Both the position numbers and the translations under genes were made by a program. Of a stretch of 64,000 nt of DNA, positions 1 to 64,000 are shown piece after piece. This DNA is from Chiloscyllium plagiosum (taxonomy: Eukaryota), in contig NC_057751.1 of the NCBI RefSeq assembly GCF_004010195.1, positions 19,707,199 through 19,771,198 of the forward strand. The letters run 5' to 3'. A model generated the notes under the pieces. It was not told the origin of the DNA, made no database searches, and worked only from the letters and a program-made list of their open reading frames with translations. The stretch's first letter is position 1. Each line of letters starts with the position of its first letter.

Positions 1-1285
1 CTTTATATGTTTCTTAACTTCCCTCGTCAGCCACGCCCACCCCTGCCTCCTCAGGATCTTTCTTCCTTTTTGGAATGAACTGATCCTGCATCTTCTGCAT
101 TATACACAGAAATATCTGCCATTGTTCCTCCACTGTCATCCCTGCTAAGGTATTGCACCATTGAACTTTGGCCAGCTCCTCCCTCATAGCTCCATAGTTC
201 CCTTTATTCAACTGAAATATTGTCACTACCGATTGTACCCTCTCCCTTTCAAATTGCAGATTGAAGCTTATTGCATTATGGTCACTACCTCCTAATGGCT
301 CCTTCACTTCGAGGTCCCTGATCAATTCTGGTTCGTTGCACAATACCAGATCCAGAATTGCCTTCTCCGTGGTGGGCTCCAGCACCAGGTGTTCTAAGAA
401 TCCATCTCTGAGGCATTCCACAAAGTCTCTTTCTTGAGGTCCAACACCATTCTGATTCTCCCAGCCTACCTGCATGCTGAAATCCCCCAAACCAACTGTA
501 GTAACATCTTTGCGACAGGCCAATTTCAGCTCCTTATTCAACTTACACCCTACATCCAGACTACTGTTTGGGGGCCTGTAGATAACTCCCAAGAGGGTCT
601 TTCTACCCTTAGAATTTCTTAGCTCTATCCATACTGACTCTACATCCCCTGATTCTAGGTCCCCCCCGTGCAAGGGACTGAATATCATCCCTTACCAACA
701 GGGCCTCCCCACCACCTCTGCCCGTCAGTCTGTCCTTACGATAGCACGTATGGCCTTGAATATTCATTTCCCAGGCCCTGTCCACTTGAAGCCATATCTC
801 AGTTATCCCCACAATATCGTAGCTGCCAATTTCCAAAAGAGCCTCAAGCTCATCCATCTTATTTCTAATACTTCGTGCATTCATATATAGTATTTTTAAT
901 TTGTTACTGCCCTCACCCTTCCTATCAACCCCTATTTCACTCAACCTTACAGCATGACCCCTTTTTGAGTTTTCTGCTTCATTGATACTGTTGTCTTTCT
1001 TGACTTCCCTTGGTCTAAATTTCCCTTCAATTTCCTTCTTAAACTTCCAGTTTGTCCCCTTCTCCCCCCCGCTATTTAGTTTCAACGCAGCTGTGTTGCA
1101 GTAGCAAACCTGCCTGCCAGAATACTGGTCCCTAACCTATTAAGGTGCAAACCGTCTCTTTTGTATAATTTATGCTTATCACAAAACATACCCTAGTGAT
1201 CCAAGAATTTAAATCCTTGCTTCCTGCACCAGTTCCCCAGCCACACATTCAAGTCCATTATCTCTCTGTTCCAAGCCTCTCCAAG
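1..1285 (-). mobile_element. CR1-type LINE, degenerate: ORF1 esterase C-terminus and frameshifted ORF2 APE endonuclease
   Basis: ORFs 609-1085 and 14-688 give LYMNARSIRNK...GITE...YRKDR..GRGGG and GVIYRPP...GDF...LDLVL...GSDHN (APE motifs). Upstream minus strand reads WCRKQGFKFLDH...YKRDGLHLN, an SGNH-esterase-like CR1 ORF1 motif. Confidence 0.9.
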
Positions 1286-1289
1286 GAAC

Positions 1290-1640
1290 TCACCTTCTAT
1301 CCCCAAAAGCCTGCCCACCATCTGCAAGACACAAGTCAATGTGATTAAATACTCACCATTTGCCTAAGGGGTGCAGCTTCAACAACACTCAAGAAGTTCA
1401 ACACCATCAGGGACAAGGGCAGCAAATATATGGGAACACCACTACCCGCAAGTTCCCCTTCAAGTCTCACACCATCCTGACTTGGAAAGATATCGCCATT
1501 CCTTCAGTGTTGTTGGATCAAAATCCTGGAATTCCCTCCTGAATAGCACCATAGCTGTCCCTATACCAAACGAACTTCAGCAATTCAAGAAGGCTTCTCA
1601 GGGCAACCGGCTCAGCCAGTGACACATACATCCCTGTCAA
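1290..1640 (+). mobile_element. 3' fragment of a second LINE family (CR1/L2 group)
   Basis: Shares GGGAACACCA...CAAGTTCCCC...CACCATCCTGACTTGGAA with copies at about 18290-18550, 27640-28100 (-), 28170-28460 and 62290-62500 (-). Confidence 0.7.
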
Positions 1641-1818
1641 CAAATTTTAAAATGGAGTGAATTCTCACAAAGTCTGATTCATTAGAAACAAGTAAAACAT
1701 CCCAAGATACTTAATAGGTGTGTTATCAAGTAAAGGTTGACTCCACATTACATAAGAAGATGGAGAAAAAGGATCAAAAGCTACATCAAAATAGTTGGTT
1801 TTAAAGGATAAAAGTAAT

Positions 1819-2070
1819 GATTAGATTCCCTACAGTGTGGAAACAGGCCCTTCAGCCCAACCAGTCCACACTGACCCTCTGAAGAGTAACCCTCCCAGAC
1901 CCATTTCCCCTCTGACTAATTGACTTAACACTATGGGCAATTTCCCATTGCCAATTCACCTAACCTGCACATCTTTGGACTGTGGGAGGAAACCAGAGCA
2001 CCCAGAGGAACTGGAATTGAACCAGGGACCCTGGTGCTGTGAGGCAGCAGTGCTGACCACTGAGCCACTC
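1819..2070 (-). mobile_element. HE1-type tRNA-derived V-SINE, internally deleted, inserted in an L2 remnant
   Basis: tRNA-like head, V-domain (GTGCAGGTTAGGTGAATTGGC on minus), and CR1-like tail GGGCTGAAGGGCCTGTTTCCACACTGTAGGGAATCTAATC; homologous to the 24012-24290 copy. Confidence 0.85.
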
Positions 2071-2337
2071 TGTAAGGTAGAGAGATGGAGCTGTTTAGGG
2101 AGGGAATTCTAGAGCTCGACAACCCAAGCATCTGAAGACACAGCTGTCAATGGTAGAGCCATGGAAATTGGAGGATGCTTGAGAGCCCAGAATTAGTGAA
2201 GCATTACGATCTCAGAGGATTGTTGGGACTGGAGGAGATTATAAAGATAGGGAGGGATAAGACTATGGAGGAGAACTTTATAATCAACACTGATCACCAC
2301 CTACTTCCCCTTCAACTGATGAATGAGGATTCCTAAA

Positions 2338-2750
2338 TATAAGAACATAGAACTTAGGAGCAGGATAAGGCCATTTGACTGTTCAAACCTGCTCTGTCAT
2401 TGATAAGAGCATAGCTGATCTGGTTTGCAATTGGAACTCTGTCTTCCCTCTATAACCCTAACTGCCTTGTCAATCAAGCCTTGAATAGACCCAGCCACCA
2501 CTGCTTTCTGGGAAGATGAATAACCTTCTGAGAGAGAAAAAGAAATCCTCCTCTCTATCTTAAAAAAACCTATTAATCTTAAACTTTGTCCCCTAGTTCT
2601 AGTCTGTTCCACAAAGGGAAATATTTTCCCAATAACTGCCTGTCAATTCCTTTCAGGATCTTACATGTTGCAATAAGATTACCCCTTATTTTTCTAAACT
2701 CTCAAAGGCTGCACATCCAGCCTGTCCAACCTTTCTTTGTAAGATAAGCC
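2338..2750 (-). mobile_element. CR1 LINE 3' end
   Basis: CATAGAAC...GGAGCAGG...GGCCATT terminus and TRTRGQSLRL-like ORF2 C-terminal remnant. Confidence 0.7.
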
Positions 2751-3049
2751 TTTCGAGCCCTTGTCCCAAGAAGAGATCAGTGATTCCTCATCTGAGAAAA
2801 CAGTCTTTATGGCCAATTTCAATACAGAAGTAAAGATTCTTAAATTGAGCTGGTCTATTCCAGATGACTGTCACCATGGTGCGTTAGTGTACATATTAAA
2901 CTAGCTACCTCTCTCTTCAGTAATGTTTTCTGCCAATTTAGTAGAATTCAAAGGAAACCAAAGGAAGGAAGCTTTAAATATTTTCAGTGCAGGCAATTTC
3001 AAAGCCCTTAAAGAGAACCTAGATTTAATACCTCATTTAAAATGTAGCA

Positions 3050-3310
3050 CTTCCAAAAGTACTCCTTTCTCACAGTATGATCCATGCAACAGTACACTCC
3101 CTCAGTACTAACCCTCTGACTGTTCAGCGTTCCCTCAGTACTGCTTTTGCAATGGTGCAGCACTCCCTTAGTGCTGGATCCTCTGATAGTGCAGCATGCC
3201 CTCAGTTCTGGTCCTCTCAATCTGGATTATATAGTCAAATCTCTGGAGTAGGGTCTGAATCCAAATCTTTGACTCAGACCTAAGAATGCTACCAATTGAA
3301 TTGAAGCTGA
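3050..3310 (-). mobile_element. 5' portion of a DeuSINE (SacSINE1-like) with an internal short tandem motif
   Basis: Repeated CACTCCCTCAGTACT/GTGCAGCA motifs followed by a tRNA-like head on the minus strand. Confidence 0.5.
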
Positions 3311-4329
3311 AACTCCAATATATAAGAATAATTTATCAAAGGCAATACATACTGCACAACATTAACGTTCAGTTCTGATGAAGGATCTGAAGTAAAAGTA
3401 ATTAATTATTTATCCTCTCTACAAAAGCTATGTTTTTAGTATGTGCAGTTTTTATTTCAGATTTCTAGCTTTATCATTTCTGATTCCATCTCCAGAGTTT
3501 TCTTGTTATTCATCATCCCAAAACGTTCATAAGTACAGTCAGTCCACAAATCACTCCATTGTCAGATATTGTGGAATACGGTGGGCAGATTTATGACTGA
3601 GTGTTTTTCTTATTGATGGTGAGAGTCAAAGCCTATTTCATATGAAGCCTTTAATAGCAAATTAATATTAAAACAAAACAAATGTAAAATCATTTATGTA
3701 GTTATTTTAGTCCTCTTTGACCCATAATTAATGGTTTAATTGGCAAGTTACCATTTTAATTCATTAACACTGCTAAATGTAATGAGACCAAAAGCATCTT
3801 TGACGTCCATAAAACATGTTTTTGATGAGCATTAATAATGATTAAACAGGACCGCAGATGGTACAATTTCACACACTGCTCTTTTACTGTTTAAAACTCC
3901 ATTTAGCTTAGACTTAGCACATACATAATAAATGATACGTGCTCCAGCACAGGGATTCTTTAATGAATGGTGTCACTAGCTTCCACATCAATCACTGCCA
4001 GCTCTCACTAAATGTAAAACATTGATTCATTTTTAAGTTCATTTTATTGATGAAACAATTAACTTGTCACCTGATCTCTTCCCCTCACCTCAAGCCTCTG
4101 TCCCTTTCCCGTCTTATTTCTGTGGCTAGCTCTGTTAATATTGACTCCAATAACCTTTCCTCATCCTTTCTCAGTTTTAAAGCCCCCAATTTATGTGCCC
4201 TCTCAACTTGGCTCCACAGTGTGTTGAGAGGACCCATTGCACTACCTCCAACTCCAAATCATTCATTCTCAGACTCAAAAGTGTGCATGTCTTGAGATAC
4301 TTCCGTTCCCTCTACATTCTACAGACATT

Positions 4330-4765
4330 TAAAACCCAAGCTGGAATGAATCGTGCCCCCACCTCTCTGAATCCTGATTGTGCGGTGCCCTGGACAATAG
4401 GCCTTGAGAACTGAGGGAGGACTGCATGTCAGAGATGCCATCTTTGAGGGGAGGACACATGAAACCTGTCTGCCCTCTCAGATGGGATGTAAACAATCCC
4501 GCGGCACTTTTGGAAGAGCAGTAGGGGGATTCCACCCTGGTGTTCTGGCAAACACATCCCTCAATTGATATGCACAAAAAAAATGGGATAGCTGGTTATT
4601 ATGACATTCCTGTTTGTGGAAGATTGGTGTGTGTAGATTTAAAATAAGCAGTGGATCATCAGTTCGACACAATGACAAAAGTCTACGTTTCCTCCACACC
4701 AACAGAAACTACACTTCAAAACTACTGCATTGGCTCGAAAGCACCTTGGGACCCCTTGAAATAAA
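4330..4765 (+). mobile_element. DeuSINE (SacSINE1/AmnSINE1-related) remnant
   Basis: GATGCCATCTTT...GTCTGCCCTCTCAGATGGGATGTAAA...GGCACTTTTGGAAGAGCAG...CCTGTTTGTGG...CTACACTTCAAAACTACTGCATTGGCT, resembling the Deu domain and tail as recalled. Confidence 0.7.
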
Positions 4766-6264
4766 TACGACAAAAAAAAACAAAACTTGCTGGAGAAACT
4801 CAGCAGGTCTCGCAGCAACCATGTAAATCGATCTTCAGCGAAAACCAACTCTGCTTGGAAAACTTCATTAGAAAGTTGCGATGGTGTTCAGTAGATAGCA
4901 GGCTCTGCCTAACCCCCGCCGATGTCAGTACCAGCTCATGACAGTGACCCAGTCCTGCAACCTGCGGAATACAGGGCACTCCGTCTTCACTCTATGCTCG
5001 GGGCGCCAACCTGCAATTCATCAGTTTAAGAAATTTCGTCTTGTTAAAAAGTCAGCGTCTTTTTTATCCCCCGCCCCCTTTCCCAGATTTAGCCAGATTA
5101 GGACTTGGGGAGACTGAGAATGGAATTCCATACAGTTTGGGGAGGGGGGGGGGGTGGTGTGGTGTAGGGTCAGAATTAAATTCAAGGAAGTTAAGTTGAT
5201 TTTCTATCAGACAGCTGGAGGGCGATTCTGCAAATGAAACGTCTAAAAATGACCAAAGCCAGGACAAATGTTTATTAAAATAACCGCGGGCTTGGTTTTA
5301 AAACGACTAACCAGAACGGCTTTGTTTTGGAGCGGGTGGACTAGCACTGATCAGGTACAGAGGGACAGCTACTGGGGGAGGGTGGAGAGGGCAGAGGGTG
5401 GCGAGAGAGAGGCCTCTCAAAGGTCTCAGATAAAGGGCGTCTCAAAAAGGCTCTCCGACAGAAATTGCTTGTCTGGCGAGCAGGATTATTTTGTGTGTGG
5501 GGTGGAGTGTCTATGTGCAGGGCAATGGGAAGCATGGGAGAAGGTTACAAAAATGAGGATTGCATTTGAAACGTCTCGACTTCTGAATTCTACTGGGCTT
5601 AAAAAAAAAGGTATCCCTCGCTTCAGATGGACGACCAGGTCAAGGACAGAGTCTCCGGAGAGGAGAGGGGTGGGGGTGGGAGCCTCGGAAATCGATGATT
5701 CCTGCCCCAAGGCCTCTCATCCATCAGCTGAGGCCCAGTCATTTCCAGAGACAGGCCGAATCCATCTTGATTCAAAGGTCACTGTAAGTCAGAGCTGACG
5801 CGAGCAAAGACAGCAGCACAGGGCGGCTGCAGCACCTCGAAACAGAGAATGGTTTCACAGAGTGTCCGAGGCACCGCCAGGGGACGGCACTGGGAGAGAG
5901 ATTCCCCAGAACGACTCCCCCGCGGGCTCATTGGGTTCAGTTCTTAGGACTGATCCGGAGAAACTCGGCAGCGTCTCTGGAGGGAGAAACAGAGTTAACG
6001 TGAGTGGGGGAGAGCGTTAATCCGAGAGCCAAGCCCGACCAGGCTGGCATGTCACGAAGCACTTCCTCAGGCAGAGGAGAGCTGCAACCTGGACACTCTC
6101 TCAAAAGAGTTTGTTGAGGCTGGCTCGAGGAAAGGGACACCACTTGAACATTTAAAATCAGTTGATGATAGATTTTTGTTCATTCAATTCATGGGGCGGG
6201 TAGTTGGCGTTAAAATATCGATCAGCCAGGATTTGACTGAGTGTCAGAACACGCTTGAAGGATG

Positions 6265-7355
6265 GTCTCCTGCTGTCCCTGTGTAACAGGCTGGAGGAGG
6301 GGGCTGAATGGCCTCCTTCTTCCCGTGTGACAGGCTCGAGGAGGGGGCTGAATGGCCTCCTGTTCCCCTGTGACAGGCTGGAGGAGGAGAGGGCTGAATG
6401 GCCTTCTGCTGTTTCCGTGTGACAGGCTGGAGGAGGGGGCTGAATGGCCTCCTGCTGTCCCTGTGTAACAGGCTGGAGGAGGGGGCTGAATGGCCTCCTG
6501 CTGTCCCTGTGTAACAGGCTCGACGAGGGGGCTGAATGGCCTCCTTTTCCCCTGTGACAGGCTGGAGAAGGAGAGGGCTGAATGGCCTTCTGCTGTTTCC
6601 GTGTGACAGGCTGGAGGAGGGGGCTGAATGGCCTCCTGCTGTCCCTGTGTAACAGGCTGGAGGAGGGGGCTGAATGGCCTCCTGCTGTCCCTGTGTAACA
6701 GGCTCGACGAGGGGGCTGAATGGCCTCCTTTCCCCCTGTGACAGGCTGGAGAAGGAGAGGGCTGAATGGCCTCCTGCTGTTCCTGTGTGACAGGCTTGAG
6801 GGGCAGTGGAGAGGGGGCTGAATGGCCTCCTGTTATCCCTGTGTGACAGGCTGGAGGAGGGGGGATGAATGGCCTCCTGTTGTCCCTGTGTGACAGGCTG
6901 GAGCGGGAGTGGAGAGGGGGCTGAATGGCCTCCTGTTGTCCCTGTGTGACAGGCTGGAGGGGGAGTGGAGAGGGGGCTGAATGGCCTCCTGTTGTCCCTG
7001 TGTGACAGGCTGGAGGGGGAGTGGAGAGGGGGCTGAATGGCCTCCTGTTGTCCCTGTGTGACAGGCTGGAGGAGGGGGGCTGAATGGCCTCCTGTTGTCC
7101 CTGTGTGACAGGCTGGAGGAGGGGGGCTGAATGGCCTCCTGTTATCCCTGTGTGACAGGCTGGAGGGGGGAGTGGAGAGGGGGCTGAATGGCCTCCTGTT
7201 GTCCCTGTGTGACAGGCTGGAGCGGGAGTGGAGAGGGGGCTGAATGGCCTCCTGTTGTCCCTGTGTGATAGGCTGGAGGAGGGGGGCTGAATGGCCTCCT
7301 GTTGTCCCTGTGTGACAGGCTGGAGGGGGAGTGGAGAGGGGGCTGAATGGCCTTC
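6265..7355 (+). repeat. G-rich minisatellite, 22 units of about 44-55 bp
   Basis: Unit consensus ACAGGCTGGAGGAGGGGGCTGAATGGCCTCCTGYTGTCCCTGTGTG; 22 GAATGGCC cores counted by eye. Confidence 0.97.
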
Positions 7356-7984
7356 CCCTTTCGTGAAACGAAGGGACTTGGTAATGAGTTTGCCAATTGC
7401 AGTTCGAGAGTTTGATCTCTGTTTGTTCAGGACGGGGCTGTTAGGCCAAGGGTTCCCACGTCATTGTTGCCTGAAACTGTACAAATCAATCGCAGGTCGG
7501 CATCTTTCTGAACCACAACCCCAGACAGAATCCAAAAGCGAGACAAATGTACCACTAAATCATTTTAAGTATCTTTTTTTTCTGAACGCATTAGAAGATT
7601 ATATAAATCATTTGATACCAACCGGGTTTCCATGATCTCCTCCAAGACTCCTGTTTCCACACAGAATGGAAATTCTCTCCGAGAATCTGACTTGGGGTAA
7701 TTCATTGCCGACCAAATCTTCACCCTTTGCTGTTCTTGCCCCTGCTCGTGTCTTCAAGTGATTGCAGGATACTCGGAGCCTGGACTTTTGTCTTGTTTCC
7801 CCCCTCCCCAGATTTTTTTTTGAAAAGATCAACTGATTCCGAATCCAAGACTCAAACAAAACAGTGAACCGTCCCTCCCAACAAGCGATGGCTTTGGGTG
7901 GTCAGTTGGAAGTTGCAAGGCCGAGAGCGATAGATTTCTGATCGGAGGCTGAAGGTGGTTGGATCGAAAGAAATTCCCGTTCAA

Positions 7985-8210
7985 AATAAAATCCTGCGGA
8001 TGCTGAAAATCTGAAATAAACACAGCGAATGCCGGAGAAACTCAACAGGTCTGGCAGCATCTGTGCACAGAGAGAGAGAGAGAGAACGCAGAGTTAACAT
8101 TTCGAGTCCAGTATAACTCCTTCGGGCGGTTGAAGGGTCACTGGACCTGAAACGTTAACTCTGTTTCTCTCTGCATAGACGCTGCCAGACCTGCGGAGTT
8201 TCTCCGGATC
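7985..8210. mobile_element. Foldback (inverted-arm) Penelope-like mini-element, family B
   Basis: CCGGAGAAACTC..CAGGTCTGGCAGCATCT...CAGAGTTAACATTTC pairs with GAAACGTTAACTCTG...AGACGCTGCCAGACCTGCGGAGTTTCTCCGG. Partial copies near 4785, 5955, 31285-31490, 46990 and 53720. Confidence 0.7.
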
Positions 8211-8566
8211 AGCCATGACCCTCATGGGATAGCGTCGTCCTGTTCCTCCAAGATCACCCCACGGATTTGCTCTCGTCCCAATCAGTTTGCTGTGTTCAGT
8301 CCGAGATATCTTTCTATTGTTTTCGATGTTAACATTTTGTTTTCGATCAGAATGCACGTGCATTTAAAATCCCTGAAGTGTTCGGCAATCCCAACCCCAG
8401 CGATGGAGGGATTTCATCGCAATGAACCCCGGTGGCTGTCTGGTTTGCAGAACGTCGTGTTAAAATGCAATCTGAAAGCATTGTGTGCGAGAGTGAACAA
8501 GCTGAAAACTTGGTCAGCTCCTCTCACCTTTGGATGGGGATCGAAGCAAACCGGAAACCGATTCGT

Positions 8567-8598
<32 letters not shown>
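8567..8598 (+). repeat. (CT)n(CA)n microsatellite
   Basis: Read directly from the sequence. Confidence 0.9.
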
Positions 8599-8599
<1 letters not shown>

Positions 8600-9849
8600 A
8601 CCCATTTTTAAAAAAACAATATTGATAAATCCGATTGAATAGTTTTAGTCATTTGACCCAATGATGGAGGGAGCCAGAGTTTGGCGAGTGATTTCACTTA
8701 TGTCAGGGGCACCACCCAACATCCAGTTTTTTTCGTTTTATACACAAACCTGGTAACAATTACAACTCGGATTAAATGCCAGGACAGTTCACACTGAAGT
8801 CTTAACTGATTCAATCGAATAACTCATGAGCTGGTCCTGTTTCACCTCTTTGGGATTTATAAACCCAAAGACGAGAATCGTTTTTCTCCTTTATCGACGA
8901 CCTGAGAAATATGATATTTTTGTTTGTTCTGGGACGTTTTACTACATTACAGGCGCTATGTAATAAGAAGTTTGTTTTTGTTCTTGTCGAAAACTGCGAT
9001 GTTTCAGGCGGGCACGCTCCTTTCCTCTGAATCTAAACCCGATAACAATCATTCCGTTACAAAGCAGGTTGGAAACGAACATGCATTTCGGTTTTAAGCT
9101 TCACCTCTCCATACTGATCCTTCAATAATTGCAACATCTTGCATTGTAACATTGAGTAATGTCTGACCCCGCGTTCCTTCTCGGTGATTTTAGTTGAAAT
9201 GAAGAGTGGAGTAATTAATACACATTTGTGGTTAAACGCTTTTGAAACAGACTTGAACTTAGTAACAAGGTGAATCCAAACTGGGAGAGAGTCTCGAAGT
9301 TTAGTACACGATAAGCAAATATTGTCAAGACCCAAAACGTCCCGTCCACACACACCCCTCCACTGCCATCCGCAAGTCAACACTGCTGCAATTGTCAATG
9401 TACGGCATAATTTACCAGCTCCCTCCCCCCCAAAAAATCCCATTGATTATTTCACCAATTTAGTGCTGTCCATTTCGGGTCAGTATCACAGACACACGAT
9501 TCCCTGAGCGTGAAAGTTGACTTAAAAGGAACAACAATTTAGAGAGAAAAGCATAGCCAGACAAACCAGAAATCAGAAATTAAACGTGAGGACAATGTCC
9601 GTGATTTATATACACGCTTAGATAGTTCAGGAAAGGTACTGTCACTTAAACAAGGAACATGAACCTGTGTCCAAAGCAGTCAACACTCCAGCTAGCGCAC
9701 CTGAGAGCGCAGGAAGTGGGCTAGGAGAGCGGCTGAGAGCAGCAGAATGGCAGCCTGAGGGAGAGCAGGTATGCTGAGACTGAGTGCGCGGTAACAGGAC
9801 GAAGGTTAATTGGCACTGACACAAGGCGATTTCTTATTTTCTTTCGCTC

Positions 9850-9945
9850 TCCTCCTGACAGCCAGAAAGCCTTTTGTTTGGCCCTTCAGCCAATCCTGGA
9901 TTTTTACGACACCATAGTTGTGGCCAAAGTTGTGATATAAAAAGG
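9850..9945 (+). promoter_or_regulatory. GDF11 proximal promoter: TGACAG, CCAAT box, TTTTACGAC, TATA box
   Basis: TGACAG 9856-9861, CCAAT 9890-9894 (in AGCCAATC), TTTTACGAC 9902-9910, TATAAAAA 9936-9943 about 150 nt upstream of the ATG; no ATG between TATA and the start codon. Confidence 0.75.
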
Positions 9946-10092
9946 GGCGCCTCCGTTGATCACTTATCATCCACCAGCGTGTCACTCACCCACTGTCCTC
10001 TCCTCTCCCGGTTACAGTCCGGATTCCAGAACTACTCATTTTCAACAGGGCATAACAAACACGCGCACACACCCCCCCCCCACAAACAGATC

Positions 10093-10489
10093 ATGCATAA
10101 ATCACACGTTTTCTTTTGCCTGCTGGTGTCTCTTGGATTGACTGTCAGTGATGAGCCAGTTTTGGAGAAGGATTTGGAAGCTAGGGAAAGGCTCTTAGAC
10201 CAGGCGGAACCTCGGAGACAAGAATGCTCAGCCTGCTTATGGAGGGAGCACAGCAAAGCTCTGAGGTTAGAGTCCATTAAATCTCAGATCCTGAGCAAGC
10301 TGCGCCTGAAACAGGCTCCCAACATCAGTCGGGATATTGTCAATCAGCTCCTGCCCAAAGCCCCCCCTTTGCAGCAACTGTTGGACCGATATGATATTCA
10401 AGGGGATGACTGCCTTGCCAAAGAGCCTCTTCTGGAAGACGACGAGTATCACGCCACGACAGAAACTGTCATTACCATGGCCACCGAAC
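10093..10489 (+). CDS. gdf11: GDF11 exon 1: signal peptide and N-terminal prodomain
   Basis: ATG at 10093; [19 protein letters not shown]...[36 protein letters not shown]...QGDD...[15 protein letters not shown]; donor C|GTGAGT at 10489/10490. Confidence 0.95.
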
Positions 10490-10744
10490 GTGAGTACCTC
10501 CGTGCCATCTTCCACACGTTGTGCAATGATCATGCCGATCGGCTCAAACAGATATTAAACGGTATTGGGGAGCTCAGTCTCCGAAAAAGGTTATCTTAAA
10601 AACTTTCATCGCGGCTGTCTGTGTAACAAGAGTTAAATATGAAATGTTGCTATCCAAGTGCTAACAACTTCGTGTTGTTATATCAGGCACCTCCTGGTAG
10701 CTCTCTTAATAAGGAAGCGATTTTTTGAACTATCCCCTTAGCAA

Positions 10745-11760
10745 ACAGTAATTTCCAGGTTGTAATCCACATGCCAATTCCATACGCAGCGATGGTCTAG
10801 GACTATGTTTTATGCAACAAATCACGAATCTATAAAGCTTGAAGTAATTTTAGACTAGTTTTTTTTTTACCGGAGTGACAAATTAATTGCCCCACTGTTA
10901 ATAAACTAATCTCGTACCGACGATTTCTAGGTTATCACTCACAGATCATTATCCGAAACCACTTCTGTCTTAGATACGATATTACAGGAAGTTCTAGTCT
11001 ACAGTTTCAGGTACTGTCACACACTCTAATTCCTGAACTATCTTTTATAAGATAGCACAATAGTAATTTCAGGACATAAAAGACCACGGTTATTTTTACA
11101 CTGTTGTTCATAAAATAATAGCAACTTCGAGAATTTAGATCATAAAATAACAGTAATTTCTAAATTATAATTCAAGAAATATCAGAAGTTCTAGACGAGT
11201 TCGTTACACTATTACAAAGCCAACTTTAGATTATATTTGATAAAATATCAGACTGTAGAAATTAGGGTTATTCAAAATATCGCATGGCAATGTCTAGGCT
11301 ATAGTACATGAAATATTGCAAAACCTCAGCCGTCATTTCTATAGGTCGCCAACTATCAGAAACAGTAATTTATTGACAATAGTTAATTAAATGTCAAATT
11401 TCTAGATTACTGTTGAGAAAAAGCATAAGCAGTACCATGAAGATTATTATTCATAAAATAACAATTTTCAGAGTTCATATGACTATAATGCCTCAGACCA
11501 TTTTCAGATAAGATAGCTGAAATGTCTAGATTATTGTTCATAAATTATAAATAACCATTTCTGGACTATATTTTATAAAATACCACAAACTAATTTCGAG
11601 AGTATAATTCACAAAAAAAATCAAATGGCAATTTACATTAAAAATCACAAAAGGTTATTTCTGTAGTCCATACAAGCAATAATTCCTAGGCTATAGTTCA
11701 TAAAATATCACAAAAAGTAATCTCTAAGCAATAGATCTTACAATACTATCACAAAACACT
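10745..11760 (+). repeat. Highly degenerate AT-rich tandem repeat, about 35-40 bp unit
   Basis: Recurring variants of AGTAATTTCTAGACTATAGTTCATAAAATATCACAAA, e.g. near 11095-11170, 11520-11590 and 11680-11730. Confidence 0.65.
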
Positions 11761-12654
11761 AACGTTAAGTAAAATTGAGGGTGCAGTCTACCGGGTTCTA
11801 TTGAATACTGCACAGCCAAGCATCCTGTTTGCTGTCAAAGGAAGTGGGGGTCACTGTTTGCCTCACTGGCATTGCATTGGAGTTTGTGCTGCAGGGGAAG
11901 TAGGAAAGCAAGGCTACTGTTTGTGGAGGTGAAAGCAATCCTGTTATGGAGACAGGAGCAAGTTGTACAGAGGGTGGTTGATGAGAGAGTCATAGCTTGG
12001 AGGAAATGATGAAGAGATTGTCCTATATTCAGGTAAGTGTCCCATCCTTTGCATATATGCTTACTGCTTGGACATGGAAGACATGTTTCTCCCCTGCACC
12101 TTCAAGGAGAGAATATTTGGGTGCATTCATCCTTTTGCTGCTGTGCTTTGACATAGAATAATTGCAATGGCGCACAGTAATAAAGCAGTTTCCAGTTCCA
12201 TTCACTGAGCACCTCCAAGATCTCCACACCAGTTTACAAAGTCTTGACTTCAACAAGAAAAGTGATTTAGGTACAGGGTGCTACTTGGAGATGATCAGAG
12301 GAATTCCCATTGTCTCCTTTTCCCTCTTCTATTTGGAAATGCAATTGGAGAGAGAGGACTAGGATAGGCATTGGTTGGGGATAGTTGGAGGTGATGGCAA
12401 CTATACTAGATAAAGCAACTGAAGCCACTTGGAATTCAATGTGTTGACTTGGATGGGTTCAATACCACCAACAAGAAAACATTCTCCATTGATTTTGGCC
12501 TTTCATACTCTTGACTCCATTTCATCACTTTCATGGCATGGATTGTACTAGCCAAGTGACTATATGTATCACACCTCAGTATCTGAACTGTTTTAAGAGC
12601 ATGATCATGCCTAAGCACTGCAGTCCCCATTATTTTTTTCTTGGTAGACTCCTG

Positions 12655-12762
12655 CTGAAATGATTCTGGATTAGAGTGATGCTGGAAAAACACAGCAGTT
12701 CAGGCAGCATCCGAGGAGTAGGAAAATCGACATATCGGGCAAAAGCCCTTCATCAGGAATAC
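12655..12762. mobile_element. Half copy of foldback mini-element family A
   Basis: GATTAGAGTGATGCTGGAAAAACACAGCAGTTCAGGCAGCATCCGAGGAG...GGGCAAAAGCCCTTCATCAGG matches the left arm of the 45883-46079 element. Confidence 0.8.
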
Positions 12763-13449
12763 GAAATGAAGTGAGACAGGTTGGTTTCAGGAACATTGCA
12801 ACTGTTTGAATTAACTAGAACCCAGAGACTGCAATTTGTCAGTTAGAGGAAGGGGACACTATGAATCAAGTGAGGAGCAAATGGAGGTGACAGGATGCCA
12901 CATGTCAACAATACAGGCAGGGAGCTGGTATGTTACTGGGCATGCATTCATTTGAAAATTGATGCAGGGATAAAGAATGGTATTTGCTATTGTTTGAGAC
13001 TAATGTACAGTCTGCAGTCTCTGGTAAAGAACAGGTATTGGCATCTCTGTGATCACTTCAGTCAGGTAGCATGCCAAAGAGTGTGTGACACCTTCTGAAA
13101 TCTATAGGAGAACCCCAAAACTGAGAAAACAAGTAGCATTCTCATAGCAATATGAATGACATCCATTAAACCTTAGACACCCAATCTTGTTGGCAGCAGA
13201 CTGAAAAGACTGGTCAGCTATTTGTGAAGAAGAAACAGAATCTGTTTTACCCACATCCAATACAGACTGCCTCATGTGCTGATCATAGGGTATCCAGACT
13301 GGATGCTCAGCCATGGTGCTTGGCAGGATTAAATGGTCCAATTGTGGTTCATTTTCAATGCAACCTCACCTCCTTCCATTCCACCCAGTGCCCTCAGACG
13401 GATTGGGAAAGTATCTGAGAATGAATTGGCATTGACAGTCATTGCAGAC

Positions 13450-14975
13450 CATAAGACACAGGAGCAGAATTAAGCCATTCAGCCCATCAAGTCTGCTCCA
13501 CCATTCAATTAATCACAGCTGATCGAATGATCTTTGCCTTCATGTTCCCCCATTTTCCTCCTAACCTTTGACTCCCTTACTGATTAAATATCTGTCCGTC
13601 TCAGCCTTGAATATACTTAATGGCCCAGTCTTCGATGGTAAAGAATTGCACAGAATCACTCCCTTCAGAAGAAATCCCTCCTCCTGCCTTACTCTGAGAT
13701 TACACTCTTTGGTCCCAGACTTCTCACAAGGCAAAACAGCCTTGCTGCACCTACCTTGTTAAGTCTACCAAGAATGTTGTATGCATCACCTCTCATTCTT
13801 CAAAATTCCAACACAATACCAACCTCTCCTCAGATTTCTTCCACCATACCATAGATCAGCCTAGTGTTCCTTTTCTGGACTGCCTTCAATGCCAGTATAT
13901 CTTTCCTTGGATATGGGGATCAACTGTTCAATGTATTCCAGCTATGGTCAGACGTGAGCCTTACATAGTTTTAGCAAGACCTACCTATTTTTATACTCCA
14001 TTCCCTTTGAAATAAAGGTCAACATTACATTTGTCTCCCATATTACCCACTGAACATGGATGTGATGCGATGAGATTTTTGCACAAGGACTCCCAAATTC
14101 CTTTGTGCTGTCATGTCTCCATCGAAATAATATTCAGTTCCTCTATTCTTCCTGCCAAAGTGCATAACCTTACATTTTCCTACATTATGTTCCATCTGCC
14201 AATATTTTGCCCACTCACTGAACCTGTCTGTATTTCTCTGCACAGTCTTTGTGTCATTTCATTAGTTGCCTTCCCACCTATTCTCATATCACCAACAAAC
14301 CTGGCTACAGTACATTCACTTTCCTCAACTATGTCATTTACATATATTGGAAATAATTGTGTTCCATATTGCACTCCACTGGTTACAAGCTGCCATCCAG
14401 AAAATATCTCACCACTAACCCCGCCCACATCCCAATACTAGTTAGACAATCCTCTATTCATGTTGAAATATACTACCTCCAATCCATGGGCTCTTATTAA
14501 GTAGTCTAATGTGTGGTACCTTATCAAATACATTCTGAAAATCCAAATATATCCACTGCCTTGTCTTTATCTATCCTGCTTGCTACCTTCTCAAAAAATT
14601 CTCAGCGATTTGTTTGATATGATTTCCCCTTCATGAAACAATGCTGACTCAGCTGTAGTATGCATTTCTAAGTGCTCTGTTATTCCATTCTTTATAATTG
14701 ATTCCAAGATTTTTCCAACAATAGACTTTAAGCTACTTAGTCTACAGTTATCTGTCATTCATTTCCTTTCCTTTCTAAATAAAAGACATTCCATTGGCAG
14801 GTTTCTAATCATCTGGGACTTTTCTAAAATCTAAGAATTCTTGGAAGATTACTACCAGTGCACACATGATCTCTGTAGCTCCTTCTCTTAATATCTGGCT
14901 GCATCCCATCAGGTCCACGGAACTTATTGGTCTTTAGCCCCACTGATTTTCCTAGCACTTTTAGCATTGTTAATA
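13450..14975 (-). mobile_element. Old CR1 LINE, reverse transcriptase region to 3' end, degenerate
   Basis: Fragments SGWQLVTSGV, LFPIYVND, EWAKYWQMEHNVGKCKVMHFGRKN and GPDGMQP; CR1 3' terminus at about 13450. Confidence 0.88.
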
Positions 14976-17900
14976 TGTCTTCTGAAACAACGAGGACATC
15001 ACCTGACATTTCCAGAGTCTGAAGACACACCATCTGAACACGCTCAGACTATCTAACCTCAATTTGCCGCTGTAGGTAATCCTCCAAATTAGGGAGTATA
15101 TGAATTCAGCCCAAGACAAACATACCTCATTGAGGGTCACCAAGGGTAAACACAAGTGTAGGTTTAATACCATATCACCTATGCACATAGCATAGGATAA
15201 GTGCTGACCTTATTTTAGCCTTTGTAAGGAATATGTAACCTGTTCTTTTGACTGCTAGCAGTAGTTCTTGATCAGCATTCTGAAGTAAACTTCCAGCCTA
15301 TACATGGCATCCATGTTAGCCTATTTCCTCTTCCTGTCAGCCTACCCATGACTTCCCATACTCACTCTTCTTTGAGGTCATAATTTTATAGCATGCAGAT
15401 AGTAAATGCTTCTGGAGACTTTTGCTGAGGTGGAGAGTAAACCTGACTAGTTGAATAGTCCATACATAGGATGAAGAATACACCATTAAGCACCACAATT
15501 TTGTTCCAATGGACACTGGAATCACTACATAATTCTGGTGTTTTCCATGCAACTTTAGGTGGCTGAGTGCATCTGCCCTGTATTAACATCTGGTTGGAGA
15601 TCATCGACCTTAACTATAAATGGTAACCTAGGCATCAAGGTTAGTCATCTCAATCCATGCCCTTTATGGAAAAGATTGCACTCAATTACTGTTCAGGTGG
15701 CATCTGACCACAAAGGTATTGTCATGTATCTTAGTGGCTGTCATCAGGAAACAGCTATGATGTCCCCCTTGTGCAGGCTCCCAGAAAGCTTGAAGGGAGA
15801 CACTAGTTGCATGATTTGTAGGAGAACAAGACTACCTTCTACAATCATGAACCATTGATCTGGACACCACTGCAAATGCCCTTAAGTGCAAGAGCAACTT
15901 GACTTGAATATCTAAACATTTGCTTGTGTTGTTATTACCATCTTTAGGAAAATGACACCTTGTGAAAGAGCCTACACAAATGCCACAAACATGGTCCAAA
16001 TTATAATAGATATCATTACAGAGGCTTAAACAAATCAATCCATACATTAACATGTTAAGCACGCTGAATATGTTTGATTAACAGCTCTTGCGCATTTAAT
16101 GTACATATTTAAATTTTGCTTTGGTCCTTTTGTTTGGAAATGATATCTCAACCTGTCTTGCAAGATTGAGCAGTTTGTCTGAAGCTATTAGAGAATGGGA
16201 AGATGCAAAGAAAAATGTTATTTACTTCAATGATTGATCTTGTTGAGCAGATAAATGATACAATGGAGATTGTAGGAGAAGGTTCTCCTAGAGTTGTGGC
16301 CAGAGACACTGAACCAGACAAACATCAACAGTAAAAACCCAAAAATATAACCAGTTTTCTCGAGTTCAGCCCTTCTTATCCAAGTTAAACAGCAACAGTT
16401 AAAGTAATTCTCATCTTCCCTGTTTGGTTAGCTCCAGCTTGCAATACAGTATGAATGATCATGTTTAGTACAGCAATCTAAACAGTTTGTAGGTAAAGAA
16501 AAAATGAAGGAGGAAATAAAAATATATTAAATGTTTGATGCAGAAGTAGCAAATCATTTTTGCAAAAGAACAGGTCTATGTCCATATTACAAAAAAATAT
16601 TTTAAGCTACAGTGTCTAAGATGCAAATGGTCATTTTAAGTTATATTTTGAGTGCAAATCACAAAACATTTTACACAATAGATTCTATGTATGCATCAAA
16701 AAGTCATTTTCTGATTTGATCAAATGTAAATACAAAGTGAATTTATACTATGGATCACATGCAAGTTGCAAAGTAATTTTATGCTGTATATAATGTCGCA
16801 AAGTCACTTTATGCTGTCGAACATGTAAGCCGCAAAGATATTTTAAGCTATACTGTGTATGTGCAAGGCATTTTGCGCTATAGTTTGTATACAAAGATTG
16901 CAAACATAATTTCTTATTCCATAATTCAAATGATTGTGGTACAGTACATACCTTTCAATACTGAAGTTTATTGCTTAATGTTGTAAACAGCAATTTCTAA
17001 GTTATATTTCAGATCTGATTGTTATTTCTGGGTAGTGTTTTAATGCAGAAGTATGTCCATCACCAATTTATAGACCTATAATTTGTATGTTAATAAGACA
17101 AATAATAATAATTGCTATATTATGGTTCAATGGTTAATATTACAGTAATGTCTGTGATATAGTTCATGCAAAGAAATTGCAATAGCTTGTAGACTATGAT
17201 AAATGGTCATTTCTGGACTATTGTTCATGCACAACAATAGACAGACATTTCCAGGTAGGTTGTTCCTTGAGCAGGATAATCAGTTTGAAATAAATTGTTT
17301 GAGTGTGTTTCTTGAAACATAAGTGAATGAGTGAACAGAAACCATATTACTTGATTATTTCAATGACAAGGTATTTTCAACTGGAAATCCTCAGGAAAAA
17401 GTCATTCTTTTAGCTGACTCCTTGAAGAGAGGTACTTCTGTTGCAGAACCTTTTGGAAAATATCACTTTACAAAAAAAATCAAACAAATAAGTGGAGAAA
17501 CCTCTGCTATATTTTGGTTTACAAAATAACCCCAAGGGGAAAAATATAATTGTAATGATTTGGCATAAAAGTACATTATCTCTGAGAGATACAGGCCACA
17601 CAGTTCTGCTTTCCAGGTGATAACCAGACTTTTCTTCGTTCCAATATCACAAGTAGGAGGTGTGTTGACCACTGTATTGATAATTGATACATGGCAGAAC
17701 ACATACAGTAGCATTATTTGTAGCACAAAATATTTTATTTAAAATAGGATCCTGTGTTTTTCAGGACCTGTTCGCACTTTTAGAAAAGATAATGGTCAAG
17801 ATGTGGGCATTGCTAGCAAGGTTACCATTTATGCCCATCTCTAGTTACCCTTGAGGTGGTGGTAATATGTCTTCCTGAACTGTAATTCATGTAAAGGTAT

Positions 17901-20900
17901 GCCTGGGTTGTTAGTAGAGAATACAAGGATTTCACATCTAGAAATATCTTGACATCTAGTCAAACCAAATACTAATGCACAAAACACACTGTGCCCTTCA
18001 ATGGATATTAAATAGTTAATTCAAAAATAGCATATTGATTCCTAAGCTAATTAAATGTGGTGGGTTTTTTGTTTTCCTTTTTTACTTCAAGTACAAAAGT
18101 AAAAAGTTTCCATCAAACCTTTCACTGCCTAAGTCATTGACAGATTAATTTACTTTACTCATGCAGATGAAACCATCCAGAATCAGTAGGTGCTTATTGT
18201 GACCCCATTACAATTAGTCAAGTACCGAGACCCTACAGAACAAAGCATACACTTGACTGGCAACCCATGCACCACCTTAACTACTTACTCTGTTACTGAG
18301 GCACAATGGAAAGAGTGTGTACCATCTACAAGATGCACTGCAGAAATTCACCAAGAGTCCTCCAACAGCACCTTCTAAACCCACACCTCTATCACCTAGA
18401 ATGAGAGCAATAGATGAATAGGAACACCACCACTTCCAAGTGAAGTTCCTCTTCTAAGCCACACACCATCCTGACTTGGAAGTATAGTCATCATTGATTC
18501 ACTGTCACTGAATCAAAATCCTACTCCCTTCTTAAAAGACTATGGGTGGACCTTCTTATTGTTTTATGGTATATGGCCATTGTTTGCTGCATATTTCTAA
18601 TTGTCCAGAGGGCAGTTAAAGTGGATCTAGAGTCACGTATATGCCAAATCAGATCAGAACAGTAAATTTCCCTTCCAAAAAAGCATAAGTGAACCAGATG
18701 GACTTTTGTGAAATAAACAGTGGTTTCATTATCATGTCAAGGCAAGCTTTACACTCCAGACTTTAGCGTTTTATTATTTGAATTTAAATTTCACCAGACA
18801 CAGTGCCTGAGCCTGGATTTGTAATCCAGTGACATGAACACCATCACACGCACATGGATTGTGAGAGTTCAAGGTGGTGAGTCAGTATCATCTTCTCAAA
18901 GGTAATTAGGTACATGTTGGCCTAAGGGGCTCTTGTGATGCAGTGGTAAGGATTTGGAATCAAGCTCCACCTGCCCTGATGGATATCACAATATGTCCAA
19001 ACAGGTTGATTTAAAATCAAAATAGATGCTGGCCTTACCAGTGATCCTCACATCCCATGAACAAAGGAAAAAATGTAAAATGGATGAAAGTTCAGAAAAT
19101 CTGCACAACAGGCACAAAGCATCTGTCTTTGTTTTTATTATTACACTTTTGTTTCAGACAATGACTGGTGTAAAGCAAGGGAAATTTAAGCGAGAAATCT
19201 ATGTTGAGCCATTTCCTTTTAAGATCTATCTTTATAGGACTGTTAGCAGTTTTGCAGGTTTTTGTTGTAGAACATTATTCTAAAGCAGCATTTTGAGTAA
19301 AACTAAAATGAAAATATGATAGCAATTACATTTTGGACATAACTCAATTAATAAATATGAGATAAATCATTTTAGTTTAGGTTGTTTTTAGAACGCTTAA
19401 AGTTGCCTTAACATATGAAGATGTGTGATGATCACACTAGTCTCCTGATCACAAAAATGTGAGAGCTAGCACAAGTGTGCAAAATACATTAATGACATAC
19501 AGTCAGATTCTAGACAGATAAAAGAGAAGGCTAGTGCATTGTACAGAGTGAAAATACTTCCCATTTTATCGGGGAGGGGGGAATAAGAACCTTTGAAGTG
19601 TTATTACCCATGAAATTGGCAGTGTTTGTCTTGTCTGTTTATAGCACTTTCCCACCCTCTTTTGAACATTTGAACCAGTATAAACCAGATCATAACCTGA
19701 AGGGCTGAGATTCCCCCCCTCGAAGATGCACCTCTCCCTTTCCACACTTTAGATATTCATTTAGAAATCTGACACTAGTACAAAGCGAGAGATTCTCCTG
19801 ACCGATCGCCAATTGATTTGACATGTGAGGAAATGGGTTTTTTTAAATGGATGACGTCTCATCGAACACCGCGGCTTGTCCAGTGGGATAAGAAATCGTA
19901 GAAGTTAATTAGTTAGGAAAGCTATTTATCAAACCTGTGACCCCATGAACCTTTAGCTAAGGGCCTCTCGAACCTCAAAAGCCGTGAAGCACATACAATG
20001 AAGTAATGTACTGGTTAGTTCAAGGCTTCATGTATTTTTCTTGTCAGGAGAATAACAAACTCCTGGGTCCTCTAGAAGAGGCAAAATATGGAGACTTCCT
20101 ATTTTTTCTACCAGCATTTCCTTCTGCACACCCGGTGCGAAGTATGTTCCATAGGACAGTGCACATGGGACTGTCACGCTTTGCCTGTGATCAGTACAAA
20201 GAAAGTAGGGGTGTAGCAGTGGACAGCTTCATGCACACAGTGACACGATACTAGGCACAGTGGTGTAAGGTGCTGAACTAATCACCCACACCCGTTTGAT
20301 TTGAATTAAGTTTCAATCTGTAAACTGACCACGAAGGTGTCAGTTTATTGCAAAAAAAATCTGAATAGGTCACCAATGCTCTTTAGGGAAAGAGACATCC
20401 TTAACTGGTCTAGTCCGATTACAATTCGAGTTCCATATAAAATTGGTCTCTGCAGTGGCCCGGCAAATGCAAACAGTTGTACAAAACATAAGCGGGAACA
20501 GCAATGAAAGCCAAACTTGCCAGTGACACCTGCCTCTTGAGAATAAAAGAAACACTTCCCCGAATCACTTTATCTGCCCAATGGGACCGGGGTAAATATA
20601 TTTAGATTGCATCAATAAAAGTTTATTTAGGGTGAATTTATATAACAGGAATTCTAGAAAGATTAAGAAAAATGACCCGGCAGAATATTCTACCGAAAGT
20701 GCTGAAAGGTCTAATGCTTTTCATCTCGTTTGTTTTTAGTTCTATTCCGGACAAACCTTTTGAGAACCAGGTGATATTATGTAGGGACAGAGATATGGGG
20801 TCATGACCCCCCGTCTCTTAGATAAGGCAATTTAACTGCAGATGGGTTGGGACTGCAGCTGACCAAGTGCCCTGTGGCTGCAGGATACTATTAAATAGAG

Positions 20901-22059
20901 CTGCACATACTGGGGAATACAAATCCCAGTGCAATTCTCTGCAGATGTCAGTGGAACAAGATCAACCCTTTATGAAATGAACGCACTGGGCACTAAAACA
21001 ATGTTACAGTGAATTTCATTTGAAGGTCTGTTAGTTAATATAGGACATTTGGTTTCTGGATTCATTGCTTAACTCAGAGGCTGAGCTGTGTAAATTAACT
21101 CAGCATTTAAATTCCTGTCAGAGCATTCTTTTCCCCATTTAGTAAACGGTGGATGGATAATAGGTTTCCTGTAATAAACTGCAGATTGTTTCTCTGTTAA
21201 ATCACAGTAATACTATGCTGCTGTCAATTAAGTTATTGATGGAACAGAACAATATTTTAGAAACTAAGGAGGAACTTGCTTAGCTGATTGTAACCAATAT
21301 TTAAGAGGGACTTTTTAGTTTTATCCTCCCACCTCCCTGCATATTTCCCTACCCGGTATTGCTCCTAAAGCAGTGTTCTACATTCATTAATTTAAGATGA
21401 AGCATCTAAGTGTGGCACCTGGACCCCACCCTGGTTATTAAGTCAACTCCGTACAGATGTTTTCTAACCAACTTGTTTAGAGAAGCTATTACACATCTAT
21501 GGGGCTGGTACTTGAACCCAGACCTCCTCAGCCAGAGGCAGGGATGCTATTACAGTGCAAATCGAGAATCAAACCTGGATTTTTCATAGTCTGCAGAGCT
21601 CCTCTTAACTAGAATTACAGGGACAGATTGAGTTTTGTGGTTAGCCTTATTTGTATCTATTCTCTCCGTCACCTTCATGGTTAGCAGAGCTTACTGACTG
21701 CTTTCGTCAGTTGACACAAGTGACAGAGAGGGGCTTTATCACATCAAACTGGAGTTAACCTTCGCATGATCCTGAGAAGTGATGACCCTCACGTTAAACT
21801 ACCACCAGTCGTCTCTCTCTAATGAGAGAGCATCCACATGGTCCAGTAGAATCGTGGCAGGCTTACTTTTGTTTTACTGGAAAGGGATTTGGCTCTTTTA
21901 ATATGTCGTCCTTAGTCACGTAACTGAGGAAACAATAAGTGAACACAGAGTACTGCTTTATATAAACAATAAGCCTAACCAACCTTCAATCAAACTTTAA
22001 CCAAAAAATGGCATACGCCCCTCACTTAATATGTCAGTCGCTCCGTTCCCTCACACACC

Positions 22060-22425
22060 CCATTTAATCCCAACGCCCCATTTTCTCTTTCGCTCCCTGT
22101 ACTTATGCCGTGTAGCCCCCCAGGGCATATTTTGTCACTCTGTACTCACTCAGCTTAACCCCTGGGCTTGTGTTTTTTCTCTATCTCCTCTCATCCTGTG
22201 TAACCTCTAGGTCCTATTCTCCCTCTCTGCACCCACCGATTAACTCCTGGCCATTTTCTCTCTGTACACACCTGGAGCAATCTCTGTCCTGTTTGCCACC
22301 TTTCTGTACTGACCCTGTGCAATTCATGGGTGTGTTCTATCTCACTTACTCTCACCCATATAACCACAGGACCAATTTCCCCTCTGTACTCATCCTATGC
22401 ACCCTAGAACCTGTTCCCCTCTCTT
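22060..22425 (+). repeat. Degenerate pyrimidine-rich minisatellite, about 40-46 bp unit; resumes at 24410-24560
   Basis: Repeated CTCTGTACTCACCC..TGTAACCCCTGGG variants on both sides of a transposon block. Confidence 0.7.
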
Positions 22426-22578
22426 TTGGCATTCCACTCTTAATATATTTATATCCTTCCTTAGGCAAGGAGACCAAAACTGCACACAATATTTGTGATG
22501 TGATCTCACCAATGCCAAATACAATTAAAGCATAACCTTACTTTTATGTTTAATTCCTCTCATAATCAAGGATAATAG

Positions 22579-23374
22579 CAGATGGAGTTTAATTTAGATA
22601 AACGTGAGGTGCTCCATTTCGGAAAGGCAAATCAGGGCAGGACTTATATACTTAATGGTAAGGTCCTGGGGAGTGTTGCTGAACAGAGACCTTGGAGTAC
22701 AGGTTCATAGGTTCTTGCAAGTGGCGCACAGATAGACAGGATAGTGAAAGTAGCATTTTATTGGTCAGTGCATTGAGTATAGGAGTTGGAAGGTCACATT
22801 GTGGCCATGCAGAACATTGGTTAGACTTTTGGAATACTGTGTGCAATTCTGGTCTGCCAGCTATAAGGAGGATGTTGTGAAACTTGAAAGGGTTCAAAAA
22901 AGATTTACAAGGATATTGTCAGGGTTGGAGGGTTTGAGCTGCAGGGAGAGGCTGAACAGGCTGGGGCCATTTTCCCTGGAGCATCAGAGGCTGAGGGGTG
23001 ACCTTATAGAGGTTTACAAAATTGAGGGGCATGGATAGGGTGAATAGACAAGGTTGTCTCCTGGTTGGGGGGGGGCAGGGTTCAAAACTAGGAGGAAATA
23101 AGTTTAGGTGAGGGGGGAAAAGATTTAAATGGGACCAGGGAGGCAAATTTTTCACTTGAAGGTGGTGCGTATATGGAATGAGCTGCTCCAGGAAGCGGTG
23201 GAGACTGGTACAATTACAACATTTAAAAGGCATGCGGATGAGTATATGAATAGGAAGGGTTTAAGAGGGATATGGGCTAAATGTGGCAAATGGGACTAGA
23301 TTAATGTCAACTATTAGATTGGCACAGACAAGTTGAGGGGTCTGTTTCTATGCTGTACAGCTCTATGACTCTTA
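22579..23374 (+). mobile_element. 5'-truncated CR1 (HER1-like) LINE
   Basis: QMEFNLDK..EVLHFGK and LEYCVQFWS..YKEDVVKLERVQKRFTR...LRGDLIEVYKI; tail CTCTATGACTCT; flanking near-duplicate AAGGATAATAG/AAGGATAGTAG. Confidence 0.9.
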
Positions 23375-24011
23375 AAGGATAGTAGTTCATTAGCTTTATC
23401 ACTTGCTACATTGTGACTCATGCACTCAGAATTCTGCAATTGCTCTCTATTTAAGTAATGCACTGCTTTTTATATTCTTGCCAAAATTAAAAACTTACAT
23501 TGTCCCACATTGTACTTCATTTTCCAGATTGTTGCACTCCCACTCAACTTCTCTATATACCTGCAATGGCCTTCAGCCCTCTTCACAACTTACTTTCCAA
23601 CTGATTTGTAACAATTGCAAATTTAGCCACCATGACTTCACTCCCTTCACAGAAGTCATTGATATAGATGGTGTAAAAAAAAATTGAGGTCCCAGCACAC
23701 ATTTCTGTGGGACTCTACTCATCACATTAGAAAGAGACCCATTTACACATACTCTGTTTTCTGCTAGTCATGTTTATGTTACCTCACTACACCATGAGCA
23801 CAGTCATCTTTTGAGGCACCTTATGAAATGCTTTCTGGAAATTTGAGTACAGCATGCTGTACTCCGTTACCCACAGCACTTCACTCCCTCAAACTTCAAT
23901 AGATAGTTTATAAACAATTTCCCTCTCACTAAACCACACGGACTCCTCCAGATTACTTGGAGTTTTCCCAAGTGCTCAACTATAACCTTCATAATTATAG
24001 ATTCTAACATC

Positions 24012-24290
24012 AGAGACCCGGGTTCAATTCTCACCTCAGGCAACTGACTGTGTGGAGTTTGCACATTCTCCCCTTGTCTGCGTGGGTTTCCTCCAGGTGC
24101 TCCAGTTTCCTCCCACTGTCCAAATAATGTGCAGGTTAGGTGAATTGGCTATGTTAAATTGCCCGTAGTGTTAGGTGAAGGGGTAAATGTAGGGGAATGG
24201 GTCGGGGTAGGTTGCTCTTCGGAGAATCAGTGTGGACTTGTTGGGCCGAAGGGCCTGTTTCCACACTAAGTAATCTAATCTAATCTAATC
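24012..24290 (+). mobile_element. HE1-type V-SINE with (AATCT)n tail
   Basis: GACCCGGGTTCAATTC B-box, V-domain GTGTGGAGTTTGCACATTCTCCCC..GTCTGCGTGGGTTTCCTCC, tail GGGCCGAAGGGCCTGTTTCCACACT..AATCTAATCTAATCT. Confidence 0.9.
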
Positions 24291-25047
24291 TTCCACACAA
24301 CCATCAAGCTAACTGACCTCTCGTTTCCTGTTTTCTGCATCCTCCCCTACTTGAAGAGAGGGGTTATATTTGCTATTTTCCAGCCCGATGGAACCTCTCC
24401 CGAATATAGCAACTCTCTCTATACTCACCCTGTGCAATCCCTAGCTGTTTCCTGTGTCTGTCTGCCTTTGTGTACTCACCCCATGTAACCTTGGGCCCTG
24501 TACTCTTTGTACTCACCCTGTCTAACCATGGGTAGTTTTCTAATTGTATTCACCCAACAGTGACATAATTGAATTAGGCATTCTGCAAATCTGATCATAA
24601 ATTTGCATTGGACCAGCTTGTTCTACTTAGTACTTCAGATTTCTCATTTACCAGTTCCTGAGCGGAAGCAATCCCTGACAACACTGCACAATGAATAACT
24701 AAAATCCAAGTGTTCAGTGGTTGCCAGACTATTTCCATTGCTGGCAAAATTAAAGCAAGGGGCCAAGTTCTTAGCTTAAAGTACTGGATAGATGAAAGGG
24801 GAGGTTAGGAGTAACTTTACAGACAATATTGCAGTGTGCAGTGTCACAAGCATGATCAATGCCAATTCAAAAACAGCATTCAAATTTGTTCTGGATCATT
24901 TTTGAAGAGTAAAAGATTTGGGCCAGAAACAGAAAAATTGAACTGTGCAAAATGCACCCCTGGAAAGGATAATGAATTCAACAGAAAGAAAAGGCTCTTC
25001 ATGTGCTAAAAATTCAACACATACATTTTGAGGACATCTTATGAATG

Positions 25048-25490
25048 AGATAAATGTGAGGTGTTGCATTTTGGAAAGGAAATCTTAGCAGGACTTATAC
25101 ACTTAATGGTAAGGTCCTAGGGAGTGTTGCTGAACAAAGAGACCTTGGAATGCAAGTTCATAGCTCCTTGAAAGTGGAATCGCAGGTAGGTAGGATAGTG
25201 AAGATGACATTTGGTATGCTTTCCTTTGTTGGTCAGAGTATTGAGTATAGGAGTTGGGAGGTCATGTTACGGCTGTACAGGACATTGGTTAGGCCACTGT
25301 TGGAATATTTCATGCAATTCTGGTCTCCTTCCTGTTGGAAAGATGCTGTGAAACTTGAAAGGGTTCAGAAAAGATTTACAAGAATATTGCCAGGGTTGGA
25401 GGTTTTAAGCTATAGGGAGAGGTTGAATAGGCTAGGGCTGTTTTTCCTGGAACATCAGAGGCGACCTTATAGAGATTTACAAAATTACAA
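25048..25490 (+). mobile_element. CR1 LINE ORF2 C-terminal fragment
   Basis: ORF 25150-25518: IEYRSWEVMLRLYRTLVRPLLEY..QFWSP..KDAVKLERVQKRFTR. Confidence 0.9.
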
Positions 25491-27639
25491 TTGGTTGGTG
25501 TATTGGGTTAAGGGCTAGGGTTGTAAACCACTACAACTCTGCAAGCTAGGTCGGACTGAAGCTTAAAAAGTCTTTTTTCTCCACTGGCTGCAATGTTCAT
25601 ACAGGGCGGTCTTAACCTAGGTCATGGTGAACCAATACCCAAAGCACAAAAGGGGGTGTAATTTGCCTCCAATCTGCCAATCAGCACCATGCAGACAAAA
25701 AAAGTCAGGCTATTGCGATCAGCATATTATTGGGCAGGGTAAGTGGCAACTGCTACAACAAAATCCAGAGTCTAAACAACACAGAAAACACCAACTCACA
25801 GCAGAGAAGAAATTCAAGATTCTCAGATTCTCCAAGTTCCTTATACTCACAATACCCTATCAAGTAGATCAGTCTCTTGTCTAGTTCCAACCCGCATTCT
25901 GTTCCTTTTTTTTCTCTTGTAAGCTTGTGGGTCTCTATTTCCTGGGTCATGTTTAATTCTCTTTCATACTGAAGGAACCAGTACAAGTAATATACAATAT
26001 AGAATAAATAGGATATCCTTTATTGTCACATGTACGCAAGTACAGGAGTACAGTAAAAAGGTACAAATCTTCGATACAAAAAGGAGAATCAAACAGAAAA
26101 GCAGTTGCAATACCTTTAGTGATTCATAGTATAAGTTCGAAATATGACAGTTAAAAGGATAGGCATTAGAGTCAGATAAACAAATTACAAATAAACATTA
26201 CATTGCATTAGCTTAGCGCAGGGGTTTCCATACATGGACTGACTGCCTATGCCATGCCCCAGACCAACAACCGTCCTACTCCGCACCAGCTCTCAACTGC
26301 TCCAAGGTACGTTTTCTCCGGGACATGATTCCTCTCACTGGCCTTTGCTCTGGGACCTGCCTCCGGGGCTAGCCAGCTCCTCCATTCCCCTCTGGGTAAG
26401 TCCAAGTCATGAGTTGAAAAAAAAAAGGGAGAGAAAGAAAATAGAGAAAAAAAGAAATAGAATGGGCAGAGAAGTGCTCTGCGGCCATATATGATCTTGC
26501 GAAAATTCATTTTGAAGCAACAGAGAAGTAATTACTTTTAACGTGTTTCCTCTCAAATTCCCCTTAATTCCCAGAAAGCATGATTCGCAACCTGCATAGA
26601 GGCTATTAAAATGTGAATTCAGAAAAATCAAATGACTTGGAATTCAAAAGAAAATACAGGGTTGCTTTTATATCACACTTTTCACAACCACTGAATGTCT
26701 CAAAGTGCTTTACACCCAATTAATTACTTTTGAATGCAAGAGTCAGGAGTAAGCTCACTAAAGAGGGGCATTTTTATTTCCCATTACTCAGCGACTCAAT
26801 GGATTTAGTAATGGACAGGAGTGGGAAGTAAGAATCGTACCTATCAAGAGTCAGTTTTCAAGTTACAAACAGTTAAAATAGTATCTTTCAGAAAATACAA
26901 ACTATGATTCTGCTTCACTCACCAGCAATTTAAATCATTCGGTCATTCACTAATTGCGACACAGCAATTCAACCGACTAATCTCTCTCTCTCTCCAGTTC
27001 ACCACCCCATTTATCCTATATTCACGATGCCCACAAACATTGCCCATGGTTAGAGGATCCATATAGCAGTAGCTGTTCCTCAACATTGTCTTGTTAAATC
27101 TATGATTGGCACCTGAATAGATACCTTATTGCAGAATCCCAGATCCTATGATATTGTTGAATGGAATACCATTTGAATACTCATTTTTGTGTACACTAAT
27201 CACATTCACAGTAGTGTTGAGAAAAGGGCAGTATGAACTTTAGGTGCTAGCAGAAAACATGAGTTTGCCACATTATACATAAATTTGATTTCCATTTCTA
27301 GTCAATGGATATGGAAACTGGGTAAGGGGTCTGTAATCAGCATTTAATTTGATATTGTCTATTTCAAATTAATCATCCAAAAATCTAAAAACAAATTATT
27401 CACAGGGAATCATGAGATGAAGTGGAATTGAGAGAGCCATTAGAAACAGGTTTATTTTGTAAACTCCCATTATGAAATCATAACACTTTATTCTTATTTA
27501 GTATGATACTTTGAGGTTAAAATGTACAGATAATGATTTACGTACTAATTTGGGAAGCAGGGAAGTTGAGTTTTGTTGGCATTTAGGAGTTTCCCTGTTG
27601 CTTGAAGTAGCTAGCACCACTGGTGAGAAGATACAATTC

Positions 27640-28900
27640 TTTTAATATTTTTCATGGGTGTGGACATCATTGGTAAAGATTTGCTGCCTACCCCAATTGC
27701 CCTTAAGATGGTGGTGGTGGTGGTGAACCACCTTGAAATGATGCTGTCTACCTGGTGTAGATATATGCATAGTGCTATTAGGGAAGGGGTTCCAGGAATT
27801 TGATCCAGCGAGTGAAGGAATAGCCAAATAGTTCCAAGTCAGGATGGTGTATGACTTGGAAGGGAATCTGCAGGTGGTGGTGATCCCATGAGCCTGGTGC
27901 CCTTGTCTGTTTAGGTGGTAGAGGTTGTGGGTTTTGAAGGTGCTGTCTTAGCAGCCTTGAGATGTTCCAATGTATCTTGCGCATGCTACACACCGCTGTC
28001 AGTGTGCTTCAGCGGCAGAGAAGTAACTGTTAAGATGGTGGAAGGAATGTTGATTGAATAGTATGGTTTGTCCTGGACAGTGCTAAGCTTCTTACTATCC
28101 TCTGCATAATTATGAACATCTACCCTGATGTTTCTGGACAAACATTCCTCACCACCTCAAAATTCAACATAGATCATCAGACAACATCTTCCATATCCAT
28201 GGCCACTTCCATCTAGAAGGACAAGGGCAGCTGATACGTGGGAACACCATCAACTTCAAGTTTTCCTCCAAGCCACTCACCATCCCGACTTGGAAATACC
28301 TTGCCATTCCTTGACGGTCACTGGGTGACAATCCAGGAATTCCCTCCTTAACGGCATTGTGGGTCAACCTAAAGAACACACACTGCAGCAGTTCAAGAAG
28401 CAGCTCACCAGCACCTTCTCAAGGGTAACTAGGGATGGACAATAAATGCTGGCCAGTCAGCAAATAATTCTTTTTCAAAAATTGTCAGAACGGGGAGTAT
28501 TCCATCACACTCCTGATTTGTGCCTTGTATATGGTAGACATGCTTTGGCAGAGTCAGGGAAGGAGTTACCACAGAATTCCCAGCCTCTGACCTTCTCTTG
28601 TAGTCATAGTATTCATATGACGAATTCAGTTTGGTTTCTGGTCAGTTGTAGCCCCATGATATTCAGGGATGGTAATACCATTGAATATCAAAGAGAGGTT
28701 GTCAACTCCCTCTTGTTGGAAATAGCCACTATTTGGTACTGGCACAAAAACTATTTACTGCTGAGCAGTCTAAGCCCGAGTGATATCCTGATCTTGCTGC
28801 AAATAGATACAGACTGCTTCAACACTTGGGTTGTTGTAAATGGTACTGAACATTGAGCAGACATCCCCACTTCTGATTTTATAATGGAAGCAAGTTCATT
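27640..28900. mobile_element. Cluster of second-family LINE fragments in opposite orientations
   Basis: 27640-28100 (-), 28170-28460 (+) and about 28490-28900 (-) share sequence with 1290-1640 and 57470-58410. Confidence 0.7.
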
Positions 28901-29029
28901 GATGAATTGTTTCATTTAAGAAGATGATGAGGAGAAACCTTTCTTTTCCCGTCAGAGTCTTAAATATTTGGAACACTTATCCAGAGAGTGGAGGAGGCAG
29001 AATTATTGAATGTTTTTAAGGCAAAGGAA

Positions 29030-29550
29030 TCAAAGAACATAGAATGTTACAGTGCAGTACAGGCCCTTCGGCCCTCAATGCTGCGCCGATCCATGAAAAT
29101 AATCTGATGCCCATCTAACCTATACCATTCCATTATTATCCATATGTCTGTCCAATGCCCATTTAAATGCCCTTAACATTGGAGCGTCTACTACTGTTGT
29201 AGGCAGGCCATTCCACGCCCCCACTACTCAATGAAGAAACTACCCCTAATATCTGTCCTAAATCTATCACCCCTCAATTTAAAGCTATGGCCCCTCGTGT
29301 TAGCCATCACTATCAGAAGAAAAAGGCTCTCACTGTCCACCCTATCTCACCCTCTGATTATCTTGTCTGTCCCGATTAAGTCACCTCTCAACCACCTTCT
29401 CTCCAACGGCCTCAGTTCCCTCAGCCTTTCCTCCTAAGGCCTTCCTTCCATACCAGGCAACATCCTAGTAAATCTCCTCTGAACCCTTTCCAAAGCTTCC
29501 ACATCCTGCCTATAATGCTGTGACCATAAGTGCATGCAATACTCCAGGTT
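29030..29550 (-). mobile_element. CR1 LINE 3' end
   Basis: AGAACATAGAA..ACAGGCCCTTCGGCCC terminus; minus strand encodes RVQRRFTRMLPG-like remnant. Confidence 0.85.
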
Positions 29551-30417
29551 ACTGGGTAGGTGAGTTGAGGCCATAGATTAGATTAGCCTTGATCTTATTG
29601 AAAGAGTCGACGCAAGAAACCAAATGACCTATTCCTGCTCCTAACTCATATTAGGAAACAGCTGAAGAACTAAAACACAAGATATTGAGTTTCCATTACA
29701 AGTGGCACATGGGAACTTAGAATAAACATTCAGATAGACATTTTTATTTATATGCATGTTCCTTGATCACCTGTGTTGTTGCACTGGAGATAATGTTGAA
29801 ATGCGATAGATGAGAGTGTAATGTTTTTATCAAAGGTTGGCTATAAATTTGCATCAGACTGATTCAGCAAAAAAAACAATTTGGTTATAATAATCATTAA
29901 CTGGCATTTCTCTAGATGGATGTTATAAATCCAGAACGACTACAGTGAATTATTGTTCTGTGCTCGACATCTTTTCCCACCACTGCAGCTCACACATTAT
30001 TGAACACTCCTTTTCGATAAGTATCTCTTTGAACTATCAGTATAGTTTCTGCAACTTACCAGAAGCAGCAACCAAACAAGCCTATCCATAATGCACCAGA
30101 ATAGAACAATGAAGGAACAGCTTTAATTTTAATACTTGGAAACTATTGTCTGACACTGCATTCCACAAGTTCAAAGGAAAACACTCTGAATAACAATTGC
30201 TTTCTTGTTTGAAATGTAATGCTTTATGTCTGGATATCACCCTGCCCAGGAACCAGTTTAGATCCTGATACTTTATCAAAGTTGACATGTTTAAGATGCA
30301 GACTGTTCTCCTTTGCATAATAAAACTGCATAAAATTCTATGGTTGGATCAGATTAATATCCAGTCAGATATGTATTAGTTGGCTATGTTTACTTCTGTG
30401 ATTTGTTTTTTTTGTAG

Positions 30418-30791
30418 CTGAACCCTGTGTCCAAGTGGATGGGAGCCCAAAATGTTGCTTTTTTAAATTTAGCCCCAAAATAACATTTACAAACTTGGTG
30501 CGAGCTCACCTCTGGGTTTACCTGCGTCCAGTCCTGCACACCTCCACTGTGTACCTGCAGATCCTCAGGCTGAAACCTGTGACGGAGAAGGGCAGCAGGC
30601 ACTCACGGATCCGATCCTTAAAAATAGACTTGAACTCCCGCAACGGGCGCTGGCAAAGTATCGACTTTAAGCATGTGCTGCAGAACTGGTTCAAGCAACC
30701 TCATGCCAACTGGGGCATTGAGATCAACGCCTTTGATATGAACGGCAATGACCTGGCTATCACATCTCCAGGAAATGGAGAGAAGGGACTG
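30418..30791 (+). CDS. gdf11: GDF11 exon 2: prodomain arm
   Basis: Acceptor TTTTTTTGTAG|CT; (P)[20 protein letters not shown]...LWVYLRP...[29 protein letters not shown]...GEKGL; donor CTG|GTGAGT. Confidence 0.96.
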
Positions 30792-31999
30792 GTGAGTACA
30801 GTTCACTTTAAGTCCTCTGTATCAAGGAGATACAGTTTTCATGAGGTTCAAAGCATCACACACATCGGGTATGGCTTTGGTGACTGAAGACATCACAATA
30901 TTACTGATCATGAATGGTAAAATTAAAGAAACAATTTCAACTGGCAGGCAGGTCAGTAACTATAGGACACAGATTTAAGATAATTGACAAAAGAACCAGA
31001 GGGATAGGAGGAAAAAACAAATGCTTATGCAGCACATTGTAATGATCTGCGATGCACTGCTTGAATTGGACATTGGAGAGGGAGGACTGCATGGCATGGC
31101 TGAGCTTTTTCATAGTTTACTGTTACTGTCTACTTAAAATATTCTGAAGAAAAATTAATGCTCATCTGATTAAAAGTGCTGGTGAGTGTAGCATTGTTAA
31201 AGCCTTATGCACTGAACCACTGTAGTGGCAACATGTGTTTGAGCTAACACTGATGCCAAAGAGTTGTTCCACTCAAATAAGGGCAAAGTACTGCTGATGC
31301 TGGACATTAGACACAAACAGAACACTGGAGAAACACAGCAAGTCTAACAGCATCTGTGGGAGAGAGGGGAAAAAAAAAAGTCTTGTATTACTAAAGTAGT
31401 TCTAAAGAGTCATACTGGACTTAAAACATTAACACTCTTTCTTCACAGATGCTGCCAGTCCTGCCAAGTTTCTTCAGCATTGTTTTAGTTGTTCCACTGT
31501 TGGATTAACTCTAGCTCTGTGGTTTGGTTAATCCCTACCTGATCATTTTAACTATCCTATTGATGAAAAGCTGATTAATTTTTTGGAAGGCACGAACAGC
31601 CCTTGACAAACAATACTTTTTAAATACTTCACAAGGCCAGCATTTATTGTCCATCCCCAATTTCTGTTGATAAAGTGGTGATAAACCATCTTCTTCATCT
31701 GTTGCTGTTCTTGTGATGCAAATACACCTGGAGTGCTGTTAAGCAAGGAGTGCAGATGTCTCAGAATTAAAAAAGGTGTTTCAATTTTCACACTTTTTTT
31801 GGAAAGGGAACTGAGTAATACAAAAGGGAAAAGTAGACAAGCTTCAATGCAAACTTCAGAACCCATTTTCTGCAATTAACAATCACACTTTGAGGCCACA
31901 ATGACGACTGTGGCGGGAAATGGAACTGCAATAGGAAGGCACTGTTCGGAGGTTGCGGTAACACAGGAGATTTAAATGAACTCCCACAATAGCTTCCTA

Positions 32000-32155
32000 A
32001 ATAAATCCAACATCACTGAAACAGATGACTGGTCATTTATCATATTGCTGTTTGGAGGACCTTGCTGTGCGCAAATTGGCTGCTGCAATTTTTCCATCAC
32101 AGCTATTTAAAAAAACAGTATCCCTGGCTGGACAGCAGTTTGGGAAAGCGCTTAA
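32000..32155 (+). mobile_element. DeuSINE 3' remnant in GDF11 intron 2
   Basis: ACAGATGACTGGTCATTTATCATATTGCTGTTTGGAGGACCTTGCTGTGCGCAAATTGGCTGC, homologous to about 4580-4750. Confidence 0.6.
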
Positions 32156-33032
32156 TAAGATTTTTCTTTCCTTGTAATAGCCAGAGAATTCCTCATTTAA
32201 ATCAAGTATTCAACAATATGTTTCACTTATCTGTATTGATGCTTGATGTCTCCATGCACATTACTGCAAGCACACTCTGTCCCCTATGCTACTGAAGAAA
32301 TTTATTCACAGTGAGGTACAGTTCAACAGGCACCAAAAGCTGTATATTACAGCATTCAAGTGGCCATTTTGCATGAGTGACCACAGACAGACTGACGCAA
32401 CTAATTTTGTTCATTATGAATGATAATGTATACAGCATACCATTATCATTTTGCAAACCTGGTCGCACCTGACTGGTCCTATTAATTAATCCACATGGTG
32501 GAAAGCAACTAATAGAACCATAGAAGGTACATCAATGGGAAACCAGCTAGATGTACCACTGGAATTTTTTATTCAAAGCATGAACACAGAATGGGAGATC
32601 TGAATTGAGTAGTCTCTTCTTATCAGGCTGGGGGCCGCATTCCTCCCAACCTGCAATGGTAAGTTGCTGTGAGGAGTACATAAATGTGCATCTTAAATGT
32701 GAACGTTAATAGCACATTTAATTGGACTGCTGGAAGTATGGGGATATAAATTTGGACAATAAATATAATATGTCTACTTAGCAGATGCGAATTTTAGTAA
32801 TGCATTTAAGATGGCTAATAGGGTTAATTCCATTGTAATAAAGTGCATAAAATGGCAAATAGAAGTTGTAACAATAATTGCTAGAAACAAAGAATCTAAG
32901 TGCATGCTCAAGAATTCTATTCTGGATATAGGGCTACACAAAAACAAATGTGGCAGTCCTCCCCATGGTTGCTTACTGACCTGTGACTTATTTCTAGCAT
33001 TTCTCATCTTGGTCTCAAATTTCTACAAGCTG

Positions 33033-34490
33033 TAGAGTCATACAACATGGAAACAGACCCTTCCGTCCAAGCAGAGCATAATCCCAAACTAAACTAGCCT
33101 GCACTTGGTCCAAATCCCTCCAAACATTTTTTATTCATGTACTTATCCAAATGTCTTTTAAAACATACTATCTGTACCTGTATCCGACACATCCTCTGGA
33201 AGATCATTCCACACATGAACCATTCTTTTTAAAAAAAGTTGCCCCTCATCTTTTTTTAAATCCTTCTCCCGTCATCTTAAAAATATACCGCTTCGTTTTG
33301 ACCCCCCCCCCCCCGGAAAAGATCTTTGCTACCCACCTTATCTAAGCCCCTCATGATTTTATAAGTTCACCCCTCAATCTCAACGCTCCAGTGAAAAAGG
33401 TCCCAGCCTCTCCTTCTAACTCAAGCCCTCCATTCTTGCCAACACCCTGGTAAATCTTTTCTGAACCCTTTCCAGCTTAATAATATTCCTTCATTTTAAC
33501 AAGGCGATGAGAACTGGACACAGTACTCCAGAAGAGGCCTCTAAACATGCGAAATGGCTTCTTAACCAGCATCTGCAGTAATTTGCTTTTATCCGGCTTC
33601 TTAACCACCTTGTCTACATGTGACTTCAAAGAATTATGTAACTGAACCCCTTGGTCACTCTGTTCTACAACACTGCCCAAAGCTCTGATTTAATTGGGTC
33701 AGAAGTCACACAAACCAAGGTTATACTCCAACAGGTATATTTGAAGTTACAACCTTTTGGAGCACTGCTCCTTTGTCAGGTGAAGAGAAGCAAACAGGCA
33801 CAGAATTTATAGGCAGAAAGATCAAAAGATCATACAAATTGTGTGAATGGAGTGTCGACAGGCCAAATAGGAAGTCTCTGCAGGTGATCAAAAGTGTCAG
33901 ACTGAGTGAGTAAAGTGTCAACAACTGACTAGCAAGTGAAGGGATGACCTGTAATCTGATTAATTGAGGCAGAAAGATAATTACAAAAAAGTTAAAAATA
34001 AGATGGTACTGGAAACAAATCAAATGGCTGGAATAACGTGATGGGTAGAAGAGTCACATGTCGAAAGTCTAACCAAAGTAACAAGTAATCCAAAACTGTA
34101 CAAACTAATTAAGGTAGAAAGATCATAAAAGTTATCAAGATGATGGTGTCAAAACAAGACATTAAGGAAGATTTTACAGATACACAAAAGTATGGTGGGG
34201 TTAAGAGTAGCGTTACATGTAGCCCGTACCCATGAAGATACCTCAACCGAGATCTTCAGTTCAGTGCTCCAAAAGCTTGAGATTTCAAATATACCTGTTG
34301 CACTATAACCTGGTGTCATGAGACTTCTGACCTTGTCCATCCCAGTCCAACACCTCCACATCATGGCTACTTTTAACTGTACAAGTCCTGTCCTGGTTTG
34401 TTTTACCAAAATGCAATACCTGGCATTTATCCAAATTAAACTCCATCTGCCACACCTCAGCCCATTGACCCAACTGTTCAAGATTTGTAG
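33033..34490 (-). mobile_element. CR1 LINE 3' part, interrupted by a Penelope-like element at about 33697-34365
   Basis: CR1 tail at 33033 and QWAEVWQMEFNLDKCQVLHFGKTNQDRT at 34370-34490. The insert has inverted ends GTCAGAAGTC..AGGTTATA..CAACAGGTATATTTGAA / TTCAAATATACCTGTTG..TATAACCTGG..GACTTCTGAC. Confidence 0.8.
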
Positions 34491-34878
34491 CATTTAAATT
34501 TCTACATTTCATGATTTTCTCATGTTTTTAAACTGACTTCCAGTATTGTGTATTTTAACAATGCATTTAAAAGTATGCAAATTTAAATGTTTATAATATC
34601 TACTAGATTTGCAAATGTTGACAATTAAAAATGGCTAATCTCCTAAACCTAATCATGGATTAAAAACAGCTCAAAGTACATGAATTTTAAGACATTTGCT
34701 TCCTGCACTGCATGTGGAGTGCATAATGCAACTAACAGGAGGAGGAAATTAAGGCACTTTGTATTGGTGTTTACATTTTTGTCTCAGCTGTACTGTAACA
34801 GAGCAGATTTAGAATTACAGTGGTGTCAGGAAGATTCATCAATGCACACCAATGATAAAGATTTTTTTCTTTTAACAG

Positions 34879-35259
34879 CAACCATTTCTGGAAGTCAAAG
34901 TGGCAGAAACAAACAAACGTACCCGGCGAAATCTGGGACTAGACTGTGATGAGCACTCCACAGAGTCACGCTGCTGCCGTTACCCATTAACAGTTGATTT
35001 TGAGGCCTTCGGCTGGGACTGGATTATTGCTCCCAAACGATACAAAGCCAACTACTGCTCTGGTCAATGTGAATACATGTTCATGCAGAAATACCCACAC
35101 ACCCACTTGGTACACCATGCCAATGCCCGGGGCTCAGCAGGGCCCTGCTGTACACCTACCAAAATGTCGCCCATCAACATGCTTTACTTTAACGACAAGC
35201 AACAAATCATCAACGGGCAAATTCCGGGTATGGTGGTCGATCGATGTGGCTGCTCTTAA
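34879..35259 (+). CDS. gdf11: GDF11 exon 3: furin site and mature TGF-beta cystine-knot domain
   Basis: Acceptor [34 protein letters not shown] then [47 protein letters not shown]...DRCGCS-stop; mature domain starts at 34930 with nine Cys. Confidence 0.98.
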
Positions 35260-35571
35260 ATATAGGCATCAACCAAACTTCCTTTCCCCCGCCATCGGGA
35301 ACTGGAATGTTCATTGTTCTTGAATGTTATGTCAAAACTACGCCATGCACTGTGCAATAGCAGAAAAAGAGAGAGGGGGAGAACTGTGCCTCAAGGTGAA
35401 GTCTCATCAGGAAACCTTTTAAAAAACCAGTTAATAACTAGGGCTAACTTTGATTCCAGATCACTGTTTTCCATCCTCCCTCCCTACCACCCCAGTCCTG
35501 CCAATGCTGCACCCCCAGTGACTGCTAATGGCAAGATCAGAGCAGAGAGTTACTAAAGCCAACACAAGTAA

Positions 35572-35577
35572 AATAAA
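35572..35577 (+). terminator. Candidate proximal polyadenylation signal of GDF11
   Basis: First AATAAA after the stop codon, about 310 nt downstream. Confidence 0.3.
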
Positions 35578-37239
35578 TCATTCAAAAGTGAAGACAAAGC
35601 ATCTGGGTAAATGATATCAACTGACCTGAGTTTTGTTTCCACACCATCTTCGAACCAGTGACTCTCCAAGACATTTTCCACGATGTCATCATACCTTACT
35701 GGTTAAGCAAAAAATAATTTTTAAAAAGATAATAAGTAGAGGAAATTCAAACGGGTGTTGATGTGAAGTGATTCTCTATAGAAGTTTTTTTTTAAAAAAG
35801 GCCGAATGTTGACAATGAGACTCTCTTTAAGAGGAAAACAGTCAAAGTGAGGAGCAGGGATGCTCTTAAAGTTTACAAATTCTTCTTCAAAAAAGTTTGA
35901 ACAATGACTTGTGAGCTGTAGATAGATGAAGATAGATGGCCTTTGAGAGAAAGTGTCTTTACTTCAATTTTTATTCATAGCTAAAGGTATTCACCTGAAA
36001 AAGGCAAAAACAAGGAATGCTGACAAAGCAGAAAAACAATTGGGGAAAGCTTAGAAAAATTCCAGTGAAAAACTTCACCCCAAACATAAATCTACTCCTT
36101 CGTGCTCCAGAATCCACTTGACCTGCTGTGCATTTTCAGCATTCCATGAGGACAGTTCAGACTTACGGCATTTGCTTTCTCCCCTTTGCCATTGTACACA
36201 ATATACTAGGAATCTCATTAGTAAGTACGAAACAATGGAGACAGTCTCTGGCCAGGAACCATTTTTAGCTTAAGTTGTTACACCATGCGATTACATGGAT
36301 TACCCAAACTAAAGGATTATAGTCTTACCTCAACAGGAAAGAAGGGATGTTTCAGTTGTAGCGATCCTTAATCTGGAACAAGATTTGGTACGAGATTCCA
36401 TATCTCAAAGAGTAAATCAACAGCATAGATTTGCCAGAATTATACTGGAGCTAAGAGTCAAATGATAAGAATGGTTTGCACAGAATAAGCTTGTATGCCC
36501 ATGAGTGTAGAAAATGGAGGGTTGATATAATTGAGATGCTTAAAGTGATCAAAGGGGTTTAGAGCCATGCCCTTCAGGTGATGCTTTACACAAAAGACAA
36601 GTGAAAACTGGAACTTTCTCCCACAAAAATCTGTAGAGTCTGGGGGTCAGATGGAGCTTTTAAGACTGACATCAAGTTTTCATTACATAATAGTAACTTA
36701 ATCAAAGAGTGAACCCTTGATCACAGTGCAGGAAATGGAACATGTTCTCACTTTTACCAATCAGTGAGAAAAACAAGCACTTCAGCTTAGCAGAAGCCTC
36801 CCTCCTCTCTGCGCCAATCAGTACAAAGCATTCCTTTTTGACTATGAACCATGTTATTCCTATTTATTAAAACCAAATGAGGTCAAAAATTACAGGTTGA
36901 TGAGAATAAGAACCAAATCTCAATTTTGAAGTTACAGCCCAACTGATAACTGGTATAAATTCAACATTCCCTCTTTGCTTTTGTGCTCTATCCATTTCAT
37001 AAAACCTAGGATCCCATACATTTTACTGCAACTTACCAATTTGTCTTTCTACTATTAATCTCTTTTCAGTAGCACAATGTCCAAAAGCATTAAGATTAGA
37101 TTGTTTAGACTCTTTTTTTACAGTATGACAGAGACTGCACTTCAATAGTTACTTAATTGACTATAAAGCACTTTGAGTTGTCTAGTGGTCATAAAAAATA
37201 TGATCTAAATGCAATTTCTTTTCTTCAGAAACAGTGATA

Positions 37240-38200
37240 AATTTATATTGTATGTTGTATCTTTAATGAAATGTCCCAAGGCACTTCACAGGAGCAGAAC
37301 AATCCAAGTCAAACACCGAGCCTTTATTAGATCAGATAGCCAAATGGTTTGTCAAAGGGGTAGGTTTTTAAGAAGTGTCCTAAAGGAGGTAAATTGGTAG
37401 GGAGGAGGGGTGCAGGGGGAATATACCAGAGCTTGCAGCACAATAGCAGGCCTAACCAAAGTACAATTGTGAAAGTGCAAGAGGTGTGGATGGAAAGGGC
37501 ACAGCTATCTCAGAGGGTATGGTGTCGGAGGAGATTGCAAAGATAGCAAAGAGGAAGAACACCGAGGGATTTGAAAAAGATGAGAACTTTGAAAATCAAG
37601 TGGCTGCTTGATCAGGAGTCAATGTAGGTCAGTGAGCACAGGGATGATAACAGAATGGGACTTGCTGCAAATCAAGGTACCAGGCAGAGCTTTGAATGAC
37701 TTTCAGTTAATGCAAAATAGAAAGAGAGCAGCAGCTGGAATGCACTAGAATAGTTGGACATAGATGGGAGTTTCAGCAGCCAATGAGACAAAAGCAAAGT
37801 CAAGTGATGCTGTGAAGGTGCAAAAAGCAGTCTTTGTGATGGCGCAGCTATGGTCAGAAGCTCACTTCAGAATCAAATGCGATGCTAAAGTTGGCAGCAG
37901 ACTGGCTTAATCTCAGACCCTTGCCAGGAAGGGGGATGGAGTTGCTAGCTTGGGAATACACTTTGGAGCAGGGACCAAAAATAATGGCTTCAGTCTTGCC
38001 AGTATTTGACTGGCAGAAATTTCTGCTCATCAATTAATGGACATTGGATACACAGTTTGATAATTTAGCAATAGTGGGGTGGAGAGATAAAGCTGGATTC
38101 AACTGGAGCTGGAGTGTGCATATCAAAACTAAAGCCATGCCTTCAGTTAATGTCATCAAGGGGCAGCAAATGAATGAGAAAGGGGGTACCAGAATGATTG
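37240..38200 (-). mobile_element. L2-type LINE 3' remnant
   Basis: CCCAAGGCACTTCACAGG...GGTAGGTTTTTAAGAAGTGTCCTAAAGGAG...CAATGTAGGTCAGTGAGCACAGGG, typical L2 3' region; homologous to 1690-2280 and 53890-54690 (+). Confidence 0.65.
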
Positions 38201-38369
38201 TAACTAATCACAGTTCAGGGTCATTAGTCTGTGGATTTATGGGAGTTAAGATACAGAAGTCATGGTCTGATTGAAATGAGAAAAGCTCAAGGTGCTGAAT
38301 AGATGCAATAGCTGAAGACAAAGAGCAGTTTCATAGCTTTTGAGGTCCAGGGGAAAAAATACATTGAGA

Positions 38370-39110
38370 GACTTGGAATGATTACAGTATAGGAGGTCAT
38401 TCTGCCTACCATGTTCATGCTAGCTCCTTACATAAGTAATGTGCTCACCCAAATTCACTTTAAAGCAATAATCTAATGAAGTCTTCATCTTGCTCATGGT
38501 CAGCACATCAACGGATCGTAACCACTTGTTGTGGAAAAATATTTTCATGTTGCCATTGCTTCTTCTGCTTGAATCTACGTCCTCTGGTTCTTGACCCTTT
38601 TGTCAATGGTAACAGTTTCTCTCCAGGTACTGTCAAGGCCTCTCATGGTTTTGAGCACTTTTAAACTTTTCTTTCTCTAAGCAGACCCAGCCCAGCTTCA
38701 CCAATATACCCACATTACCCATATACACTTATCCTGGAAGCATTCTTGCATGTTTCCTACACTTTTTCGAAAGTTTTCACATTCCAGAAGTGCAATGCCA
38801 GAATGTGACACTTTACTCCAGTTGAGGCCAAACCAGTGCATTACAAAGACTCAACTTCCTTGCTTTTGTACTCTATGCCTATATTTATGAAGCTCAGGAC
38901 CCCATATGCTTGCCGCCATTGACAATTAATGTACATATACCCCAAAAATTTCTCTGTTGCTGCAACCCTGTTAGAATTACACCCTTGATTTATATTGTTG
39001 TTCTAATTGTTCCTCCCAGATTCCACTATCACTATCCTCTTCACAGTTCATGATACTTCTTCCAAAATTATACCCTGTACACCCAAACACAAGTCAGCAA
39101 CATTGACCAA
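38370..39110 (-). mobile_element. Old CR1 3' remnant
   Basis: CCTCTGGTTCTTGA...CTCCAGTTGAGGCCAAACCAGTG...CTTGCTTTTGTACTCTATGCC, a reverse-complement CR1 ORF2 C-terminal pattern. Confidence 0.6.
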
Positions 39111-42100
39111 GAAAAGCTGGAGCCAAGTACTGACTCTCGAGAACACCAACATAGCAAAGATGCAAGGTATTGAGATGAGGAGTGAGAGGGGCAGGTTCAG
39201 AGGAGCACGGATCCAAGTCGTACACTAGCCCCTTAAAGATTCTGGTCAAGTTAATTTAATCTATTACTTATCCATCAATGAAGTCAGATCAGATTTTGCC
39301 CTCACCTTGGGATGTGATCACACTATTCCATACTCAGGTGGACAAGTCCATATGGGGATCACAGCAAATAACATGACTAGCACTTTAAAAAATATTTGAA
39401 GTATTTGAGTTGGATTCCCCGTCGAGCTGCTGTGGTCTCTTTAGCTCATCAATATTTATAAGTATTTCACTTTAATATGCATGCCATGATGCTGACCTGC
39501 AAAACAGCTCATGAATATGCTGATCAGTGCACAGTGGCTGGAAGTGGACAGAGAAAGAGTTGACAGATGTTGCAATCAATTACAAACAGTTGGGTTGAGA
39601 AACAAGCAGTTTCATTAAACTCCAAAGATAGAAGGAATATGTAAATAGGTTAGACTGTAGCAAATTGTGGCACATTTCCTGAGTGTGTCATTTTTGGACC
39701 ATAATTTAAATGTTGGAATACTAACAAGATCCTTCGGGGTCAGCATCACTATGTGCATATTAAGTTGGCTTGTGAATATTTATAAGCATCAGCAGGCTAG
39801 TCTCTCCCTCTCTCTCTTCGGTTACTGTGATTAGTTTTAGAACATTAAGGGTTCCTACTTCTTAAATGAACTTGTGCATCCCCAATTCCCATTATTGGGA
39901 GCGATGCCTTCAGTCTCTTGGACCGTAAACTCTGGGAAATTCTTCCCAAAACTCCGCTTTTGAGACTCCATAAAACCTACCACTTTGGCCAAGCTTTTCA
40001 TCACCTTGTGGTTCAGTGTTCGTTGTTTGATAAAACTACTTTTACACAGACAAGGGATGTGGGCATGGCTGGTAAGGCCATCCATTTATTGCCTTTGCCA
40101 TTCTTAACTTTGGTGGAGAATTGCCTTTTGAATACAACTGGAATGGCTTGCGAGACCATTTCAGAGGGTAGTTAACCACAAACCACATTTTTGTGGGTCT
40201 GGACTCACATTAGGTTATATCATGTAAGGACAACAGATACCACTCCCTAAAAAGCATCACTGAACAAGATGGATTTTTATTTAATTAACTAAATTTAAAA
40301 TTTCCTGGCTGTCATGATGAAATCTATTTCCAGATTATTTCACTAGGCTTCTGGATTACAAGCCCAGTAACTACTGTGCCTGTACCCTATGCTGTATGCT
40401 TGTGAAGTACCTTAAGATATTCTACTGCTGTACAGGTGCAGTATAAACACAAGTTATTGTTGAGTGAAAACTGCAGGAAGAATGACCATCTTACCCCACA
40501 ATAGCCACTCTCTCACTATCCTGGAAGGAGAACAAACTTGGGCTGCTGTCATGTACATGCACCCTCGCAGCCAGATTAAGAATAGAACTGAGAGGCCTTT
40601 GAGAAGTTTGCCAGCTTATTTTCTACTCTGTATGCTGGAGTAATGGAAATCCAACGAGTGTAGCAGGAGAAAAAAAATTGGCAGAGAAAATAATAAGCCA
40701 CTTTTGTACAAATAGCCCAAAGTGACCTCAGCTATATACAGCCTCAACCAGGTCTGCAAGTGGATCGGTAACCAGAGACCGCAAATTAAGGCAATTACCA
40801 AAGCTTGAAGTGTCAGCAGACGCAGATTCAACAGCAACTTTGAAAAGAGAATTGAATTACTATTTTATAAAAAGGAAAAGTTTACAAAAATATGGGGCAA
40901 GAGTAGTGGGATGAATAAAACTGCTGTTTCAAGGAATTGTCACTGACATGATGGGCTCAGTGCCTTCTTCTGTGCATCCTTATTTTGAGGGTCAGCAATG
41001 AATTCAATGGCCTATTAAAAATGCTAGTGAAAATGTTATCAGTCTGGCACTTACTTTAGAGCATCTCACATTCAGAATGTTAAATAATTCAGCCCATTAC
41101 AGTAGCCCCCACTCTCAATAACAAAACTTCAAACTCAGTTTGCTTTTGCATTAAAATGGAGATAAAGTTGAGACCTAAAGTACAAGATAGAGAGAGTTGG
41201 AAAGAGAACTCAAGAATAGATTAAATTACATAAGATTGCTTTTTGAAAGCTGATAGATAGAAGTAAAAGGAAGGCAGACAGTGAGGGGATCCACAGTTCT
41301 GAAGACAGAGGAAGGACACAGAAATAGGAATTTCCATCAAAGTTACGATTACAGCGCAGAGGAAGTACACATAGTACACACTTGAGGTTTAGAAGGGACA
41401 ATGAACTCTCTTGTAGCCCCATGGTCTGTGTTTAATGACCACTTCTTTGGTACATGAGTCTCCTCACCAACACCTATGTAATTCTTAACACAGCAAACTG
41501 GCAGATCAGTGCACTCACTGCCAGCTTTATTTTAGTCACTGCTTATAACTGCCTAGGCTTTAAAAGAGGAAACTTGGCAACTGATATTTTTGCATTGAAA
41601 GCTTCCTACAACTCAGATGAGAGGTTTCCTCTAATTTCTCGTAATAAGCAATCACTACTCCACCGTAAAATCTAGAGAGGTTGATTAATAGGTGAAAGGT
41701 ACACACCATAGAATTCATAGCCACTAATTCAACTTCAGGGTTCCAGTAATATTCCAAACTATGAAATCAAAGCGCAAACAGTTTGTCATACAAACACAAA
41801 GACTGAATTGAAATCAACACATTGCACAAACGCCAGAAATCAAATATTCATTTGTTCCAATACCAGAGCAAGTAGCTCATTTTAATCAAGTGAATTAAAA
41901 AAAAATGATTTGCATGGATTACTGTATATATTGAACAAGTTTATGATGTAGGACCTGTTAGAGTCTGCAATATTGCTATACCTTGTAATAGTAGCTCACA
42001 GGAAAATTTGTATCTATTGTGAAGGGAATCTCTCTTCATAAAGAGGAGTTGATCAACTTGGGGAGACAAGGGGCAACTTGCTTCAACCTTCATTGGATTG

Positions 42101-45100
42101 TAAAATGAAGAGGAGACAGTGGTCTTTATTTCAAAGGGGTGGGGGAAAGGAAGGAGAAAGCAAGAGTAAGGGAGAAGAGACAGGACGACTATAAATGGTG
42201 TGTATGAGCCCTGCAGTGGAGAACCAAGTGGTGTGGAAACTTAGGTAATCTTAATAACAACCCTATTAATAAGTCTCCCAAACACCACCTTGAGGGCTTT
42301 TCTGATGCAGTGGCAGTGTCCCTACTTCTGAGCCAGGAGGCCCAGGTTTCAGACCCACCTGCTCCAATGTGCAATATTCTTGAATAGGTTGATTAGAAAG
42401 TACTACCTAAATCCCTCACGAGCCCAACCAGACTAACGACCTGGCCAGCAGAACAGGGATGTTGTTGCCTCAGGTGATCCTTACTTCTCCACTCTCAAGT
42501 TGGAAGTTCAAATCAGGGCCAACGTGTCCAGAACGAGTGACTTCAGTTGTTTGTGATGCACCTTCTCTTTTGATAAAATGTTCAGGAATAAAATTGATCC
42601 TGCTCAGGATATAGAGGGGAGTGGGGTGGAACAACTTGCTGTACAAGGATGACCACCCTACCATACAAAGTATTTAGAGATCCAAAATAAGACAAGCTTT
42701 AGAAGTGTGACACTCATTCTCAGGTTTCGTTCAAAATATGACTGGTCTCAAAGAACTGGTAAATTAGTACTTAAACAACTTTTTTCTAATCTTGTGCAGT
42801 TGGGACTTTGATGGCTGCAAATATTTAAATCTTTGAGTCATGGCTGTAGCAGTGGTAGTGTTTGTGCAGGAGCTGCAGGTAGTGTGGAAGTAGCCCAGTA
42901 GAGTAACAGTAGAGGTTAAGAACTTGAGGATCAATTTTGCTTTATGACCATTTCCTTCACTCAATGGAGGGGCCCCTAAAATTGAAAATGTCTTCTCAAT
43001 CCATTGAGTTACTGCAACCTGAAAGATCAAGTTTGGGAAAGGGTTAATCCATATCCAAAGCTGCTTTCAGTTCTAAACCTTCATACTGCTGCACAACTCT
43101 ATTTCATTCTTTCCTTCCATCATCACCACCTTGTACACATTTGAACATCAGCATCCTCCACATCTAACAACTGAAGCCTAAACAGCAATACAGAGGGAAT
43201 GAAAAGACCCTGGGATAGCTGGACTGAAACAAAATGCAAACTTTGAACAAGATGTAGGAGAATGATATAAAAGCGATACCCAAATGCATAAAAGCCTTGT
43301 TCAGATTGGGTCTTGAAAACATTAATTGTTAAACAGTCCTACCTTGAATAACTCATGCTAATCACACTCATATTTATGCTTATCCCTTTATGTAAATATA
43401 AGTGTGAATATGTGATCATGCAAACTAAATACATATCGAAATGCCAGATTATACCAATGGGGAAAGTGGCACAACACCAGTCTCGAGAAGTATGTCATAC
43501 TTAGTACCATTATTAGAAATCCCCATATTTTGCTATAAATAAATGCAACATTTAGCTTCCCCAGTGTAACAAGGTGTAAAGTACCAAACAGCTTTGACTT
43601 TTGATGGCATTTCAGGAAAAGCAGTCTTTATCATGCTACATTGAAAGAGGGGTTAACTCATTTGCAAGTTATATCAGCATAATAAGATGGGTCAAAAAAT
43701 GGATACAGCAAATAATGGCAGATTTTATGAAATTGCTATCTGCAGGGGTTTCTGAAACAAGCTTTTTGTAGTCATATATTATAAATGGGGTGCATTAAAT
43801 TCCAGTTGGGTGTTTTTAAACTATATTGGACAAGAAAGAAAGTCTATACTTAAATATGATGGCCATCTTGGCAAAAACTCACCATGGTCACACTGTTGGA
43901 GCTAACCTTTCATCCCTCTGAAGCAGTTTAGACAGTGTATTAAAGATAAATATTGAAAGCCAGCTTTCAATACATATCGACTGTATACATTCTATTGATG
44001 TATTTCAGATGGTGTTGAGATTCTAGAATGAGGGGATGACAAAAGTGATCTTCAGGCCACTTGGTCAATACTAAAAACCAGAATGGTATTCAACATCTAG
44101 CAGAATGGAAATTGGGCAAGCAGAAGGTGGTCCAGTGCCGCCAGTCAGATTACAAACAGCTGCCTAATTTGGATTCAATGTATTCAGTACATGACAGACA
44201 AGACACCAATAATTTTCATAAACCACCCAGAAGATAACCAAATCAGCTGTAAGCTTGCCTAAGCTTTACGTATATATTGTATAAACTGAAGTTAATAAAG
44301 TTGCTTGTATTAGTTATGTTCATGTTGTGTATATCATTCCTTCAAAATTTGTCCTATTTTGTTTTGGTACAATGAAATATTTGCATAGAAAGTAGTAGGG
44401 ATTTGTTGAAGATCAAGTTAAATCATGTGTTTGAAATCCTATTATTGCAGAAAATTTCTGATCTGCCAAGTGCTGAAATATTGCTTTGAATCTTTGCTTT
44501 AGCTCGTGGTTGTTTTTGAGCAATAAAAAACATTTATACAGAAGTGTAATTCTTGCATTGTAAAAATTAGGCAAAATCATGGAGTACTTGAACAGTGTGG
44601 TAGGAGTGATGGAAATTAGAGACAGTAGAAGACAAAAAGAAAACTTCATAGCAACTGAATGATGCATGAATGAAGAATAAAGGCCGAGATATGAACCTAA
44701 CCCAACTTAATCGAATAACCTTTATATGCTATGGTAAGTGAAGTGAATTTGGGCCATTTCAACTCTTCTACTGGATGTAGCTCTACTCAGCATAATAGGA
44801 TAGTGTTAAGATTTGGGTTCTATAGGAATTGCAATATGAAAACAGCAAGTTCAGCAAGAGCAGACCATGTTGGGGATGACCTTCCACAAGCACGTGTATA
44901 TACTATAATGATCCACCTTCTGATTTTCCCAAACCCATGGAGATGCGTCCTCTGTAAACAACAAGTCAACAATTCAGTGGAACATGATTGAACCTACCTT
45001 TGTGGCCACTATGCAGCCAGACTCCAGGACACAGTAGTCCCGTGGATGAATAACTAGAAATGGGTGCATTGGAAATTTACATTATCAGTTAAATATACTT

Positions 45101-45882
45101 TGAGACATTACCAGACGTCAGTGTGCAAATTAAGCTCGAGGAAAATGCAGAAGCCTCTGCTTGTAGCAGTCAAGTTTATCCAAGGCTTGGGAAAAGTAGA
45201 GAACCAAGGAAGACAGAGGACTGTGAAATTCATCGTTACAAACAAATATAATCTAAACATGCCCTGCACCAGTCTAAATTTAGAGAATTATGTTTGTATT
45301 TTCCTCTATGGAGGTGCTGAAGGATCAATCTTTCATTTTACACCTTCCCCCTAGCTGCACAATAATGCCAGATTCCTGCCTTCAGTCAGTGTTCTTGGAA
45401 AATCTATCTTGACAGAACTATAAATCTCAAAGGAAATGTGATACAGCAACACTTGCATACCTGACCTCCTCCAGTCTCAGGCATTCAGAGTCTTCACAAG
45501 TTAATTTTGTAACTTTTGCTGTATTTTTGTTCCATTTTCAAATGATTCTAGAAATCAAAGTCCTTAAACCCAGAAGAAACACTTGCACAAAATAGCATTC
45601 AAGCCTCAGTCCATTTCTTATGGCTCCTAAAATAAAAATAAAGTTGCACAAAGCAGACAATAAATCGTAGGACACTATTTGCATGGTTTAACAGGACCAA
45701 TTGTGCAGTTGATGCCTCATTGTTTAAATGAGGAACTACTCTCCTAGCCTGTAAACTCGACCTCATGCAGCTCTTCCAGTGATGGCCCATATAACTTTTG
45801 GACAATTGATCCTAATCTGGTTCTGAACTATGCCTGCACGAGACTACCTTTTAACAAAGGTGATTGGATAGTGATCAGGAAG

Positions 45883-46079
45883 GTAAAAACAATGACTGCA
45901 GATGCTGGAAACCAGAGTCTAGATTAGAATGGTGCTGGAAAAGCACAGCAGTTCAGGCAGCATCCGAGGAGCAGTAAAATCCTGTGTTCATCAGGAGGGC
46001 TTTTGCCCAAAACGTCGATTTTACTGCTCCTCGGATGCTGCCTGAACTGCTGTGCTTTTCCAGCACCACTCTAATCTAG
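45883..46079. mobile_element. Foldback mini-element family A with 63-bp inverted arms and 14-bp direct flanks
   Basis: Arms 45919-45981 and 46017-46079 (62/63 complementary); TAGTGATCAGGAAG at 45869-45882 and 46077-46090. Confidence 0.9.
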
Positions 46080-46254
46080 TGATCAGGAAGCTGGTTGATG
46101 CCACCCCTTCCCAATGAAGGGCTAATAACACAACTATTCTGCCTCTGCTCACAGTAAAACCAATTAGCTCTGTTCAAATCAAAAACGTGGCAACTTCTTG
46201 ATATTCATGTGAGGCATGATCTCCCATGCACAAAGCCACGCTGACTGACACACT

Positions 46255-46885
46255 GACCTTCAGTCAGGGCATTGCATTTCAAAGTTGGAAAGTTATGTTG
46301 CAGTTGTGCAGGACATTGGTGAGGCTGCACTTGGAGTATTGTGTTCAGTTTTGGTCACCTCCCTATAGGAAGGATGTTATTAAACTGGAAAGAGTGCAGA
46401 AGAAATTTACAAGGATGCTGGCAGGACTCAATGGTCTGAGTTATAGGGAGAGGTTGGTCAAGCTCAGACTTTTTTTCTTTAGAGTGTAGGAGATGGAGGG
46501 GCGGAGGGAAACCTTACAGAGGTATACAAGATCACAAGAGGCATGGATAAGGTGAATGCACTCAGCCTTTTTTCCAAGGTTGGGAAATCGAGGAAGACAG
46601 GGCATCAGTTTAAGGCTAGGGGTGAAAGAATAAAAGGGAACCTGAGGGGCAACTTTTTTTAGGCATAGGGTGGTACACATATGGAATGAGCTGACAGTAA
46701 AAGTGGTTGAAGCAGGTACATTGACAACATTTAAAAAGGCATTTGGACAAATACATAGATAGGAAAGATTCAGAAGGATATTTGCCAAGTGCAGGGAAAT
46801 GGGATTAACGAGGACAGACATTTTGGTCAGCATGGACCAATTTGGGAGAAAGGGCCTGTCTCCACTTAGGACTCTATGACTATGT
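46255..46885 (+). mobile_element. CR1 LINE 3' fragment
   Basis: SWKVMLQLCRTLVRLHLEYCVQFWSPPYRKDVIKLERVQKKFTRML; tail GACTCTATGACTATG. Confidence 0.9.
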
Positions 46886-49800
46886 TATTTAATCAGTTAT
46901 GATTTGGAACCTCACACTGGCCTTCTTTTTTGTACCTGCCTTCCTCCAACCTTCCACTTATTTAAAACCTATGATATTGCTACCTTGTTCCAGTTCTGAC
47001 AGAAGATAATAGAGCTGAAGCGTTAACTCTGTTCCTCTAATAGATGCTGCCTGACTTACTACTTATTTTATGAGAACGGTCACTTGAGAGATTGGGAACC
47101 CATGGACTCAACTTAAGAGGAATAAATGAAGGATATTAATTTTTTTTGGGGGGGGGGGCAGCAAGGGAGAGATGAAGAGAACGAAGGAATTACAACTGAG
47201 AAGTCAGCACTACACAGTGAAAGTACTTCCCCTTATTACTACCTCCTTTAAATGCAAGGAAATGGAATGCAGAAGACATTCAATTAAAAAGAAGATTTCT
47301 ATTCAAGTAAGTGAAATTGTCCCACTAGTCAGGTCTTAACAAAGGATCTGGGGGCAGGAAACAGAGCACGGTTTGATCCTACGCTCTTTAGATGCAAATT
47401 GTTGAAGATTCCTTCTGTTTTAAGACCAGGTTTTCCCACATACAACGGATGTAAGGAGGAAGACCCCCTACCTGTTCTCTATAAACCAACGACAACGCGG
47501 GTATACAGCACATTTAGGGATCTTAGTGCAATTACTTATCCTTTCTTCAATGACAAAATAGGGCGAAATCTTTAACCCTTACCTGCCTAGGCCTCCAAGA
47601 ACAGTCTCATTAGCCTTCCAACATTTCATAACTACTTTTATTCACTGCCCTTAAATCCTTAATTCAGCATCGACAGAAACATCAACTTACGTATTCACCA
47701 AAACAACCCAAATTTCAACATCCCACTATCTCAAACAGTATTTCATCGGTGTTAGCTTCAGCATTAAAGCAAAAAGTCTGGGCTAATTTCTGTTCATGCA
47801 GCTCACTCCTGTTCAGTGACCAGCAGCTTGAAGGCATACATCAAGTGCACCCAGTGTCAATGAGTCTGCTGCCTGGCTTAGCTGTCACTGCGTGATGTAC
47901 CACAAAGCAGCCAGTTCCATGCTTGAAGACTGAACATGGCAAAATTCACCTTTGGCAGGGTTGCAAATCCTGCTGTAACAGATCAGCTGCCCACGATACG
48001 ACCCTCCCCTCCAATTTGCAAGTAGTTATTAGAGCAGTGGTCGAAAGTCTGAACTCTGATGGTTTGTGGTGGAGGAGAAAGAGAAATGTACATGTTAGAC
48101 GAACAGTTGACCGGATTAAGCACATGCATCTTAAGAAAAACACTAATAGAATGGATGAGACTGAAAGGATTTGGAAAATGAAAACTTGGAATTCAATATG
48201 CTGAATATGGCCAAAGGAATGCAGCAACGAGGTGTTGCAATTGTGGGTACAGGCTGATAATTGATAACTGGCAATATATTTAAAACAAATCTTCACATTA
48301 AATTTACTGATCAGGGGGTCTTCAGATGTGCCTCCCTCACCTCTTCACATTGTAAAATTCCAACAAATTTCTAAGCAGGTTGTTCACACTGAAGAATTAT
48401 ATGCTAATTAGAATTTAAAAATATAATCTAAAGCAGCTACTAATGGAAGTTAGACTGTGAGAACAGTTTACAAACCTGTTGGGGGTGGGAATGAAACAAA
48501 GTTAAAAAAAAATTAAGGCCATGGAAACAACTGAGAACCTTCAGGAGGGACAGCCAGTGCTGACCTCAAAGGGTTAAGCACTTGGTTGTTAAGGAACTTG
48601 TGAGAAAGGAAACTATCCATTTAGTTCTATCGTCTACCTGTAAGGAGCCATTTAACAGAGCGAGCGGAACTAGTAGGAATGTGTGAAGATTCCAGCTTCC
48701 TTCATCTCTCCCAATAACAAATTATAGAGATTTTTTGCTTAAAGCACAATGGTAAAATAAATACACCAAATTTGGTTTCAGCAAAAAACTTCCATTTTTA
48801 AATCGTTAAGTGAATAATTATCAGGTTTCTCCAAGGAATAAGCCTTGCACTTCCGCACTGAACAGCAACAAAACAGGGTTGGTGGCCGTATGGTCAGTGG
48901 CATATTGCAGAACAATAGAGTGGGAAAGGTCAAATGTGATGGTGGCAGCAAGGGGGTTAAGGACACAATCGGAGAATGATTTTGAGTTTGTTAGATGTTT
49001 ACTAGCTGTTTATATCCTCAATTATGGAAGACAAAAGAGGAAAGTGATAAGTAGAGTCAGTAATTTGCCACAGCCTGATAATTGAATATTCCTACTAGTC
49101 ACAATTTGCTGTTAGGAAGTCAAGGAGGCTGCAAAAATGATTTGTCAATCAGAAGCTGCCAGGTTAGAGGAATGTGGAGTTTTCCTATCTTAACTTAAAA
49201 AGCATAAATTGCATTCAAAGAAGATAGCAGCACAGTTCTAGGCTCCAGTATTGTAGAAAACTATAAGCCTTACTTCCACTGCTTTGTTCCATGGCACAGG
49301 AGGATCAAAACAAATCGGTGATCGTGGTGGAAACTGGATTCAGAGACGTATCCCACTCAAATCTGGTGATGACATCCTTCATCCCTTCTGTCAAACAACT
49401 TGTCTCGTGAAGCCCTGAAATTCCACCATCAGGCTTAAATGGCAGAGGCCACACCCCTCACCACAAAATACAATGTTGACCCAGGTTACTTCAAAGGCAC
49501 ATTGGAAAATATGTGAATGACTATTCCAAAACAAAATAAAATCTCAGAAATAAAGGATCCTACCAGTAAATCAGTTCCCGCTTGAGGCATACCAACTAGG
49601 AAGATTCAAATCACTAGTGCTCAATTAGCAGCTGCTCCATTCAGCCTGAGCATCTGACCCCTGTTCCAGGTAAATATGCAACCAGAGGATCAGGTCCATC
49701 GACATGGCAGTGATGGCTAACGCCACTATACTGCATTAAGGTGAATAGACATTTTAGTGGAACACCTAGGATCAAACAAATATGTCAGCCCCCACTAAAC

Positions 49801-50169
49801 TATGGAGGCTCAGTAGAGTTTGCTGATGTCAACAAGGAGTGAAGTTCGGTGCTATAATCACTCATTCTCAACACACGTCAGCTGCAGGCAGTCCAACAGG
49901 AAGGGGAAAACAAAGAGGAAAACGTAAGAAGTACTTGTGTTTGATCACTATCCTCTAATTGCTCGTGGAAGTGTTGAGGGATGTCAGGAAGGGCAGGCTT
50001 GCTGGCATGTCTCTACAATAGAAGCTTGCCAGCACCATATGGTCAGAGGCTTCATCCATGAGAAACAAACACTGAAATAAAAGACTCCTGAATCAAGAGT
50101 CAGGAGTTCCAGGAAAGAGAAAAGGTGGAGAAAATGAAATGCCTGACTCATACCCGCTCCCCCGCTGAG

Positions 50170-50651
50170 GAGAGGGGCGGGTAGAGAGAGAGCGGGGGGA
50201 GAGGCAGTGAGTGAGAGAGTGACACAGAGCGGGGAGAGAGAAGAGAGAGAGAGAGAAGAGAGAGAGAGAGGTGAGGGTGATAGGCCGGAAAGGGGGTGGG
50301 GGCGGAGAGATCGGGAAGAAGATTGCNNNNNNNNNNNNNNNNNNNNNNNNNNNNNNNNNNNNNNNNNNNNNNNNNNNNNNNNNNNNNNNNNNNNNNNNNN
50401 NNNNNNNNNNNNNNNNNNNNNNNNNNNNNNNNNNNNNNNNNNNNNNNNNNNNNNNNNNNNNNNNNNNNNNNNNNNNNNNNNNNNNNNNNNNNNNNNNNNN
50501 NNNNNNNNNNNNNNNNNNNNNNNNNNNNNNNNNNNNNNNNNNNNNNNNNNNNNNNNNNNNNNNNNNNGCGCGAGAGCGAGAGCGCGAGAGCGAGAGCGCG
50601 AGAGCGAGAGCGCGAGCGAGCGAGAGCGAGCGCGAGAGCGAGCGCGAGAGC

Positions 50652-50685
<34 letters not shown>

Positions 50686-50690
50686 GCAGG
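50170..50690 (+). repeat. GA/GAGC microsatellite tract interrupted by an assembly gap
   Basis: (GA)n and (GCGAGA)n runs flank 241 Ns at 50327-50567. Confidence 0.95.
50327..50567. other. Assembly gap (241 N)
   Basis: Run of N in the sequence. Confidence 1.
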
Positions 50691-51917
50691 TGGGAATGGA
50701 CGAGGGAACGGGCAAGTAAGCACAAGACAGAGGAAGCCAGAGAGCGTGATCAAGCGAGAGAGTGTGTGCGATCAAGCCAGCGAGAGCGAACATCGCCACA
50801 AGTTTTAAATAAAAGAAAGAAGAGCTTACACAAACACTCTGGGTCACTTGAAACTTCAAGATAAAAATGGTGTAAAAGAACAGAATAAACAGAAAGCAGA
50901 ATAATTCATGCTTGCATGTGGCATACCAGACATCACCCAATTATCACAATTCAACTGACTCTGATGATCTATAAGCCATGATCTACCAATTTTGTTCTCC
51001 AACAAGAGGAGAAAAAAAAAGTGGGATACTTTATCACTAATTTGAAGCTGAAAATGTTCCGATACAGATTGCTCTCATCCTTTGTAATCAATGTAAATCT
51101 GGTCTCAAACAAAAGGAGAAGACCCAAATCAGCTCAACTGTTAATCCAGCTCGGACGCTCAATTTCTATAGGAATTCTGAGAGTAGTATACTATATTCAA
51201 CAGATGGTACTATGCAACAAGATAAACGGGGAGGGTTTAAATCTCGTGTGGAATGACTTAGGACAATATGAAATCCAATTTCTTTTTTGAAATCAATAAT
51301 AAGTGACTTCAGTTACCAGTATTTTATGATTTTGAGTGGAGGGAGAATGATTTATGCGGCTTGCAATATGCATTATTTATTATGTGACCAGAAGGATGAA
51401 TGTTCATATCTAGGATTGTGTTTCAGTTTGACCAAAATGGACTGGAAGAAATTAGCAAAAACACCCTCTTGACACAAACAAAATAATAAAAATCCTTTCC
51501 AAAGGAACTATCACCTGTGCTCAATAGGTTATTGCAGGCTGGCAATGGATACGGAATAACTTGTATTTTTTTGAATAGCCTGAGCCAAGTTGTTGCCATT
51601 GTCTGTTGATGACCAGCGTTTACTGCAATTTGCCTAATGCCCCATCATCAGGGTTTTTGTCACTTGAAGTGTTTGAAAAACAGGAGGATGCAATAATTTC
51701 ACAAAGAGTTACATGCACTCATGTTTATAAATGAAGACTTTCGCAGCTTGCAACGTTTAACAAAGACACAATGTTTTTTAATTATTTAATCAAGTCTCAC
51801 TTGGTTGTACAGTACCTGCATAAAGTTCCACTAAGATTATCTCCAGCCTGCAGCAGTGACTTGCGCTCCTTGTTATCTCAGCATCTTATTCCTGATGCAA
51901 CTGTACATTCTAGCTGT

Positions 51918-51923
51918 TTTAAT
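51918..51923 (-). terminator. Candidate SARNP poly(A) signal (ATTAAA)
   Basis: ATTAAA on the minus strand about 165 nt after the stop codon; more ATTAAA near 51780-51790. Confidence 0.35.
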
Positions 51924-52085
51924 TAAATAAGTCATCTAATTTCTGACACCTTGCAAACATCCATTACTGCAAACTGATACACAATAGGGAAATAAAGCAC
52001 ATTTCAGTTTAAAAAGTATCCTAGAAAAAAAATCTACTTGATACACATTTAAAATATTCTTGGTAAAAAAAAAAGCATGGTGTTA

Positions 52086-52127
52086 TCAGACAATTCCAAA
52101 ACGTTCTGCTCTTTTCCTCTTCTTTGC
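52086..52127 (-). CDS. sarnp: SARNP last coding exon (AKKRKRAERFGIV*)
   Basis: cttctttttttag|GCAAAGAAGAGGAAAAGAGCAGAACGTTTTGGAATTGTCTGA; human ends AKKRKRAERFGIA*. Confidence 0.95.
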   Translation of the reverse strand, partial: AKKRKRAERFGIV

Positions 52128-52682
52128 CTAAAAAAAGAAGGTATCAATATCAGAAAGTCTATTCATTTACAATTCATTTCTTATACGATAAATTGATCCT
52201 AGTCATCTTAATGAATTCAGCAATGATTATATCACGAGAGTTCGCAGAACAATGATTCATCATCCACATCCAGCATGAGAACCATAATTCTATTGATGAT
52301 GGAATCGATCATATATACTATGTAGAACTATTATATAGCATATTCGAGAATATATCCATATTACCACTCAACCACAAGGCAATTACATCAAATTTTGATT
52401 CATTAGTTTGGAGTACACAGGGAACAGGAGATGGTAGATTTGTATCTTCACTCCATTCAACTGCTGGAGCCTGTGACCTTTCATTACTCCTCCCCACCCC
52501 CACCCGACAGACACAAGGTCTGATCAACCTTAGATTTAAAATGATTAGATTTGCAATTGCTAAAAGCAACAAAATAAAACATTTACGCATATTATACATT
52601 ACTAAAACCAGTCATGTAAAAACCTAGAGATCAGAGCTGGTGTGTTTCCATGGTGTTGGCTAATTATGTTGAGTTTGATTAC

Positions 52683-52766
52683 CTCAACATCATCCCCGCC
52701 TCCCGCTGAACTGGTCACAATTCCAAATCGCTCCTTTCTCTTTTTCATTTTTTCATCATCTTCAGT
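52683..52766 (-). CDS. sarnp: SARNP penultimate coding exon (TEDDEKMKKRKERFGIVTSSAGGGDDVE)
   Basis: ttacttgtag|ACT...GAG|gtaatc, 84 nt; homologous to human SEDDEKLKKRKERFGIVTSSAG. Confidence 0.95.
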
Positions 52767-53889
52767 CTACAAGTAAATATAAACACACATTAAAATCATA
52801 AAAGAGATATCAGAACTAATTCAAGACAGAAATGTCCATCTCAATTCGTAAATACAATATGATATGGGACAAAGCCACAAATACGTATATAAAGAAATGA
52901 ACACTTGAGCACGATTCCAGACGGCTGCAATTGCACAGCAGCCAAACATCATTAAAAAATTACAATGAACTGAGAAAACAACTTCTCATTATGTCCCAGC
53001 AGTTAACATACTGCACAAAATTACAATACCCACTGAAAGCTCTGGGTAACAAAAGGGTTACAAAGAACACAATCGGTATTTTTTGGCTAAACTGAGTAAA
53101 CCATAACAACAATAAACAGCAAAAGTGTACCAAGAATTCAGGCAATTTATAGAAAAAAAAAAAGAGTACTCTGTCCCAGCATAGCCAGGAAAAGAAAACA
53201 GGTAGTATTAGAATGCAAGTCATTGTTTGACCTCAAATCTCTAAATACTCCTTAAACATTTATTGGCATGTGCAGCTTTGGTGCCATTACCAAAGAAAGG
53301 AAAAGAACTTCCGGAAATTCAACCACACAGCTCTCGGCATTTCGCAAATGACACTTATCTGAGCGTTGTGAAACATTAAGTAGCTTCAAATGGTAAACAT
53401 TCAATGCACTATGCTAAATCAATTAAAGCAATTTGCTGGCATTCAGTGAGGTTCTGCCCTGTTAATAAAAGACTTCGAGTCGAGAGAACAGCCATGACTT
53501 GGTTGTATAACACTTTGAAGAAAAATAAGAGGCTTTTATTGCTGACAATTGATTTGGTGTTGAACTAAGCAGCAGTATACAAGAGGTTGACTCATTGGAT
53601 TAGAACCAGTTTCCCCACAGAGTTTGGTTAAAGCAGTATTTCAATTTCATTTCAGAGCACATGGGAGGACAAAAAAGTTGTTCCTTTATCAAATCAGGAA
53701 AGTGCTAGGAACACACCATGTCTGACAGCATCTGTGGAAAGAAAAACAATTCATGTTTCAAGTTGAACATGGCGCCTTCAGAAAATATTCAGTTGTATGT
53801 GAATTGAAACATGAACAGTTTCTCTCTTCACAGACACTTTCATCTTCCAAGTTTTCCTTTGTGTTTTTTCCAACATTGGGCTGCATGCT

Positions 53890-54690
53890 TCATTTAAAAT
53901 ATGTACTGATATCATCCCTCTTGATCTATCCACTGACATAGATTGGTCACTGCTTCTTTGATGCTCATTGTCATATAAATCAACAATTTTCCAAACAAAA
54001 TATTGGGAAGACCAAAGCCATCATTTTTGATACCTACCAACAACTCCATCCCCTCCCTGATCACTGTCTGAGCCTGTACCAGCATGCTGTCCAATCAGAT
54101 TCAATGAGCTTTGACCTCAAATCTACTTCATCACCAAGTCTATCTACTTCCACCTCTGCAGCACTGCCAGTCTTCACCCATGCTTTAGCTCACTTGCAAA
54201 CCTTATCCATGCTTTTGATATCTCTCGACTTGATTATTCCATGTTTTTTTGGCCAGTCTTTTACCTGCCATAAAACATGTCCTCACCCAAACCTCCTGCT
54301 ACCCATATGCTAACTGACCCAAGTACCATTCACCACTACGCTCACTAACTTCAATTGGTTCCTTGTTCAAAACCAAGGACTGTAACTAAACCAAATTCCC
54401 ATATGTATGCCCCAAACTAACTCCGCACTCCATCAAATTTGGCTTTTTGCCCATTCAATTTTCAATTGCTCCACCACTGGCAGATACCCTCAAGCTCTGG
54501 GATTCTGTACCAAACCTCTCTACTGCTTTTTTTTCCTTCCAAAGCCACCTGAGAACTTATCAGTTGAGCAAAACATTTGATTACCTATCATAATACTTCT
54601 ATGTGGTTTGGTAACAATTTTGTTCAATACACACACTTGTGAAGTGGTTAGAGACATTTAACTACATTAAATATTCCATATATATCCAAG
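53890..54690 (+). mobile_element. L2-type LINE remnant in a SARNP intron
   Basis: Approximate reverse complement of the 37240-38200 remnant, ending TGTGAAGTGGTTAGAGACATTTAACTACATTAAA. Confidence 0.55.
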
Positions 54691-57469
54691 TTATGCACAC
54701 TCTTGGTAGCTTGACAAAATAATTACATAAATAATCCAGTCTGTAAAAACAACCAAACAAGTAACGTTTGCTATTCAGACATACAGAATCAAATCATTCC
54801 TTCCAAGTTTAAATACTTGCATAAAGCAAGTTAGAAAAAGTACAGCAGGAGAGATTTGCAGTGCTTTAGTTTCTGTAAACCCTAGTTCCAAATTTTAAGC
54901 AGCTACCAGCTATCCTCTACCACAGCTCAAATTGACATAAATTAGTTTTTTTCAAAAAGTCTAACTAATTGAGTTTGAAAAGCAGTTTCCTAACACAAGC
55001 AAAGTCAAAGGATCAGGTAGGAATACAGTACTATTATGCAACAGGGCTGTGATTACAACACTTCATTGGTTTCAGACCCCTGGGTTGTGGAACAGGACAA
55101 AAAAAAGATTCCCACTCCTAATTGCTGCCCAGTGACCCTTGCTGGAGTGTATTTGCAAGGATCAGATAAGGAGGGAACAAGTGGACATGACTCTCTGCTA
55201 GCTAACTAACCAACACAGACAATCAAATAGGCAGGAATAAAGACAGGGTCACTGCTATGTGTAGAACTATACCTCATTGCAAGTTACTCAAGGACAGCAT
55301 ACTTGCACTAACTCACATGCAACCATTCAAAGACTAATTCAGAGCAGCAAAAACAGCATCGGAATAATTTCAGCAACAACATTAAAAAGGTCTAATAGAA
55401 CACACCTAAGGTCCTGTGTAATTTCATTGCACGAGTTCTGCGAATTAAATTGCAATGGTGAGAAGCCACTTTTTGTCACAACTTCTGCCCCTCTTCTGTT
55501 CACTTCCCCATGTTTCCATTAAATCAAACAACTAAGAATAAGGGCATGTAGAGTAGGAGAGCAAGGTTTCAAAAGTACATCCACAACCACTCCCCATTTG
55601 CAACAGCCTGTATGTAGCAAATGTCACCTTGTAAAAATACAAGCAATGAAACTAAAACATCTCTGAGGTAGAAATATAGTCCACATCAACAGGAAACATT
55701 CAGGAGGTTCAATGAACTGCTATAGTCAACTTCACATTGTAAAGATTTCCTATGCAGCTGGTTCAATGATTACACAGTCATTCAATACCTAACATCTAAT
55801 ATTTTGGATAGCTTTTTAATAGAATCACCATCTATACAGACATCTACAATAAACAAAATAGTTCCAAAGTAATTTTTATCGCATCTTATGAGCAGCATCA
55901 AGATTCAATCACCAAGGGAAATAGAATTTAGTGGAAAATAATATTTTTAAAGCCATACTATCAAAACATTTGATTTTCCACCACTGAATTCTGTTTGCTT
56001 TTCCCATTCAAATATTGAAAAGGTCACTTTGGAGAATGCTCCTTCGGACATCAGCTTGCAGTTACATGCAGATAAACAAAGGATGCCTATTCAAGTATTA
56101 TTGTATTACCAGCTGGGTTTACTTCCTCAATTACACAACTGCACTTTGCTACTGTGTTCAGCACCAATACACACCACAGAGGACGACAACTCTAGGGGAG
56201 GCAATAAGGATAAATGTGGCCTGGTTCAATTGGTAAGCAATGTGTTTTTTCTTTAAATGGCTCAGTAAGCAAAGGTCATTTGCACTCACCTTCTCTCAAA
56301 GTCATTAAGGAAAAAAAAGTTAGAAAACTACACAATTGTTGCACCTTCCATGTTCATACGTCCAGGCTTGTGGCTATTTTTGCTGGCAATGTTTTATTAC
56401 CCATTGGCTTAGATTCAGATATTGTAATCCCCCAGCTTCTCATGTTTTTAAATTGTGTTGTTACCAGTCTGCAATGGAGGAGAGACTAGCTGATCACTGC
56501 AGTGTTGCAGACCTACAAAGAGATAGTGTACACAATCACAAGTCCCTTCTCACAGTAAGGGGCCAACGACAATGACAACTTCACTGTGCTACAATGTTTT
56601 CTGAAGCTGTCAGCTGCATTCTCCCTGCCATCAACGTTCATTATACCATCTAGTGTGGCTTGATCGAGAGCTCCTCAAGAACTCACAGGGGGTAGAAAGA
56701 ACACATTGTCACCTTAAAAGGCTTACCCAGGCAGCACTCTTAACACAAAGCCAATTTGTTTGTGGATTCAAACTTAGCAAAAACCCAGGTGACAGATGAA
56801 GCCTACTAAAGTGTGCTACGGAACAGAAGTTTACACTTGCCATAAAAATGCAAAGAGATTTTGGCAAAAAATCTTCATGTACTTTTGAAGAAATGGCAAA
56901 CTGGATATTTAATACAGAGCTGTATTGTTGCTTCAGTGTTACGCAAGAGGGTCATTATTTCGCAGCATGCTGCAATGAGCCCACTTCCAACTGTGTACAA
57001 AAACTTCCCAAGCACCCTTCGATAATTAAATTTTCTATCCTTGTTACAGTCAAAACATTTACCACCTAATGGCGGTCATTATAATTCGCTCCATGTGCGC
57101 ATTTCCTGCAAGTGGTGGTGTGCCAAGTCCATTACCAACTACAATAATGTTTTCTGTACTAATCAGAAGCCATTTGAGGCTTAAGGTGATTAACCAGTCC
57201 AGCAAGGAATATACCAAACTTTTAAACCTGCAAGTCGGACCTTCCATTCTATCACCTCCACTTTCTGCAAAAATGGCCTGATTAGCTGCCACCTCAACTA
57301 GTAGCAACTAATTGTTTGAAATTTGTCAGCTGCTTTTAGCAAACTGTCGCTTATAAGTGAAGTATTCTTCATCTCTCTGGTCAATGGAAACCAGTACAAT
57401 ATTAAGCATATTAGAAGAAAGCAGTGTAATGAGGTTAATTGAGAACTCCAGTTTTTTCAAATCAACTTC

Positions 57470-58410
57470 AGCCAGAATTGCTGAGTGGATGATCCATCTT
57501 GACCTCTCTCCTGAGTCCCAAGATGCCAATTTTCAGCCAACTCAACTCATTCCACATATCAAGAAATGGCTGACCCCACTGGATACTGCGATGGATAGGG
57601 ACACAGATAACATTTCAACAATAGTACTGAAGTAATGTTTCCTAGTACTAGTCACACACCTTGCCAAGCTGTTCTGGTACAGCTACAACACTGGCATTTA
57701 CCAAACAGCGTAGAAAATTGTCCACAAAAGACAAGGCATATCCAACCCAGCCAGTCTCCTCAACTGTCAGTAAAGTGACTGAAGATGTCATAGTTGGTCA
57801 TTCAAACAGCACTAACTTAAGAATATTGCCCTCTCTGACACCAGGGGCACTCAGCATCAGGCCTCATTACAAAGTGTATACAAATGTGGACTAAAGAACT
57901 GAACTCTAGAGGTGAGGTGAGTGTGACTGTCCTTGACATCAAGAAAACTGTACCATCAAACAACCCTGACAAAACTGAAATCAATAAAATTCAGAGGGAA
58001 AACTCTCCAATGTTTGGAGTCATACTTCGCCATGCAAGGGAAGATAATTGTATAGTTGCAGCAGGTCGCTGCAAGAACTCCACAGGGCAGTGCCCCAGGC
58101 CCAGCCATCTTCAGCTGCTTCAATAATAACCCTTCCATTATAAGGTTAAAAGTGGGGATGTTTGCTGCTGATTGAACAATGTTCAGCACTGGCCTGAATC
58201 TCCTACAATTAACACCCTAAGGGTTACCTTTGACCAACAACTGAACTGCTCTGCTCACATTGTGACGACAAGTGCAGGTCAAAGTTTGGGATTCTTCAGC
58301 AAGTAACTTCCTTCTGACTACCCAAAGCTTGTCTACTATCTAGAAGACAAGTCAGGAGTACAATGGAATTCTCTCCACTCGCCTGGATAAGTGGAGTTTC
58401 ACCAACATTT
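57470..58410 (+). mobile_element. Second-family LINE, degenerate reverse transcriptase region
   Basis: WTKELNSRGEVSVTVLDIKK, QGSAPGP..FSCFNN, MFAAD-like remnants and YKAQVRS.MEYSPLAW-like sequence near 58335-58390. Confidence 0.75.
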
Positions 58411-58982
58411 ATGATGCCAGCTGATGACATTACTGGACAGTCCGATGTCAGTGAAATCTGGCTTAACAGAAATTGTGTGTTTCAGTTAATATGGTGGTCA
58501 TTCACATAAGGCAGTAAGTTTCCTTAGCAACAGAAAATAAATTACACAGAATATTGAACGCAATTAGCAAGATCTTAAAACATACAGCAAACCAAATTTT
58601 CAATTTGTTTCTTAACACCATGAATTTACAGCCGCGCAAAATCACTCTTCTAGATCATACTAAGTTTGATTTAACTAATTCTCCCCAGTTTTCTGAACTG
58701 TGGAGTCTTATGACACACACACTCTCAAAACAGAGCTCGACTTCCTCAGCTTTTGCTAACCTGCAGATTTCTAAACAAATACTGTAGGTCTGGAAGCTGC
58801 AACAACTGAATTTTTCTACAATTCCCTTAGTTGCAATGAAAAAAATTCCTGTCTGAGACTCTTGCTGCTTATGACCCCTGTCAGGTCTCCGCCAAATTGC
58901 TCTAAGAACTTGCAATTGCTGGTTTTCTAAACCAAAATCAACCCTTGATTGTTATGACTGAAAACAAGCCAATGCCATTCAA

Positions 58983-59206
58983 TGGAGGAGAAAGTGAGGA
59001 CTGCAGATGTTGGAGATCAGAGCTGAAAAGGTGTTGCTGGAAAAGCGCAGCAGGTCAGGCAGCATCCAAGGAGCAGGAGAATCGACTTTTCTGGCATGAG
59101 CCCTTCTTCAGGATTCCTGAAGAAGGGTTCATGCCAGAAACGTCGATTCTCCTGCTCCTTGGATGCTGCCTGACCTGCTGCGCTTTTCCAGCAACACCTT
59201 TTCAGC
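58983..59206. mobile_element. Near-perfect palindromic mini-element (92-bp arms, 1-nt spacer) with 13-bp direct flanks
   Basis: Arms 59022-59113 and 59115-59206 (90/92 complementary); CAATGCCATTCAA at 58970-58982 and 59206-59218. Confidence 0.93.
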
Positions 59207-59664
59207 AATGCCATTCAAATGTTTACTGTACTGTTGTATAGCACTATTTGTATAAACAATTTTCCATTCACACTCCAGGTTCTCTGCTCCCTGGATTAGG
59301 TTCTGGACTAATTGCCTGACACAGATTTTTTTCTTTGAGAAAAATCTTTCACAGAAATAACCAACAACCACAATCACTATCTTGAATTTCAAATTCCAAA
59401 AAATTACAGATAAGAAGCATGACACAAGCCAGGACAGAGCTCACTAAAGGTGATCAAGGAATTGTAAGGATGCAGGCACAAGAGCAAGAGAGCACACTTA
59501 CTCTCAGTGTTCACACTCATGTATGCAGGCACGCATTGACCCTTGCTGTACAGGTTCAGGAGGCCTACTAGACCATAGTGACCGCAGTCCTACCAAGGGC
59601 AGCGCCACTCGGAGTTTCATCCCCAAACCTACTTGAAGTCTTATTCTCCAGTGCTGCCACTGAC

Positions 59665-60480
59665 TTACAAAGAACAGTACAGCACAGGAACAGGCTCTTC
59701 AACCCTCCAAGCCTGCGCCATCACATTTTGCCTGTCCATTCTAGAACTGTCTTCATTTACAGGATCTGTATCCTTCTGTCCCCTTCCTATTAGTGTATTT
59801 GTCCAGGTGAATGTTGCTATTGGGTCTGCTTCCACCACCTTTACTGGCAGCGCATTCCAGACACTCACCATCCTTTGTGTGAAAAACATGCCTCACGCAT
59901 CTCTGTTAAACTTCCCTCCCCTCACACCTTGAACCTGTGTCTCCTAGTAATTGACTCTTCTGCCCTGGGAAGAAAGCCTCATACATTCTACTCTATCCAT
60001 GCCATTCTAATCAGTCACCCCTAAACCTCCTGCACGGCAGTGAAATCAAACCTTTCTTCATCGCTAAAATCCTCCATACCAGACAACATCCTGGTAAACC
60101 TTTTCTGTACAGAACTGCATGCAATATTCCAAGTGTGGCCAAACTAAAAGTTCTGTAAAGCTGCAGCATAACTTGTCTATCCTTATACTCAATGCTCCTT
60201 CCAATGGAGTTAAAAATCACAACACCAGGTTATAGCCCAACAGGTTTATTTGGAACCACTGGTTTTCAGAGCGCTGCTCCTTCATCAGGTAGTTGTGCTG
60301 TGTGCTTCCAAATAAGCCTGTTGGATTATAATCTGGTGTTGTGTGATTTTTAACTTTGTCCACCACCAGCTCCTCCACATCATACTTTCCAATGAAGGCA
60401 AGCATGTTATAAGTCTTTTTAAAAAATCTATCTTTTCACCCTGCGCCGCTACCTTCAGTGATCTGCGGACCTGTACACCA
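59665..60480 (-). mobile_element. CR1 LINE 3' part, interrupted by a foldback element (family C, about 60208-60385)
   Basis: FFTQRMVSVWNALP and IGRSIEYKDRQVMLQLYRT remnants. Insert has inverted ends AGTTAAAAATCACA / TGTGATTTTTAACT and TTCCAATG on both sides. Confidence 0.85.
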
Positions 60481-61041
60481 ATACTCCGAGGGGATGTTCC
60501 CAGACCCACCCAAAAATGCATTCTCTCTCTTGCAAGCCCCCCCATGGCCAACGTCACTCCTGGCCTCACAGTGAGTGAGGAAACTCACTCATACAAGTGT
60601 CAGGTGTTCTAATCAGAGGCAGTTCCTCTCCCGTGTTTGCTAATGATAGGCACATTAGTGAGACTATCAGCAAATGCTGGAGAGAAAAGTCCTCCATCCA
60701 AGAGTATCTCCTTGCACGATGCTCCAAATACAACTACGTTGGTTGCAGGTCAGACAGGATCCCTGGGTGGGCTGCAGTTTGGCCCACAGACTGCCCATTA
60801 GACAAATCCAACCTAGAATGCAAGCCAACAGGTGCTGGGAATTGTCAGGTTTTCACCCCATAAGTTTCTCCAATACTTTCTCTTACCTGATATTTATTAT
60901 CTTAAGTCACTCACTCTTATTAGCACCTCAACTATCCTGCCTCGGGTGTGGAATTTTGTATCTTCCCCCACCGCCAAAAGCATAACAAGGTATTAAGTTC
61001 TGTCAAAAAATACTTATAGTTTGACTAGATTCTTCACCTAC

Positions 61042-61110
61042 CTTTTTTGAGAGTGATGAGACATTCATACCAAATCTTTCAGCTCGCTCCCTCAATTTTT
61101 CAGCACTGAT
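61042..61110 (-). CDS. sarnp: SARNP internal exon (ISAEKLRERAERFGMNVSSLSKK)
   Basis: aactttcag|ATC...AAG|gtaggt, 69 nt; homologous to human VNLDKLKERAQRFGLNVSSISRK. Confidence 0.93.
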
Positions 61111-62106
61111 CTGAAAGTTAGAGTAAGCCTTCAGAATAGTGAAGTAAATGTAATTCACTGGAACAAAACTAATTCAGTGTCTATTGATACAGTAAAAGAA
61201 AATTTCTTTCATACACTATGTTTAACATTCCAAGGTGTTTTGCAAGCAAGTTATCAAAAAAAATTCACATTAAGCAATACTGTACAAAATTTTGGCTTCC
61301 TGAACCAAAGAGATAGGTTTAAAAGAAGCATTTTACAATGCAGCAGAGAAATTTAAAGAGCAAGTTTCAAAACTATCCTGTTTCTGGTGTGAATTTTGGT
61401 CTTCTATGAAGACAGACATCTTCTCCCACCTTCAAAAGCATAGCAAGGTTTTAAATTCTGACAAATGAAAAAAAAACTTGCACTTTGCATATAGAATCTT
61501 CAGATAATCAAATTCAAAGCAGGATGATTAAATTTGGGTGTGTGCAAGAGGCCAGAAGCACAGTATTCTGGAGATAATGTCACTCATATGCTCTTGTTAA
61601 AAGGAGTAAAACATCAAGGCTTTTCATGGAAAATCTGACATTGTAACAGGTTAGAGATAGGGAAGGCCGAGGCCATGAAAGTATTTGAAAACCAGGACAA
61701 AATTCGAAAACAGATCACCTGCTTGATTTAAAAAACCAGAATAAATACCATGTACATGAAGCTTTTTAAAAAAATCATCTTCAAACAAATACCTTCATTC
61801 ATATATTAAAATTCACAACTTAATTGAGTTAGCATTTGATTGAATCAAGTTTTAGTCAATATACAGGAAGATATTCCACTTGGAAGCTGTTTTAATCAAT
61901 GCACAACATATTCTGAAATTCTGCTACATCGTCAAGTCATTTTCAAACTGATGACTTCACTCAATATTGCATTACATTCCATGTACACACATCCAGGCTT
62001 GGAAAAAAGAAACTCTGCCACTGGCCATTCAAATTATGATTTGACACTCAGACAGAAGACAGAGGATTCAGATGGCATTTTTTTTAAAAATGAAAATAAA
62101 ACATAC

Positions 62107-62132
62107 CGTAGTTTTGATAGTTCCTGGAGTAC
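62107..62132 (-). CDS. sarnp: SARNP 26-nt micro-exon (GTPGTIKTT)
   Basis: Minus strand reads ttcttttcaatgcag|GTACTCCAGGAACTATCAAAACTACG|gtatgt; ends in phase 0, compatible with the next exon. Size and position fit the short linker exon of SARNP as recalled. Confidence 0.7.
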
Positions 62133-62579
62133 CTGCATTGAAAAGAATGAAATTCACTATCAATCTGGTGACCTGTTTAGAAATACAATAAGGCCAAAGA
62201 CAAATACTGGAAATATGACTGCATTTTTTTTGTTTCTTTAACCGACATGTACAGCCTTGGGACTGACCATTTAAAAAAAAAAGACTGTGCATTCACTTGT
62301 GGGACATGGGCATCACCAGCTGGCCAGCATTTATTTCCCATTCCTAGGTGACTCTTGAGAAGGTTGTGGCGAGCTGCCTTTTTGAATCACTGCAGTCCAT
62401 GTGTTGTAGATGTGCCCTTAGGGAGAGAATTCCAGGATTTGACGCAGTGACACTGAAGGAATGATGATATATTGCCAAGTAAGCATGGGTGGTGCTGGTA
62501 CGAACATTCTCACTTCTGACCTTTTATGATGGAGGAAAGGTCATTGATGAAGCAGCTGAAGTTGGTTGGGCTGAAGTAG

Positions 62580-64000
62580 GGAGATCGAAGAATTCATAGG
62601 CTGGCAGATTTTGGAAAAGTGCAGATGTAGCAGGGTTGTTATGGGTGACTTCAACTTTCCCAATATTGACTGGAACCTCCTTATTGCAGATAGTTTGGAT
62701 GGAGCCATTTTTTTCAGGTGTTCAGGAGTGTTTTCTTACTCAGTATGTAGACAGGCTGATGAGGGGAGAGGCCATTTTGGATTTGGTACTTGGAAATGAG
62801 CCAGGACAGGTGTCAGATCTCGTGGTGGGAGAACACTTTGGTGACAGTGACCACAACTGCGTCACATTTACCATAGCCTCGGAGAGGGAAAGGAGCAGTT
62901 ACCAAGTGAAAATATTTAATCGGGGAAAAGGAAATTATGATGCTATCAGACAGGAGTTGGGAAGTACAGATTGGGAGCAATTGTTCCACAGAAAGGGCAC
63001 AACAGACATGTGGAGACTGTTTAAGGAACAGTTGTTGCGAGTGATGCATAAATTTGTCCCTCCGAGACAAACAAGAAAGTATAAGATTGAGGAGCCTTGG
63101 ATGACTTGAACAGAGGAGCTTCTTGTCAAAAGGAAGAAGGCAGCTTACATAAGGTGGAGAAAGCAAGGGTCCAGCACAGCTTTAGAAGATTACAGGCTTG
63201 CTAGGAAGGAGCTCAAAAATGCACTGAGGAGAGCCAGGCGGGGGCACGAGAAAAGGTTTGGCAGGAAGGATTAGGGAGTAGCAAAGGCATTTTACTCATA
63301 CATGAGGAATAAGAGAATGATCAAGGAGAAGGTAGGGCCGATCAGAGATAGGGTAGGGAACTTGTGTGTGGAGTCTGAGCAGAAAGGGGAAGCCCTAAAT
63401 GAGTTTTTTGCTTCGGTTTTCACGAAGGAAAAGGACCTTGTTGCGAATGAGAACTCTGAGGAGCTGGGAAACAGATTTGAACAGATCGAGATGGAGGAAG
63501 TTAATGTGCAGGAAATTTTGGCAAACATTAAGATTGATAAGTCCCCAGAGCCAGACCAGATTTATCTGAGGCTGCTCCGGGAAGCAAGAAAGGAGGTTGC
63601 TAACCTGCTGGCGAAGATCTTTACCTCCTCACTCTCCACGGGAGTCGTACCAGAGGACTGGAGGGAGGAGAATGTTGTTCCTCTTTTCAAGAAGGGGAAT
63701 AGGGAAATCCCTGGCAATTACAGACCAGTCAGTCAGTCTTATGTCTGTGATCAGCAAGGTTTTGGAAAGAATTCTGAGGGATAGGATTTATGACTATTTG
63801 GAAAAGCATAGCGTGATTAATAACAGTCAGCATGGCTTTGTGAGGGACAGGTTATGCCTCACAAATCTTACTGAGTTCTTTGAAGAGGTGACAAGACAGT
63901 TTGACGAAGGTCGATGGACTTCAGCAAGGCATTCAATAAAGTTCCCACGGTAGGCTCATTCATAAAGTCAGGAAGTATGGGATACAGGGAGATTTGGCTG
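62580..64000 (+). mobile_element. CR1 LINE ORF2 (endonuclease C-terminus to start of RT), disrupted, running off the window
   Basis: VVMGDFNFPNIDW, AILDLVLGNE, GDSDHN, LNEFFASVFTKE, KSPEPDQIY, VPEDWREENVVPLFKKG..PGNYRPVS, NSQHGF..RLCLTNL; split by frameshifts and stop codons. Confidence 0.93.

Follow-up and report, generated by a model that had tools for sequence, protein, structure and literature searches.

A myostatin-like proximal promoter upstream of shark GDF11, probably older than the duplication that separated the two genes

The 64-kb stretch of carpet-shark DNA analysed here (the window) carries a GDF11 gene on its forward strand. Coding exon 1 lies at 10093..10489, exon 2 at 30418..30791 and exon 3, with the furin site and the mature ligand, at 34879..35259. 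Together, the three exons encode a precursor of 383 residues that is identical at 380 of 383 positions to a Chiloscyllium protein annotated as GDF11-like. The protein cluster of shark GDF11 has 22 members, and the 15 that are listed all come from sharks and rays. The introns (intron 1 at 10490-30417, about 19.9 kb; intron 2, about 4.1 kb) contain LINE-like fragments. Tail to tail with GDF11, on the reverse strand, are three 3' exons of SARNP (52086..61110, i.e. approximately 61042-61110, 52683-52766 and 52086-52127). Two SARNP fragments gave weak matches to the Pfam family Tho1_MOS11_C (E 0.002 and 0.028) that fall short of its curated threshold, and the fragments had no match in the PDB. No CD63 motifs were found upstream of GDF11 within the window. 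An assembly gap of 241 N sits between simple repeats at 50327-50567, and a GC-rich tandem repeat array occupies 6250-7350, about 2.5 kb upstream of the GDF11 promoter.

A preliminary description of this DNA had identified the gene as GDF11 from its coding residues and its neighbour SARNP. The second part of this argument stands: GDF11 and SARNP are adjacent at human 12q13 (available text of PMC4938641). The residues agree in part. The shark protein is GDF11-type in 23 of the 37 columns that separate bony GDF11 from MSTN, MSTN-type in nine and neither in five. At the diagnostic columns where lamprey differs the ratio is 14 to 4, but many of the GDF11-type mature residues are also present in lamprey. 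The mature region scores 250 bits against GDF11 and 239 against GDF8 chains of equal length taken from solved structures. We built three protein trees (28, 18 and 22 rows), all without a shark MSTN and with four invertebrate outgroup rows that form long branches. Bony MSTN is a firm clade excluding the shark protein in all three. The grouping of shark with bony GDF11 has a support of only 73/57 and 76/65 in the best trees, and a topology placing the shark protein with MSTN is not rejected in these trees lacking a shark MSTN (p-AU 0.316 and 0.289). If the gene were a myostatin orthologue, or a hidden third paralog, a myostatin-like promoter would be unremarkable. The support and p-AU values leave room for this, as do the nine MSTN-type columns and the fact that no row named shark MSTN occurs among the matches listed (120 rows in each protein search, ten named representatives of 150), which is not evidence of its absence. 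Yet both counts of diagnostic columns point to GDF11, as does the position of SARNP, and elasmobranch Gdf11 is reported to lie on an X chromosome whose human homologue is chromosome 12, alongside Dhh, Wnt1/6b/10b and HoxC (excerpts of PMC12318234 and PMC12952989). We regard a misassigned myostatin as very unlikely. We name the gene GDF11 for its neighbour SARNP and its diagnostic residues, and it is the synteny that carries the assignment. Since Gdf11 is reported to be X-linked in sharks and rays, the promoter described below is probably on the X chromosome.

The conserved vertebrate MSTN promoter carries a Meis site (TGACAG), an NF-Y site (CCAAT), a CRE-like site and a TATA box, in that order. 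The same order had been proposed upstream of the shark gene, and the three strings quoted for it are all present in the window, 157-237 bp before the ATG: a Meis block at 9852-9866, a CCAAT-to-ACGACAC block at 9888-9912 and an AAGTTG-TATA block at 9927-9945. Motif starts, with offsets from the ATG at 10093, are 9856 for TGACAG (-237), 9890 for CCAAT (-203), 9906 for ACGACAC (-187) and 9936 for TATAAAA (-157). Read along the forward strand, the element begins with TGACAG (9856..9861), a candidate site that we take to be of Meis/TALE type. A 13-bp word follows (9866..9878), identical in teleost gdf11 and missing from teleost mstn-1, which marks it as a feature of the GDF11 lineage. Then come a CCAAT box of NF-Y type (9888..9895; AGCCAAT in the shark, at both teleost loci and in dromedary MSTN), the CRE-like element (9904..9912), AAAGTTG (9926..9932), which directly precedes the TATA box and is common to MSTN promoters but degenerate in teleost gdf11, and the TATA box itself (9936..9944), which matches the distal MSTN TATA. 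The order of sites is that of MSTN and their spacing is nearly the same. One element departs from the pattern: no TGACG, the canonical CRE half-site, occurs in 9001-10100, and the shark carries TTACG in its place. The stretch that leads from the CRE-like element to the TATA box (9912-9934) contains a pair of 11-bp copies, 12 bp apart, which may reflect a small tandem duplication. There was no Rfam match in window 7000-11000. Substitution differences to close relatives (40 of 108 differences listed) were too few for a test of constraint. A scan of both strands of the 64-kb window gives a single instance of the ordered cassette TGACAG..RRCCAAT..TATAWA, and 6 Mb of second-order Markov sequence gives none; CCAAT and TATA alone co-occurred 14 times. 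This pattern was defined post hoc, after the data had been seen, and hence the alignment tests weigh more than the cassette count.

For these tests, we searched metagenome assemblies with a profile of exon 1, and three of 483 candidate stretches were real vertebrate loci, all of them teleost. One is a gdf11 with 648 bp of upstream DNA (L001), another a gene of mstn-1 type with 717 bp (L002); the third (L003) comes without upstream DNA and was excluded. None of the 71 candidates in viral contigs was real. In genome contigs, one of 41 candidates was a bacterial chance match and was discarded, and the single match of a plasmid search was likewise judged to be chance. We then aligned locally about 650 bp upstream of each ATG, using 500 dinucleotide shuffles as the null. 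The shark GDF11 upstream region scored 74 with that of teleost mstn-1 (null 28.2 +/- 3.3) and 63 with that of teleost gdf11, and no shuffle reached either score (0/500 in both cases). The two teleost regions scored 29 with each other, which 235 of 500 shuffles reached, i.e. chance level. Of 97 window tiles, the one with the shark promoter ranked first for both teleost queries. When the letters of the Meis, CCAAT, CRE-like and TATA sites were kept fixed and the rest was shuffled, the observed score was reached in 0 of 5000 trials for mstn-1 and 2 of 5000 for gdf11. On these tests, the promoter homology is real, extends beyond generic motifs and is about 100 bp long. The likeness to MSTN promoters outside the motifs, as first proposed, is thus borne out, and a comparison with dromedary MSTN by eye agrees.

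Promoters with CCAAT and TATA are common, and the chance-level alignment between the two teleost loci would fit a history in which such generic boxes were assembled independently before both genes. The motif-preserving shuffles led us to reject this reading. It would also have to explain why each of the four promoters has ACGACAC at a fixed 16 bp from the start of CCAAT, and why AAAGTTG and spacer letters are shared. We consider convergence or chance extremely unlikely. Our preferred interpretation, which we hold with good confidence, is that positions 9850-9945 are the proximal promoter of shark GDF11 and are homologous to that of myostatin, both descending from one module that would have stood before a single GDF8/11 gene and been kept by both copies. 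The preliminary description had drawn this conclusion for the shark gene. The feature is not shark-specific, since teleost gdf11 has the cassette too, again with 34 bp between TGACAG and CCAAT. For the same reason, the main claim would survive even if the shark gene were misnamed.

The shark promoter is not uniformly close to either teleost gene. It matches mstn-1 at 22 of 25 positions in the gap-free block from CCAAT to ACGACAC and at 17 of 22 in that of the TATA region, against 17/25 and 15/22 for teleost gdf11. From the Meis site to CCAAT the relation is reversed (11/34 with mstn-1, 18/34 with teleost gdf11). By these counts, the shark GDF11 promoter is a mosaic, nearer mstn-1 from CCAAT to TATA and nearer teleost gdf11 from Meis to CCAAT. 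Distances vary as well: CCAAT and TATA are 46 bp apart in the shark, 43 in both MSTNs and 36 in teleost gdf11. In teleost mstn-1 (L002 499-504), a TGTCAG lies at -35 from CCAAT, which is the TGACA core on the opposite strand. The teleost gdf11 TATA is 423 bp from the ATG (L001 226-648), as compared with 141-163 in the other three promoters.

The closeness to mstn-1 between CCAAT and TATA is what one might expect if gene conversion, or an exchange of promoters, had made MSTN and GDF11 alike at some time after they duplicated, either among early jawed vertebrates or on the lineage to sharks. However, the shark promoter shares GDF11-type marks with teleost gdf11: the 34-bp spacing, the 13-bp word, and TT before ACGACAC (giving TTACG), where both MSTNs have TG (TGACG). 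The likeness also ends at the motif cluster, with the 5'UTR and further-upstream DNA at chance level in four of four flank comparisons, as purifying selection would predict. Moreover, the two paralogs lie on different chromosomes. We therefore attach little probability to a conversion, and an inherited promoter remains the reading that we favour.

Apart from the shark gene, our comparison thus covers three promoters: one gdf11 and one mstn-1, both from teleosts, and a single MSTN from a mammal, the dromedary, whose promoter letters were taken from part of the supplement of PMC6566074 and read by eye. The dromedary text agrees with pig and horse primers (excerpts of PMC4012078 and PMC10806362). 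Three gap-free blocks match shark GDF11 at 11/12, 20/25 and 18/20 positions, i.e. 49 of 57 letters. Dromedary MSTN has AGCCAAT, with TGACAG at -29 from CCAAT rather than 34 bp away as in the shark, and 43 bp from CCAAT to TATA rather than 46. For sheep MSTN, the available text of the promoter review PMC6477727 gives offsets from the ATG of -206 for CAAT and -163 for TATA, which fits the shark positions of -203 and -157. The same text states that pig and human use the distal of the MSTN TATA boxes, that the CREB, NF-Y and MEIS1 sites of mouse Mstn are essential for basal activity, and that a vertebrate MSTN proximal promoter/enhancer with these sites and a TATA box was described by Grade et al. 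(2009, 2017). It says that only the CAAT, CREB and TATA sites reach fish, in contrast with the TGTCAG core of teleost mstn-1, when this is read on the other strand. Overall, the shark element resembles the MSTN proximal promoter in motif order, near-identical spacing, inter-motif letters and position from the ATG. It differs in preceding GDF11, in having TTACG instead of TGACG, in having no second downstream TATA and in showing no likeness outside the core.

The shark promoter had been set against a GC-rich mammalian GDF11 promoter. As far as base composition goes, the contrast is sound: the human GDF11 promoter is reported to be 77% GC in the accessible part of PMC8109099, and the shark promoter is 52%. 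The same source describes a functional CCAAT box at -66 of human GDF11, trichostatin-responsive according to Zhang et al. (2004) as cited there, so that both genes have a CCAAT box shortly before the start of GDF11. The human box may be the same element as the shark CCAAT, in which case the module would be partly kept in mammals, and the contrast is less sharp than first drawn.

Four of 24 listed runs were examined for transcription over 8600-11400. None of the listed runs is recorded as RNA, and two contig sets from related species were guessed to be RNA (hereafter RNA-like). Their contigs cover exon 1 from 9946 in one species and 9950 in the other up to the donor at 10489, where they end, and intron 1 is empty. 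Transcripts therefore begin near the TATA box, as had been anticipated. The contig ends lie 10-14 bp past the first base of the TATA box, closer to it than expected of a start that the box directs (about 9962-9969), and contigs cannot fix the exact start site. In the raw-read run X21, of which about 2% was covered, no read fell on this interval. The probable start region is 9946..9973 on the forward strand, with initiator-like words at 9960 and 9967.

One of the two RNA-like runs (X16) also covers the upstream DNA, at about one-third of the exon-1 depth. The loose end of this coverage before 9701 corresponds to window positions 7985-8010, and a GT..AG intron (9700 to 8011) can be placed only on the minus strand. 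The coverage is putatively a spliced divergent transcript, whose first exon (9701..9953, minus strand) would overlap the promoter. Its second exon (from 8010 downward) falls within a dispersed repeat and the joined stretch has no open reading frame longer than 46 codons; it may be a long non-coding RNA or the leader of an upstream gene. These data, together with contig ends closer to the TATA box than expected, raise an alternative in which the block is homologous and conserved but acts in the shark mainly as a dispersed two-way promoter or enhancer, and the TATA box does not set the start. This is compatible with promoter homology. Against it, MSTN has kept the same TATA box and flanking bases, and its matching TATA is reported as used (available text of PMC6477727), the contigs do not show start sites and the divergent transcript appears in one of the two RNA-like runs. 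We judge this alternative unlikely.

On the interpretation that we prefer, the module consists of the TALE site, CCAAT, the CRE-like ACGACAC element, AAAGTTG and TATA, and would have been kept by both gene copies after the early vertebrate duplication. By analogy with mouse Mstn, CCAAT would be bound by NF-Y, the site 34 bp before it by a Meis/TALE factor and the one 16 bp after it by a bZIP-like factor. Jointly, the three would bring the basal machinery to the TATA box and so determine basal output. NF-Y and TALE factors are known to cooperate at early embryonic genes in zebrafish. One of the paralogs is muscle-biased and the other broadly expressed, and since both would share the module, tissue choice would come mainly from other elements. 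The shark copy would have changed least, and would for this reason be nearer to teleost mstn-1 and to teleost gdf11 than these are to each other. Inheritance of a shared core promoter from a common ancestor is most likely in view of the letters compared, and an ancestry before the duplication is the simplest reading of a comparison among a shark, teleosts and one mammal. The true site may be the invariant ACGACAC and not TGACG. One can go further to a joint reading, which we think less likely than not: the shark promoter is a nearly unchanged pre-duplication copy; ACGACAC, whose 16-bp distance from CCAAT is fixed in both paralogs, unlike the TGACG half-site, forms a composite NF-Y partner site that for myostatin has wrongly been called a simple CRE; the module is bidirectional; and the split between muscle and tail-bud/neural expression arose wholly outside it.

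Duplicated conserved non-coding elements have persisted beside ohnologous genes since the vertebrate genome duplications, and most of the known cases are distal enhancers of genes for developmental transcription factors. The present case is similar in being a short non-coding homology between paralogous loci, older than 400 million years, and differs in that it concerns the core promoter of a pair of secreted ligands. The MSTN promoter has been studied in depth. Duplicate genes that share ancient non-coding sequence are a familiar phenomenon, so no new mechanism is involved. We found no report of a shared GDF11-MSTN promoter in the open-access literature; subscription journals, home of the primary promoter papers, lay outside this search. 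The term 'gdf11' occurs 0 times in PMC6477727, whose supplements hold no promoter letters for the three motifs searched, and the accessible portions of PMC3427181, PMC8905337 and PMC5979292 contain nothing on promoters.

Myostatin, which limits muscle, and GDF11 are near-identical ligands with different roles, and the extent to which regulation contributes to this is under active debate. If both genes inherited one core promoter, the split between them would lie in other elements. The basal inputs (NF-Y, TALE and bZIP-like) may be common to the two genes, a point of relevance to any effort to adjust the promoter of myostatin only. The comparison also singles out a small set of positions that sharks, teleosts and one mammal have conserved, which are targets for mutation. 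It is the shark sequence that reveals a homology missed when teleosts are compared with teleosts.

Some observations concern the coding part of the gene. In run X17, one contig (depth 6.6) joins 10489 to 34879 and skips the 374-nt exon 2; the resulting join of exons 1 and 3 shifts the frame and reaches a stop after 155 residues. The mature ligand (exon 3, 35112-35225) has HHANARG and IINGQIPG, where the other aligned GDF11s have Q(Q/H)A(N/S)PRG and a string beginning II(Y/H) (13 protein letters not shown). IINGQIPG is present in nine of nine aligned shark and ray proteins and HHANARG in eight of the nine. Judging from their sequence, these changes could alter the binding of receptors or antagonists.
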